DNA from: Burkholderiales bacterium
GTDB lineage: Bacteria; Pseudomonadota; Gammaproteobacteria; Burkholderiales; Burkholderiaceae_C
NCBI GenBank assembly: GCA_031378565.1
Contig: JANNEI010000056.1
Location: 1 to 42,968, forward strand
Reading direction: 5' to 3'
DNA: 42,968 nt
Part shown: positions 1 through 42,968 of the stretch, piece after piece
Layout of the letters: each line of letters opens with the position of its first letter
How positions within the stretch are numbered: position 1 is the first letter of the stretch
Translations under genes and position numbers: made by a program
The notes under the pieces: generated by a model
The model's database searches: none
Told to the model about the DNA's origin: nothing
The model's input: the letters and a program-made list of their open reading frames with translations, nothing else

Positions 1-1077
1 AAGCGGATTCTCGACGATGCGCAGGATCGCGTCGCAGCACTGCTGCACTCCGTCGGCCACCAGAAAATGCGCGCCGGCTTCGGCATCCACGCCGCCTGCC
101 GCGACGCGGCTGGTGACCACCGGCACGCCCATCGCCATCGCTTCGAGGATTTTGTTCTGCGTGCCGCGCGCGATGTCGAGCGGGGCCACCATCAGCGCCG
201 AGCCACGGATGTGGGGCCGCACATCGGCGACCGAACCGGTGACGGTCACGCCGGGCCGCTCGCCCAGTTTTCGCATCTCTGGCGATGGGTCGGCACCGAC
301 GATCAGCAGCTTCATGGCCGGACGCCGCGCCCTGAGCTGCGGCCAGACGGTGGCGCAAAAACGGGCCATGCATTCCTGGTTGGGGTAGTAGTCCATGCGA
401 CCGATGAAGCTGATCGTGTCGGCATCGTAGGGCGCGTCGGTGGGGCTGAAGAAGCCGGCGTCGACCCCGTTCGGAAACCAGTCGGTGGCGGCTCCGGTGG
501 CATAGCTCTCCAGCGTCTCCCACTCGGCCCGCGTGGTCGCCGTGCACAGGTCAAAGCGGCGCGCCAGGCGCTTCTCGGCGCTGAGCATCTTGCGCCCTTC
601 GAGGCGATAGCCGAGCGACAGCGGGAACGGCTTGTGCTCGGCGTACTCGAGCCATTTTTGCGAATCCATGTCGCCGAAGTCGAGGATCTTGGGAACGTCG
701 GTGACGTGCTCGACGTACTGCGCGACGGACGAGCAGTGCACGAAGATCAAGTCCCATCGGCTCGCCGCCAACAATTGACGAACGCGCCGCGCCAGCACCG
801 GCGAATAGAAGAAACCCATCGACGAAGGCGTGAGCAGCGGCAGGCGCGCCACCATCCGCAGGGCTTGAACCGGGCCGCTGACGCGCGCCAGTTCGAACTG
901 CTCGCAATGCGCAGACAAGCCCTGGCCTTCGTCGGCCTCCTCGGGCGAGCGCACCAGCGAACAGACGGTAACCCGGTGGCCCGCAGCGGACAGGTGGCGG
1001 ATCATGTTGAACGGCCGGATCTTGCCGCCCCGCTTGGGCGGAAACGGGAATCGGTGACACAAGTAAAGGATCTTCAT
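1..1077 (-). CDS. GT4-family glycosyltransferase, PEP-CTERM/EpsH1-locus type (C-terminus runs off the window start)
   Basis: Absent from the ORF track because no stop lies in the window. My translation from ATG 1077-1075 gives MKILYLCHRFPFPPKRGGKIRPFNMIRHL...FIGRMDYYPNQE...RGTQNKILEAMAMGVPVVTS, open for 359 codons down to base 1. ATGA start/stop overlap with the upstream gene. Confidence 0.8.
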   Translation of the reverse strand, partial: MKILYLCHRFPFPPKRGGKIRPFNMIRHLSAAGHRVTVCSLVRSPEEADEGQGLSAHCEQFELARVSGPVQALRMVARLPLLTPSSMGFFYSPVLARRVRQLLAASRWDLIFVHCSSVAQYVEHVTDVPKILDFGDMDSQKWLEYAEHKPFPLSLGYRLEGRKMLSAEKRLARRFDLCTATTRAEWETLESYATGAATDWFPNGVDAGFFSPTDAPYDADTISFIGRMDYYPNQECMARFCATVWPQLRARRPAMKLLIVGADPSPEMRKLGERPGVTVTGSVADVRPHIRGSALMVAPLDIARGTQNKILEAMAMGVPVVTSRVAAGGVDAEAGAHFLVADGVQQCCDAILRIVENPL

Positions 1078-2999
1078 GCCACGTGGCTCTTGAGTTCCGC
1101 CGCCACGTCGTCGGGGCTGCGCCGGTCGAGGTGGATGCGGCTCCAGATCTCGAGGTTCATCAGCGCCAGCAGCGCATCGGTGAGGTCAGCGCGGTTGGCT
1201 TCGTGGTCGGCCATCAGGCGCTCGATCACCGGCGCATGGAACAGCCCGCGTGCACGCAGCACCTCGGGTGCCAGCAAGCGCCGCAAAACCGGTGCCAACT
1301 CGCGCTTGAGCCACGCACCCATCGGCGTGCCGAAGCCGCGCTTCTTGCGGTCGAGAATGTCTGCCGGCAGCAGATCGGCCAGCGCCGACTTGAGCAGGTG
1401 CTTGAGCCGGCCATCGCGTACCTTGATCGATGCCGGCATCGCTGCGGCCATCTCGACCAACCGATGGTCCAGCAGCGGCACCCTGCATTCCAGCGACACC
1501 GCCATGCTCATCTTGTCGGTCAGCATCAGCAGATCGTCCGGCAATTGCGTTGCGGCATCGACCGCGAACATGCGGTTCAAATCATCTTCGTTGCCGGCAC
1601 CTGCGAACGCAGCCGCCAGCGCGTCGGGGCCGCGTGTTTCAGCTTGCAGCATCAATGCGCCGATGGTCTGCCGATCAAGCACCTGCAGATAGCTGCGGTA
1701 ACGTTCGTCGGGTGTCAGTTCGGCCGACGCGAGAAAGCCCTTTGCCAGCCGCAGCGTGTTGAGCAAACCCGAATGGCGGTCGGCCGGCAGGTGCCCCGCA
1801 GCCCCCGCAGCCGAGCGCCGCAGCCATGATGGAAGGCGGCGGAAGCGATCGACATAGTGGCCGCCGAGATAGCGCCGGTAGCCGCCGAACAGTTCATCGC
1901 CGCCGACGCCCGAGAGGATGACTTTCACGTCCTGCCGCGCGAACTCGGACACCAGGTAGGTGGTGATGAAGGCCGTGTCCGACAGCGGCTCGTCCATGTG
2001 CCACAACAACTTCGGCAACAGGCCGACGACGTCGGGCCGCACCAGGATTTCACGGTGCCGGGTGCGGAACAACTCGGCCACGCGGCGCGCGTACGGAAGC
2101 TCGTTGTAAAGCGCCTCGGCCTCGCCACCTTCGAAGCCGATGGCATAGCTGCGGATCGGCTGCTGCGAATGGCGAGCCATGAGGCCGACGACCGCACTGG
2201 AATCGACGCCGCCCGACAGGAACGCGCCGATCGGCACGTCGCTGACCATCTGCATGCTCACCGACTCGGCCAACTGCGTGCGCACGCGGTCAGTCCACTC
2301 CTGCTCGGGCACACCGCGTTCGATGTGCTGCGGCAGGTGCCAGTAGCGCCACTCCCGCACCCTGCCATCCTCGACCGACAACAGGCTGGCCGGAGGCAAC
2401 TTTCGCATGCCCTTGAAGATGCAGCCCGGTGCGGCGACATAACCCAGGTGCAGGTAGCCGGCGACGACGCCGGTGTCGAGCTCGGCGCGCATGCCCGGCA
2501 GCGTCAGCAAGGCCTTGGCCTCGGTCGAGAACGCCAGCCGGTTGCCGTCCTGCGCGACGTAAAGAGGCTTGATGCCGAGCCGGTCACGGCCGATCAGCAG
2601 CCGACGCCGCCGTGCGTCCCACAGCGCGAAGGCGAACATGCCGTTCAGACGCTCGACGAAGGCGTCACCTTCGGCGTCGTACAGATGGAGCAGGACTTCG
2701 CTGTCGGAGCCGGTTTTGAAGACGCAACCGCTGGCTTGCAGCTCGGCACGAAGCTCGCGGAAGTTATAGATTTCGCCGTTGCAGACCAGCCAGCGCGTCT
2801 GGTCCGCGTTCGACAAAGGCTGGTGGCCGCCTGCGAGATCGATGATCGACAGCCGCCGCATCGCGATGCCGCAGGCACCGTCGATGTGCATGCCTTCATC
2901 GTCGGGGCCGCGATGGCGCGTCACGTCGCCCATGGCTGACAGCAGGGGTGCGCCGACGCTTCGCCCGTCGAGCTGGTAGATGCCGTGGATGCCGCACAT
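1074..2999 (-). CDS. Asparagine synthase (glutamine-hydrolysing) family amidotransferase, EPS-locus paralogue 1
   Basis: 641-aa ORF. N-terminal MCGIHGIY (Cys2 Ntn glutaminase nucleophile), LSIIDL, NGEIYNF, SDSEVLLHLY, and SGGVDSS PP-loop. GAGG lies 5-6 nt before the ATG. Confidence 0.9.
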   Translation of the reverse strand: MCGIHGIYQLDGRSVGAPLLSAMGDVTRHRGPDDEGMHIDGACGIAMRRLSIIDLAGGHQPLSNADQTRWLVCNGEIYNFRELRAELQASGCVFKTGSDSEVLLHLYDAEGDAFVERLNGMFAFALWDARRRRLLIGRDRLGIKPLYVAQDGNRLAFSTEAKALLTLPGMRAELDTGVVAGYLHLGYVAAPGCIFKGMRKLPPASLLSVEDGRVREWRYWHLPQHIERGVPEQEWTDRVRTQLAESVSMQMVSDVPIGAFLSGGVDSSAVVGLMARHSQQPIRSYAIGFEGGEAEALYNELPYARRVAELFRTRHREILVRPDVVGLLPKLLWHMDEPLSDTAFITTYLVSEFARQDVKVILSGVGGDELFGGYRRYLGGHYVDRFRRLPSWLRRSAAGAAGHLPADRHSGLLNTLRLAKGFLASAELTPDERYRSYLQVLDRQTIGALMLQAETRGPDALAAAFAGAGNEDDLNRMFAVDAATQLPDDLLMLTDKMSMAVSLECRVPLLDHRLVEMAAAMPASIKVRDGRLKHLLKSALADLLPADILDRKKRGFGTPMGAWLKRELAPVLRRLLAPEVLRARGLFHAPVIERLMADHEANRADLTDALLALMNLEIWSRIHLDRRSPDDVAAELKSHVA

Positions 3000-3006
3000 G
3001 GGTGCC

Positions 3007-4230
3007 TCAGACGCCCGCTGCCGACGCCGACACCCGACCGCGCCCGTTCAGCGCGCGGGCGTAGACGCCGCGGTAGCGCGCGACGCTGGCCTGCCAGGTC
3101 CGTTCGGACTCGACATAACGCCTCGCCTGGGCGCGAACCTTCGGCCACAGATCGCGCCGCGCCAGCAGGTCGTCGATCGCTTGCGCCAGCGTGGCGGCAT
3201 CGCCCGCACGAAACAGAAACCCGGTCTCGCCGTGGCGGATCAGCTCGCGGTGCCCGCCCACGTCGGACGCGACGAACATGCGCCCCTGGGCCATTGCTTC
3301 GAGCGGCTTCAACGGCGTGACCAGTTCGGTCAGCCGGGTCGACAGCCGCGGATAAGCCAGCACATCGATCAGTTCGTAGTAGCGCTGCACATCGCCGTGC
3401 GGAACACGCCCGGTGAACACGACACGATCGCCGATTCCGGCGGCCGTTGCCTGCGCCTTCAGCGCGTCTTCTTGCGGGCCGCCGCCCACCATCAGCACCC
3501 GCAGGGTCGGGTGCCGAGGAACCATTCGGCGCGCGGCCTCGATCAGCAGGTCGAGCCCCTCATACGCGTAGAACGAGCCGGCAAAGCCGAGTACCGTGCA
3601 GCCGTCGAGGCCCAGTGAGCGGCGCAGTTCGGCATCGGCCTCGACGCCGAAGCAGAACTCGCGCGCGTCCACGGCGTTCGGAATCACGGTCACGCGGTCC
3701 TCGGCGATGCCACGCGCGCAAATGTCGCGCTGCAGTCCGGCGCAAATGGTGGTGACCTGGTCCGCATGGCGCAGGGCAAAGCTCTCGAGCGCGCGCGAGG
3801 CGCGGTAGCGCGGGCTGCCCTCGGCGGTGGCACCGTGATCGACCGCCGCGTCTTCCCACGAGGCGCGCATTTCGTACACCACGGGCAGGCGCAACCGCCG
3901 CCCCACCCACAGGCTGGGCAATGCGTTCAGCACCGGCGAATGCGCGTGAATCAGGTCGGGCCGTGTCTGCACCGCCAGGGTTGCCAGGCGCCCGGCGGTC
4001 AGCCGCATCTGCGCCACCAGGCCAATGCCCTCGACATTCGGCGTGCGTGAAAACGTCCAGCCATCGACTTCTTCTTCGAGCACCTGGCTCGCACCCTGTT
4101 TCGGTGTCGTCAGATGCACCGTGTCCCAGCCGAGGGCGTGTTGCTCACGCAGGATCGACAGCGTGCGGAACGTGTATCCGCTGTGCAGCGGCAGCGAATG
4201 GTCCAGGACGTGAAGAATGCGCAGGCTCAT
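3007..4230 (-). CDS. GT4 glycosyltransferase, exosortase A-associated type
   Basis: Internal start MSLRILHVLDHSLPLHSGYTFRTLSIL at 4230, overlapping the upstream stop by 1 nt (TGATG). The 35 upstream residues of the ORF are Arg/Ala-rich shadow. C-terminal E..G.PL.EAMAQG GT-B motif. Confidence 0.85.
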   Translation of the reverse strand: MSLRILHVLDHSLPLHSGYTFRTLSILREQHALGWDTVHLTTPKQGASQVLEEEVDGWTFSRTPNVEGIGLVAQMRLTAGRLATLAVQTRPDLIHAHSPVLNALPSLWVGRRLRLPVVYEMRASWEDAAVDHGATAEGSPRYRASRALESFALRHADQVTTICAGLQRDICARGIAEDRVTVIPNAVDAREFCFGVEADAELRRSLGLDGCTVLGFAGSFYAYEGLDLLIEAARRMVPRHPTLRVLMVGGGPQEDALKAQATAAGIGDRVVFTGRVPHGDVQRYYELIDVLAYPRLSTRLTELVTPLKPLEAMAQGRMFVASDVGGHRELIRHGETGFLFRAGDAATLAQAIDDLLARRDLWPKVRAQARRYVESERTWQASVARYRGVYARALNGRGRVSASAAGV

Positions 4231-6179
4231 CACGGTGCCACGGGCTCGGCCGTCTCGACGACCCGATTCGACAAGCCGACCGCGGGCGCGTCGAGCACGT
4301 TGCGCAGGAAGGCCTCGAACATCATTAGCGTCCACAGCGGAGAGCTGTAGTCGCGGGCACCCGACTGGTGGGCGTCGATCAGGTGTTCGAGGTAGGGCCG
4401 GTTGAACCAGCCGGTTTCCGCCAGCCGCGGGCCCAGCACCGCCTCACGCATGCGAGCCTTCAACGGGCCGCGGAACCAGCGTGCCAGCGGCACCGAGAAA
4501 CCCATCTTCGGCCGGTACAGGATGTCTGGCGGCAGGTGCGGCTCCATCGCCTTCTTCAGAAGGTATTTGCCTTCCTGGCCGCGGATCTTGAGCGACGACG
4601 GCAGGGTCGCGAGCCACTCGACCAGCTCATGGTCCATCAGCGGTTCGCGCACCTCAAGCGAGTGCGCCATGCTGGCGCGGTCGACCTTGGTGTTGATGTC
4701 TCCCACCAGGTAGGTCTTGAGGTCGATGTACTGGATCAGCGCCAGCGGATCGTCGGTGTCGGCGCGCGCGGCATGGCCGCTGAAAACCTGCTGTGCGCTG
4801 TAGCCGCCGAGTGCCGACTTGAAGCGGTCACTGAACAACTGGTCTCTCATGGGCGCACCCAGGATCGAAATCGAATGGAAATACGCCTCGACCGAGCTGC
4901 GTGCAATGCCTTCGAAGGTGGTCTTGGCGCGGAACATGCGCGGTGCCCAGTCGGCCTTCGGGTAGGCACGCCCGAGCATCCCGAAAATCGGTTGCCGCAC
5001 GGCCAGCGGCAGCGCCGAACGCATGCGCTCTTCCATCAGGTGCAGGCGGTAGCGCCGGTAGCCGCCGAAGCTCTCGTCACCACCGTCGCCCGACAACGCC
5101 ACGGTCACATGCTTGCGGGCCAGCTGGCAGACTCGGTAGGTCGGCATCGCCGAACTGTCCGCAAAGGGTTCGTCGTAGAGCCGGGCCAGCGTGTCGACGA
5201 GGTCGAAGTCGTCGCTGCCGACCGTGTCGACATGGTGATGGGTGCGGTAACGGTCGGCCACGATTTTCGCGAATGCCGACTCGTTGAAGGCCGGGTCATC
5301 GAAGGCGATCGAACAGGTGTTGACCGGCTCTGCCGACAGCCCGGCCATCGCCGCGACCACCGCACTCGAATCGACCCCGCCAGACAAGAAGGCACCCAGC
5401 GGCACCTCGGCAATCATGCGCAGGCGCACCGACTCCGCGAGCCGCGCATTCAACTCGGCGCTGGCGTCGGCAGCGTTGATCTTGTTGTCGAGGCTGAAGC
5501 GAACGTCCCAGTACTCGCGCGGCTCGGCAGCCACATCACCGCGCCGCACGCAGAGGGTGTGGCCCGGTGAAAGCTTGCTGGCCTGGCGGAAAATCGTGCG
5601 CGGCTCGGCGACGTAGCCCAGTGCGAAATACTCTTCGACCGCCAGCGGATCCATCTCTCGTGGCAGCCCGCCGTGGGCCAGCAACGACTTCAGTTCGGAG
5701 CCGAACAGGAATGTGCCGTCGGGCAGCCACGCGTAGTACAGCGGCTTGACTGCCAGCCGGTCACGCGCGAGGAACAGCGTCTCGCGGTTGCGGTCCCACA
5801 GCGCGAAGGCGAACATGCCGCGAAAGCGCTTGACGCAGTCCTCGCCCCACTCCTCCCACGCGTGAACGATGACTTCGGTGTCGCTGTGGGTGCGGAACAC
5901 ATGGCCCAGCGACTGCAGTTCGGGCACCAGCGTCTGGAAGTTGTAGATCTCGCCGTTGAAGACCACGATGACCGAGCCGTCTTCGTTGCACAGCGGTTGC
6001 TGGCCGGTGGCAATGTCGATGATGGACAGCCGCCGATGTCCGAGGCCGAGGCCGGGTTCCAGGTGCACCCCGCCCTCGTCGGGCCCGCGATGAAACTGGG
6101 CATCGTTCATGCGAATCAAGGCCGCGCGGTCGATCTCGCTGCGGCCGCGGACATCGAATATTCCGGCTATTCCGCACAT
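4230..6179 (-). CDS. Asparagine synthase family amidotransferase (exosortase A system-associated amidotransferase type), paralogue 2
   Basis: 649-aa ORF. MCGIAGIF, LSIIDI, FNGEIYNF, SDTEVIVHAW, MFAFALWD, SGGVDSS. Confidence 0.9.
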   Translation of the reverse strand: MCGIAGIFDVRGRSEIDRAALIRMNDAQFHRGPDEGGVHLEPGLGLGHRRLSIIDIATGQQPLCNEDGSVIVVFNGEIYNFQTLVPELQSLGHVFRTHSDTEVIVHAWEEWGEDCVKRFRGMFAFALWDRNRETLFLARDRLAVKPLYYAWLPDGTFLFGSELKSLLAHGGLPREMDPLAVEEYFALGYVAEPRTIFRQASKLSPGHTLCVRRGDVAAEPREYWDVRFSLDNKINAADASAELNARLAESVRLRMIAEVPLGAFLSGGVDSSAVVAAMAGLSAEPVNTCSIAFDDPAFNESAFAKIVADRYRTHHHVDTVGSDDFDLVDTLARLYDEPFADSSAMPTYRVCQLARKHVTVALSGDGGDESFGGYRRYRLHLMEERMRSALPLAVRQPIFGMLGRAYPKADWAPRMFRAKTTFEGIARSSVEAYFHSISILGAPMRDQLFSDRFKSALGGYSAQQVFSGHAARADTDDPLALIQYIDLKTYLVGDINTKVDRASMAHSLEVREPLMDHELVEWLATLPSSLKIRGQEGKYLLKKAMEPHLPPDILYRPKMGFSVPLARWFRGPLKARMREAVLGPRLAETGWFNRPYLEHLIDAHQSGARDYSSPLWTLMMFEAFLRNVLDAPAVGLSNRVVETAEPVAP

Positions 6180-6206
6180 GGGTCGAAGTCCGCTGAAGTT
6201 GGAAAG

Positions 6207-7355
6207 TCACGCATGGTGCAGCAGCGTCTCGTACTCCGCCTGATACTTCTCGACCATCAGCCCGAGGCTGAAATTGTCGACCGCGAGCCGGCGTGATGCG
6301 GTTCCGTGAGCGCGTCGAACGCGAGGTTGATCGAGGTAGTCGACGATCTGCGTTTCGAGCGTCGACGCGTCGCCAGTGGAAAACAGCTTGCCGTTGACTC
6401 CGTCGTGGACGAGTTCGGTGTTGCCGCCGACGCGGGTCGCGATGATCGGCAGGCCCGTCGCCATCGCTTCGAGGATGGTGTTGGAAATGCCCTCGGCCAG
6501 CGACGGCAGCACGAACACATCGAACAGGCGCAGCAGGTCCGCAACGTTGTGGCGGTTGCCAGCGAACCATGTCAGCGGCGCGATCCCCAGTTCGCCGGCG
6601 AGACGAGCCAACTCGCCTTGAAGCGGGCCATCACCAACCACCACCAGGCGGACCTTCAATGCGCCGCGCGCGTCACGCTGAGCGACCCGGGCAAAGGCGC
6701 GCAACAGGGTGGCCTGGTCTTTCACCGGCTGAAGCCGCCCAACCGTTCCGACGACGACAGGATCGCCAGCCAGGAAGCCGGGCGGGGGCAAATCGAGCGG
6801 CTTCTGCGTCGTGGGGAAAAACTTCCCGGTATCGACACCATTGCAGATGGTTGCGATGCGATCGGGCCGAACGTGCACCCGGTCCACCAGATAGCGCTCG
6901 AGATGTTGCGACACCGTGATGTAGCGGTCGACCAGGGGCGCGTGCAGACGGCGCAGCACCAGGGGCTTCAGGCTGTTGCCGAACAGATCGTTGACATCCC
7001 ACCCATGCTCGCCGTGGATGCAGCGACGCACGCCGGACAGGCGCGCAGGCAGCAGCGCGTCGAGCCCGGACTGGTTTCTGGAGTGCACGATGGCGGGCCG
7101 CAGCCGCCGGCACAGCTGGTACAGCGCGCGGCGCAGCCGCCAGACCCCGATGCGCGAACGATGCAGGGCGTAGACCTCGGTGTCCGGCCCGACGATTCGA
7201 TTCCGAAAGTCGGAAAAATCCTCGATGCAAGCCACGGCATGCCGATAGCGCGACTGCGGCATGTGGTTGATCAGGCTCACCAGTCCGTTCTCCAGGCCGC
7301 CGGTGGCCAGGCGGTGGACGACGTGAAGAATCAACGGGCGAGTGTCGGCACTCAT
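6207..7355 (-). CDS. GT4 glycosyltransferase, PEP-CTERM/EpsH1 system-associated type
   Basis: Start MSADTRPLILHVVHRLATGGLENGLVSLINHM at 7355. The rest of the 599-aa track ORF overlaps the exosortase gene in another frame and looks spurious. EGISNTILEAMATGLPIIATRVGGN motif. Confidence 0.85.
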   Translation of the reverse strand: MSADTRPLILHVVHRLATGGLENGLVSLINHMPQSRYRHAVACIEDFSDFRNRIVGPDTEVYALHRSRIGVWRLRRALYQLCRRLRPAIVHSRNQSGLDALLPARLSGVRRCIHGEHGWDVNDLFGNSLKPLVLRRLHAPLVDRYITVSQHLERYLVDRVHVRPDRIATICNGVDTGKFFPTTQKPLDLPPPGFLAGDPVVVGTVGRLQPVKDQATLLRAFARVAQRDARGALKVRLVVVGDGPLQGELARLAGELGIAPLTWFAGNRHNVADLLRLFDVFVLPSLAEGISNTILEAMATGLPIIATRVGGNTELVHDGVNGKLFSTGDASTLETQIVDYLDQPRVRRAHGTASRRLAVDNFSLGLMVEKYQAEYETLLHHA

Positions 7356-7366
7356 CGCTTTCCCGT

Positions 7367-8974
7367 TCACGGTCGCGCACCTCGGGTCTTGTTCAGCAAG
7401 GTCTCGATGGCTGCGAGATTTGCCGCGGTGAAGCCCTGCAGTGTCGCCTCGCCATCTGCCGCTGGGGTGTAGGCGACGATCACCGCAGCGTCGTCGCCTC
7501 GGCCCATCAGCTTGCCGAGCAGCGTCTCGATTCTGGCAACCAGGTCGCTCGACGTGAATCGGCCGTTCACCCAATAGGTCCGCCACACCAGCAGATCGCC
7601 TCGGCCCGGCGTGCGGCTGCGCAGTGTCGTCACGCGCAAAGTGAGCGGCCGTCCGCCCATGTCGATGACGCGGGTGCTGTCGGACGTCGTGGCCCAGTCG
7701 GGGTCCTCTGACTTGACCAACACGTTGCCCGATCCGATCAGCTTTCGGTGCTGGTCCTGCTGGCGGTAGTAGCCGATGTAGACGCCGACGTTGCGTGCTT
7801 CGCTGGAATAGACACGTTCCATCTCCGCTGAGGCGTTGCCGAAGGCCGGTTTCAGGTCGATCGCCGCGCCACCCACCGCAGACCAACGTTCCGACAGCGA
7901 CACCGGTGCCGCAAGAATCGGCTTGGCGCTTGCACCTGCCTCGACAAGCGCTTTGGCTGCGTGCGGTACGGCCACGATGATTGCGGCGACCACCACGACC
8001 CACCACAACCGGGTCGATGCAGCAAAGGCCTCGGCCACCGGCACAAACGGGCGCTTGGCGGTGTCGTTTGATTCAGGCTGCGCCCAGCGTGCGCCGATCC
8101 AGAACATCAACAGGATCACGACGCCGAAGAACAGCCAGCCGTACACGAGGTGGTCCACCCCTGCGGCGAGCTTGTTGCCCGACACGTGTCCCAGCAGAAC
8201 GATCAGGTAGGCGCGCACCCAGTTCGCAATGATCGGCACCACGATGGCCGCACCCATGAAAATGAGGCGACGCCGCGTGGACTGGTAGTTGAGGTGAGCA
8301 AACAAGGTGCCGACCATGAACGACGCGATGAGATAGCGCACGCCGCTGCAAGCCTCGACCACCGACCACGAACCCGACGGGATCACGAAATTGAGCCCGT
8401 CGCGGAACACCGGTATGCCGCTGAGCCGCAACGCGAACACGGTCACGTCGGCGGTCCATTCCATCAGCTGCGGGACCAGCACCTCCCCCATCGGCACCGC
8501 AAAGAACAGAAACGCCAGTGGAAAGAGGATGGTTCGCGACGCTGGCAGACCGATGATGCTGACCGTGGCCAGCACCAGCAGAGCAGTCATCGCGAACTGG
8601 GTGACGGAATTCAAGGCTGCCAGTTCACCGATCAACCACACGAGAGCGAATGCGGCCAGTGGCAGCAGGCCCAAGGGGGTTGGGCGTGGCACCACGGCGG
8701 CCAGCACGCCTCGACGGCCCCAGACCAGCCACAGCACGATGGGCGGCACCAGAAACGCGTGGGCATAGGTGTCGGAGCGCTGCCAGATGGACACCATTTC
8801 GACGGCGGTGTCGCGGTACAGAAGCAAGATGCCCGCGAGCAGGAACAGCAATGCCAGGCCCGTCAGCCGCCACGACAGGGCGTGAGTCGCGGGCACCCCG
8901 GCCGCGACTGCGCCGCCCTTGCTGCGAAGCTCTGGCGGCGACCTGTCGGCGAGTTCGTTCACGGCGGCCCTCAC
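7367..8974 (-). CDS. xrtA: Exosortase A fused to a C-terminal EpsI-family domain
   Basis: Polytopic N-terminal half with SVVEACSGVRYL (catalytic Cys motif) and IIANWVRAYLIVLLGH. Soluble C-terminal roughly 200 aa is typical of EpsI. GTG start forms a GTGA overlap with the upstream stop. Confidence 0.85.
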   Translation of the reverse strand: MRAAVNELADRSPPELRSKGGAVAAGVPATHALSWRLTGLALLFLLAGILLLYRDTAVEMVSIWQRSDTYAHAFLVPPIVLWLVWGRRGVLAAVVPRPTPLGLLPLAAFALVWLIGELAALNSVTQFAMTALLVLATVSIIGLPASRTILFPLAFLFFAVPMGEVLVPQLMEWTADVTVFALRLSGIPVFRDGLNFVIPSGSWSVVEACSGVRYLIASFMVGTLFAHLNYQSTRRRLIFMGAAIVVPIIANWVRAYLIVLLGHVSGNKLAAGVDHLVYGWLFFGVVILLMFWIGARWAQPESNDTAKRPFVPVAEAFAASTRLWWVVVVAAIIVAVPHAAKALVEAGASAKPILAAPVSLSERWSAVGGAAIDLKPAFGNASAEMERVYSSEARNVGVYIGYYRQQDQHRKLIGSGNVLVKSEDPDWATTSDSTRVIDMGGRPLTLRVTTLRSRTPGRGDLLVWRTYWVNGRFTSSDLVARIETLLGKLMGRGDDAAVIVAYTPAADGEATLQGFTAANLAAIETLLNKTRGARP

Positions 8975-10008
8975 CCCAGGCTGCGCACCACGAACGGCCC
9001 GAGCCAGTTCGCCACGCCGATCGGCATGCGCTTCCAGGTTTCGATCAACAGCCGGTACTTCGCGTTGGCCGGGTTGTTCTGGGGAATGGTATTTCGCTTG
9101 TAGAGGCGGTATTCGTAGTGCAGCGGCTGCGCCTCGAAGCCCCAGTTCTTCTTGAACGCATATGAGCCGGTGCCCTGCTTGCTGCGGCCGTAGTCGAACA
9201 GCTTCAGGCCTTTGGCGCAGGAACGCCGCATCAGCTCCCAGTACTTGAAGTCGTTTGCGGCGAGTTCGCGCGCCGACTCGTCGTCACCCGCGTAGTACGG
9301 AAGGACTTCATCGCGAAAATAGAAGCTCACGACGCCACTCAGCGCACGGCCACCGGGTGCGCTGACGATGAGCACTTCGCAGTCGGTGCCAAACTCATCG
9401 TGCAGCGCCTGGAAATAGCGCTTCGGCAGCGCCGGCGTGCCGTGACGGTGGACGTTCTCGGCGTAGAGCGAGAAGAAGCGGTCGAAGCCTGGATCGATGT
9501 CGCTGCGCAGTCCGTTCTTGATCCCCTTGCGCACCATCGCACGCTGCTTGCGCGGGATCGCCAGCATGTTGGCTGCCTCGTCGGGCAGGATGGCTTTGCG
9601 GAAGGTGACGTACAGGTCCTGCTTCGGCCAGTCGCCATGGCGCGCATCCAGGTGGCGCAGTTCGAGGTGGTCGACATCCAGATGACGGGCGATGCGCTGG
9701 GCTTCGTCTTCCAGTGCGCGCGCCACATCCGCATTCGTTGCCGCCACGCCGCCATAGACAGCGAACGGAAGGCTGACCAGCGAGTTGCCGAACAACAGCG
9801 ACTTGACGTGTGCGAGCGGCAGGACGCCTTCAACGTGCCCATCGATCTCGGCATAGAGAAAGTAGGTGTCGTGGCGGAACACCTCGCCCAGGATCTTCTG
9901 CCAGCCAGCGCGATGAAAGAAGGTTGCTACCGGACAGGACAGCACGAACCGATCCCAGCGCAACGCGGCCGGGGCGTCGTGCAACGACAGGCGTTGGAGG
10001 GTCAGCAC
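8971..10008 (-). CDS. FemAB-family protein, PEP-CTERM system-associated
   Basis: 345 aa. MLTLQRLSLHD...FFHRAGWQKIL...FKYWELMR...FKKNWGFE. Sits in the position typical for the exosortase-locus FemAB-like gene. Confidence 0.85.
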   Translation of the reverse strand: MLTLQRLSLHDAPAALRWDRFVLSCPVATFFHRAGWQKILGEVFRHDTYFLYAEIDGHVEGVLPLAHVKSLLFGNSLVSLPFAVYGGVAATNADVARALEDEAQRIARHLDVDHLELRHLDARHGDWPKQDLYVTFRKAILPDEAANMLAIPRKQRAMVRKGIKNGLRSDIDPGFDRFFSLYAENVHRHGTPALPKRYFQALHDEFGTDCEVLIVSAPGGRALSGVVSFYFRDEVLPYYAGDDESARELAANDFKYWELMRRSCAKGLKLFDYGRSKQGTGSYAFKKNWGFEAQPLHYEYRLYKRNTIPQNNPANAKYRLLIETWKRMPIGVANWLGPFVVRSLG

Positions 10009-10024
10009 GAGCGTGGGAGCGGCA

Positions 10025-10915
10025 TCAGCACGCGGGCCGAGGCGTGGCGTGGTTCAGGAAGATGTGGTCCATGCGGCCCCACCGGAAGTCGCGCAGCAGG
10101 CAGCTCAGGCGACGCTCCATTCGCCCGATGTTCACGTAGTGGCGGAATCGGGTCTTGCTGTCGATGCCCGCTATGCGCGGCTGGCCGACGTCGATCTCCC
10201 ACGGATGGAAATAGAAGATCGCCGACTGCTGCTCACGCACATTGACCCGCTGCAGCATCCAGCGCGACACCGAATACGGCAGCAACCTGAAGTAGCCGCC
10301 GCCGCTGGAGGGCAAATTGCGATTGAACATGCGCAGCGTCGTGATCGGGACTTCGAGCAGGGCTTCATTGACCCGGTGCGCGAAACGCGGCGCATCCGGC
10401 ATGCCGTAGTGATCGTGACGAATCGGGTAGATGCTGGAGCTGTAGCGGTAGCCGGCACGCGCGAGGCAATCGAAGGCCCAGAGGTTGGATGGACCGATCG
10501 AAAAGCTCGGTGCGCGGTAGCCGGTGACCTGAGTGCCGCACAGGTCTTCGAGAATCTTCTTCGCGCTTTCCACATCTTCGGCAAAGGCGACTTCGTTAAG
10601 GTCGGTGGCGCGCTGGTGGCCATAGCCGTGGCTGGCCACTTCGTGCCCTTGCGCGGCAATGCGGCGGATCAATTGCGGGTAGCGTTCTGCAATCCAGCCG
10701 AGGGTGAAAAATGTCGCGTGGGCACCATGCTCGTCGAGCATCGACAGAATGCGATCGACGTTGCGCTCGACCCGACACTCGCGCTGGTCCCACTCGGTTC
10801 GCGCGATGTAAGGGGCGAACGCCGACACCTGGAAGTAGTCCTCGACGTCGATCGTGAGCGCATTGGTGATCGACTGCGCCGGAGCTGTCGCGGCCATGCT
10901 CATGGTCGCTGCCAA
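10025..10915 (-). CDS. Polysaccharide deacetylase (CE4), PEP-CTERM locus subfamily
   Basis: LTIDVEDYFQVSAF, FFTLGWIAERYP, EVASHGYGH motifs. Confidence 0.9.
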   Translation of the reverse strand: MAATMSMAATAPAQSITNALTIDVEDYFQVSAFAPYIARTEWDQRECRVERNVDRILSMLDEHGAHATFFTLGWIAERYPQLIRRIAAQGHEVASHGYGHQRATDLNEVAFAEDVESAKKILEDLCGTQVTGYRAPSFSIGPSNLWAFDCLARAGYRYSSSIYPIRHDHYGMPDAPRFAHRVNEALLEVPITTLRMFNRNLPSSGGGYFRLLPYSVSRWMLQRVNVREQQSAIFYFHPWEIDVGQPRIAGIDSKTRFRHYVNIGRMERRLSCLLRDFRWGRMDHIFLNHATPRPAC

Positions 10916-10919
10916 GCGC

Positions 10920-12017
10920 TCATGGGCTGCTTTCGTCCGACGTTTTCTTGACCGCGCTGACCAGCTTCTGCAGCAAGCCGAGGGTCTGCACGTTCAGGCG
11001 CTCCAGCCGGAGAATGCTGCGCTCCAGGCGCTGCAGCTGATCGAGACGCTGCTCAGCCACCAGCGTGTCAAGTTGGCGCGACATCCCCTGGGCCGAGTCT
11101 GGTTCCAGCTTGATCTTGGACAGGTCGACGTCGAGCATCACCTCGGCTCGGAAAAGATTGGTATCCGTGCCGACGCCACCGAGGACGGGTCGCTTGACCG
11201 GCGTCGCGGACTCCTCGGCAAACTCACGCACCACCTCGTTGACGTCGGCACCGTTCAGGTGGGTCTTCTCGGCAAGAAAGCCCAACAGCAGCAATCGATC
11301 ACAAATCGAATTGATGCGGCGTGGAATGCCACGCGTCGCGGCGTATACCGCATCGAAAACGGCCGGGTCGAAGCTCGGCGAGCCCTTGGCACCAGCACAC
11401 TTGAGGCGGTGCTCGATGTAGCGCTGGGTTTCGTCGGCATCCAGCGGGCCGATGTGGCAGGTGGCCGCCACGCGCTGCCTGAACTGCTCCATTTCCGGGC
11501 GCTGAAGAATCTGGCGAAACTCCGGCTGGCCGACCAGAAAACTCTGCAGCAGCGCCCGCGTTCCGAACTGGAAATTGGACAGCATCCGCAATTCTTCAAC
11601 TGCGTGGGGCGTCAGGTTCTGCGCCTCGTCGACGATCAGCAAGCAACGCTTTCCCTCGCTGGTCTGGCTCAGAAGAAAGGCTTCGAGCGCGATCAGCAGC
11701 TCCGACTTCGGAACGTCCTTGACATGGATGCCGAACGCGGCACCGACCATCCGCAGCGTGTCTTCGGCACCGAGCTGGGTGGTGACCAGATGGCCGATCA
11801 CGATGTCACTGCCATGCAGGCCGTCGATCAGCGTGCGCAGGATGGTCGTCTTGCCGGCACCGATCTCGCCGGTGATGACGACGAAACCCTCATGGCGCGA
11901 GACACCATATTCGAGATAGGCCTTGGCGCGACTGTGCTGTTTGCTCCCGAAGTAAAAACTGGGGTCCGGATTGAGCTGGAAAGGCTTGCTCGTCAACCCG
12001 TAGAAGGCTTCGTACAT
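10920..12017 (-). CDS. XrtA/PEP-CTERM system-associated ExeA-like AAA ATPase
   Basis: MYEAFYGLTSKPFQLNPDPSFYF, Walker A GEIGAGKTT, Walker B LLIVDEAQNL. Confidence 0.9.
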   Translation of the reverse strand: MYEAFYGLTSKPFQLNPDPSFYFGSKQHSRAKAYLEYGVSRHEGFVVITGEIGAGKTTILRTLIDGLHGSDIVIGHLVTTQLGAEDTLRMVGAAFGIHVKDVPKSELLIALEAFLLSQTSEGKRCLLIVDEAQNLTPHAVEELRMLSNFQFGTRALLQSFLVGQPEFRQILQRPEMEQFRQRVAATCHIGPLDADETQRYIEHRLKCAGAKGSPSFDPAVFDAVYAATRGIPRRINSICDRLLLLGFLAEKTHLNGADVNEVVREFAEESATPVKRPVLGGVGTDTNLFRAEVMLDVDLSKIKLEPDSAQGMSRQLDTLVAEQRLDQLQRLERSILRLERLNVQTLGLLQKLVSAVKKTSDESSP

Positions 12018-12019
12018 GA

Positions 12020-13531
12020 TCAGAACCGCAGTCTCAAGTTGGCGATCATCGCGCTTTCGGTGTAGGGATTCGTGGCACTGTCGAACGCGCTTCGACGCAC
12101 TGACAATGACAGATCGGCACGTTCACGCAGGCGGCTCGACCAGGTGGCCGTCAACGATCGCAGGTCGGTACTCTGGTCACCCACGCTGGCTCTTGTCTTG
12201 GTTTGCGTGAGCGCCAGACTGATCGCTGACAGCGGCGTCAGACGGTGCGAGACATTCATGCTCAGGCCGACCTGGCGAAGCAGGTTTCCGCTCGCCAGAT
12301 CATCGGCGACGATCGCCAAGGGATCGAGCCGCCGCGCGTCATTGCGGTACGCAGAAAAAATCACGGTGCTGCGCACGCCGAGCAACGCGAATGAAGCTTC
12401 CTGGCGACGCTGAACCGTCGGGGCGGCGGTCAGGAACCCGCCGCTCGCCAGCGTCGTCCGGGTCAGGCCACTCCTGAGCAGGAAGGTGTCGACCACGGCC
12501 TCTCGCTGAATCGGGTCCGGGACGAGCGAGGCGAACTGCGCGAACAGCAGGTCGAACACGGTACGCGATGCGTTGGCTCCGCCAGTTGCGGAGTCCGTGG
12601 AGACATCCCGCGTGTCGCTGACGGTCCAGATTGACCGCGGCATCCGATGCTCGAAGCGAAGGCTGTGCGAACTGCCAAAGAAGCGATGCTCACGGGTCGC
12701 CTCCAGCCGGGTTCGCTCGGTCGGGATCCAGGTCACACCCAGGCCCCAGGTGTTGTAAGCGGTCTTGGTCAGCGTGATCAGATCGTTGAACTCACGGCCG
12801 GCGCGCACAGAAAGCCTCAACTCGGGCGTTGCGGCGAATGTCATTGCACCTGTCAGGCGATCGGTTTCGTGAATGCCACCGGCGCTGAAGTCGACGGTCT
12901 GGTGCGACAGGTCCGCCGACACACCGATGCGCGAGAACGAGGTGTCCGACCCAATTCGCAGCAAAGCCTCGGTGGCAGTGGAATCGGCGTTGGAGGCATT
13001 GCTGTTCGTCGCGGCCCAGCTCAATCGCGCTTCGTATTCGGCCAAGCCGCCCAGCCTGCCCCGCACATAGGGCGAAAGTCGAATCGATGCCACCTCGGTT
13101 CGGTTGGAGTCGATCAGGGCTGGGTCGGTCGAACGAGAGCCCAGCGCCGATATGCTCTGCTGTGAAATGCTGGCGCTGGCGTCGACGTAGCCCCACTTGT
13201 CGATCGCCTCGGCGGAGCCAGCGGCGCTCAGCGACTGCTGGACGGTATTGGACGAGGACTCTCGCGCGTACACCAGGCTGCGCAACGAGTAGTCGAGAAA
13301 TCCCCTGACACCGCCTGCGTTGCTGCTGATTCGCAGCTCGGGACTCAATTCGGTGATGAGATCGCTGCGACGGTCCGCGCTGACCAAATGCGAGTTGTTG
13401 GTCAACGTCTGCCGTATGTCGATATCCGGAACCACGACCAGGGAGGGCCGCGTCGTCACCTCCTGGGCGCTGGCGGCAAGCGCCACCAAGCTGAACGCGC
13501 CCACCATCGGCGGCAGGATTCTGCGGCTCAC
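12020..13531 (-). CDS. PEP-CTERM system-associated putative outer-membrane beta-barrel protein (start uncertain)
   Basis: Ser/Thr/Ala-rich with alternating pattern, and a C-terminal ...NLRLRF typical of OM barrels. A GTG at 13531 would give M-SRRILPPMVGAFSLVALAASA/QE, a good signal peptide. Alternative starts are ATG 13507, 13603 and 13645. No clear SD precedes any of them. Confidence 0.65.
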   Translation of the reverse strand: MSRRILPPMVGAFSLVALAASAQEVTTRPSLVVVPDIDIRQTLTNNSHLVSADRRSDLITELSPELRISSNAGGVRGFLDYSLRSLVYARESSSNTVQQSLSAAGSAEAIDKWGYVDASASISQQSISALGSRSTDPALIDSNRTEVASIRLSPYVRGRLGGLAEYEARLSWAATNSNASNADSTATEALLRIGSDTSFSRIGVSADLSHQTVDFSAGGIHETDRLTGAMTFAATPELRLSVRAGREFNDLITLTKTAYNTWGLGVTWIPTERTRLEATREHRFFGSSHSLRFEHRMPRSIWTVSDTRDVSTDSATGGANASRTVFDLLFAQFASLVPDPIQREAVVDTFLLRSGLTRTTLASGGFLTAAPTVQRRQEASFALLGVRSTVIFSAYRNDARRLDPLAIVADDLASGNLLRQVGLSMNVSHRLTPLSAISLALTQTKTRASVGDQSTDLRSLTATWSSRLRERADLSLSVRRSAFDSATNPYTESAMIANLRLRF

Positions 13532-13583
13532 ACGGCCCTGCAGAGATGGGTGGTTGGGCGGCGGCGGGCTGCGATGCAGACAA

Positions 13584-14534
13584 TCAGCTTGTCTGCTTTT
13601 CATTGGGCATCCCGTAGCCATATCCATAGCCGTAACCGTAACCACGGCCGTAGCTGCCCGCGGAGTCGCCGCGGGCCTTGTTCAGCACGAGCATGACGCG
13701 GGAACAGGCTTTGATTGTCGACAGCGCATGCTGGACATCAGCCTGCAGCGTCTTGTCGGCCTGTACCACCATCACGACCTGACCCATTTGCGTGGCCAGC
13801 ACTCGCGCCTCGGTCGTCAGGAGCAGAGGCGGGGAGTCGAAGATGACGATGCGATCGGAATAGCGGTTGGCCATGTCGTCGAGCAGCACCCGCATCGCGT
13901 CGCTTGCCAGAAGTTCGGTCGCCTGCGGATGCGGCGTCCCGCTGGGGAGGATTGTCAGCTTGTCGATGTTGGTCTTCAGCAGAACGCTGTACATGTCGGC
14001 ATTGCCTTCGAGAAGGTCCAGCAGCCCAGGCCCGGCGGGTAGCCCCAGGATGCGCGGAACCGACGGCCGAGCGACATCCGCATCGACCAGCATGACCGTG
14101 TTGTCCAGTTCCATCGCGATGCTCATCGCAAGGTTGATCGAGGTGAAACTCTTGCCTTCCCCTGCCAGAGCGCTGGTCACCATGATCAGGTTGCCGTGAT
14201 TGAGGATGGTCGCACCCATGCCTTTCGCATTGGTGATCAACGGCCGCTTGATCACACGGTACTGGTCGGCAGCCTGTGAACGCTGCGCGCTGGGGGTGAC
14301 GATGCCGGCAGCACCGAGGGCGTCCAGGTCCAACATCACTTGCCGAGACGTCTGAGCAGGCGTCTCAAGCCGCTGGACGGGCAGGCTGCCCATTTGTGCT
14401 TCTAGCGAAACGCGCGCTGGCGGTGCCGCGACGGGTGGTACCGCACGCCTGGCCATCTCGGGAACGGGAACCGGAACGCCGGTTCGGCGAAGTTGCTCCA
14501 ACCGAAGTGCTGCTTGCTCGATCAGGCTGCTCAT
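13584..14534 (-). CDS. Chain-length-determinant BY-type tyrosine kinase (EpsG-like)
   Basis: Walker A SALAGEGKSF, A' VMLVDAD, B IVIFDSPP. C-terminal SYGRGYGYGYGYGYG tyrosine cluster. ATG at 14534. A TTG at 14543 would overlap the upstream stop. Confidence 0.85.
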   Translation of the reverse strand: MSSLIEQAALRLEQLRRTGVPVPVPEMARRAVPPVAAPPARVSLEAQMGSLPVQRLETPAQTSRQVMLDLDALGAAGIVTPSAQRSQAADQYRVIKRPLITNAKGMGATILNHGNLIMVTSALAGEGKSFTSINLAMSIAMELDNTVMLVDADVARPSVPRILGLPAGPGLLDLLEGNADMYSVLLKTNIDKLTILPSGTPHPQATELLASDAMRVLLDDMANRYSDRIVIFDSPPLLLTTEARVLATQMGQVVMVVQADKTLQADVQHALSTIKACSRVMLVLNKARGDSAGSYGRGYGYGYGYGYGMPNEKQTS

Positions 14535-14539
14535 CTTGC

Positions 14540-16156
14540 TCAACCCTGCCTGGCCGCGATCACGGTCATGGTTATCAATCCCACCGCAAAGATGCCGAGC
14601 AAGCTGCCCGAAGAGAACAGGAATCGCAACAAGTCAACTTTCTCGCGCCGAAGGTCTGCAGCACTCGTGACTTGCGACACCATGCCCAGCAGGGGAAGCT
14701 CGATCTTTGCGCGCAACTCGCTGACGCTGTGAAACACCGGGCGAAGTTGACTCGCCGCGAACGCTGTGAACAGGCCGGCTGCTATTGCCAGGATCATCGC
14801 CATCCCCATCAGGATGAGACGGTTCGGCGAAACAGGTTTAGGCGACACGCGCGGTGGATCGATCAGCCGGAAATCAGCCACGCCTGCAGCCAAATCGAGC
14901 TCTCCCGACATCGCGGCCGACTCACGGCGCGCGACGAGGTCTTCGTAGTTCTTCTTGTTGATCGCGTAGTCGCGATTGAGCTGCGAGGCTTCAGCTTCGA
15001 GCTCTGGTGCGCTTTTGATCGTCTCGCGAGCTTGACTGTAGCGCGATGAATATTCCGAAACCCGGGCCTTCAGCGCTGCCACCTGCACCTCCGAAGTCGC
15101 CAACATCCGATTCAGTTCCTGGTAGGCCAAGTTGCCGTTCACCGCGGGCGACGGCGAGGCAACCGCTACTCGACGGAGTTCCTGGACCTCCTTCTTCCGC
15201 TGTTCTTCCAGGTCTTGAATCAATCGGCGTGTGGCCACGATGTCGGGATGCTGCTCGGTGAACCGTTGCAGCAAGGCATCCAGGTTTCGCTTTTGCACAT
15301 CGATGCGCGAGTCGATCTCGGGAGTTGCGATGACAGCCGCAGCCGCCGAGAGATCGGGCAGAAGATTCGGTGTCGACGCAGTCGCGCCGGGTGCCTTCTC
15401 GTTGTTCAACTGCAATCGAGCAGCGTCTCGAGCCTGTTCGGCTTCGCGCAAAGCCAGCTTGGCCTGGTTCAGCTGATCGCTGATTTCACCCAGTCGTGAC
15501 GCCGAGTCCTTGCCCTCGCCTGTCTGCATCTGCAGGTTGCGCATACGAAACTCTTTCAAGCGGACCTCGGCCTCTTCGAGCTTGGCTTGGTAACTTTTGA
15601 TCTGCTCGTTGATGAAAACCTTCGCCGTATCGGTGTCTTTGCGGGTCGCACCGAGGCTAGATTCGACAAAAATCGACACCAGCGACTGGATCACCCTCTG
15701 CGCCTTGGCAGCCTCGGAATCGCGAAATGAAAGTACGTAAAGGTTGTCGCGGCCCACGGTCTTGATTTCCAACGCCGTCATCAGCCGACCGACCAAGGCC
15801 TCTTGCTGAGCCTTCGACTCGCTCTTCAAGTCCAGATCCGCCATGCGCACCAGTTTCTCGACATTGGGCCGGCTGATCAGCGTGCGGCTCAGCATCACTA
15901 CCTGCTGTTCAACGTTGGGCTGGACCGCGAGACCGGCCATCAGAGGCTTCAAAATGGATTGCGTATCGACGTAGATGCGTGCAGTCGCCTCGTACTGATC
16001 GGGGATCAGAAACACGGTGATCGCACCCATGACTGCCACCAGCCACGCCACCAACACGGATGGCCAGCGGAACCGCCACATGCTTCGTGTGACGGTGGAC
16101 AGTTGAGCAAACAGTTCTTTCATCGAATCGGGGCGGGTGTCAAGGGTGTCGGCCAC
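14540..16156 (-). CDS. Polysaccharide chain-length determinant (Wzz/PCP-type, EpsF-like, PEP-CTERM locus subfamily)
   Basis: 538 aa. N-terminal TM (WPSVLVAWLVAVMGAITVFLI), a long coiled-coil middle region and a C-terminal TM pair. Confidence 0.85.
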   Translation of the reverse strand: MADTLDTRPDSMKELFAQLSTVTRSMWRFRWPSVLVAWLVAVMGAITVFLIPDQYEATARIYVDTQSILKPLMAGLAVQPNVEQQVVMLSRTLISRPNVEKLVRMADLDLKSESKAQQEALVGRLMTALEIKTVGRDNLYVLSFRDSEAAKAQRVIQSLVSIFVESSLGATRKDTDTAKVFINEQIKSYQAKLEEAEVRLKEFRMRNLQMQTGEGKDSASRLGEISDQLNQAKLALREAEQARDAARLQLNNEKAPGATASTPNLLPDLSAAAAVIATPEIDSRIDVQKRNLDALLQRFTEQHPDIVATRRLIQDLEEQRKKEVQELRRVAVASPSPAVNGNLAYQELNRMLATSEVQVAALKARVSEYSSRYSQARETIKSAPELEAEASQLNRDYAINKKNYEDLVARRESAAMSGELDLAAGVADFRLIDPPRVSPKPVSPNRLILMGMAMILAIAAGLFTAFAASQLRPVFHSVSELRAKIELPLLGMVSQVTSAADLRREKVDLLRFLFSSGSLLGIFAVGLITMTVIAARQG

Positions 16157-16211
16157 CCTGCATCGTCAGAAGCCGTTAGACGGCGGCCGAGCTGTAAACG
16201 AACGGGATTGG

Positions 16212-16847
16212 TCAGAAAAAACTCTGCGGAATAATTAAAATATCGCCTGGCTTCATTTCGACATTTGCTGAAATATCTCCCCGCTTGATCAGATCCTTCA
16301 GTCGCACGGAGTACTGCTTGTCACCATCGCCGGCGCGCAGGATGGTGGCTTCATTGCCGGCCGCGAAGTCTGTCAAACCACCCACGGCAATCATGACGTC
16401 GAGCACTGTCATGCGCAGCTTGTAGGGAAGAACCTGTGGCCTCGCTGCCTCACCCACAACACGTATCTGTTGATCGTAGGGGCCGACAAAGCTGGTGACG
16501 ATGACCGTGACAACGGGGTCCCGAACATACTTGCCAAGCTGCTTCTCGATGTCGCGCGCGACTTCTACCGAGTTCTTGCCCTGCGCCGTGAGCTCATCGA
16601 TCAGAGGGGTCGAAATCTTCCCGTCTGGACGCACCGGGACCGACATGGACAGTTCCGGGTTTCGCCACACGATGATGTTGATGCTGTCACCGGGGCCGAT
16701 GATGTAGCTGTAGTCTTGTGTCGAGGCCGTCGCAGGTGCAGGTGGAAACTTGCCGGGATTGGTTCCACAAGCCGCCAAAAGGAAGATCCCGACTAAGCCA
16801 AGGACCCCTCGAATCGCACGCTTGCGCTGCACGGCGAATTGCTTCAT
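16212..16847 (-). CDS. Polysaccharide export lipoprotein (Wza/EpsE-like)
   Basis: Start MKQFAVQRKRAIRGVLGLVGIFLLAACG (lipobox) at 16847, preceded by GAGGGGGAACC. PGDSINIIVW Poly_export motif. C-terminal SLBB-like GDILIIP. Confidence 0.85.
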   Translation of the reverse strand: MKQFAVQRKRAIRGVLGLVGIFLLAACGTNPGKFPPAPATASTQDYSYIIGPGDSINIIVWRNPELSMSVPVRPDGKISTPLIDELTAQGKNSVEVARDIEKQLGKYVRDPVVTVIVTSFVGPYDQQIRVVGEAARPQVLPYKLRMTVLDVMIAVGGLTDFAAGNEATILRAGDGDKQYSVRLKDLIKRGDISANVEMKPGDILIIPQSFF

Positions 16848-17051
16848 GGTTCCCCCTCTACCGACGGACAAGTCTTGAAAGGCGTCAGCCAGACACGTAC
16901 GGTTTGAGGATGGCACTTCTATTCGACCACTGCGAGTCGCCATTCCTCACCCGAAATGGATCATGGCACATCGGGCCGTCCGCCGACAACGCTCAAGTGC
17001 GGGGGTGGGCCTCAACGGGACGATTCGAAGCCGCTGAACCGGTGCTGTAGC

Positions 17052-17066
17052 GCAAACACCGTACCT
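17052..17066 (-). promoter_or_regulatory. Candidate sigma-54 (-24/-12) promoter for the eps operon
   Basis: The minus strand reads AGGTACGGTGTTTGC. GG and GC have the canonical spacing of TGGCAC-N5-TTGC. It lies just downstream of the terminator and about 190 nt upstream of the epsE-like ATG. Confidence 0.35.
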
Positions 17067-17105
17067 TGGACCACGCAAAAGGCGACCTAAGGCCCGCACG
17101 ACGCG

Positions 17106-17143
17106 TAAACAGAAAAGCGCCCAGAACTTCCGATCTGGGCGCT
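17106..17143 (-). terminator. Rho-independent terminator after the PEP-CTERM gene
   Basis: The minus-strand transcript reads AGCGCCCAGA-tcggaagt-TCTGGGCGCT followed by TTTCTGTTT. Perfect 10-bp stem. Confidence 0.6.
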
Positions 17144-17187
17144 TCCGTAGAGGGCGCGCACATCAGTGCGCGTCAAAGATAACTCGA

Positions 17188-18147
17188 TCAGCTTCGTGCA
17201 GTCTTTCGACGACGTGCGCTGAAGCCCAACCCAGCCAATGCCAAGCCCACCAACATCAAGCTGGAAGGCTCTGGAACGCGGGTGACGTCAACGTCGCCCG
17301 CGTGGCGCAGGCCAAGTGTGTAGGTTTCCGCACCGTCCAGAAGACCAGTCGTCGCCACGTGCGAACCTGAGCAATCGTAGACCGAGGTCTGGCCCGGAAG
17401 CTGCGCGTTGACGCTACGATTCAAATTGCAAGTATCCGTCGTTTCGACGCCACCAGTGATACCGCCACCCTGGCCGTTAGGAGACCAAGAAAAGACCGTG
17501 TTGCCGTTGCTGTCCTCGATACTGATGACCCATTGCTCAGAGGCGCGAGCCGTACCGAAACTGCCGAGATCAACGTTGGCAAACAGATGACTCAGCGAGT
17601 TAAGACTTATCGTCACGGCTTGGCCGGCTATCAAGGAGAACGAGAACGATGCGGTCAGGCCGAGATTGGATTGGATGGCACCGAAGCCGAGGATCGACGC
17701 GAGCTGCCCTTCGTTGACCACGTGCGCATCTGCGCCGGTGGCAAAGCCGGTTCCGAGCAACGGAGAGTTTTGCAGCAGGGTGTCGGCACGAGCCACATTC
17801 TTGGTCGCGGAGCCGGTTCGGTGGCTGTAGTCATCCTGGCCGAATGCGGCACAGTCGCCAGCACCAACACCACCCACGCCCACGCATTGCTGAGGAAGGT
17901 TCAGCGTTCCGAAAAAGCTCTGGTTGATCGCGTTCGAGGCGATGGTTCCATTCAGGTTGGCCGTCGCATTGCTGCTGTCATTGAAATTCAAGAAATCGAA
18001 CTGAGCGACGTTGAGCGTCGACCCGCCGACTCCGTTTAGGAACTTGAAGTCACTGACTTCCAGAACAGACTGACCCATCACACCTGCATGCGCTGAGCCC
18101 ACCGCACCAATCGCCGCTACCGCAATTGCCAAGAGTTTCGTTTTCAT
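17188..18147 (-). CDS. PEP-CTERM sorting-domain secreted protein (exosortase substrate)
   Basis: Signal peptide MKTKLLAIAVAAIGAVGSAHA. C-terminal VPEPSSLMLVGLALAGLGFSARRRK (PEP motif, TM, basic tail). GAGGAG lies 6 nt before the ATG at 18147. Confidence 0.9.
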   Translation of the reverse strand: MKTKLLAIAVAAIGAVGSAHAGVMGQSVLEVSDFKFLNGVGGSTLNVAQFDFLNFNDSSNATANLNGTIASNAINQSFFGTLNLPQQCVGVGGVGAGDCAAFGQDDYSHRTGSATKNVARADTLLQNSPLLGTGFATGADAHVVNEGQLASILGFGAIQSNLGLTASFSFSLIAGQAVTISLNSLSHLFANVDLGSFGTARASEQWVISIEDSNGNTVFSWSPNGQGGGITGGVETTDTCNLNRSVNAQLPGQTSVYDCSGSHVATTGLLDGAETYTLGLRHAGDVDVTRVPEPSSLMLVGLALAGLGFSARRRKTARS

Positions 18148-18213
18148 CGTCATCTCCTCAAATGGATGCCCGGATCGCAAATGCGCTTTCCGGTTGCTCT
18201 CGCCGACACTAGA

Positions 18214-18228
18214 GCAGGGAGCATGCCA
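18214..18228 (-). promoter_or_regulatory. Sigma-54 promoter upstream of the PEP-CTERM gene
   Basis: The minus strand reads TTGGCATGCTCCCTGCT versus the consensus TGGCAC-N5-TTGC. GG/GC spacing is exact. It resembles nifH-type TGGTATGTTCCCTGCA. About 55-nt leader to the ATG. Confidence 0.55.
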
Positions 18229-18334
18229 ATGAAAAAATTCATCGAAGAATCAACAACCTAGTCGTTCCGGTTGGCCGACAAGCGAGCCGAGGCCAATCAT
18301 TGTGTAAAAAATGTCGACAAGCGCCGGACGCTGT

Positions 18335-20443
18335 CTAGGACGCTTTTAGCAAGTCGAGGTCGGACTGAGTTCGGCCTTCGAAAAGCGGAACCAGCAGCGT
18401 CACCTGCGTTCCCTTGTCCGGCTCGCTCTCGACAGAAATCGCGCCGCCAAGCTCCTGCACATACTGAAAACTTTCGTAGGCCCCAATGCCCATGCCGGTC
18501 ACTTTCGTCGTCTGAAACGGCTTGAAGAGTCGATCACGAACGAACTCTGGCGTCATGCCAGAGCCGTTGTCGCCAACTTCGATACGCGCCTGTCCTCCAA
18601 GCTTGCCCAAACGCAGCCAGACCTTTCCCGATGGATCGGTCGCATCGAGCGCGTTTTGCACCATGTGCCCGATGATTCTTTCGAGCCGCTCTTCGTGCCC
18701 GCGCGCGACGACAGGCTCGACCGATCGAACTTCAACGTTTCGACCACGGCTGTTCGCCACGGATTCGATGCGGCGTATCACTCCTGTCAGATCAACCCCG
18801 AAAGCGGTACCGGTGGGTGTGGTTCCTTCGCGCAACTGAGCCATCAGTTGGCGCATTCTTTCCAACGAGTTTTCTACTGTCATCAGCATGTCTTGCTGAA
18901 ACTCAGGATTGGCGTGGAGTCGCTGGGCGTTTTTCATCATCAGCGAGAGTTGCGTGACGATATTCTTCAGGTCATGAACGACAAAAGCAGACATGCGGTT
19001 GAACGCGTCGAACTTGCGAACTTCAAGCAAGGCTTCAGTGGCCACCATTTGTGCCAGGAAACTGGCTGCTTGCCGACTGGCTGTTTTCAACAGGTCATAG
19101 ACCTCCCAATTGGCGTGAACGTTGGTGCGCGCACTCAGCAAGACGACGAAGCCGATCAATTCGTCACCGACGAGCAGGGGAACGATGAGCCAAGCCTGTG
19201 GTGCCAATTGCAACCACGCCGGCATCGTCAAGGATTCATAGCGGCGTGGAGACGAACGGTAGTCCTCCAGATTGACGACGATGCTGTCACGCGCAAGGTA
19301 GTTGCAAAGCGACGATCCGGCATCTTCTTGTTCGTGCATCGGTGCAAAGTTCAGTCGAGCCGTCTGCTGAAAAGTTGCAGCGCCGGGGGCCTTCATCCAA
19401 AGCCCACCGCCCGGGCTTTCGACCAAGTCAGCCAGACCGCGAATGACTTGTTGGCCCATTTCCTGAGGCGTGTTTTGTGCGCAAAGCGCGCGGGTGAACT
19501 TTAGCCATTCCTCTCGATAGTCATAGCGGTAGCGGAAGAAATTCTTGTTGAGAAAAACACGAAGCTTCGCGCGTACTGTCCCGGAAAGCGCGAGTATGCT
19601 CAGTACGATCAGTGAAAGAAAGACGAGGGCAAGTTGCAGCGCTCCTCCCCAGTCGCCACCGAAGAATCTGACGTAATAACCGACAGCGGAAATGAATATC
19701 AGATAACTTCCCGCAATGAGTAGTGTTGCCGAATGGAAGGCTGCGCTTCTTGATACGCGAAGCTGTGAAATCCAGTCGCCGCGGCGCGTCGTAGCAATCA
19801 TCAACAAAGGGGCCATCAGAGCGTGCACTGCGCCGCGGATGCTGAAAGCGTCTAAGTCGACTCGGTCAAAGATGACCGCTTGCGAATAAACGTACAAGTC
19901 GAATGCGAAGGATCCTGCCAAAGCCAAGCACACCGGCTTCGCATTCCAGCGCGAGTCTTGCGCGATATTGCGGAATACTTGCTCGACCAGAACGAGGCCG
20001 AACACCGAGAGGGCCATCGAGCTCAGCGGAACAAGGCGAGACCCTATCGCGGGCAGCATGTCAAACCCCGCCAACGCCTGGGTGCCCACCGCGCCAACGA
20101 TGAGCACGATGCCCAAAATCGGAAGCGCAGACACGTCCCTTGTCTGCCCGACATTCTGTAGGGGGTGGATCAGCAGGCAGAGGAACGCAAACCAGAAACC
20201 GTAGCGAAACAAGTCAGCCATCGCCGCGAGCAGCGTGAGCAGCGGTTCACCGGTCAGGACTCCGACCATCGTCAGGCATCCCCACATCGAACTGAAACCG
20301 ACTGCGCCAAACAGAGCCAAGCCGGCTATGTTGCGAGGCGCGCGCCAGTATCCGAGGCGGATGAGAATGACCACAAATGCGAGATGGACGGCACCGACAA
20401 GGCCGAAGCTCCATGCTGTGAGTGCAATGTTGTGACTGTTCAT
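18335..20443 (-). CDS. prsK: PEP-CTERM system sensor histidine kinase
   Basis: 702 aa. About 8 N-terminal TM segments, a GAF-like middle region, H-box FVVHDLKN, and ATPase motifs DNGSGM and GMGIGAY. Confidence 0.85.
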   Translation of the reverse strand: MNSHNIALTAWSFGLVGAVHLAFVVILIRLGYWRAPRNIAGLALFGAVGFSSMWGCLTMVGVLTGEPLLTLLAAMADLFRYGFWFAFLCLLIHPLQNVGQTRDVSALPILGIVLIVGAVGTQALAGFDMLPAIGSRLVPLSSMALSVFGLVLVEQVFRNIAQDSRWNAKPVCLALAGSFAFDLYVYSQAVIFDRVDLDAFSIRGAVHALMAPLLMIATTRRGDWISQLRVSRSAAFHSATLLIAGSYLIFISAVGYYVRFFGGDWGGALQLALVFLSLIVLSILALSGTVRAKLRVFLNKNFFRYRYDYREEWLKFTRALCAQNTPQEMGQQVIRGLADLVESPGGGLWMKAPGAATFQQTARLNFAPMHEQEDAGSSLCNYLARDSIVVNLEDYRSSPRRYESLTMPAWLQLAPQAWLIVPLLVGDELIGFVVLLSARTNVHANWEVYDLLKTASRQAASFLAQMVATEALLEVRKFDAFNRMSAFVVHDLKNIVTQLSLMMKNAQRLHANPEFQQDMLMTVENSLERMRQLMAQLREGTTPTGTAFGVDLTGVIRRIESVANSRGRNVEVRSVEPVVARGHEERLERIIGHMVQNALDATDPSGKVWLRLGKLGGQARIEVGDNGSGMTPEFVRDRLFKPFQTTKVTGMGIGAYESFQYVQELGGAISVESEPDKGTQVTLLVPLFEGRTQSDLDLLKAS

Positions 20444-20735
20444 ATCAAACGAGGAATGGCCTGCGGCCTGTCGATGTGCGAGTAACGCGACGAGTCTCCG
20501 CGTTGCCGGTACGAATACTGGCGCTCAGATTTCAGGCGATCGAGATCGTCGCGAATGTGAAAATGCAGGAACCAGCGTCGGTCCGTCCCAGCAACGCATC
20601 GATGTCAGGAACCAGGATTTTCGAGGGCACCCGGTGTGGTTTCGGCGATTGGTTAGCGCGCGATCGCGGTGAGCAGTTTGTGAACCCGTCATTTGCGCTA
20701 CTTAGGAGAGCGATGCAACGGCGGGCAATTTGGGG

Positions 20736-21377
20736 TCAGCGCGGGCGAATCAGAGGCCAACGCGCCAACCACCGATGTTGCGTCTTGCCCAAGAGGCTGC
20801 GCACAAGCACGAACTCGGTGGCGGTCCAGCGGATCGGCTCGACGGTGTGCTCTACGGCGACCTGGTCGTCGTAGAGCATTGTCATATGGGGCTTGCGACT
20901 GGGTTGAGACTCAAGCCCGGCGCGCTTGAGCGCGAGGCCCAGAATGTGCACAAGCTGGCTGACTGCCGCAGTGTCACGGCCGCACAAGACGAAGGCGTTC
21001 TTGCCGGAACTGCTGCCAGCGAAACTCAGTGCACGATCGAACACGATGTCGATCGGCGGGTGGATGACACCGGCTGCAGCGGCCATGGCCGCACCGACCA
21101 GCGCTTCCGGGACCGCGCCGACATAGTCACCCAAGCTGTGAAGCGTGATGTGCAGACGATCGGTGCGCAGCAGTTGGCCACCCAAGCGGTGGTGCTGCCG
21201 CAGCAGATGGATGGGTTCAGCCATGCGAGCACCGTCACCGGCTTGCGGAAACAACGCGAGGAACAATCGCTGAGCAGGCCGTATGCCATGCGGCCACGCG
21301 GGGGCGATGCTGCGCTTGGGCGGCGGGAATGACGGCGTCTGGGTGTCGAACCCTGGGAGGCTGAACTGTTCGAGCAT
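20736..21377 (-). CDS. 2H-phosphoesterase family protein (LigT / 2'-5' RNA ligase-like)
   Basis: Two H-x-T-x motifs, LHITLHS and PHMTMLY, about 90 aa apart. ATG at 21377 (a GTG lies one codon upstream). Confidence 0.7.
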   Translation of the reverse strand: MLEQFSLPGFDTQTPSFPPPKRSIAPAWPHGIRPAQRLFLALFPQAGDGARMAEPIHLLRQHHRLGGQLLRTDRLHITLHSLGDYVGAVPEALVGAAMAAAAGVIHPPIDIVFDRALSFAGSSSGKNAFVLCGRDTAAVSQLVHILGLALKRAGLESQPSRKPHMTMLYDDQVAVEHTVEPIRWTATEFVLVRSLLGKTQHRWLARWPLIRPR

Positions 21378-21652
21378 CACCGCAGCAGTTTACGTCGACC
21401 GCTGTCCTTGGGCCAGACGAGCCTGCCGTTCACACAAGCAAGATCCGCTGAGAATCGAAAATCGGTAACGTCACTCGCAGTTCGCTCAGCCGAGATGCCT
21501 GAAACGGAGCGTTCCCCCTGAAACAGGGGGGTTCTTGCACCGTCCGACTCAACCATAATTCTTACGCATAACTACTGACCCCGACCCCGACACGAGCCCG
21601 TCTCGATTCAGTTGGCGGCGAGGCGCATGTCTTGACGCGGGGGCGGCCGATC

Positions 21653-23053
21653 ATGAGGGTGTTTCGTCACAACTTGTTGCCTGGTGCCCTCGCCGGGATG
21701 GTGGTCGATCTGACTCTGTGCTTCGTGGCGGTGCTGCTGGCCGCGTCGACGCTGACCAGCCGATACATGACGATTCCCAGTGCGGTCCCGGAACTTCCGC
21801 TGATCCTGTTCGGTGCCACGCAGTTCGCCCTTGTGATGGCCTTGATGTACGCCTTGGTCGGCCTGTACCGCCCCAAACCGATCTCATTGATTGCGGCCAC
21901 TGCACGAACAGCAGTTGCCCTGTGCATCGGTGGATATCTCACCAGCCTCACGCTGCGGATCGTGGCTGATCGAGGGTATATCGAACAGTTGATCCCAGCC
22001 GCTATCGCCTATCTGGGCGTTGGCCTGGTTCTCGTGCGCGGCTGGTTCGGCATCATGCGACATTCGGCTGCCTTGCCGCGAGTACTCATCGTTGGCACCG
22101 GAGCGCAGGCCCATGCCATTGCTGCGGATTTGGGGGTGCCAGGTCGCTCCGCGCGCAACGTCGTAGGCTTCTACGCCACTTCAGATCAATCGGCAGTGTC
22201 TGGACCACGGAATGACAAATTCCGGGTGTTTCCGAACAGTTCGTCCCTGACCGATCTGGTCTCTCGCCACGACATCCAAGAAATCATCGTCGCTGTTCGC
22301 GAGCACCGAGGTGGCGGAGTTCCGATGGACCAGCTTCTGGAGTGCCGGATTCGCGGCGTGTCTGTTCTCGATCTCGCTGGGTTCTGCGAAAGAACAAAAT
22401 GGGAAGTGCCGATCGACAGCCTGAAGAGCAGTTGGCTGGTCTATGGCCAAGGCTTCGTTCAAGGTGACTTTCGCCGCTTCGTCAAGCGCTTGTTCGATAT
22501 CGTAAGCTCCTTGGTGCTGCTGATCCTGCTGGCCCCCGTGATGCTTCTTACGATGACCCTGATTCGGCTCGACAGCCCTGGATCGGTGATCTATCGCCAG
22601 GCACGCGTTGGTGTTGGCGGCCGAATCTTCATGTGCATGAAGTTCCGCAGCATGTATGCCGATGCCGAGCAAGATGGAGTGGCGCGGTGGGCAACCAAGG
22701 ATGACTCTCGGATCACGCCCGTTGGATCGTGGATCCGCAAAATGCGCATCGACGAGTTACCTCAGTTGCTGAGTGTCTTAAGCGGGGAGATGAGCTTGGT
22801 CGGGCCCCGGCCGGAGCGCCCCAGCTTCGTTGATCAGCTGAAGGAAAGCATACCCTTCTACGAGTTACGACATTCCGTAAAGCCGGGTGTTACCGGATGG
22901 GCGCAGGTTAGATATCACTATGGTTCTTCGCTTGAGGATGCGCGTCGCAAGCATCAGTTCGATTTATACTACGTCAAAAATAATTCTCTCTTTCTTGATA
23001 TTCTCGTGTTGATTGAGACGGTCAGCGTCGTATTGTTTCATGAGGGGCAGTGA
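21653..23053 (+). CDS. Priming sugar transferase (bacterial sugar transferase family, PEP-CTERM-associated EpsB type)
   Basis: MRVFRHNLLPG start. N-terminal TM segments. C-terminal domain with DELPQL, GPRPERP and KPGVTGWAQV. Confidence 0.85.
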   Translation: MRVFRHNLLPGALAGMVVDLTLCFVAVLLAASTLTSRYMTIPSAVPELPLILFGATQFALVMALMYALVGLYRPKPISLIAATARTAVALCIGGYLTSLTLRIVADRGYIEQLIPAAIAYLGVGLVLVRGWFGIMRHSAALPRVLIVGTGAQAHAIAADLGVPGRSARNVVGFYATSDQSAVSGPRNDKFRVFPNSSSLTDLVSRHDIQEIIVAVREHRGGGVPMDQLLECRIRGVSVLDLAGFCERTKWEVPIDSLKSSWLVYGQGFVQGDFRRFVKRLFDIVSSLVLLILLAPVMLLTMTLIRLDSPGSVIYRQARVGVGGRIFMCMKFRSMYADAEQDGVARWATKDDSRITPVGSWIRKMRIDELPQLLSVLSGEMSLVGPRPERPSFVDQLKESIPFYELRHSVKPGVTGWAQVRYHYGSSLEDARRKHQFDLYYVKNNSLFLDILVLIETVSVVLFHEGQ

Positions 23054-23178
23054 AGATTACAAAGCAAGCCTCGTCACATTTTGGACGCTCTCAACGTTTC
23101 CCGCCTATCTGTCGGGTAATGTGCTGTTCATAGTGGCGGTAAATACTCCCTCGCTCAACAAAGGCTAGGAGACAGAAA

Positions 23179-23832
23179 ATGAACGGTTCGATTCGGGACG
23201 ATGCTGCGGATGATCATCAGCAGCAAGCAATTTCTTTGATTGAGATGCGCACTGACCAGAAACCCGGAATGTCCACCCGTCGCGGCTTGATTCGGGCAGG
23301 TCTCAAAGCAAGCCCGGTAATTCTTACCTTGGCCAGTCGACCCGTGCTCGCTTGGCAGTGCAAGACCCCGTCGGCGCACGCGTCAGCGAACCTGAGCAAC
23401 CACGCTCAACAAACCTGGCCCGACTCATGCACTGCCACATCTACTTCGTGGTCGAACAAATGCACAGGGGTTGGTTCGGCCAAGGATGCATGCGGAGCCA
23501 CCCTTTCATGGCCGACTGGTGTGACCAAAAACACCCAATGCAACACCTTGATGGGTTCTGGGAGTTCCAGTTCGATTACCACCAAGCTTGCCAGTGGAAC
23601 CGGATTCGAGAAAACATTGATCACGTCGATGTTGAACGTGTTGACTGGGCGTGTCCCCGGGCAGTGTGTGACCAGCCAAAACATCAAGGACATGTGGTTT
23701 GCTGGCAATGCGGGTACGGGATACCAGCCGTCCGCAGGAATTTCGTGGTCGAAGCAGAACACGGTCGACTTCCTTCACAACAATTGGGTCGCAACCGTCT
23801 CGCAATTCGGTGGAAATCCGCCGACTGCATGA
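23179..23832 (+). CDS. Hypothetical Cys/Ser/Thr/Gly-rich protein with a twin-arginine-like signal
   Basis: AGGAG lies 7 nt upstream of ATG 23179. Residues 31-58 are MSTRRGLIRAGLKASPVILTLASRPVLA. Six Cys in the mature part. I recognise no family. Visibly AT-richer than the flanks. Confidence 0.6.
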   Translation: MNGSIRDDAADDHQQQAISLIEMRTDQKPGMSTRRGLIRAGLKASPVILTLASRPVLAWQCKTPSAHASANLSNHAQQTWPDSCTATSTSWSNKCTGVGSAKDACGATLSWPTGVTKNTQCNTLMGSGSSSSITTKLASGTGFEKTLITSMLNVLTGRVPGQCVTSQNIKDMWFAGNAGTGYQPSAGISWSKQNTVDFLHNNWVATVSQFGGNPPTA

Positions 23833-23862
23833 CAAGGCAAACTTCGGATCCGATTGCCGCCG

Positions 23863-24159
23863 ATGGTGCCAACGTGCTGGTTGCTCGATAGGCCGGAAAA
23901 TTTCGTTGATCGGGAGTGGGCCGGCGAAATCGTCGTCTTGAACACCCGCACCGGCGACACTCACCTGCTCTCACCTGCGGCCTCGGCGATCTATCGACTT
24001 CTCCAGATCGGCCCACAATCCCACGTCACGCTGTCAGAGCGACAGGATGCTGAATCTAGCCTAGCAGACCGGGCGGATCTGCCTGAGTTGGTGGAATCAA
24101 CACTGCAAGAGTTCTTCCGACTGGGATTGATCACGTCCTCATCCGTTGAAAATTGCTGA
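23863..24159 (+). CDS. PqqD-family peptide-chaperone-like protein (HPr-rel-A system type)
   Basis: About 98 aa. WLLDRPENFVDREWAGEIVVLNTRTGDTHLLSPAASAIYRLL fits the PqqD/RRE-like pattern (beta strands then helix). ATG 23863. A TTG at 23854 is also possible. Confidence 0.65.
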   Translation: MVPTCWLLDRPENFVDREWAGEIVVLNTRTGDTHLLSPAASAIYRLLQIGPQSHVTLSERQDAESSLADRADLPELVESTLQEFFRLGLITSSSVENC

Positions 24160-25084
24160 CCTCTCTCGGCCCGAACTCGCGAGGCGCATGGCCCGCGGGG
24201 ATTTGCTGATCCAACTCTCGCCGTTCGTTGCCAGGATCGAATCTCGGATCGACTCGGTGGTGTCGGGCATCAGGATCATGTACGCCGAGTTTTCCGTCAT
24301 CGGCGACGACAGGTTCGCGGACTTTCACATTCGCGTTGCACTGCCGAGGGGCCTCCGGCGCTGGCTGCGGCCTCAGGCGAATTTCTACTTTGACGGCAGA
24401 GCAGCATTCAAGCCGTTGCCCCTTGCACAGGCATACCCGATGCTCGAGTGGGGATTGAACTGGTGCATCGCAGCACACTCGCACCAGTTCCTGATCGCGC
24501 ACGCAGCGGTGGTCGAGAAGAATGGGCTGGCGGTCATCTTGCCGGCTCCGCCCGGTTCGGGCAAAAGCACCTTGTGCGCAGGATTGGTAAGCCGCGGCTG
24601 GCGGCTATTCTCTGACGAACTCGCGCTGTATGACCTGCAGACTCGCCTGATGCAGGCGTTGTCTCGCCCACTCAATCTGAAGAACGAATCGATTGCCGTG
24701 ATTCACCGGTTCGAGCCAGCGGCGACAATGACGTCCTCGGTACCGCACACCGCGAAAGGCACTGTGGCGCTGATGGCACCTCCAGACGACAGTGCGCGAC
24801 GGGTGCTTGAACAAGCGATACCAGCGTGGATCGTCTTTCCGCGCTATCAGGCTGGCGCACCGGCAAAGTTCGAATCCTGCAGCAAGGCCCGTGCATGCTG
24901 GATGCTTGCCGAGCAATCATTCAACTACAACATCCATGGACGCGCCGGCTTCGACGCTCTAGCGCACATGGTCGACCGCTGTGACTGCTACGAATTCACC
25001 TACGGCGATCTCGAAGAGGCGGTCAGCGCCTTTTCCACCTTGCGATCACCCTCTGCGTCATGCATCACCGAGACCTCGTCGTAG
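24146..25084 (+). CDS. HprK-related kinase A (P-loop, HPr kinase C-terminal-domain-like)
   Basis: Walker A LPAPPGSGKSTLCAGL followed by FSDE, as in HPr kinase-like folds. A TTG start at 24146 overlaps the PqqD-like stop. Alternative ATG at 24188. Confidence 0.7.
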   Translation: MKIADLSRPELARRMARGDLLIQLSPFVARIESRIDSVVSGIRIMYAEFSVIGDDRFADFHIRVALPRGLRRWLRPQANFYFDGRAAFKPLPLAQAYPMLEWGLNWCIAAHSHQFLIAHAAVVEKNGLAVILPAPPGSGKSTLCAGLVSRGWRLFSDELALYDLQTRLMQALSRPLNLKNESIAVIHRFEPAATMTSSVPHTAKGTVALMAPPDDSARRVLEQAIPAWIVFPRYQAGAPAKFESCSKARACWMLAEQSFNYNIHGRAGFDALAHMVDRCDCYEFTYGDLEEAVSAFSTLRSPSASCITETSS

Positions 25085-26262
25085 AAGCGCTGCTCAGTCC
25101 TGACCGCGCCGCCACTTACAGTGAGCCGCAATGGGACCTACTGATTCGACAGGCGCGCCGCGCCAACCTGCTGGGCCGACTGGCGCTGTGCATCGATGGC
25201 GAACGGGGCGCTTTGCGGGCCGCCTGGCAGCACCTGCTATCCGCACGGGTCGTCGCGGAGCGCCAGCAAGGTGCGATTCGCTGGGAAATCGAATGCATTC
25301 GCCGCGCCCTTGCCCCGACCGGTGTTCCCCTGGTGTTGCTCAAGGGTGCGGCTTACGCCATCGCAGGCTTGCCGGTTTCGAACGGCCGCATGTTCTCGGA
25401 CATCGACGTCATCATTCCAAAACAAGCAGTGCCCACTGTCGAATCGGCCCTGATGATGAATGGGTGGGTCGGTAGCCACCATGATTCGTACGACCAGCGG
25501 TACTACCGAAAATGGATGCACGAGATCCCGCCGATGCAGCATCTGCGGCGCGGCACGGTGATCGACGTGCACCACGCAATCCTCCCGGAGACAGCCCGAA
25601 TACGCGCGAACTCCTCGGCCATGCGTGAAGCCGCCGTCGCCGTTCCCGGCCACGCCGATGTGTTTGTTTTCGCACCGGCGGACATGGTTCTGCACAGCGC
25701 GACCCATTTGTTCCATGAGGGTGAACTCGACAATGGCCTGAGGGACTTGTTCGATCTCGACAGCCTGCTTTGTCATTTCGGCGCGACCCCGGGATTTTGG
25801 GAGCAGTTGCCCGTGCGGGCTGCCGAACTCGGCCTGCAGCGGCCATTGTTCTACGCACTGCGTTACGCCATTGTTCTACTGGGGACTCCGGTGCCAGAGC
25901 CTGTGATCACTGCGGCGCAGCAAGGGGCACCGCATCCCGCCGCCATGCCGCTGATCGACTTCTGCTTCCTGAGAGGTCTGCGAGTCGACCACCCGACCTG
26001 TGCAGATGGCTGGACACCACTGGCGCGATGGCTCCTGTACGTCAGATCGCACTGGCTGCGGATGCCGTTCTTCCTGTTGCTGGTTCACCTGGCGCGCAAG
26101 GCCATCGTGCCGTCAAGACAGAACGAAGCGGAAGCAGCCGCACCGCTCGCGCACACGCCGCAGCACGAGGCAGATGAACAACAGACCGTTCGGGCCGCAC
26201 GCAGCGGTGCGGTCGACGATCTATCAGAGTCGGCACGCAACGGTCATTCACAGACTTTGTGA
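25060..26262 (+). CDS. Nucleotidyltransferase family protein (uncharacterised NTP_transf_5-type, Pol-beta fold)
   Basis: LLKGAAY...NGRMFSDIDVIIP (G-S..D-x-D NTase motif), then VIDVHHAI. The ATG overlaps the kinase 3' end by 25 nt. Confidence 0.7.
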   Translation: MHHRDLVVEALLSPDRAATYSEPQWDLLIRQARRANLLGRLALCIDGERGALRAAWQHLLSARVVAERQQGAIRWEIECIRRALAPTGVPLVLLKGAAYAIAGLPVSNGRMFSDIDVIIPKQAVPTVESALMMNGWVGSHHDSYDQRYYRKWMHEIPPMQHLRRGTVIDVHHAILPETARIRANSSAMREAAVAVPGHADVFVFAPADMVLHSATHLFHEGELDNGLRDLFDLDSLLCHFGATPGFWEQLPVRAAELGLQRPLFYALRYAIVLLGTPVPEPVITAAQQGAPHPAAMPLIDFCFLRGLRVDHPTCADGWTPLARWLLYVRSHWLRMPFFLLLVHLARKAIVPSRQNEAEAAAPLAHTPQHEADEQQTVRAARSGAVDDLSESARNGHSQTL

Positions 26263-26994
26263 ACCGTGCAACCGGCCCACGATACCCGCCTCTTCTTCCA
26301 CTGAAAAAAAATATGGATACAGCGAACGTTCGTCCTTGACGGAGTCGCCCTGCCCCGCAAACTTGCTGATCTGGTCTTGCGCATGTCCCAATTCAAGACA
26401 CAACAGTACCGCTGGCGCGTTGACGCGCAGATTCAGTCTTTCAGAACCGATCACCTTGAACCCGAGCATTCGCTCATAGTAGCGTACATGCCTGGGATTA
26501 ACCTCGATCAATACCGATTGAAAATTCTTCAGTCGGTGTGCAAATATATATGCAACATGGAAAAGAGAAGCCAGTACACGTTTGGAGCGTGCCTTGGTAT
26601 CAACAGCCAACTTCGTAAATTCACAAATTCTATGTCCGGCCTTTCGCAATTCGTCCGCTTCTTTAAGAAATATATTATCCACTAAAAGGCCCTGCTCTGT
26701 GTCAAAACGGACGGTCAACGTCCCAATGATCTGTTCCTTGTCACTGGCAACCAGCGTAATGCGATTCGATGAATCATCGGTAGTCGACGTAGTAATATTA
26801 TAACCTCGTGTCGCGTACATCCTGCTGACTAGAATGCCAGCCGAACTCCGATGACCGAAGGAATCTGCAAACCGAATCTTGAAAATTCCCCGATCAATCA
26901 CCTGCTCGGCCGCTTCATCCGGAGAATGATCGGCAAGAATCGAGCGCAGCGGGTGGCCCACATCGAACGGGGCACCGATGATCGTATTGTTCAT
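26248..26994 (-). CDS. GNAT-fold long-chain N-acyl amino acid synthase-like acyltransferase (FeeM-like / exosortase-associated)
   Basis: Start MNNTIIGAPF at 26994 (AGGGA upstream). RMYATRGY, IGTLTVRFD, CEFTKLAVD and VNPRHVRYYERMLGF match my memory of FeeM-type NAS cores. Confidence 0.6.
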   Translation of the reverse strand: MNNTIIGAPFDVGHPLRSILADHSPDEAAEQVIDRGIFKIRFADSFGHRSSAGILVSRMYATRGYNITTSTTDDSSNRITLVASDKEQIIGTLTVRFDTEQGLLVDNIFLKEADELRKAGHRICEFTKLAVDTKARSKRVLASLFHVAYIFAHRLKNFQSVLIEVNPRHVRYYERMLGFKVIGSERLNLRVNAPAVLLCLELGHAQDQISKFAGQGDSVKDERSLYPYFFSVEEEAGIVGRLHGSQSL

Positions 26995-27289
26995 GTTCTT
27001 TTCCCTGGAATCCGTCGCCGGATGTCTTGTGCCGGACCCGCGCTTCAAAAGCCGGTTGCCCTGCCGTTGGTGGCCGAGACAAACGTGTGACATTTTATCG
27101 CAGCAACCGACCGCTGTGGCCGAGAAAGAAGCGCGCGAAAGCCGGTCAGCCGTTTCCAGCGGTCGATTCGCGCTATTGATCTACGGCAGGCCACGGCGGG
27201 GTCGCTGGACTGCATCGCCTGCGGTGCGTATCATTTCTCGGGTGGCGCGTCGCGAGCCGCTCCATTCCCTTCATGTCAGGGAGAAACCC

Positions 27290-28162
27290 ATGCCAAACGC
27301 CAAACCAGAGTTCTCGTACGATGAGGCATTTTCAAGGAATATTGGATGGGTGACGGAAGCTGAACAGCGTCAGCTGAGGAATTCCAGGGTGTGTATTGCC
27401 GGGCTCGGGGGTGTCGGCGGTGTCTATCTTCTGACTTTGGCAAGACTTGGAATCGGGGCTTTCAGCGTCGCCGATTTCGATACCTTTTCGCTTGCCAACT
27501 TCAATCGTCAGGCAGGTGCGATGCTGAGTTCCATTGACCGTCCGAAGACCGATGTCATGGTCGAGATGGCACGCGACATCAATCCGAATCTGGATATCAG
27601 AATTTTCCGTGACGGTCTGAGTCAGGAAAATCTGGGCGATTTTCTTGCCGATGGGGATATCTATCTGGACGGTCTCGATTTTTTTGCACTCGATATCCGT
27701 CGCCGCCTGTTCTCCATCTGTGCTGAAAAGGGGATTCCCGCCACCACCGTCGCTCCACTCGGAATGGGTGCCGCACTGCTCAATTTCGTGCCGGGCAAGA
27801 TGACGTTCGAGGAGTATTTCGGCCTGGGCGGCCATACTGAGGGAGAGCAGGCCCTGCGGTTCCTGATCGGCTTGTCGCCCGCCATGCTGCAGATGACTTA
27901 TCTGGTCGATCCGACGAGAGTCGATCTGGAAAGGCGCAGGGGGCCGTCCACGATCATTGCGGTGCAACTTTGCAGTGGCATCGCCGCCGCGCAAGTGCTC
28001 AAGCTGCTGCTCAAGCGTGGCGATGTGGTCGCCGCGCCATCGGGGCTGCATTTCGATGCCTTCCGCAATCTGCTCAGGCGAACCTGGCGCCCGGGTGGCA
28101 ACAAGCATCCGATGCAACGGCTGGTGCTGCGCATCGCCCGAAAGCGGCTGCGGGTCAGGTAG
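27290..28162 (+). CDS. ThiF/MoeB/HesA-family E1-like adenylyltransferase
   Basis: ATG 27290 preceded by GGGAGA. CIAGLGGVGGVYLLTLARLG nucleotide-binding loop, ADFDTFSLANFNRQ. No CxxC zinc motifs seen. Confidence 0.8.
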   Translation: MPNAKPEFSYDEAFSRNIGWVTEAEQRQLRNSRVCIAGLGGVGGVYLLTLARLGIGAFSVADFDTFSLANFNRQAGAMLSSIDRPKTDVMVEMARDINPNLDIRIFRDGLSQENLGDFLADGDIYLDGLDFFALDIRRRLFSICAEKGIPATTVAPLGMGAALLNFVPGKMTFEEYFGLGGHTEGEQALRFLIGLSPAMLQMTYLVDPTRVDLERRRGPSTIIAVQLCSGIAAAQVLKLLLKRGDVVAAPSGLHFDAFRNLLRRTWRPGGNKHPMQRLVLRIARKRLRVR

Positions 28163-28215
28163 TTGCACACTCCAGCCTCGACGCAGCAACCCAACCTGAC
28201 TCCGAGGCAACCTCC

Positions 28216-29322
28216 ATGGCCATACCATCCACCGTCGAGCAGATTCTTGACCTCAGCCGGTGGGCACCCAGCGGCGACAACACGCAGCCCTGGCGCTTCG
28301 AGATCGTCGATGAAGGGCACGTCGTCGTACACGGCTTTGATACCCGGGATCACTGCGTCTACGATCTCGACGGACACCCGAGCCAGATCTCGTTGGGAGC
28401 GCTGATCGAAACGATTTCCATCGCCGCGAGTGCGCATGGCTTGCACACCGCAGCCTCCCGACGCAGCGGACTTCCCGACACCACACCCACCTTCGATCTT
28501 CGTTTCTCGTCCGATCCGCGAACGCAGGCCGATCCGCTGGTCACGCACATCCCCACACGCAGCGTGCAGCGACGCCCGATGCGCCTGCGCCCGTTGAGTG
28601 CAGCCGAAAAGCTCGCGCTCGAGGCATCGGTCGGCAGTGCCTGTCAGGTGCAGTGGATTGAAGGGTTCAGCGCGCGAAGCCGGGCCGCACGTCTGATGTT
28701 CAACAACGCCAGACTTCGATTGACCATGCCTGAGGCCTATGAAGTCCATCGGGATGTCATCGAATGGAACGCGAGGTTCAGCGAAGACCGGGTGCCGGAT
28801 CAGGCGCTCGGGGTCGACCCGATGACCGCCAGGCTGATGCACCACGTGCTTGGAAGCTGGGATCGCGTCAAGTTCTTCAACCGGTTTTTGGCTGGCACCG
28901 TGGCCCCGCGCCTTCAGATGGATCTGATCCCAGGGATTTTTTGCGCCGCACATTTCGTGCTCCTGGCCAGGCGGCGCCCACAATCGATTGACGACCATGT
29001 CGCCGCCGGCAGGGCCGTGCAGCGGTTCTGGCTGACGGCAACATCTCTCGGCCTCGTGATGCAGCCGGAGCTGACGCCGTTGATCTTCTCGCGCTATGTT
29101 CGCGACGGCGTCGCATTTTCCGCAGAACCCGGGATGGAGCAGACAGCGCGCGCTCTGGCGCTGCAACTGGAGGCGCTGATCGGCGCAGAAAGCACCGGTC
29201 TGGCGGTGTTCTTGGGTCGCATCGGTGCCGGCACCGCGGCCGTGTCGCGATCGACCCGCAAGCCGCTGGACCAGTTGATGGTTGCAACCGGCCGGATCAC
29301 TGAGCCTTCAGCAGCTGATTGA
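28216..29322 (+). CDS. Tandem nitroreductase-fold protein (Acg-like FMN-binding family)
   Basis: ATG 28216 preceded by GAGG. ILDLSRWAPSGDNTQPWRFEIV. Its 368-aa length fits a two-lobed nitroreductase-like protein. Confidence 0.7.
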   Translation: MAIPSTVEQILDLSRWAPSGDNTQPWRFEIVDEGHVVVHGFDTRDHCVYDLDGHPSQISLGALIETISIAASAHGLHTAASRRSGLPDTTPTFDLRFSSDPRTQADPLVTHIPTRSVQRRPMRLRPLSAAEKLALEASVGSACQVQWIEGFSARSRAARLMFNNARLRLTMPEAYEVHRDVIEWNARFSEDRVPDQALGVDPMTARLMHHVLGSWDRVKFFNRFLAGTVAPRLQMDLIPGIFCAAHFVLLARRRPQSIDDHVAAGRAVQRFWLTATSLGLVMQPELTPLIFSRYVRDGVAFSAEPGMEQTARALALQLEALIGAESTGLAVFLGRIGAGTAAVSRSTRKPLDQLMVATGRITEPSAAD

Positions 29323-32068
29323 CCTCCTCGTAACCCGAAAATGCCGGGCCGATCTTCGCCAGCTTTTCCAGTTCATCCCGGGCGCGGACCTTGTCTGCGG
29401 CCTTGAGGTAAATCTTCGCAAGGGTCAGCCGCAGCGCGGGGTTCTGCGGCTGAATGTCCAGCGCCTTCTTTTGCACCGAGACCGCACGCTCGATCTGATT
29501 CTCATCGGCAAGAATCATTGCCAGCGTGTCCATGAACAGCGGCTGGCCGGGCTGCAACGCGTTTGCTTTCTCGGCGTAGCCGAGCGCATTCTTCTTGTTG
29601 AGCCTGGACGTGAGCCACGCCACGTTGTTGAGGGCCGCCGCATCGTCGGGCCGGATCTGCACAACGCCCAGATAGTTCGCTTCGGCTTGCGCATAGTCCC
29701 GCTGCGCCAGCGCCACATCGCCCAGATGAAACAGGAAACCGGCGTCTTTCGGAAAATCCTTCATCCAAGCGGCTGCAAACCTGTCCGCCTCCGCTCGGCG
29801 GGCGGCGGTCAGCAAGACCGCGTGGAGCTTCACTGCGAGGTCAGTGGACTTCTTTTTCTTCAGGCCGGCACGGTACGCATTGGCAGCGCCATCGAAGTTC
29901 TTCAACGACGCCTCGATGTCCCCTTCGAACAGGTAGCCCACACCGTCGGTGCCGCGCTGCTTCTGCACCGCCTGCGCCAACGCCAGTGCCTCCTGGGAAT
30001 GCCCTGCGGCAAGTTCGAGGGCCACCAGATTGCGCTGCGCTTGCAGGGAATCCGGCGAGATCGCCAGCGCCCGCTTCAAGCTTTGCACCGCCATGTCGTT
30101 GCTCTTGCGCGCCACATGAACATCGGCCAGCAGCAGGTGCGGATACGCCGATTGCGGAAGCAGCGCGGCCAGCTTGGTGTACGAACTGACCGCCTGATTG
30201 AAATCGCCCGACAGCGCCTGCACCCGGCCCACCGCCTCCAGCAATTGCGGGCTGTCGGGCACGGCGGCCAAGGCGTCCTGGGCTGCCGCCAGTGCCTGCT
30301 TGAGGTCTTTGCGCTTGAGGTGGTGATCAATCAACAGCAGGCGTGGTGTGACCTCCGTCGGGTTGAGCTTGATGGCGCTGGAGATGAGCTGCGCCACTTC
30401 CTCGGGGCTGCCGCCCGCCGCGGCGCGCAGCCCGGCGATGGCCAGCAAGGCTTTGTGATTCGACGGCTCAACTGCCAACAGCTTGTCGAAGCGCTCTTTC
30501 GCCTGCGCAATCTTTCCTTCGGCGAGGTCGATCGCGGCAAGGCTGTCGACGGCCGGAAAGTACGCCGCGTCAACCGCCACAGCACGCTCGAAGCTCTTGC
30601 GGGCACCGGCAACGTCTTGCCGGGACATCTGGATTTTCCCCCGCAGGCTCGGTGCCAACGGCTTGTCCGGCTGCTTGCGCTCAAGCGCGTCCACCGCCTT
30701 CAGCGCACCGTCCAGTTCGTTGCGCTGAAAGTGCGCGCTGATCAGGGCCAGGTCGGCCGTCGTGCCGCTGTCCGACGCGGCGATGCCTTGCAGTTCACTG
30801 AATGCAATGTCCGCGTTGCCACTGGACAGACGCGTCAACGCCAGCGCCGTGCGACTCTTGACATCCTTCGGGTTCAACTTGGCCGCCCGCGAGTAATAGT
30901 CCGTCGCCTTGCCCATCTCGCCCGCCTGAAGATGGGCCTCGGCCAGCAGCGAGAAAATCTCGGCGTCCGGACCGATCGCTTCGACCACCGGCAGGAGAAC
31001 GACGATCGCCTTGGCGGGTTGGCCCGATCGCAGATAGGTCTGTGCAAGCAGGCGACGGGCAGACCGGTGGTTCGGCGCGCGTTGCAGGGTCTGACTCAGG
31101 TACTTCTCGGCCTGTCCGAATGAGCCCAGTTCGTACTCGACCGAGCCAGCCAGATGCAATGCCCGGGAATAGTCGGGGGCAGAGCGCAACAGCTCCTGGG
31201 CCAGTTGCCGGGCCTTCGCGAGATCGTGGCGGCGCAGCGCCAGCAAGGCCTCGAAGTACTTGGTTTGCGGGTGGTTCGCAAACAACTTGCGCATCTCCTC
31301 CAACTGCGCCTGCGCGGCCGTCAGGTCATTCTTGCCGAGCAAGACCGAGATGACGGCGGTGTGTGCGGGGAGCAAGTCTTTCTTGATGCCCAGTGCTCGC
31401 CGGTAAGCTTCGAGGGACGCAGCCGCGTCGCCTTTTCCCAGGTACAGCAAGTCGCCCTTGAGCTGCCAGGCCTCGGGCTCGTCGGGGCTGCTCTTCAGCA
31501 CCTTGTCGATCATCTGCAACGCGCCGTCGGGGTCTCCGTTGCGGGCGAGCATCTGCGTCTGCACGATCAGCGCGGGCGCGAAGTCCGGAACTGCCTTCAG
31601 CGCCGCGGCCAGCGCGTCGCTCGCTTGCTGCCGGTTGCCGAGCCTGGCGTAGGCGACTGCGATCGAGGTCTTCAGGTCGGCAGCGGCAGCGGGCTCCGGC
31701 AAATCCACCAAGCCATATTGCTCGACAAGCGTCTTCACCTGGCCTTCGGCGACCAGGGCCTGTGCGAGGATCGGCAACACCGCTGCCGCCGGATGATTCA
31801 AGTCCAGCGCACGTCGAAGCTCCGCTGAAGCGCCGCTGACATCGCCAACAGCGAGCAACGTCTTGCCCAGCAGGAAGCGCGCTTCTGCCTGGTTCGGACT
31901 CTTCTGCAGCGCCGTCTTCAGCTGGATGACGGCCGCGTTGCGGTCGTTGCTGGCCAGATAAGTTTTTGCCGAGGCGACGAGGTCTTCCGGGCTCTGTGCG
32001 CCACAACTCGCAAGCACCAGGGTCAGGGCAACGATGGCAGGGATGAGCGGGTGGCGTTGTTGCTTCAT
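29297..32068 (-). CDS. prsT: PEP-CTERM system TPR-repeat lipoprotein
   Basis: 923 aa. Lipobox LVLASCG. TPR repeats throughout. Confidence 0.85.
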   Translation of the reverse strand: MKQQRHPLIPAIVALTLVLASCGAQSPEDLVASAKTYLASNDRNAAVIQLKTALQKSPNQAEARFLLGKTLLAVGDVSGASAELRRALDLNHPAAAVLPILAQALVAEGQVKTLVEQYGLVDLPEPAAAADLKTSIAVAYARLGNRQQASDALAAALKAVPDFAPALIVQTQMLARNGDPDGALQMIDKVLKSSPDEPEAWQLKGDLLYLGKGDAAASLEAYRRALGIKKDLLPAHTAVISVLLGKNDLTAAQAQLEEMRKLFANHPQTKYFEALLALRRHDLAKARQLAQELLRSAPDYSRALHLAGSVEYELGSFGQAEKYLSQTLQRAPNHRSARRLLAQTYLRSGQPAKAIVVLLPVVEAIGPDAEIFSLLAEAHLQAGEMGKATDYYSRAAKLNPKDVKSRTALALTRLSSGNADIAFSELQGIAASDSGTTADLALISAHFQRNELDGALKAVDALERKQPDKPLAPSLRGKIQMSRQDVAGARKSFERAVAVDAAYFPAVDSLAAIDLAEGKIAQAKERFDKLLAVEPSNHKALLAIAGLRAAAGGSPEEVAQLISSAIKLNPTEVTPRLLLIDHHLKRKDLKQALAAAQDALAAVPDSPQLLEAVGRVQALSGDFNQAVSSYTKLAALLPQSAYPHLLLADVHVARKSNDMAVQSLKRALAISPDSLQAQRNLVALELAAGHSQEALALAQAVQKQRGTDGVGYLFEGDIEASLKNFDGAANAYRAGLKKKKSTDLAVKLHAVLLTAARRAEADRFAAAWMKDFPKDAGFLFHLGDVALAQRDYAQAEANYLGVVQIRPDDAAALNNVAWLTSRLNKKNALGYAEKANALQPGQPLFMDTLAMILADENQIERAVSVQKKALDIQPQNPALRLTLAKIYLKAADKVRARDELEKLAKIGPAFSGYEEVNQLLKAQ

Positions 32069-32098
32069 GACTGGCGCTGTTGGATCTCGCGATGCAGC

Positions 32099-33463
32099 CT
32101 ACTGGATCGACAAGCGACGCATCAGGTCGTAGAGCGTGGGGCGGGTCACACCGAGTATCTCGGAGGCTTTCACGATGTTGCCATCGGCCCGGGCCAGTGC
32201 AGCGACAACGGCACCGCGCTCTGCCTTCTCGCGCACCATGCGCAAGCCCAGCAACGGTTCGCCCTCGGGCTCCGCGCTGGCCGATCGCGGCAGGCCAAGG
32301 TCGTCGCAGGTCACGCGGCTGCCCTCCGCCATGATTGCCACCCGCTTGATGGCGTTCAGCAGCTCGCGAACGTTGCCCGGCCACGCATAGCCATCGATCG
32401 CCGTCAGCGCCTCGTCCGAAAAGCTCATCGAGCTGCGGTTCTGCTCGCGCGCAAACCGCCTGAGGAAGGCCTGGGCCAGCATCACCGAATCGCCCTGTCG
32501 CGCGCGCAGCGGGGGGATGTCGATCTCGATCTCGGCCAAGCGGTAGTAGAGGTCTTGCCTGAAACGGTTTGCCTTGATGAAGTCGGGCAGGTCCTGGTGG
32601 GTCGCGCAGACCACCCTGACATCGATCGGAATCTCCTGGCGTCCACCGATGCGCTCGATGGTCCGCTCCTGCAGAAAGCGCAGCAACTTGGCCTGCAACG
32701 ACGGCGGCAGGTCGCCGATTTCATCGAGCATCAGCGTGCCGCCGTTGGCCGTCTCGATCTTGCCGATGGTGCTTTTCGCCGCGCCGGTGAACGAGCCTTT
32801 CTCGAAGCCGAACAGTTCGCTTTCGAGCAGGTTCTCGGGGATCGCCGCGCAGTTGATTGCAACGAACTTGCCGGTGCGCCTCGACGCCAGATGCAGCGCC
32901 TGCGCCAGCACTTCCTTGCCGGTGCCGCTTTCGCCCAGCAGCAGCACGGTCGCGTTGGTCGGTGCCACCTTCTCGACCGTGCGGCAGATTCTCAGCAATT
33001 GCGGGTCCCGCGTCACCAGGCCGGCCAGCGCGTCGGGCTGCTGCATCTCTCGCAGGTGCCGGTTTTCGCTTTGCAACTCGAAAAGGCGGAACGCCCGCCC
33101 AACGATCAGGCCGAGCGTATCGGGCTCGAACGGTTTTGCAAGAAAGTCGTAGGCCCCGAGGTCAATCGCCCGCAAGGCGTTGGCCTGGTCGTTCTGGCCG
33201 GTCAGCACGATGACCTTGACGTTCGGGTCGAGTTCGAGCACCTGCGCCAGCAGCTTGAATCCTTCCTGCACCGTGTCGGGGTCGGGCGGCAGTCCCAGGT
33301 CCATCGTGACCACGGCGGGTGAATGGCGCCGGAACTGCGCCAACGCGCTGACCCGGTCGTTCGCGGTGACCGAATCGAAGCGATCGAGCGACCACTTGAT
33401 CTGCTTTTGCAGTGCGAGGTCGTCCTCGACAATCAGCAACAGCGACCGTTTTTCCGGTGTCAT
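32099..33463 (-). CDS. prsR: PEP-CTERM-box sigma-54-dependent response regulator
   Basis: Receiver LLIVEDD...TMDLGLPPD. AAA+ GESGTGKE and FGFEKGSFTGA (GAFTGA-type). C-terminal Fis-type HTH ASEILGVTRPTLYDLMRRL. ATG 33463 preceded by GGAG. Confidence 0.9.
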   Translation of the reverse strand: MTPEKRSLLLIVEDDLALQKQIKWSLDRFDSVTANDRVSALAQFRRHSPAVVTMDLGLPPDPDTVQEGFKLLAQVLELDPNVKVIVLTGQNDQANALRAIDLGAYDFLAKPFEPDTLGLIVGRAFRLFELQSENRHLREMQQPDALAGLVTRDPQLLRICRTVEKVAPTNATVLLLGESGTGKEVLAQALHLASRRTGKFVAINCAAIPENLLESELFGFEKGSFTGAAKSTIGKIETANGGTLMLDEIGDLPPSLQAKLLRFLQERTIERIGGRQEIPIDVRVVCATHQDLPDFIKANRFRQDLYYRLAEIEIDIPPLRARQGDSVMLAQAFLRRFAREQNRSSMSFSDEALTAIDGYAWPGNVRELLNAIKRVAIMAEGSRVTCDDLGLPRSASAEPEGEPLLGLRMVREKAERGAVVAALARADGNIVKASEILGVTRPTLYDLMRRLSIQ

Positions 33464-33688
33464 GGTGTCTCCGACGGAAGGGGGCGTCATGCGGAACCAG
33501 CGAACCACATCCGAAGACGCACGACACCGGTTGCAGACAGAAACTTACCGCGAAGATACAGGTTCTTCATCCGTCGTGGCATCCCTTGACAACGGGGCTG
33601 GCGCGCGGCCGGGCGGCGGTGCCGCGCCATGCCGGAACGAGTTCACGCCAGCCGCCGATTCATTCCACGCCGGATCGACAGGAGCCGT

Positions 33689-35224
33689 TCAAGCTGTCCT
33701 GCCGGGGGCAAACGAAGCGGCTTCTCGCAGATCGTCGAGCCAGGCCTCGTAGGCGGCGTCCCGCTCGGCGGGTTCGGCGCGCAACAGCGCCGACGGGTGC
33801 AGCGTGATCAGCACCCGCCGCCCGTCGTTGCGGATCAACCAGCGCCCGCGGTCCTTCATCACCGCCACCGGCGCGCCCATCAGCGAGCGCGCCGCGGTGG
33901 CACCGAGGGCCACCAATGCCGCCGGCTGAACAAGATCGATCTCGCGTTCAAGCCAGTCCAGGCAGGCGGCAGCTTCCTGCTGCGACGGGGTTTTGTGGAT
34001 GCGTCGCTTGCCGCGCAGTTCGTACTTGAAATGTTTGACCGCGTTGGTCACGTACACCGCGCCACGCGCCCATCCCAGGTCGGCAAGTGCACGGTCGAAA
34101 AGCTGTCCGGACGGGCCGACGAACGGCCGGCCGTGCAGGTCTTCCTGGTCGCCCGGTTGCTCGCCAACGAACATCACGCGCGCCGACAACGGGCCTTCGC
34201 CGCTCACCGCCTGCGTTGCGTGCTGGCCGATCGGACAGGCGCGACAGCGCTCGGTCGCCTCGCGCAATTCGGCGAGGCCGTGCAGCCCTTCGGCCGCAAC
34301 TGCAACCGCTGCCGCTCGCACGATGACAGGCGCGGCAACCAGCGGCCTGCGCCTCGTGGAGACGGTCGGTGCCCCGTCGATCATGGCGGCGGTGCGCTGC
34401 TGCGCCTGCGCAGACAGTGGGCCGATCAAGGCAGCTTCTGGCAGGTTCTTCCAGTACCGCTTGGGCATTTCCTTCTGCATCATCCTGAGCTTCAGCCGAG
34501 CCGGATTGAAGATGTTGCGGTAGTACGTGAGCCAGAGTTTTTCCCCGGCGTCTGCAGGCGGCGCGTCGTTGCGCCCGGCACCCGGGTTGAATTCGAGTTG
34601 CGAGCCGTTCCACCGTACGCAGCGCTCGGGTGTCAGGATGGCCCAGCGCATCTGGGTGAAGCGGCGCACGAAGAAAGGCGCGATCGCCTCGACGATGTGG
34701 TGCTCGGGCTCGAACCACGCAACGTGCAGCGGCTCGGCCTGCGGGCACTCGACATCCACGCCCGGCTCGATGCGCGTAAAGCGCACGAAGGCCTTCATCT
34801 TGTGCTGGTCCCGGTGCACCGAATGCGCCATGCGGGTCAATGCCAGGCGGTCGGGGTCGAGCGGGTCGTGTCGCAGGCCGCTGTCGTGCTGCAAGCGCCA
34901 GAGCAGTCGGTACAGCAGGCCGAAGCGCGTCGAATCGCGGTGCAGCACGACGCTGGCGCACAGCGTTGCGAAAGCCTCCGGAACGCGAAGCGTGCACTGA
35001 CCCTCGCCGTCCGGCACCGGCTCGACAACCGCGCGATCGAGGTGCGACGGCTCACTGCCGAAAAGATCGGGTTCGGCGGCCAGCCCGGTTTCCCATGTCA
35101 CCTGTTCTGGCAGCACACCCCGAGCGATGAGCTGTCGGCAGGCACGCCGGAATCCATCGAGGTCGGTGGCGCTGGCCAGACGAACGACGCGCGGTTCGTC
35201 GCTTCGAGAAGGCTCAGTCCCCAT
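33689..35224 (-). CDS. Probable DNA-metabolism domain (DUF4130-like) fused to a family-4 uracil-DNA glycosylase domain
   Basis: C-terminal CRACPI...GEGP...VMFVGEQPGDQEDLHGRPFVGPSGQLF...HPSALLR. The N-terminal half is typical of the partner of the DNA-repair radical SAM protein. Overlaps the upstream gene by 11 nt. Confidence 0.85.
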   Translation of the reverse strand: MGTEPSRSDEPRVVRLASATDLDGFRRACRQLIARGVLPEQVTWETGLAAEPDLFGSEPSHLDRAVVEPVPDGEGQCTLRVPEAFATLCASVVLHRDSTRFGLLYRLLWRLQHDSGLRHDPLDPDRLALTRMAHSVHRDQHKMKAFVRFTRIEPGVDVECPQAEPLHVAWFEPEHHIVEAIAPFFVRRFTQMRWAILTPERCVRWNGSQLEFNPGAGRNDAPPADAGEKLWLTYYRNIFNPARLKLRMMQKEMPKRYWKNLPEAALIGPLSAQAQQRTAAMIDGAPTVSTRRRPLVAAPVIVRAAAVAVAAEGLHGLAELREATERCRACPIGQHATQAVSGEGPLSARVMFVGEQPGDQEDLHGRPFVGPSGQLFDRALADLGWARGAVYVTNAVKHFKYELRGKRRIHKTPSQQEAAACLDWLEREIDLVQPAALVALGATAARSLMGAPVAVMKDRGRWLIRNDGRRVLITLHPSALLRAEPAERDAAYEAWLDDLREAASFAPGRTA

Positions 35225-36500
35225 CGAACGACGCTTCGAACAACGATGCCTGCTGCGGTGCCGCCGCGGGCCGCAGCAACGCTGTGAAGCGCTCGTCGCT
35301 CAGTTCGGCACCCCGTCGCTGCCCATCGACCCGCACGAACGGCAGCACTTTCTTGAGCGGCACATTCAGCCTGCCCAGATCGTCGGCCCGCAGCCGCCGG
35401 ATGCGCCGCGATTGCATGAGCCGTTGCACCGCCTTGACGCCCAGGCCGGGGACCCGCAGCAGCATTTCCTTCGGCGCGGCGTTCAGGTCGACCGGGAAGC
35501 GCTCGCGATGTGCCAGCGCCCAAGCCAGCTTCGGGTCGATGTCGAGGGCGAGCATGCCGTGCTCGGCAGACACGATCTCGTCGTGTGCAAAGCCATAAAA
35601 GCGCATCAACCAGTCGGCCTGATAAAGCCGGTGTTCCCGGGCCATCGGCGGCGGCTTCAGCGGCAGCGCCCGCGAGCTGTCGGGGATCGGGCTGAAGGCA
35701 GAGTAATAGACCCGCTTCAGGCGGTAAGAACCGTACAGCGTCGCGCTGGTCAGCAAGATGGTGCGGTCAGACGAATCGTCCGCCCCGACGATCATCTGCG
35801 TGCTCTGCCCTGCCGGCGCGAAACGTGGAGGCTTGGCGCGACGCGGCGGCACCATCACCTGCGAGGTGGTCGGTGCGGGCCGGGCGGCCTCGCGCGCGTC
35901 GGCGATGTGAATCGCCAGCCGCGCCATCGAGCGCCGGATTCCCGGGCCGTCCTTTTCGGGTGCCAGTGCAGCAAGGCTCTGCACCGTGGGAAGTTCGATG
36001 TTGATGCTGAGCCTGTCGGCGTGGCGGCCGGCCAGCGCCAGCAATTCGGCAGACGCCTCGGGGATGGTCTTCAAGTGGATGTAGCCGCGAAAGTCGTGCT
36101 CTTCGCGCAGCACGCGGGCCACCTCCACCACCTGCTCCATCGTGTAGTCGGGGCTGCGAATGATGCCGGAGCTGAGGAAGAGGCCCTCGATGCAATTGCG
36201 ACGATAGAAGTCGAGCGTCAGCTTGACCACTTCATCCACCGTGAAGCGGGCGCGCGCCACGTTGCTCGTCACGCGATTCACGCAGTACAGACAGTCGTAA
36301 ACGCAAAAATTCGTGAGCAGAATCTTCAGCAGCGAGATGCAGCGGCCATCAGGTGCATAGCTGTGGCAGATGCCCGAGCCTTCGGTTGAACCGATGCCGC
36401 GCCCGCCGACCGAATGTTTGGTGGTGGTGCCGCTCGACGCACACGAGGCGTCGTACTTGGCGGCGTCGGCGAGGATGGCGAGTTTGCGGTCGAGGTCCAT
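35214..36500 (-). CDS. Putative DNA modification/repair radical SAM protein
   Basis: MDLDRKLAILADAAKYDASCASSG start. CVYDCLYC (Cx3Cx2C). C-terminal HhH-like LLRVPGLGVKAV. The start at 36500 leaves the SOS box in the promoter region. Confidence 0.85.
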   Translation of the reverse strand: MDLDRKLAILADAAKYDASCASSGTTTKHSVGGRGIGSTEGSGICHSYAPDGRCISLLKILLTNFCVYDCLYCVNRVTSNVARARFTVDEVVKLTLDFYRRNCIEGLFLSSGIIRSPDYTMEQVVEVARVLREEHDFRGYIHLKTIPEASAELLALAGRHADRLSINIELPTVQSLAALAPEKDGPGIRRSMARLAIHIADAREAARPAPTTSQVMVPPRRAKPPRFAPAGQSTQMIVGADDSSDRTILLTSATLYGSYRLKRVYYSAFSPIPDSSRALPLKPPPMAREHRLYQADWLMRFYGFAHDEIVSAEHGMLALDIDPKLAWALAHRERFPVDLNAAPKEMLLRVPGLGVKAVQRLMQSRRIRRLRADDLGRLNVPLKKVLPFVRVDGQRRGAELSDERFTALLRPAAAPQQASLFEASFDGD

Positions 36501-36580
36501 GTCGGAGGAAGGAGAGACCGGCAGCGTCGGACTGAAAAAGTCGTGGCGTGGTGCGTCTCTCAAAATGCTGGATGAGAAAG

Positions 36581-36596
36581 CTGGATGAATATACAG
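36581..36596 (-). promoter_or_regulatory. LexA (SOS) box
   Basis: The minus strand reads CTGTATATTCATCCAG, matching CTGT-N8-ACAG-type CTGTATATATATACAG at 13/16 with a perfect left half. It lies 81-96 nt upstream of the radical SAM ATG. Confidence 0.55.
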
Positions 36597-36720
36597 CAGC
36601 CCGCATTCTGCCCCGTCCCGCGGTGGTATCACCAGACACCGCGCCGCTGGGCGTTCGGCCGGGGAGGCAACCCTGCCCGAGACGCCAGCAACGTCTAGTC
36701 TTCCGCCCTCGGCGCCTCGA

Positions 36721-36927
36721 CTATCGTGTCTTCTTCTTCCTGGTCACGGGCTTGGGCGGCTTGCCAGTCCAGAAGTCCACCACCTGCTTGGCGATGTCTG
36801 CCTGCGTCGCAGCCACCTCGCGTTTGGCGCTCGCCATCACTTGTCCACGCGCCGACCCAGCGGCCTTGTTCGCGGCGCTGAGCCACATGCTCATCAGCGG
36901 GTTCTTCTTGGTCCAGGGATTGCCCAT
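36721..36927 (-). CDS. Small basic hypothetical protein (68 aa)
   Basis: GGAGG lies 4 nt before ATG 36927. MGNPWTKKNPLMSMWLSAANKAAG...KPPKPVTRKKKTR. I recognise no family. Confidence 0.5.
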   Translation of the reverse strand: MGNPWTKKNPLMSMWLSAANKAAGSARGQVMASAKREVAATQADIAKQVVDFWTGKPPKPVTRKKKTR

Positions 36928-37045
36928 GCTGCCTCCGGTTCGCCTGCTCGGCGTGAAGGGGAAAGCTTGACTGCACCTGCCGCGCTTGCGCCTCGGCAGC
37001 AGCCACATTCAACTGTCATCCATGTCCTACGCCATCTGGCGTCGA

Positions 37046-37747
37046 TTACGGAGGGTGACCCGTTTCGTCGTTGCACGGTTGCTGTGCTCGAGCCGCTTCG
37101 CGTTCAAGGTGCGCCCGCTGGCACATCGATTCCAGCTGTGCTTCCGAGTCTCCGACAACGTAGTCGATCGGTTTGAAGCTGCCATTGTTGGAGCCTTCGG
37201 CGGAACACGCAGTCAACCCGCAGAGCAAGTCCATTTCGGCCCTGAGCTCGATCCAGTCGCCTGCTCTTGATCTCGGAACGCCCACTTTGACCCGCCCCGC
37301 CGCATTCACCTCGACTTCCATGAAGATGTTGAACGTGGTGTGAATTTGCGATGGGCGCACGCCGAACGGCGCAAGGCTGGTCGCCAGATTCTCGAAACAG
37401 CTGGGGTGGTGGCCCTTGCAGCCGTAAAGAATCTCGAACATCTCCTGACTGCACGGCGTCAGCAGGAAGTCGTGCCGCCCGACGGTGTCGCCGAGTATCG
37501 TGAACATCGGTCGGCTGTCGTTGCTGTACAGCGTGTCGCCGGTGCTGAGCGTGGTCTTGCCCGCATAGTCGATCGACCTTCCCGACGACAGCCACCGGTC
37601 GGTGTTGCCCGCCTCGAAGGCAAACAGATCCGATACCTGTTCGCCCTGCGGATCGATCACGCGCAACACCTGACCCTTGCGCAATTTGAAGGCACAACCG
37701 CTCTGCGGCGCGATGCGCTGGAGGGCTGGAGTTGAAGGCTCGTGCAT
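37046..37747 (-). CDS. DUF1989 / urea-carboxylase-associated family protein
   Basis: MHEPSTPALQRIAPQSGCAFKLRKGQVLRVIDPQGEQVSDLFAF, HDFLLTPCS, RAEMDLLCGLTACSAEGSNNG. Confidence 0.75.
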   Translation of the reverse strand: MHEPSTPALQRIAPQSGCAFKLRKGQVLRVIDPQGEQVSDLFAFEAGNTDRWLSSGRSIDYAGKTTLSTGDTLYSNDSRPMFTILGDTVGRHDFLLTPCSQEMFEILYGCKGHHPSCFENLATSLAPFGVRPSQIHTTFNIFMEVEVNAAGRVKVGVPRSRAGDWIELRAEMDLLCGLTACSAEGSNNGSFKPIDYVVGDSEAQLESMCQRAHLEREAARAQQPCNDETGHPP

Positions 37748-38051
37748 TGGAAATTCACATGCGGTGCTGACGGCCCCCCAATCTATCCACGGTTTCCATG
37801 CCGACCAGCGGCCAGAACCGACTGTTGACGTAGGAAACAGCGCCATGCGCGTACGTCAAAAAGCACAGGCGTGCGAGCCCACGTGCAATCGTGCCATCGT
37901 CCTACGAGCGACACGCCGTGCCCACCGGACACTCGCCCGCATGCTGTTCCCATCCCCGCACAACCGCCCTCCAGTTTCCCGCAACGCGCAGGCATCTGCG
38001 CTTCACCGCCACTTGTTGGAAAGCTGTCCCCGCACCGCCACGAGCCACTAC

Positions 38052-38762
38052 ATGGACCCATCCGGTGTGCGGCTGCGCTATCCGAAGCGCCCGGGCGATC
38101 AGCCGGACGAGACGGACCGGCAGGCCGTCGACGCACTTCGCGCGCACGTGCTCGACGCCGACTACCCGTGCCTGATGTCCCGGTCGGTCTTCAACCGCGA
38201 CGCATTCCGCCTGTCGACCTACGGTGAACTCGGCCATGCCGACAACGCCGCGCTGCTGTGCGATGACCTGTACGCGTTTTGCGCTGAGTTTCCTGCGCCG
38301 GTTCAGGGCGCGGTCTCGTTCATTGCATGCTTCGGCGGCGCAATGCCCGGGAACGAGATCGATTTCGAGATCGCGCTCTGGAGGCAGTTACAGGCAATCC
38401 ACGACGTGGACAGGCGTCGTTTCAGTTGGTGCGCCGAGGTCGACTGCACGCCCGACAGCCCGAAGTTTTCCTTCAGCGTGGGCGGCAGGGCGTTCTTCAT
38501 CATCGGCATGCATCCGCAGGCGTCGCGCCTGGCGCGCCGAACGCCGATGCCGGCCATCGTCTTCAACCTGCACGAGCAGTTTGTCGAACTTCGAGCCAGC
38601 GGCAAATTCGATGGCGTGCGAGACAAGGTTCAGGCCCGCGACAAACTGCTGCAAGGTTCGATCAATCCGATGGCTGCAGACTTCGGCGAGCGCTCGGAAG
38701 TGGCACAGTATTCGGGTCGCTCGGTGGGCACCGACTGGGTGTGCCCGTTCAACCCCGCATGA
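38052..38762 (+). CDS. YqcI/YcgG family protein
   Basis: YPCLMSRSVFN, SFIACFGG, FSFSVGGRAFFIIGMHPQASRLARR, IVFNLHEQF. Alternative ATG at 37941. Confidence 0.75.
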   Translation: MDPSGVRLRYPKRPGDQPDETDRQAVDALRAHVLDADYPCLMSRSVFNRDAFRLSTYGELGHADNAALLCDDLYAFCAEFPAPVQGAVSFIACFGGAMPGNEIDFEIALWRQLQAIHDVDRRRFSWCAEVDCTPDSPKFSFSVGGRAFFIIGMHPQASRLARRTPMPAIVFNLHEQFVELRASGKFDGVRDKVQARDKLLQGSINPMAADFGERSEVAQYSGRSVGTDWVCPFNPA

Positions 38763-39865
38763 AGTGCAAAAGCGCGATGTCACCGATCGTTGAAAAACTC
38801 TCAGCGCTGATCGCCGAACATGGCTGGCAAGCAGCGTTCGCAGCCGCCATCGAGAGCACCGCACAGCAACGGGTGGCCAGCCTGGCCCACATCACAACCG
38901 TCGACGACTATCTCCGGTTCATCGACGAAATGGTGCGATGGGCACCGCGCGAATCCGGCGACTCACGCATGGTCCACGACAAGCTGGTGGAGTTTTATTT
39001 CGTCCTCGATCAGCCTGCGCTGCGATCGCTGCAATCACCCGTAACGCCGGCACCGGACGCCACTGAGCTGTCGCCGCTTTCGCAGTGGATCGTCGAGTAC
39101 GCAGCCGCTTGGGGCGATTACCTGGACACGGCAAGCTCGGCGGCCCATGTCGAAACGTTCCGGAGCAACCCGGCGTTTCGCTGGAACGACTACATGCCGC
39201 CGCCGAGCGGGTACAAGACGTTCAACCAGTTTTTTGCGCGGCACGTCAAGCCTGGTTACCGGCCGATTGCCGAACCGCAATCCGACCAGGTGATCGTCTC
39301 GCCTGCCGATGCCGTGTTAATAGGCCAATGGCGTATCGCACCCGACGCGACCATCGACGTGAAGGGCATGCGCTGGTCGATCGACCAGTTGCTGGACGGC
39401 AGCCCCCATGCCACGCTTTTCTCAGGCGGAACCTTCATGCACGTCGCGCTGCGGACGTTCGACTACCACCGCTTTCATTCACCGCTCTCAGGGACGGTGG
39501 TCGAAGCTCGCATCGTTCGCGGCCAGGCGCTGCTCGACGTCATCGCGACCGAGGGAGACGCCGGCATCAAGCGGTTGACGGCGGTGGAAGGCACGGGATA
39601 CCAGTTCGTTCAGATGCGTGGCCTCGTGGTGCTCGACACACCTTCCGGGATGGTGGCCTGCTTGCCGGTCGGGATGGGGCAGGTGTCATCGGTAGTGATC
39701 ACCGCAGAAGCCGGCAAGAGCCTGCGCAAGGGCGAGGAGATCGGCTACTTCCAGTTCGGCGGCTCCGACTTCGTGATGCTCTTCCAACGCAAGGCCAACA
39801 TGACGCTGACTTGCTCAAATGGAGCGCACTGTCTTCAGGGCAGCCAAGTGGGGCAGTGCGAGTAG
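38759..39865 (+). CDS. Phosphatidylserine-decarboxylase-family (pyruvoyl) decarboxylase with N-terminal PSDC-like domain
   Basis: FNQFFARHVKPGYRPIA, SPADAV, FDYHRFHSPLSG, GYFQFGGSDFVMLF (G-S self-cleavage-type motif). The ATG overlaps the YcgG stop (ATGA). Confidence 0.8.
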   Translation: MKCKSAMSPIVEKLSALIAEHGWQAAFAAAIESTAQQRVASLAHITTVDDYLRFIDEMVRWAPRESGDSRMVHDKLVEFYFVLDQPALRSLQSPVTPAPDATELSPLSQWIVEYAAAWGDYLDTASSAAHVETFRSNPAFRWNDYMPPPSGYKTFNQFFARHVKPGYRPIAEPQSDQVIVSPADAVLIGQWRIAPDATIDVKGMRWSIDQLLDGSPHATLFSGGTFMHVALRTFDYHRFHSPLSGTVVEARIVRGQALLDVIATEGDAGIKRLTAVEGTGYQFVQMRGLVVLDTPSGMVACLPVGMGQVSSVVITAEAGKSLRKGEEIGYFQFGGSDFVMLFQRKANMTLTCSNGAHCLQGSQVGQCE

Positions 39866-39875
39866 CAAGCTCCGG

Positions 39876-40952
39876 TCAACGCAACCGCCACGCCGTTGCA
39901 GCGCGTCTGCGCAACAACACCGGAACCACGAATCGAAGCACCAGTACGGCGGCCAGCCCGGCCCCAAAACCGGCCACCGCCGGGTTTTGCTGTGGCGCGG
40001 ACCGCAGCGCAACGGTGTCGGAGGGTGCCACTGCGCGCTGCGGAATCGGCGGGACTTGCGCCACGGCCTCGACAACAGGTGAACCGGCGACATCCTGCAT
40101 CGAACCAAACGTGCGCGCGTAGACCCAGGTGAACTCGGCGCCCATCAGGAAGATCTGCGCCGAGTAGTACACCCACACGAGCACGACGATGATCGAGCCG
40201 GCCGCGCCGAAGCCCGAGGCGATGCCGCTGGTGCCGATGTACAGCCCGATCAGTGTCTTGCCGCCGGTGAACAGCAGCGAGGTCACCAGCGCGCCCAGCC
40301 ACACGTCGCCCCAGCGAATCTTCACGCGGGGCATGAACTTGTAGATGAATGCGAACACCGCCATCGTCATCGCGAAACCGATGAACGCGTTGGCGACCTG
40401 TGCCAGCACCTCCCAACCGCCAAAAAAGCCTCCCCACCATTTGCCCAGGGCCGCCATCACCGCGCCGAGCACGAGCGAAACCATCAGCAGAAAGGCGATG
40501 CCGAAGATCATGCCGAACGACAGCAGCCGCGCCCGGGCCAGGCTCCACCAGCCGCTGGCTTTGGCGCGCATCGGAGCGCGCCAAATGCGGTCGAGCGCAT
40601 CTTGGAGTTCGCCGAAAACCGAGGTGGCGCCGACCAACAGAAACACGATACCGACGACCGTGGCGGCAATGCTTTCGAACGGTTGGCTGACGCTTGCCAG
40701 CAGGCCTTCCACCGCCTTCGCGGCATCGTCTCCCATCAAGCCGCGCAGCTGGCCGAAAATCTCACCTCGGGCTGCGTCGGGGCCGAACACCAGCCCGGCG
40801 ATGGCAATCACGATCAGCAGCAGCGGTGCCAGGGAGAACACCGTGTAGTACGACAACGCCGCACCCATGCTGGGCGCGTAGTCGTCCACCCACGCGGAAG
40901 CCGCGCCCTTGACCAGAACCCACACCTCCAGAAGTGACGGTCGTTGACTCAC
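39876..40952 (-). CDS. YihY/BrkB family membrane protein
   Basis: GAALSYYTVFSLAPLLLIVIAI and multiple TM segments. GTG start. Confidence 0.85.
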   Translation of the reverse strand: MSQRPSLLEVWVLVKGAASAWVDDYAPSMGAALSYYTVFSLAPLLLIVIAIAGLVFGPDAARGEIFGQLRGLMGDDAAKAVEGLLASVSQPFESIAATVVGIVFLLVGATSVFGELQDALDRIWRAPMRAKASGWWSLARARLLSFGMIFGIAFLLMVSLVLGAVMAALGKWWGGFFGGWEVLAQVANAFIGFAMTMAVFAFIYKFMPRVKIRWGDVWLGALVTSLLFTGGKTLIGLYIGTSGIASGFGAAGSIIVVLVWVYYSAQIFLMGAEFTWVYARTFGSMQDVAGSPVVEAVAQVPPIPQRAVAPSDTVALRSAPQQNPAVAGFGAGLAAVLVLRFVVPVLLRRRAATAWRLR

Positions 40953-40974
40953 GGGTTTGTCATTTCTTGTGCGA

Positions 40975-41029
40975 ACCGCAAAATTGCAACGCCCCGTTCA
41001 GCCACCGAACCGGGTGGGCGAACGGGGCG
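40975..41029 (-). terminator. Rho-independent terminator after the GlsB-like gene
   Basis: Imperfect 17-bp hairpin, CGCCCCGTTCGCCCACC-cggttc-GGTGGCTGAACGGGGCG on the minus strand, followed by TTGCAATTTTGC. Confidence 0.55.
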
Positions 41030-41099
41030 AACCCGCGGCTGACGTCGACTTCAGTCCCTTGATGGCCGCGTGTGCCACCCCATTGCGGGGTGATTGGTG

Positions 41100-41369
41100 T
41101 CAGCGTGCCGAGCCGCGGCGAACCAGGTTGACGACCGCCAGAAGGATGGCCGCACCGACGAACGAAACGAGCATCGCGGGCAGGCTGAAGTTGTCCTGAT
41201 TGATCGTTCCGACTCCAACCAGCGGAGAAATCAACCAGCCACCGAGCATGGCCCCGACGATGCCGACGATGACGTTGAGAAAAATGCCTTGCTGACCATC
41301 GGTCTTCATGACGATGCTGGCAAGCCAGCCGATGACGCCGCCGATCACAAGCCAAATGATGAAATTCAT
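41100..41369 (-). CDS. GlsB/YeaQ/YmgE family stress-response membrane protein
   Basis: MNFIIWLVIGGVIGWLASIVM...IVGIVGAMLGGWL. GGAG lies 9 nt upstream. Confidence 0.85.
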   Translation of the reverse strand: MNFIIWLVIGGVIGWLASIVMKTDGQQGIFLNVIVGIVGAMLGGWLISPLVGVGTINQDNFSLPAMLVSFVGAAILLAVVNLVRRGSAR

Positions 41370-41654
41370 GATGTGTTTCTCCGTTGGAAAAAGATGAAAG
41401 GGAGTGCTGCTGCGTGTCCACCACCAATGCTGGCAATGTGAGAAGAAGCTTATGGATGCAAAGGTGGTGACGCCAGTCCGAAACTTCGCGTCGATGTGCC
41501 TCGAAACGCGCCGAACGCTTGTCGGACGCTGCCTACGTCAGAACGGGGACGACTGTGTGTGCGGCACAGGCACGCTGGACAAGCGCCTCTTGCTCTGAAG
41601 GGGCCGGCCGGCCTGAATTCTGTTGCCAGGGCGGTGATCCGAACTCCAGGAACG

Positions 41655-41697
41655 ACAAAAGGGTCAGCTCGCGTTAACGTGCTGACCCTCGTCTTTT
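41655..41697 (-). terminator. Terminator directly after tRNA-Arg (hairpin flanked by A- and T-tracts, potentially bidirectional)
   Basis: GGGTCAGC-N12-GCTGACCC. On the minus strand it is followed by CTTTTGTCG, on the plus strand by TCGTCTTTTAT. Confidence 0.6.
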
Positions 41698-41698
41698 A

Positions 41699-41775
41699 TG
41701 GTGCGGCTGGCAGGAATTGAACCCACGACCCCTTGGTTCGTAGCCAAGTACTCTATCCAACTGAGCTACAGCCGC
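41699..41775 (-). tRNA. tRNA-Arg (anticodon ACG)
   Basis: Hand-folded 77-nt cloverleaf. Acceptor GCGGCTG/CAGCCGC, D-arm GCTC-AGTTGGATA-GAGT, anticodon arm CTTGG-CTACGAA-CCAAG, T-arm GTGGG-TTCAATT-CCTGC (two G-U pairs), discriminator A and encoded CCA. Confidence 0.85.
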
Positions 41776-41810
41776 GAAGCTTCAAATTATAGCAGCGTGC
41801 ACGGTCGGCA

Positions 41811-42968
41811 TCACACGATGCGCGCGGCCTGCTCGTAGCAATGCGACGCTCGCGTTGCGTCGCCCTCCTCATCGGCAATGCGGGCCAGCGTGAGGCAGGC
41901 ACGGCGGCGGGCTGCTGCCGCCAGGGCGGTGTCGGCTGCGGCAGTCTCCAGCAGCACCCGCGCCTTGCCCCACAACTGGCGCTCGGCCAGTGCGCTGCCC
42001 ACGGCATGGCTGATGGCGCTTTCACGCGGATAGGCTTGTGCCGCCGCCTCCAGTCGAGGCAGCCACTCCAGACCCAGGCCCGGCAGCGCATTCACCAGGC
42101 CACCTGCCAGGGCAGCGCGCTCATCCGGCCCCAGGTCGCCCAGCCGATCCCAGAACGGACGCAACCAGGCTCGGCCCTCGTCGGGCTGGCCCATCTCAGC
42201 GGCGCGCGTGGCGGCCCGCGCCGCGACGAACGCATCGCGCCGGTCGGCGTTGTCGAACTGAAGCCAGATGCGCCGCAGTTGGTCGGCATCGCGCGCGGTG
42301 TCGAGCGACTCGAAGGCCAACGAACGCAGCAGGCCGAGCGCGGCCACTTTCGAGAAGCCCTGGTGCTTGGCCAGCAGGCGTGCGGTTTTCAGCGCCTCTT
42401 GCGGCTGCTGCCCCAGGCGCGTGGCCTGCAGCTTCAGACGCAGCGCATGCGTGCGGCGGGCCACACCGGGCGGCAGATCGGCCAGCAGTTGCAGGCTGCG
42501 CGCGGCGTCGCGGTCGTCGAGCGCCCATTCCGCGGCCAACAGTCGCGCGCCTTCCTCGGCCGACCGGGCCGACGCCCTGCGCTCGGTGAGCAGCAGCGCA
42601 CGCGCCAGTTGTTCGTCTCGCAGCGCACGGTCTTGCAGGCGGTGTGCGCTGCCGGCCGACAGCAGCAGGCCGAGCACCGTGAACTGGTTGTCTTGCGCCA
42701 GGTCGGGCGTGTCGGACTGGATCGCCAGGGCGCGCGCCGCCGCGCTCTGCGCCCGGCTGTAACGCCCACCGAAGTACTGGGCCAGTGCGTCGCGCAGCGC
42801 CGCCTGCGCGGTGCGGTCACGCCGGGCAACCCGCCATGCGCGTGCGCGTTGCGGCAAGCCGGTCAGCGCGTTGACGGCCTGGATCAGCGTGACCAGCAGG
42901 AAGCAGGTGCCGACCAGCATCAGCAAGAACAGGTTCAGCGACATGTCGAGTCGCCACGCACCGGAATA
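41811..42968 (-). CDS. hemY: HemY-like protein (N-terminus probably beyond the window end)
   Basis: HemY_N-like LPQRARAWRVARRDRTAQAALRDALAQYFGGRYSRAQ followed by an Ala/Arg-rich TPR-like region. The frame stays open (YSGAWRLD) from the first ATG to base 42968. Confidence 0.7.
   Translation of the reverse strand, partial: YSGAWRLDMSLNLFLLMLVGTCFLLVTLIQAVNALTGLPQRARAWRVARRDRTAQAALRDALAQYFGGRYSRAQSAAARALAIQSDTPDLAQDNQFTVLGLLLSAGSAHRLQDRALRDEQLARALLLTERRASARSAEEGARLLAAEWALDDRDAARSLQLLADLPPGVARRTHALRLKLQATRLGQQPQEALKTARLLAKHQGFSKVAALGLLRSLAFESLDTARDADQLRRIWLQFDNADRRDAFVAARAATRAAEMGQPDEGRAWLRPFWDRLGDLGPDERAALAGGLVNALPGLGLEWLPRLEAAAQAYPRESAISHAVGSALAERQLWGKARVLLETAAADTALAAAARRRACLTLARIADEEGDATRASHCYEQAARIV

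Follow-up and report, generated by a model that had tools for sequence, protein, structure and literature searches.

What do a PqqD-like protein, an HprK-related kinase and a nucleotidyltransferase act upon when their genes sit together in an exosortase locus? We analyzed a 42,968-nt stretch of Burkholderiales DNA (the window), which profile annotation identifies as a canonical XrtA/PEP-CTERM exopolysaccharide locus. It encodes the exosortase and regulators (XrtA-EpsI, PrsK, PrsR, PrsT), a FemAB-family protein, a deacetylase, a tyrosine kinase, a chain-length determinant, an export protein, the EDSAP-1 PEP-CTERM protein and a TIGR03013 priming transferase. An initial annotation, made from the DNA letters, had singled out three genes with overlapping ends. 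The reading frames lie where it placed them, with overlaps of 14 nt between the PqqD-like and kinase ORFs and 25 nt between the kinase and nucleotidyltransferase ORFs (Table 1).

Table 1. Genes and sequence features of the cassette (window positions; residue numbers refer to the respective protein).
Feature	Position	Strand	Details
217-aa ORF (candidate substrate/precursor)	23179-23832	+	AGGAG ribosome-binding site 8 nt 5' of ATG
Twin-arginine-type signal peptide (predicted)	23269..23352	+	residues 31-58; RR at 34-35; conserved end TLASRPVLA
Motif W-Q-C61-K-T-P-S65-A-H-A-S69-A-N-L-S73	23353..23403	+	proposed modification site; predicted disordered
Folded, mostly helical C-terminal domain (predicted)	23416..23829	+	residues 80-217; AF2 pLDDT ~90
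PqqD-like ORF, discrete RiPP-recognition-element (RRE) protein	23854-24159	+	101 aa; TIGR04353
HprK-related kinase A ORF (PF27840 ScmC-type)	24146-25084	+	312 aa; TIGR04352
Kinase H119	24500-24502	+	invariant
Kinase P-loop G137-T142	24554-24571	+	G137, G139, K140, S141, T142 invariant
Kinase D157-E158	24614-24619	+	invariant
Nucleotidyltransferase ORF	25060-26262	+	400 aa; PF14907
Nucleotidyltransferase motif G109-R-x3-D114-x-D116	25384-25407	+	D169 = third Asp

All three family assignments proposed initially exceed their curated cutoffs. The kinase matches TIGR04352 (HprK-related kinase A) over 280 of 280 profile positions with 390.4 bits (cutoff, 200), and its homologues are named "HprK-related kinase A" in public records. 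The P-loop sequence PAPPGSGKST occupies residues 133 to 142, and the catalytic residues are retained, with H119, K140, D157 and E158 invariant among the 21 to 41 sequences over which invariance was judged. A His-Lys-Asp-Asp motif is common to lasso kinases (PMC9266682); here the first three positions of this set, also typical of kinases of the linear polyphosphorylated peptide (LPP) type (see below), are kept and the fourth is an invariant Glu158, giving Asp-Glu where lasso kinases have Asp-Asp. HPr kinase/phosphorylase proper was considered and rejected (TIGR00679, 17 bits against a cutoff of 240; PF07475, 16.6 against 33.3). The kinase profile aligns with Lactobacillus casei HprK/P (1jb1, E=3e-3) only in the His/P-loop/Asp-Asp segment. 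An AF2 model of the kinase (pLDDT 93.5) retrieves ATP-PEPCK (E~1e-5, TMq~0.5) and HprK/P (E 2e-4 to 1e-2) in Foldseek, so the modeled fold appears to be PEPCK/HprK-like.

The nucleotidyltransferase scores 181.3 bits against PF14907 (NTP_transf_5; cutoff, 31.2) and carries GRMFSDIDVIIP at residues 109 to 120. Among 18 to 71 sequences, G109, R110, D114, D116 and D169 are invariant, as are six histidines (H154, H161, H171, H172, H212 and H216), but conservation does not extend into the C-terminal ~50 residues; no sequence relative was found in the PDB. The PqqD-like protein matches TIGR04353 (HPr-rel-A system PqqD family peptide chaperone) with 48.9 bits (cutoff, 35). In the PDB, its family profile is significantly similar only to two proteins that bind lasso leaders, TbiB1 (5v1u, E=9e-5) and TfuB1 (6jx3, E=5e-3), with an alignment that spans the full domain (80 of 96 profile positions); Pfam PqqD is matched by 12 of 28 family members (best E=8e-10), and G34, T36 and H37 of an SGDTH motif are nearly invariant. 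Judged by these profile matches, the 101-aa protein is a discrete RRE protein with a putative leader-binding role.

We then compared gene neighborhoods in 75 related loci, some of them cut by contig ends. The nucleotidyltransferase gene lies directly downstream of the kinase gene in 73, the other two being contig ends. By HMM, a PqqD-like ORF lies directly 5' of the kinase in 69, mostly with a 4-nt overlap; five Alteromonadales loci have an ORF of 83 to 90 aa in this slot (weak HMM similarity in three of the five), and the sixth locus lacking a match is truncated at a contig end. In 71 of the 75 loci, the gene immediately upstream of the PqqD-like one encodes a homolog of the 217-aa protein; of the four exceptions, three are contig ends. 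Conversely, in reverse look-ups 7/7 members of the 217-aa family were followed by a small ORF, a PF27840 gene and a PF14907 gene. This arrangement is far beyond chance. No other family is conserved around the kinase; the 75 loci share no lasso cyclase, B2 protease, exporter or dedicated peptidase near the unit. On one metagenome contig, two complete four-gene copies stand in tandem, and each has a precursor and an RRE of its own. The hosts are Beta- and Gammaproteobacteria, with single loci in Nitrospira and Terriglobia. Co-occurrence, both within the trio and with the upstream 217-aa gene, had been named as a point to check, and it holds on both counts. The description as three genes with no annotated precursor, on the other hand, has to be revised: the 217-aa gene that opens the same interval is an obligate member and a substrate candidate, and the four genes form an obligate, translationally coupled unit rather than a three-gene cassette.

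The exosortase setting is true of the window but is not a rule. PrsK, PrsR, PrsT or a priming transferase is encoded within 10 kb of the cassette in 22 of the 75 loci; in ~30 loci from Thiobacillaceae, the cassette instead comes after prfA-prmC, and polysaccharide genes are not adjacent. Thus, XrtA-locus embedding is frequent, not obligatory.

The 217-aa protein combines a twin-arginine signal, a conserved Cys/Ser motif and a folded helical domain. Neither it nor five diverse relatives match any Pfam or NCBIfam model, and Foldseek found no match for it in the PDB or BFVD, yet a profile search with the family returned 861 cluster representatives at E<=1e-3. In an alignment of 48 sequences (mean column identity, 26%), R34, R35, L51, A52 and P55 of the signal are invariant and T50, S53, R54, V56, L57 and A58 are at least 90% conserved; C61, S65, A66 and S69 of the Cys/Ser motif are also invariant. 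The mean top-residue frequency is 0.73 in the signal against 0.42 in the folded domain, and residues 34 to 69 hold 9 of the 11 invariant residues of the family (conservation 0.72 versus 0.42 in the folded domain). By these measures, conservation in the protein peaks at the signal end and the next 15 to 20 residues, and signal and motif are predicted to be disordered (AF2 pLDDT <50).

Among 195 family members, the RR motif is found in 191, the c-region motif of the signal in 163 and an RR...C-x1-4-S-x3-S pattern in 175. We scored Tat features as an S/T-R-R-x-F/L-L/I-K-like motif, a moderately hydrophobic h-region, a basic c-region residue and an A-x-A-type cleavage site; the window protein has them (STRRGLIRAGL...TLASRPVLA) and is predicted, from motif features only, to be exported via its twin-arginine signal. 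The Cys/Ser motif stands just past the predicted signal-peptidase cut after VLA. The spacer between VLA and the Cys is variable, and the spacing within the motif is fixed, with the pattern C-x1-2-P-S-[AG]-x2-S-G-N-x-S-x-H-G...C-x-G-x-[ST]PGYW in 63 loci. In the Terriglobia locus, the upstream protein is only a 71-aa RR-signal mini-precursor that lacks the folded domain, which makes the N-terminal part the common denominator of the upstream family. The exported 217-aa protein is most likely the substrate of the three enzymes.

We consider it reasonably likely that the four-gene operon modifies its own first gene product posttranslationally and is a proteobacterial counterpart of the LPP system of Bacillota. 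The RRE would bind the signal-peptide end TLASRPVLA in the cytoplasm as an added beta-strand; this segment holds the P-x-L part of the lasso/LPP leader motif [Y/W]xxPx[L/V], and the signal would double as a leader. The RRE would then hand the neighboring C-x2-P-S-x3-S-x-N-x-S segment to the kinase, which may add one or several phosphates to one invariant serine (S65 or S69, window numbering), as suggested by homologous kinases that phosphorylate Ser3 of LppA or the C-terminal Ser in lasso precursors. The nucleotidyltransferase could then extend the phosphate by a hexose or a nucleotidyl moiety, by analogy with PsmN in the pseudomycoidin system; this is the weakest step, because LppN was inactive in the only LPP reconstitution. 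The folded, modified protein would leave via the general Tat pathway and be cleaved after VLA by the general signal peptidase I, two housekeeping steps in place of the MsbA-like pump and SipW-like peptidase that LPP clusters encode. A role of the product in the envelope, or in the exopolysaccharide matrix under the XrtA/PEP-CTERM regulon, is probable. Two features count against such a modification of the 217-aa protein. Its leader lacks the aromatic [Y/W]xxP anchor, the P-3 residue being Ala, Glu, His or Thr, and the Pro itself is replaced in some clades (ESKSAMA in Massilia); moreover, the cargo is a folded domain of 140 aa, not a peptide.

That missing anchor, together with the frequent linkage of the cassette to PrsK/PrsR/PrsT and PEP-CTERM domain proteins (in the window, the EDSAP-1 protein lies 5 kb away), would fit a trio that modifies a peptide or protein encoded elsewhere, such as XrtA-sorted PEP-CTERM proteins or an unannotated small peptide, with the 217-aa protein as a co-functioning periplasmic partner. 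We regard this as unlikely. The 217-aa family is the only universally conserved neighbor, duplication occurs as four genes, the cassette is far from XrtA genes in many genomes, and the Terriglobia version, a signal with a short tail, resembles a precursor peptide. Furthermore, the four window genes abut or overlap and leave no spare intergenic space, hence no room for another precursor ORF. A kinase followed by a nucleotidyltransferase is also the classical two-step route to activated sugars. The pair could accordingly phosphorylate a sugar and convert it to an NDP-sugar for the exopolysaccharide, with the PqqD-like and 217-aa proteins as accessories, e.g., a regulator and a periplasmic product handler. 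The position of the cassette right after the priming glycosyl-phosphotransferase, the polysaccharide genes near it in many loci and the top structural hits of the modeled kinase, which are small-molecule kinases (the ATP-PEPCKs), agree with such a role. It is nevertheless a still slimmer prospect, since experimentally studied HprK-like kinases of this type target peptide serines (PMC13381572, PMC6993621, PMC9266682) and PF14907 is not a sugar-1-phosphate nucleotidyltransferase family. Sugar activation also gives no role to a discrete RRE nearest to lasso leader binders, leaves the extreme conservation of the disordered signal/motif segment unexplained and sits poorly with the ~30 Thiobacillaceae loci described above.

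A cryptic lasso-peptide cluster, in which an asparagine-synthase homolog of the XrtA locus would serve as the macrolactam cyclase, is barely credible and is effectively refuted by gene context. In its favor, lasso B1 proteins are the nearest relatives of the RRE, and two AsnB homologs of the window give sub-threshold scores of 254 and 239 bits with the lasso cyclase model NF033535. Both scores are far below the 525-bit cutoff, however, and the 254-bit homolog passes the XrtA amidotransferase model TIGR03108 (1093 bits against 817). Both proteins begin with MCGI and thus keep the glutaminase nucleophile; they are encoded 17 to 22 kb away on the opposite strand. Of the 75 loci, just one has an AsnB homolog within 10 kb of the cassette, and neither a B2 protease nor a short core peptide is conserved nearby. 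The initial statement that lasso cyclase and B2 protease are missing is correct for the window and for the conserved neighbors alike.

How, then, does the four-gene operon, with the 217-aa protein as its candidate substrate, relate to known systems? In NCBIfam terms it is an "HPr-rel-A system": a TIGR04352 kinase with an adjacent TIGR04353 protein (69 to 74 of 75 loci) and an adjacent PF14907 protein (73 of 75). The NCBIfam models cover only the kinase and the PqqD-like protein; the upstream exported protein has neither model nor name. TorD/DmsD-type redox enzyme maturation proteins are cytoplasmic and hold a Tat substrate by its signal until it is matured. The proposed RRE would likewise bind a signal until maturation ends, a functional analogy between unrelated folds (RRE/winged helix here, all-helical in TorD), and the maturation envisaged is covalent serine modification instead of cofactor insertion.

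The likeness to paeninodin- and pseudomycoidin-type lasso tailoring enzymes, drawn initially, is sound at the level of protein type: PadeK/ThcoK/PsmK kinases, PsmN and a B1 RRE, the last also closest to the cassette RRE in sequence. In those systems, the kinase works on the linear precursor and the nucleotidyltransferase-like enzyme adds hexose(s) to phosphoserine; in pseudomycoidin, the Ser (poly)phosphorylated by PsmK is the C-terminal one, and PsmN attaches hexose to that phosphate (PMC6993621, PMC9266682). In contrast, the cassette has no macrolactam synthetase beside the precursor, no B2 cysteine protease, no ABC exporter and no short precursor with a core of ~15 to 25 aa. Its candidate acceptor is internal and near the mature N terminus rather than C-terminal, and its candidate substrate is a protein with a Tat signal.

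The closest parallel is the LPP system of Bacillota, in which an RRE, an HprK-like kinase and an NTP-transferase occur together outside a lasso context (Popov et al., Nat Commun 2026;17:6633, PMC13381572). The claim that such a cassette has no assigned biochemistry therefore no longer holds for the cassette type; it stands for the proteobacterial HPr-rel-A form, on which no paper was found in the literature searched. Ser3 is the residue that LppK polyphosphorylates in a linear precursor of 35 to 200 aa, and LPP clusters, which the authors describe as restricted to Bacillota, sit in surface-polysaccharide loci (PMC13381572). LPP precursors have a conserved N terminus and a modified Ser just past a leader that is cut off by a signal-peptidase-type enzyme. 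The cassette differs in its Proteobacteria hosts (besides the Nitrospira and Terriglobia loci) and its conserved folded cargo domain. The genes annotated in the 43-kb window and the conserved neighbors in the 75 loci include neither a SipW-like (archaeal-type) signal peptidase I nor an MsbA-like pump or ABC exporter. The leaders differ as well, a twin-arginine signal with an A/x-x-x-P-V-L end as opposed to YxxPxVLxHQxIxFETxxS; RR...TLASRPVLA-x1-3-C-x2-P-S-x3-S-G-N-x-S shares with the LPP motif only P-V-L and a Ser 14 to 15 residues past the Pro. Both systems nevertheless pair a discrete RRE with an HprK-like kinase and an NTP-transferase and dispense with a macrolactam synthetase, and the cassette often stands beside XrtA/PEP-CTERM regulators, as LPP clusters are embedded among surface-polysaccharide genes. 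Matched by protein type, the cassette looks like a Gram-negative cousin of the Bacillota LPP system.

The PqqD-like gene, the kinase gene, and the nucleotidyltransferase gene belong to a unit of four, whose first member encodes a 217-amino-acid (aa) protein. All four genes lie on the same strand; the PqqD-like and kinase open reading frames (ORFs) overlap by 14 nt, the kinase and nucleotidyltransferase ORFs overlap by 25 nt, and the 217-aa gene, whose ATG follows an AGGAG ribosome-binding site at a distance of 8 nt, shares one reading frame with the PqqD-like gene (23179-24156). The overlapping gene ends and the motifs quoted in the initial annotation are present as stated (PAPPGSGKST, kinase residues 133 to 142; GRMFSDIDVIIP, nucleotidyltransferase residues 109 to 120), and a search with curated models upheld its three family assignments: the PqqD-like protein scores 48.9 bits against TIGR04353 (HPr-rel-A system PqqD family peptide chaperone; cut-off, 35), the kinase scores 390 bits against TIGR04352 (HprK-related kinase A; cut-off, 200), and the nucleotidyltransferase scores 181 bits against PF14907 (NTP_transf_5). 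The 217-aa protein has no match in Pfam or NCBIfam. The public gene call of the kinase begins 14 codons downstream, giving 298 aa. Because kinase homologues align from residue 1, with M1, L6, L11, and L15 conserved, the TTG that overlaps the gene for the PqqD-like RiPP-recognition element (RRE) is the better supported start.

Positions of the four-gene unit and of other features in the window and at related loci on other contigs (L071 to L082)
Feature	Position	Strand	Remark
217-aa ORF	23179-23832	+	Candidate substrate
PqqD-like ORF	23854-24159	+	101 aa
Kinase ORF	24146-25084	+	312 aa, TTG start
Kinase codons upstream of the public call	24146-24188	+	
Nucleotidyltransferase ORF	25060-26262	+	400 aa
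Nucleotidyltransferase residues 144-158	25489-25533	+	YDQRYYRKWMHEIPP
Intergenic stretch	23054-23178		ORFs of 27 and 51 aa
EDSAP-1 gene	17188-18180	-	PEP-CTERM protein
Sigma-54-type -24/-12 site	18213-18228	-	TGGCATGCTCCCTGCT, 33 nt upstream of the EDSAP-1 gene
LigT-like gene	20736-21380	-	2',3'-cyclic phosphodiesterase / 2'-5' RNA ligase family
FeeM-like N-acyl amino acid synthase	26248-27093	-	PF21926
ThiF-family protein	~27290-28162	+	PRK08223, 429 bits
Nitroreductase	~27970-29322	+	Acg/Rv1355c type
UdgX-family/TIGR03915 fusion and TIGR03916 partner	33689-36632	-	Just past prsR
71-aa ORF, Terriglobia	L071:9378-9593		Contig CAVTZY010000048.1
Tandem four-gene copies	L080:1991-8648		Contig Ga0394675_017024
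Trypsin_2 and Sel1 + SLT genes	L076:13020-14689		
Trypsin_2 and Sel1 + SLT genes	L081:317-2035		
Trypsin_2 and Sel1 + SLT genes	L082:4816-5622 and 9907-10842		

A kinase-based scan, with one genome per species, yielded 75 loci in Thiobacillaceae, Massilia/Telluria, Thioalkalivibrio, Sulfuricella, Undibacterium, Accumulibacter, Paucimonas, several Alteromonadales, Nitrospira, and one member of the Terriglobia. The nucleotidyltransferase gene directly follows the kinase gene in 73 of these, the other two being contig ends. An iterated HMM detected a PqqD-like ORF immediately upstream of the kinase gene, typically overlapping its start by 4 nt, in 69/75 loci; five Alteromonadales loci missed by the HMM have an ORF of 83 to 90 aa in the same slot, with weak similarity in three. 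The 217-aa gene, named in the initial annotation for a co-occurrence check, has a family member immediately before the PqqD-like gene in 71/75 loci, and the four misses are three contig ends and the Terriglobia locus. Conversely, when seven members of the 217-aa family found by an independent protein search were looked up among the called genes of their own contigs, all seven were followed by an ORF of 92 to 125 aa, a PF27840 "ScmC"-type kinase, and a PF14907 protein; the small ORF matched PF05402 (PqqD) in two cases, one of them faintly. Clustering of all neighboring ORFs revealed no further gene family common to the clades beyond these four. We conclude that the four-gene linkage is obligate, and the three genes originally described thus gain a fourth member.

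Two loci depart from the usual arrangement. A metagenome-assembled Terriglobia contig carries a 71-aa ORF before the RRE gene instead of a ~200-aa protein; it consists of an RR-type signal (AKRRKLIGRVLMGAPAVLLMTTKSLRA) and about 21 residues, the last of which is Ser, and looks like a peptide-sized precursor. On a JGI metagenome contig, the complete four-gene set occurs twice in tandem; both copies have an RRE, a kinase, and a nucleotidyltransferase of their own, and their precursor-like proteins diverge (328 and 251 aa as called).

The upstream family is large and lacks annotation throughout: with an E value of ≤1e-3, a profile search recovered 861 representatives (50% identity), 253 of them with an E value of ≤1e-10. 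Its layout is constant. A variable N terminus of 25 to 35 residues precedes an invariant Arg-Arg (S/T-R-R-x-[FL]), a hydrophobic stretch, and a strikingly conserved signal end, T-L-A-S-R-P-V-L-A; a variable spacer of 1 to 3 residues and the motif C-x1-2-P-S-[AG]-x2-S-[GA]-N-x-S-x-H-G-x4-C-x-G-x-[ST]-P-G-Y-W follow. An alignment of 48 sequences (mean identity, 26%) has 11 invariant residues, 9 of which fall within residues 34 to 69 (R34, R35, L51, A52, P55, C61, S65, A66, and S69), and mean conservation is 0.72 for residues 31 to 75 compared with 0.42 over the remainder of the mature protein. AlphaFold2 assigns a pLDDT of <50 to residues 1 to 79 and of about 90 to a helical domain (80 to 217), which has no structural neighbor in the PDB or BFVD. 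Export alone would not be expected to keep a signal more conserved than its folded cargo domain; such conservation is expected of a leader read by a specific binding protein.

Other readings of this region were rejected. The conserved Cys is never behind a lipobox, being parted from the signal by spacers (VLAWQC, VLATDQC, AMASMVC), which argues against a lipoprotein. A separate small precursor ORF was dismissed on the grounds that each cassette gene abuts or overlaps the next; a single intergenic stretch is present, with two short ORFs, the longer of which overlaps the end of the transferase gene. No sigma-54 promoter was found upstream of the 217-aa gene on the plus strand, and a sigma-70/terminator scan gave fewer matches than shuffled sequence. 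The initial annotation saw no annotated precursor; linkage and conservation now make the 217-aa product a candidate substrate.

The enzymes are consistent with this role. Among solved structures, the PqqD-like profile has only two significant relatives, TbiB1 (E = 9e-5) and TfuB1 (E = 5e-3), both lasso-peptide leader-binding B1 proteins that align with it end to end; the Pfam PqqD model is reached by 12 of 28 members. In the kinase, the catalytic residues on which the original interpretation depended are intact on alignment: H119, Walker A (G137-x-G-K-S-T142), and D157-E158 are kept in every sequence examined and are the counterparts of the His-Lys-Asp-Asp residues that lasso-peptide kinases require (PMC9266682), except that Glu replaces the second Asp. 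HPr kinase proper was rejected (TIGR00679, 17 bits versus a cut-off of 240). Structural matches of the AlphaFold2 model of the kinase (pLDDT, 93.5) are ATP-dependent PEP carboxykinases (E about 1e-5; TM about 0.5) and, at E = 2e-4 to 1e-2, HprK/P, with which it shares a PEPCK-like P-loop fold. This kinase family, named by homology only, comprises at least 6,601 clusters (90% identity) with an E value of ≤1e-5. The nucleotidyltransferase has invariant G109-R110, D114-x-D116, D169, and six histidines. Its profile found no relative of known structure in the PDB; the only matches were to prion protein at chance level, with the invariant segment YDQRYYRKWMHEIPP paired with YEDRYYRENMHRYP at an E value of about 0.8.

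The remaining window is a textbook XrtA/PEP-CTERM exopolysaccharide (EPS) locus, encoding XrtA-EpsI, a FemAB-family protein, a deacetylase, an ATPase, an outer-membrane protein, a tyrosine kinase, a chain-length determinant, an export protein, an EDSAP-1 PEP-CTERM protein, PrsK, the TIGR03013 priming transferase, PrsT, and PrsR, with non-EPS genes among and beyond these. The exosortase setting pointed out in the initial annotation thus holds for the window, and PrsK, PrsR (≥50% identity), PrsT, or the priming transferase lies within 10 kb of the cassette in 22/75 loci, which represent at least nine genera; the cassette follows prfA-prmC instead in about 30 Thiobacillaceae-type loci. Therefore, the link to the exosortase regulon is strong but not obligatory. 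At three more metagenomic loci, probable PrsK/PrsR/PrsT homologues (judged by domain architecture) and/or PEP-CTERM-domain proteins adjoin the cassette.

Several neighbors deserve mention in their own right. The sigma-54-type site upstream of the EDSAP-1 gene fits control by the sigma-54 activator PrsR. The FeeM-like, ThiF-family, and nitroreductase genes match different parts of a 989-aa fusion family (NF011425, PRK14852) and, in 11 Massilia/Telluria loci, occur again close to both the cassette and PrsT; they may form a second conserved, uncharacterized module of the XrtA neighborhood. A Trypsin_2 serine protease gene and a Sel1 + SLT (lytic transglycosylase) gene, both absent from the window, recur beside the cassette at three unrelated metagenomic loci. 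The LigT-like gene, between prsK and the priming glycosyltransferase gene, is odd in an EPS locus. Immediately past prsR lie a gene that joins a UdgX-family uracil-DNA-binding protein to a TIGR03915 domain and the gene of its radical-SAM partner (TIGR03916).

We infer a route in which the RRE would bind the signal at its conserved end, the kinase would (poly)phosphorylate S65 or S69 of the 217-aa protein, the nucleotidyltransferase would elaborate the phosphate, and Tat would export the folded product, with signal peptidase I cutting after VLA. This four-gene model is probably correct in outline; within it, the 217-aa protein is quite likely the substrate, and the nucleotidyltransferase step as described falls somewhat short of an even bet. 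A bolder version, in which the twin-arginine signal doubles as a RiPP-type leader bound at its conserved end by the RRE, the RRE both presents the substrate to the kinase and the nucleotidyltransferase and has a proofreading chaperone function that keeps the folded ~200-aa protein away from Tat before its modification, and the exported phospho-glycosylated (or nucleotidylated) protein works in the XrtA/PEP-CTERM exopolysaccharide or floc matrix, e.g., as an anchor or primer for polymer, is speculative when taken as a whole. If this version held, RiPP logic would extend to whole folded proteins in thousands of Gram-negative genomes, with export and cleavage left to housekeeping machinery.

Alternatively, the true substrate could be encoded elsewhere and be of a different kind, such as the PEP-CTERM proteins, which we consider unlikely; slightly less probable still is that the kinase and nucleotidyltransferase activate a small molecule (a sugar) for the EPS pathway. 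A cryptic lasso system with an AsnB homologue as its cyclase is scarcely credible. The XrtA locus does encode two asparagine-synthase homologues, but these score 254 and 239 bits against a lasso cyclase cut-off of 525, both begin MCGI and so keep the glutaminase nucleophile, and both lie 17 to 22 kb from the cassette; on these grounds, neither was accepted as a lasso cyclase. The stronger homologue passes the XrtA amidotransferase model, and only 1/75 loci has an AsnB homologue at 10 kb or less from the cassette. The absence of a lasso cyclase and a B2 protease, as originally reported, is borne out in the window and among the conserved neighbors of the 75 loci, where no signal-peptidase gene or ABC exporter was found either.

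Overall, the original observation is confirmed and its interpretation is supported in part: the cassette is a named but uncharacterized family, to which we add a candidate substrate as the fourth member, a motif-based recognition of the leader as a Tat signal, and a link to the chemistry of linear polyphosphorylated peptides (LPPs). An always-adjacent candidate substrate makes a homology-named kinase family directly testable. If the four-gene model is true, polyphosphorylated-peptide chemistry would not be limited to Bacillota, a general signal peptide could serve as a leader, and the target of RRE-guided modification could be a folded protein exported by Tat instead of a short peptide. It would also offer a first molecular handle on a conserved, unexplained component beside the regulators of the PEP-CTERM/exosortase system, which is named for putative exopolysaccharide and floc formation and has a related PEP-CTERM family annotated as flocculation associated.

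The analogy to paeninodin and pseudomycoidin drawn in the initial annotation is sound, given that PsmK (poly)phosphorylates the C-terminal Ser of a linear precursor and that attachment of one or two hexoses to this phosphate depends on the nucleotidyltransferase-like PsmN (PMC6993621). The literature searched yielded nothing relevant on the HPr-rel-A families, TIGR04352, or NTP_transf_5, and no paper linking twin-arginine signals with RREs. A closer precedent is provided by the LPPs, defined in Bacillota by Popov et al., 2026 (PMC13381572), and restricted to that phylum according to the authors, who mention neither Proteobacteria nor Tat nor exosortase. LPP precursors of 35 to 200 aa have a conserved N terminus (YxxPxVLxHQxIxFETxxS), their leader is removed by a SipW-like signal peptidase with RRE assistance, their clusters include an MsbA-like pump and occur in capsular-polysaccharide loci, and activity of their NTP-transferase was not seen heterologously (PMC13381572). 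The cassette shares with them the logic of RRE, kinase, nucleotidyltransferase, and linear precursor as well as a polysaccharide-locus habitat, its association with exosortase genes paralleling theirs with capsule loci, but the dedicated peptidase and the pump are missing from it, as is the leader motif, and these three features define LPPs. A bona fide-looking twin-arginine signal takes the place of the peptidase and pump; its most conserved part, A-S-R-P-V-L, retains the P-x-L of the [Y/W]xxPx[L/V/I/F/A] RRE-binding motif without the aromatic anchor. The invariant S69 lies 14 residues past the Pro, compared with a spacing of 15 in LPPs, a similarity that is suggestive but may be a coincidence.

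Follow-up and report, generated by a model that had tools for sequence, protein, structure and literature searches.

The seven genes at positions 23179-29322 of the window (the whole analysed stretch of 42,968 nucleotides from a Burkholderiales bacterium) very probably constitute two independently inherited modules standing side by side, and not a single pathway. FeeM, ThiF and nitroreductase genes were all present in 2 of the 58 well-flanked loci anchored on the kinase gene, and the kinase cassette was found in none of the 19 well-flanked loci anchored on the ThiF gene (1/80 overall). Module A (23179-26262) is, as judged from profile matches, an HPr-rel-A system, named by NCBIfam and uncharacterised. 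Module B (26248-29322) is likely a split acyl-oxazolone biosynthetic cluster. With somewhat less confidence, we regard the block as two accessory cassettes lodged at one variable site within an XrtA/PEP-CTERM exopolysaccharide locus, between the priming glycosyltransferase and prsT.

Gene content and genomic context

The seven ORFs were confirmed on their strands by profile matches and by gene calls made independently on identical public contigs (Table 1). These calls yield the same seven products of 217, 98, 298, 400, 248, 290 and 368 aa and reproduce the intergenic gaps of 125, 30, 295 and 53 bp; the families are those named by the sequence-only reading. The same reading had reported neither a canonical RiPP core enzyme nor a short precursor, and both observations hold. 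Annotation of 23179-29322 revealed neither YcaO nor LanM, and neither a lasso cyclase nor a radical SAM enzyme; the 30-aa and 20-aa ORF lists that span the 125-, 30- and 295-bp gaps contain no credible small ORF.

The surroundings of the block correspond to a canonical XrtA/PEP-CTERM locus, in which the Prs genes are indeed interrupted: the EpsB_2 gene and the block stand between PrsK and PrsT/PrsR (29297-33508). As to the proposed sigma-54 control of the flanks, one consensus-like match was seen at 18214-18228, upstream of the PEP-CTERM protein gene, and none before the block.

Table 1. Features of the block and of its context in the window.
Feature	Position	Strand	Evidence or remark
PrsK histidine kinase, context	18335..20443	-	TIGR02916, 790 bits
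XrtA/PEP-CTERM priming glycosyltransferase (EpsB_2 family), directly 5' of module A	21632..23053	+	TIGR03013, 460 bits
Module A gene 1, 217-aa protein of unnamed family, candidate substrate	23179..23832	+	Synteny with PqqD-HprKA
Tat-type signal peptide of gene 1, residues 31-58, STRRGLIRAGLKASPVILTLASRPVLA	23269..23352	+	Conserved RR and h-region
Post-signal motif W-Q-C61-KTP-S65-AHA-S69-AN-L-S73 (C-x3-S-x3-S-x3-S)	23353..23397	+	Proposed modification site
Module A gene 2, PqqD-family (RRE-type) peptide chaperone, 98 aa	23863..24159	+	TIGR04353 PqqD_rel_X, 48.9 bits (cutoff 35)
Module A gene 3, HprK-related kinase A (P-loop)	24146..25084, alternative start 24188	+	TIGR04352, 390 bits (cutoff 200)
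Module A gene 4, NTP_transf_5 nucleotidyltransferase	25060..26262	+	PF14907, E 3e-53
Module B, FeeM-type N-acyl amino acid synthase	26248..26994	-	PF21926 FeeM, 168 bits (cutoff 27), E 2e-49
Module B gene 2, ThiF-like adenylating cyclase (TyzB / OxzB N-domain role)	27290..28162	+	PRK08223, 429 bits (cutoff 266)
Module B gene 3, nitroreductase-superfamily flavin-dependent oxidase (TyzC / OxzB C-domain role)	28216..29322	+	PF00881
PrsT, context	29297-32068	-	TIGR02917, 801 bits
PrsR, context	32099-33508	-	TIGR02915, 697 bits

Module A, an HPr-rel-A system with a secreted fourth component

The assignment of module A follows from both equivalog models (TIGR04352 and TIGR04353), which the cassette passes, and from the gene overlap followed by an NTP_transf_5 gene, an arrangement shared with all 80 related loci. 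The kinase and nucleotidyltransferase genes overlap by 25 nt in the window and are adjacent in 80/80 species of the kinase-anchored loci. The position of the chaperone is occupied by an ORF of 80-130 aa ending at the kinase start in 70 of these 80 loci; one counterpart (L166) carries the prior annotation PF05402 PqqD, and the strand 'SGDTHLL' is conserved. The kinase A family has its own Pfam entry (PF27840), and its P-loop weakly matches HPr kinase/phosphorylase structures. The catalytic motifs are intact in both enzymes: Walker A PPGSGKST in the kinase, and K95-G96 and D114-x-D116 in the nucleotidyltransferase, are conserved in at least 95% of sequences. A literature search found no paper naming the HPr-rel-A system.

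To this system we add a near-universal fourth component, a protein of about 200 aa with a Tat signal and the motif C-x3-S-x3-S-x3-S. Immediately 5' of PqqD-HprKA, 78 of 80 species carry a gene 1 homolog (of the two exceptions, one is truncated), and the family, which comprises 861 representatives at E<=1e-3, is present in 78/79 evaluable species or loci. No Pfam or NCBIfam model matched it. Family members begin with a variable N-terminus, continue with a twin-arginine signal and a conserved Cys/Ser motif, and carry a helical domain; their C-terminus is not conserved. The mature part of the window protein contains 27% Ser+Thr and 6 Cys. The AF2 model shows disorder over residues 1-80 and a pLDDT above 90 for residues 85-205; a Foldseek search of this domain against the PDB returned no match (best E 7).

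Arg34 and Arg35 are conserved in 98% and 100% of sequences, respectively. The RR pair, found in 178 of 180 family members, is followed by a moderately hydrophobic h-region, and a few members display weak TAT_signal matches. In the post-signal motif the conservation of Cys61, Ser65, Ser69 and Ser73 is of 98%, 99%, 100% and 89%, respectively (101 sequences of about 30% mean identity). With a pLDDT below 50, this motif is predicted to be unstructured. The mean frequency of the top residue is 0.65 in the signal segment versus 0.35 in the folded domain, and the disordered residues 31-73 as a whole (0.58-0.65) lie above the latter value. Since the disordered Cys/Ser stretch is more conserved than the folded domain, the gene 1 protein is a likely substrate. 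The exosortase-related substrate put forward by the sequence-only reading is replaced: most likely, the protein substrate is the product of the island's own first gene.

From the observed gene families and synteny of module A we infer all of its biochemical steps, and the mechanism as a whole is tentative. In the cytoplasm, the PqqD-like chaperone would bind the highly conserved signal/leader segment of the gene 1 protein, so that the Tat signal would double as a recognition (leader) segment. The P-loop kinase would then phosphorylate one or more of Ser65, Ser69 and Ser73 in the disordered post-signal segment, the nucleotidyltransferase would add a decoration to the phosphorylated site (a sugar attached to the phosphate, say, or a nucleotidyl group), and the finished protein would be exported by the Tat pathway. 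Counting against this mechanism, the conservation of the signal segment could stem merely from constraints of the Tat pathway or of a dedicated chaperone.

A precedent is the tailoring of lasso peptides, where an RRE, an HPr-kinase homolog and a nucleotidyltransferase phosphorylate and then glycosylate a Ser residue (PMC8498205). As in module A, the lasso clusters (paeninodin PadeK; pseudomycoidin PsmK/PsmN) combine genes for a PqqD-like RRE, an HPr-kinase homolog and a nucleotidyltransferase. Module A differs from the lasso systems by lacking a lasso cyclase, a B2 protease and a short precursor. Moreover, and counting against the mechanism, the lasso kinases target the C-terminal Ser of a short peptide, whereas the conserved serines of module A are internal and its candidate substrate is a full-length protein exported by the Tat pathway.

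It is also conceivable, though rather unlikely, that module A acts on a different target (an unlinked peptide, say, or a sugar or exopolysaccharide intermediate, or a nucleotide), the gene 1 product being just a co-transcribed periplasmic partner (e.g. a binding or matrix protein). The P-loop fold of HPr kinase is akin to that of small-molecule kinases, NTP_transf_5 is uncharacterised with no PDB relative by sequence, the HPr-rel-A cassette often lies within polysaccharide loci, and the confident globular domain of the 217-aa protein needs a separate explanation. However, the PqqD family consists of peptide-binding modules and NCBIfam calls the window member a peptide chaperone, no small ORF accompanies the cassette, and gene 1 is almost invariably syntenic with it. 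Conservation in the 217-aa protein also peaks in the disordered part of its N-terminal region, where one Ser is invariant, a pattern not typical of a plain signal peptide.

Module B, a probable acyl-oxazolone cluster

The FeeM-type gene is divergent from the ThiF gene and convergent with the nucleotidyltransferase gene. Its product matches the FeeM structure (PDB 2g0b, E 1e-9) and aligns to the N-terminal part of PRK14852, a model with three domains. The ThiF-like protein, whose true length is 290 aa, aligns with the parts of PRK14851, PRK14852 and the Rv1355c family that represent ThiF; the motifs GxGGxGG and DGLD are invariant, and the nearest solved structures are ThiF, TcdA, MoeB and PaaA. 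The oxidase matches the C-terminal (oxidase) section of the Rv1355c family (positions 352-718, 116 bits) and the Acg family (121 bits), scores that are below the whole-protein cutoffs, as expected because the protein is a single domain. The trio hits consecutive sections of PRK14852 (GNAT 83-226, ThiF 312-586, oxidase 601-788), and consecutive matches are also observed in the PRK14851 and Rv1355c models.

Natural fusions, all verified with Pfam, join FeeM to ThiF in Duganella (L049) and ThiF to the oxidase in two loci (L058 and P0122). An acyltransferase gene lies by the ThiF gene in 44 of the 59 loci with upstream DNA (FeeM-type 30, TIGR03694-type 17), and the oxidase gene is immediately 3' of the ThiF gene in 35/52. 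Depending on the genome, it is a TIGR03694-type or a FeeM-type enzyme that stands at this position next to ThiF and the oxidase.

The acyl-oxazolone pathway has been characterised as OxzAB, TyzACB and TrzAS (PMC10404671, PMC12856293, bioRxiv 10.1101/2020.06.11.147165), the N-acyl oxazolone makers including OxzA/OxzB from Pseudoalteromonas rubra and TrzA/TrzS (Rv1356c/Rv1355c) of Mycobacterium tuberculosis. With these systems module B shares an N-acyltransferase of the FeeM/AHL-synthase type, a ThiF-like ATP-dependent cyclase and a nitroreductase-superfamily flavin oxidase; the homology to OxzB, TyzB and TyzC was assigned through NCBIfam models exclusively. The closest arrangement is that of tyzACB, with separate cyclase and oxidase proteins in one operon and a divergent acyltransferase. 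TyzA/B/C makes an N-acyl oxazolone, and the subcluster of TyzC-type single-domain oxidases includes Betaproteobacteria (PMC10404671). Fused forms like OxzB/TrzS are found among close relatives of module B. The window acyltransferase is a bona fide member of the Pfam FeeM family; descriptions of TyzA and OxzA go no further than a structural likeness to FeeM. A further difference is that module B sits beside prsT in an XrtA/PEP-CTERM exopolysaccharide locus, a context unmentioned in the three oxazolone papers.

The chemistry, established for homologous enzymes elsewhere, is extended to the window on the basis of homology, gene order and gene fusions. The FeeM-type synthase would N-acylate an amino acid, probably aromatic; the ThiF-like enzyme would adenylate the free carboxylate and then cyclise; the flavin oxidase would desaturate the product using O2, and the end product would be an N-acyl oxazolone lipid. 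As this characterised pathway explains the trio, a role in peptide tailoring is not needed.

N-acyl amino acid synthases associated with PEP-CTERM/exosortase loci are known (Craig, Cherry & Brady 2011, as cited in PMC11072679 and PMC7293339), and disruption of such a gene in Methylomonas LW13 led to the loss of a polysaccharide band (PMC11072679). These synthases belong to TIGR03694, a model that gives no match at all with the window enzyme, which belongs instead to the FeeM Pfam family.

Distribution of the two modules

The sequence-only reading had taken the seven genes as one composite pathway and had named independently distributed sub-modules among the observations that would speak against it. 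A presence/absence comparison of the block and its sub-modules found such independent distribution. The reading's idea of a protein or peptide modification plus an acylated small molecule appears right. In the closest kinase relative seen (L164, 79% identity) the cassette is followed by a peptidase and PrsR, and module A occurs without FeeM, ThiF or nitroreductase. In Thiobacillus-type genomes module A is flanked by prfA-prmC on one side and a glutaredoxin gene on the other, and PEP-CTERM genes are absent from the vicinity.

Each module is nevertheless recurrently recruited beside prsK/R/T, which are nearby in 25/58 kinase loci and 5/19 ThiF loci. At least four other lineages, Massilia polaris (L047), Duganella sp. 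P38 (L049), a Gallionellaceae MAG (L058) and L160, likewise have the two modules as neighbours between the nucleotidyltransferase gene and prsT. This joint occurrence may point to some functional interplay within PEP-CTERM loci. Along with the contiguity of the seven genes in the window and the enrichment of both modules near prsK/R/T, it also favours a single pathway, either for lipidation or tailoring of a peptide or protein or for one acylated signal sensed by PrsK; in one version FeeM would acylate the secreted protein, or else a PEP-CTERM substrate, with ThiF activating the C-terminus of that protein. Such a pathway is improbable given the rare co-occurrence in both directions and the nearest relative, which has module A alone. 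Furthermore, the fusions seen join module B genes to one another and never to a module A gene, the known small-molecule pathway fully explains the trio, and the ThiF-like protein, with a core domain at about residues 15-268 of 290, is too short to accommodate a peptide-clamp domain like that of MccB or PaaA. Taken alone, an acylated signal that feeds PrsK is conceivable.

A view of the block as a mobile or anti-phage defence island, gained by horizontal transfer and unconnected with the function of the locus, is very remote: it would fit the GC content (0.53-0.63 at 15-29 kb versus 0.64-0.70 in the flanks) and a weak generic ThiF similarity to E1-E2 defence proteins, but flanking direct or inverted repeats are no more frequent than by chance, integrases and transposases are absent among the annotated ORFs, PADLOC gives no match for 6/7 block proteins and only generic E1 similarity for ThiF (at most 36 bits), and the low-GC stretch takes in core exopolysaccharide genes too.

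Gene content of the block

Exactly seven genes are found between the EpsB_2 priming glycosyltransferase and PrsT (positions 23179-29322). They belong to the families listed in the sequence-only reading, on which the Pfam and NCBIfam matches and the gene calls on identical public contigs agree. These gene calls also reproduce the gaps of 125, 30, 295 and 53 bp, in which no credible short precursor ORF was found; none is recurrent across 80 related kinase loci. The statement that the block contains no core RiPP enzyme was confirmed as well. Concerning the setting of the block, the equivalogs of XrtA, PrsK, PrsR, PrsT, EpsB_2 and the PEP-CTERM protein are all above the curated cutoffs among the window ORFs and, judged by these matches, the window represents a typical XrtA/PEP-CTERM exopolysaccharide locus, as had been proposed.

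Features of the window (lengths of the seven block genes are those of the gene calls on identical public contigs)
Feature	Position	Strand	Length (aa)	Family match
Asn-synthase-like amidotransferase	1074-2999	-		paralogous to the next
Asn-synthase-like amidotransferase	4230-6179	-		paralogous to the previous
stp3 and stp2 glycosyltransferases, XrtA-EpsI fusion	within 1-18 kb	-		
FemAB-like protein, deacetylase, ATPase, outer-membrane protein	within 1-18 kb	-		
Tyrosine autokinase, chain-length determinant, export protein	within 1-18 kb	-		
EDSAP-1 PEP-CTERM protein	17188-18180	-		
PrsK	18335-20443	-		
LigT/2H-phosphoesterase-like protein	20736-21380	-	213	TIGR02258, 37.7 bits, below cutoff
EpsB_2-family priming glycosyltransferase	21632-23053	+		
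Module A, gene 1: 217-aa protein	in 23179-26262		217	no family
Module A, gene 2: PqqD-family protein	in 23179-26262		98	TIGR04353, 48.9 bits vs cutoff 35
Module A, gene 3: HprK-related kinase A	in 23179-26262		298	TIGR04352, 390.4 bits vs cutoff 200, model positions 2-280 of 280
Module A, gene 4: nucleotidyltransferase	in 23179-26262		400	NTP_transf_5, PF14907, 3e-53
Module B: N-acyl amino acid synthase	in 26248-29322	- (opposite)	248	FeeM family PF21926, 2e-49, 168 bits
Module B: ThiF-family enzyme	in 26248-29322		290	PRK08223, 429 bits
Module B: nitroreductase-type protein	in 26248-29322		368	Acg and Rv1355c families
PrsT	29297-32068	-		
PrsR	32099-33508	-		
UdgX-family uracil-DNA-binding protein fused to TIGR03915 domain, and partner radical SAM DNA-repair protein	33689-36632	-		
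GntA-like heme-dependent N-hydroxylase homolog and neighbouring urea-amidolyase-associated-like protein	37046-38762			NF041366 (GntA-like), 264 bits vs 145

Comparative distribution of the seven genes

A scan anchored on the kinase, using one genome per species, matched at least 561 species; 80 loci were kept and all the window proteins were mapped on them. The kinase and the nucleotidyltransferase (PF14907) are adjacent in all 80 loci. Among the 58 well-flanked loci (5 kb or more on each side), a FeeM homolog is present in 8, a close ThiF in 4, the oxidase in 3 and all three in 2. In the reverse scan, anchored on ThiF and comprising 80 metagenome loci, the kinase cassette was detected in one locus (L160) and in none of the 19 that are well flanked. 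The locus of the closest kinase relative (L164, kinase 79% identical) displays the order glycosyltransferase, 220-aa protein, kinase, nucleotidyltransferase, trypsin-like peptidase and PrsR, and the FeeM, ThiF and oxidase genes are all absent from it. In Thiobacillus-type genomes, the four-gene cassette of module A is localized between prfA-prmC and a glutaredoxin gene, with no PEP-CTERM context.

The sub-modules are thus distributed independently, and the block very probably corresponds to two independent modules, A (the first four genes) and B (the last three). The sequence-only reading had taken the seven genes for a single composite tailoring pathway; this has to be abandoned, since the modules are distributed separately in the comparative loci and the whole block is rarely found together. 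The block itself is real, but it does not amount to one novel pathway. In environmental and wastewater bacteria, flocs and biofilms form under the action of PEP-CTERM/exosortase loci, whose accessory genes are largely unexplained; an apparently exotic island is now represented by two tractable units.

Genes prsK, prsR or prsT are near the cassette in 25 of the 58 well-flanked kinase loci and near ThiF in 5 of the 19 well-flanked ThiF loci. Modules A and B are neighbours in the same slot beside prsT in at least four other lineages, which are Massilia polaris (L047), Duganella sp. P38 (L049), a Gallionellaceae MAG (L058) and L160. A repeat search of the block flanks, carried out for mobile-element boundaries, gave only chance-level repeats, and no mobility genes were found. 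A reading as a defence island was rejected, the PADLOC scan being negative.

Module B, a probable acyl-oxazolone pathway

Three systems producing oxazolones have been described. OxzA of Pseudoalteromonas rubra N-acylates tyrosine or phenylalanine, and OxzB, a ThiF-nitroreductase di-domain protein, converts the product to an oxazolone in an ATP-dependent manner (bioRxiv 10.1101/2020.06.11.147165). The M. tuberculosis pathway consists of the acylating enzyme TyzA, the ThiF homolog TyzB, which uses ATP for cyclisation, and TyzC, an oxidase of the nitroreductase superfamily, which desaturates with O2; the tyzC-tyzB operon adjoins tyzA in the opposite direction, and the TyzC subcluster includes Betaproteobacteria (PMC10404671). 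Finally, Rv1356c/Rv1355c (TrzA/TrzS) lead to tryptazolones (PMC12856293).

[quoted passage not shown] As in tyzACB, the genes for the cyclase and the oxidase are adjacent (same strand, 53 bp apart) and the acyltransferase gene is divergent, at 295 bp from ThiF; its product matches FeeM of the PDB with an E value of 1e-9. On the model PRK14852 (989 positions), the acyltransferase covers positions 83-226, ThiF 312-586 and the oxidase 601-788, and the last two also match consecutive sections of PRK14851 and of the Rv1355c (TrzS) family model. Natural fusions verified with Pfam join FeeM to ThiF (543 aa, Duganella L049) and ThiF to the oxidase (670 aa in L058; 676 aa in the protein P0122, which shares 85% identity with the window ThiF). 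The oxidase immediately follows ThiF in 35 of 52 ThiF-anchored loci.

The window ThiF is a bare core of 290 aa with no peptide-clamp extension, in which GLGGVGG and the residues D123, D127 and D130 are invariant in 15 homologs. Its nearest solved structures include TcdA, an enzyme that cyclodehydrates an N-carbamoyl amino acid. From the shared architecture, the fusions and the bare ThiF core with its intact nucleotide-binding motif, module B is likely to encode acyl-oxazolone biosynthesis, a chemistry established for the homologs and predicted here.

Of the 59 ThiF loci with upstream DNA, 44 have an acyltransferase beside ThiF; it is of the FeeM type (30) or the TIGR03694 type (17), and its gene is co-directional or divergent. 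Membership of the window acyltransferase in TIGR03694 (cutoff 111.95 bits) was rejected because no match was obtained even at E≤10, while a positive control (L138:1804-2628) scored 199 bits. Two different synthase families therefore occupy the same slot beside the ThiF-oxidase pair.

Exosortase and PEP-CTERM go unmentioned in the three oxazolone papers, whereas the window cluster is embedded in a PEP-CTERM locus. Judged by its sequence, module B probably adds a member to a characterised pathway, in a context that this literature does not discuss. Synthases of N-acyl amino acids were first linked to exosortase loci by Craig et al. 2011, according to the passages of PMC11072679 and PMC7293339 that cite it, and in Methylomonas LW13 the disruption of such a synthase gene abolished a polysaccharide band (PMC11072679). 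What is new here is the joining of the oxazolone and exosortase-synthase literatures, a small point, which links the synthases of exosortase loci to a recently solved pathway. A more speculative and rather doubtful point is that, in many genomes, the N-acyl amino acids associated with PEP-CTERM in 2011 may be intermediates of oxazolone lipids. The exosortase link also suggests where to seek the physiological role of these lipids. An acylated signal feeding PrsK was supposed in the sequence-only reading, and the product of either module might conceivably play this part. The resemblance of oxazolones to acyl-homoserine lactone signals was pointed out by the oxazolone authors.

Several further features were observed around ThiF. 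The oxidases beside it (L081-L160) form two groups by their identity to the window protein, of about 21-31% and 45-70%, and the two groups persist even where ThiF is 72-78% identical; this suggests that oxidase subfamilies may have been exchanged between otherwise similar ThiF clusters. In L081, where ThiF is 81% identical and the order ThiF-oxidase-PrsT-PrsR is the same, the 727 bp upstream of ThiF (L081:1-727) contain no recognisable FeeM. Genes for LolA-like proteins, MacB/FtsX-type ABC transporters and DUF1302 proteins are repeatedly found around ThiF-oxidase pairs (L113, L125, L133 and L137), with PEP-CTERM proteins and Wzz/Poly_export genes nearby. The LolA-like, MacB/FtsX and DUF1302 genes are possible export machinery for a lipid product.

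Module A and its candidate substrate

Module A is the HPr-rel-A system, which is catalogued in NCBIfam. Both equivalogs passed their cutoffs, and the stop codon of the PqqD-like gene overlaps the start of the kinase gene. The kinase family, which has its own Pfam entry (PF27840), comprises more than 6,600 homologs at E≤1e-5. Its Walker A motif PPGSGKST is at least 95% conserved, as are the G-G/S and DxD motifs of the nucleotidyltransferase. Our literature search found no paper on the HprK-related kinase, TIGR04352/3 or SynChlorMet. What is added here, for a system as widespread as this one, is a candidate substrate with candidate sites of modification.

The candidate substrate is the 217-aa protein, whose family has 861 representatives in a library of 1.84 billion proteins. 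Scans of 101 members with Pfam and NCBIfam gave only sporadic Tat-signal hits and no family model. The N-terminus is variable and hydrophilic. It is followed by a twin-arginine signal (R34 98%, R35 100%; RR in 178 of 180 members) whose h-region (LTLASRPVLA) is moderately hydrophobic and conserved to an unusual degree, by the motif C61-x3-S65-x3-S69-x3-S73 (conserved at 98%, 99%, 100% and 89%, respectively) and then by a helical domain. In the AlphaFold2 model (101 sequences), residues 85-205 have a pLDDT above 90 and residues 1-80, including the motif, are disordered; Foldseek found no match to the model in the PDB (best E value 7). Conservation in the disordered segment 31-73 is almost double that of the folded domain (0.58-0.65 vs 0.35), as would be expected of a recognition and modification site rather than of an ordinary signal peptide.

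Proteins of the PqqD family serve to recognise peptides. Lasso-peptide clusters encode an RRE together with an HPr-kinase homolog and a nucleotidyltransferase; the kinase phosphorylates a serine, and the nucleotidyltransferase then puts a hexose on the phosphate (PMC8498205). By analogy with this set, we tentatively propose four steps for module A: the PqqD-like chaperone would bind the conserved signal/leader of the 217-aa protein, the kinase would phosphorylate S65, S69 or S73, the nucleotidyltransferase would elaborate the phosphoserine and the finished protein would be exported via Tat. The Tat pathway suits proteins modified in the cytoplasm. Unlike the lasso system, module A has no cyclase, protease or short precursor, its conserved serines are internal and not C-terminal, and the candidate substrate is a full-length protein.

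A further-reaching reading, which we regard as rather doubtful, is that HPr-rel-A carries out the RRE-guided modification of a full-length Tat-exported protein and not of a short peptide. The PqqD-like chaperone would read the Tat signal peptide as a "leader" and hold the protein in the cytoplasm, and the kinase and the nucleotidyltransferase would install a phospho-linked decoration on the C-x3-S-x3-S-x3-S segment before export. The decorated protein might then have a function in the PEP-CTERM/EPS matrix, or it might be a cue that PrsK senses in the periplasm. If this is true, RiPP-style leader recognition would extend to whole secreted proteins.

The main rival is that the enzymes of module A act on another substrate, the Tat protein being only a partner, which we consider somewhat less likely. 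An iterated profile search of the upstream ORFs detected a homolog of the 217-aa protein upstream of the kinase in 78 of the 80 loci; of the two others, one is truncated and one (L020) genuinely lacks it. A lasso cluster was rejected, as neither an Asn-synthase-like cyclase nor a B2 leader peptidase is encoded among the seven genes; the two Asn-synthase-like genes found in the rest of the window reach 239 and 254 bits vs a lasso-cyclase cutoff of 525 and are of the XrtA-system amidotransferase type. TOMM machinery was also rejected, with no YcaO among the scanned ORFs and a flavoprotein matching the Acg/Rv1355c families, not SagB.

Beside the HPr-rel-A cassette, a trypsin-like serine peptidase (PF13365) was observed in 19 of 80 species (L006:7855-8652, L164:5198-5992 and 17 other kinase loci). 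This peptidase may be a partner of the cassette in processing.

Other features of the window

One of the two Asn-synthase-like paralogs scores 1093 bits with the XrtA-system amidotransferase model (cutoff 817), and the other, with 550 bits, is below this cutoff and may have a diverged role. The LigT-like gene is placed between prsK and the priming glycosyltransferase gene; it has no counterpart in the 80 kinase-anchored loci nor in the related locus L165 and therefore looks like a lineage-specific insertion. A sigma-54-like -24/-12 element, TGGCATGCTCCCTGC, is present at 18214-18228 (- strand), about 35 nt upstream of the EDSAP-1 PEP-CTERM gene, and the promoter scan found no comparable site before the seven-gene block. 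The GC content is 0.53-0.63 across 15000-29000 vs 0.64-0.70 in the flanks, and this low-GC span includes core EPS genes together with the block. Directly past prsR, the UdgX-TIGR03915/radical SAM pair appears unrelated to the EPS locus. Finally, the GntA-like gene adjoins a gene for a urea-amidolyase-associated-like protein.
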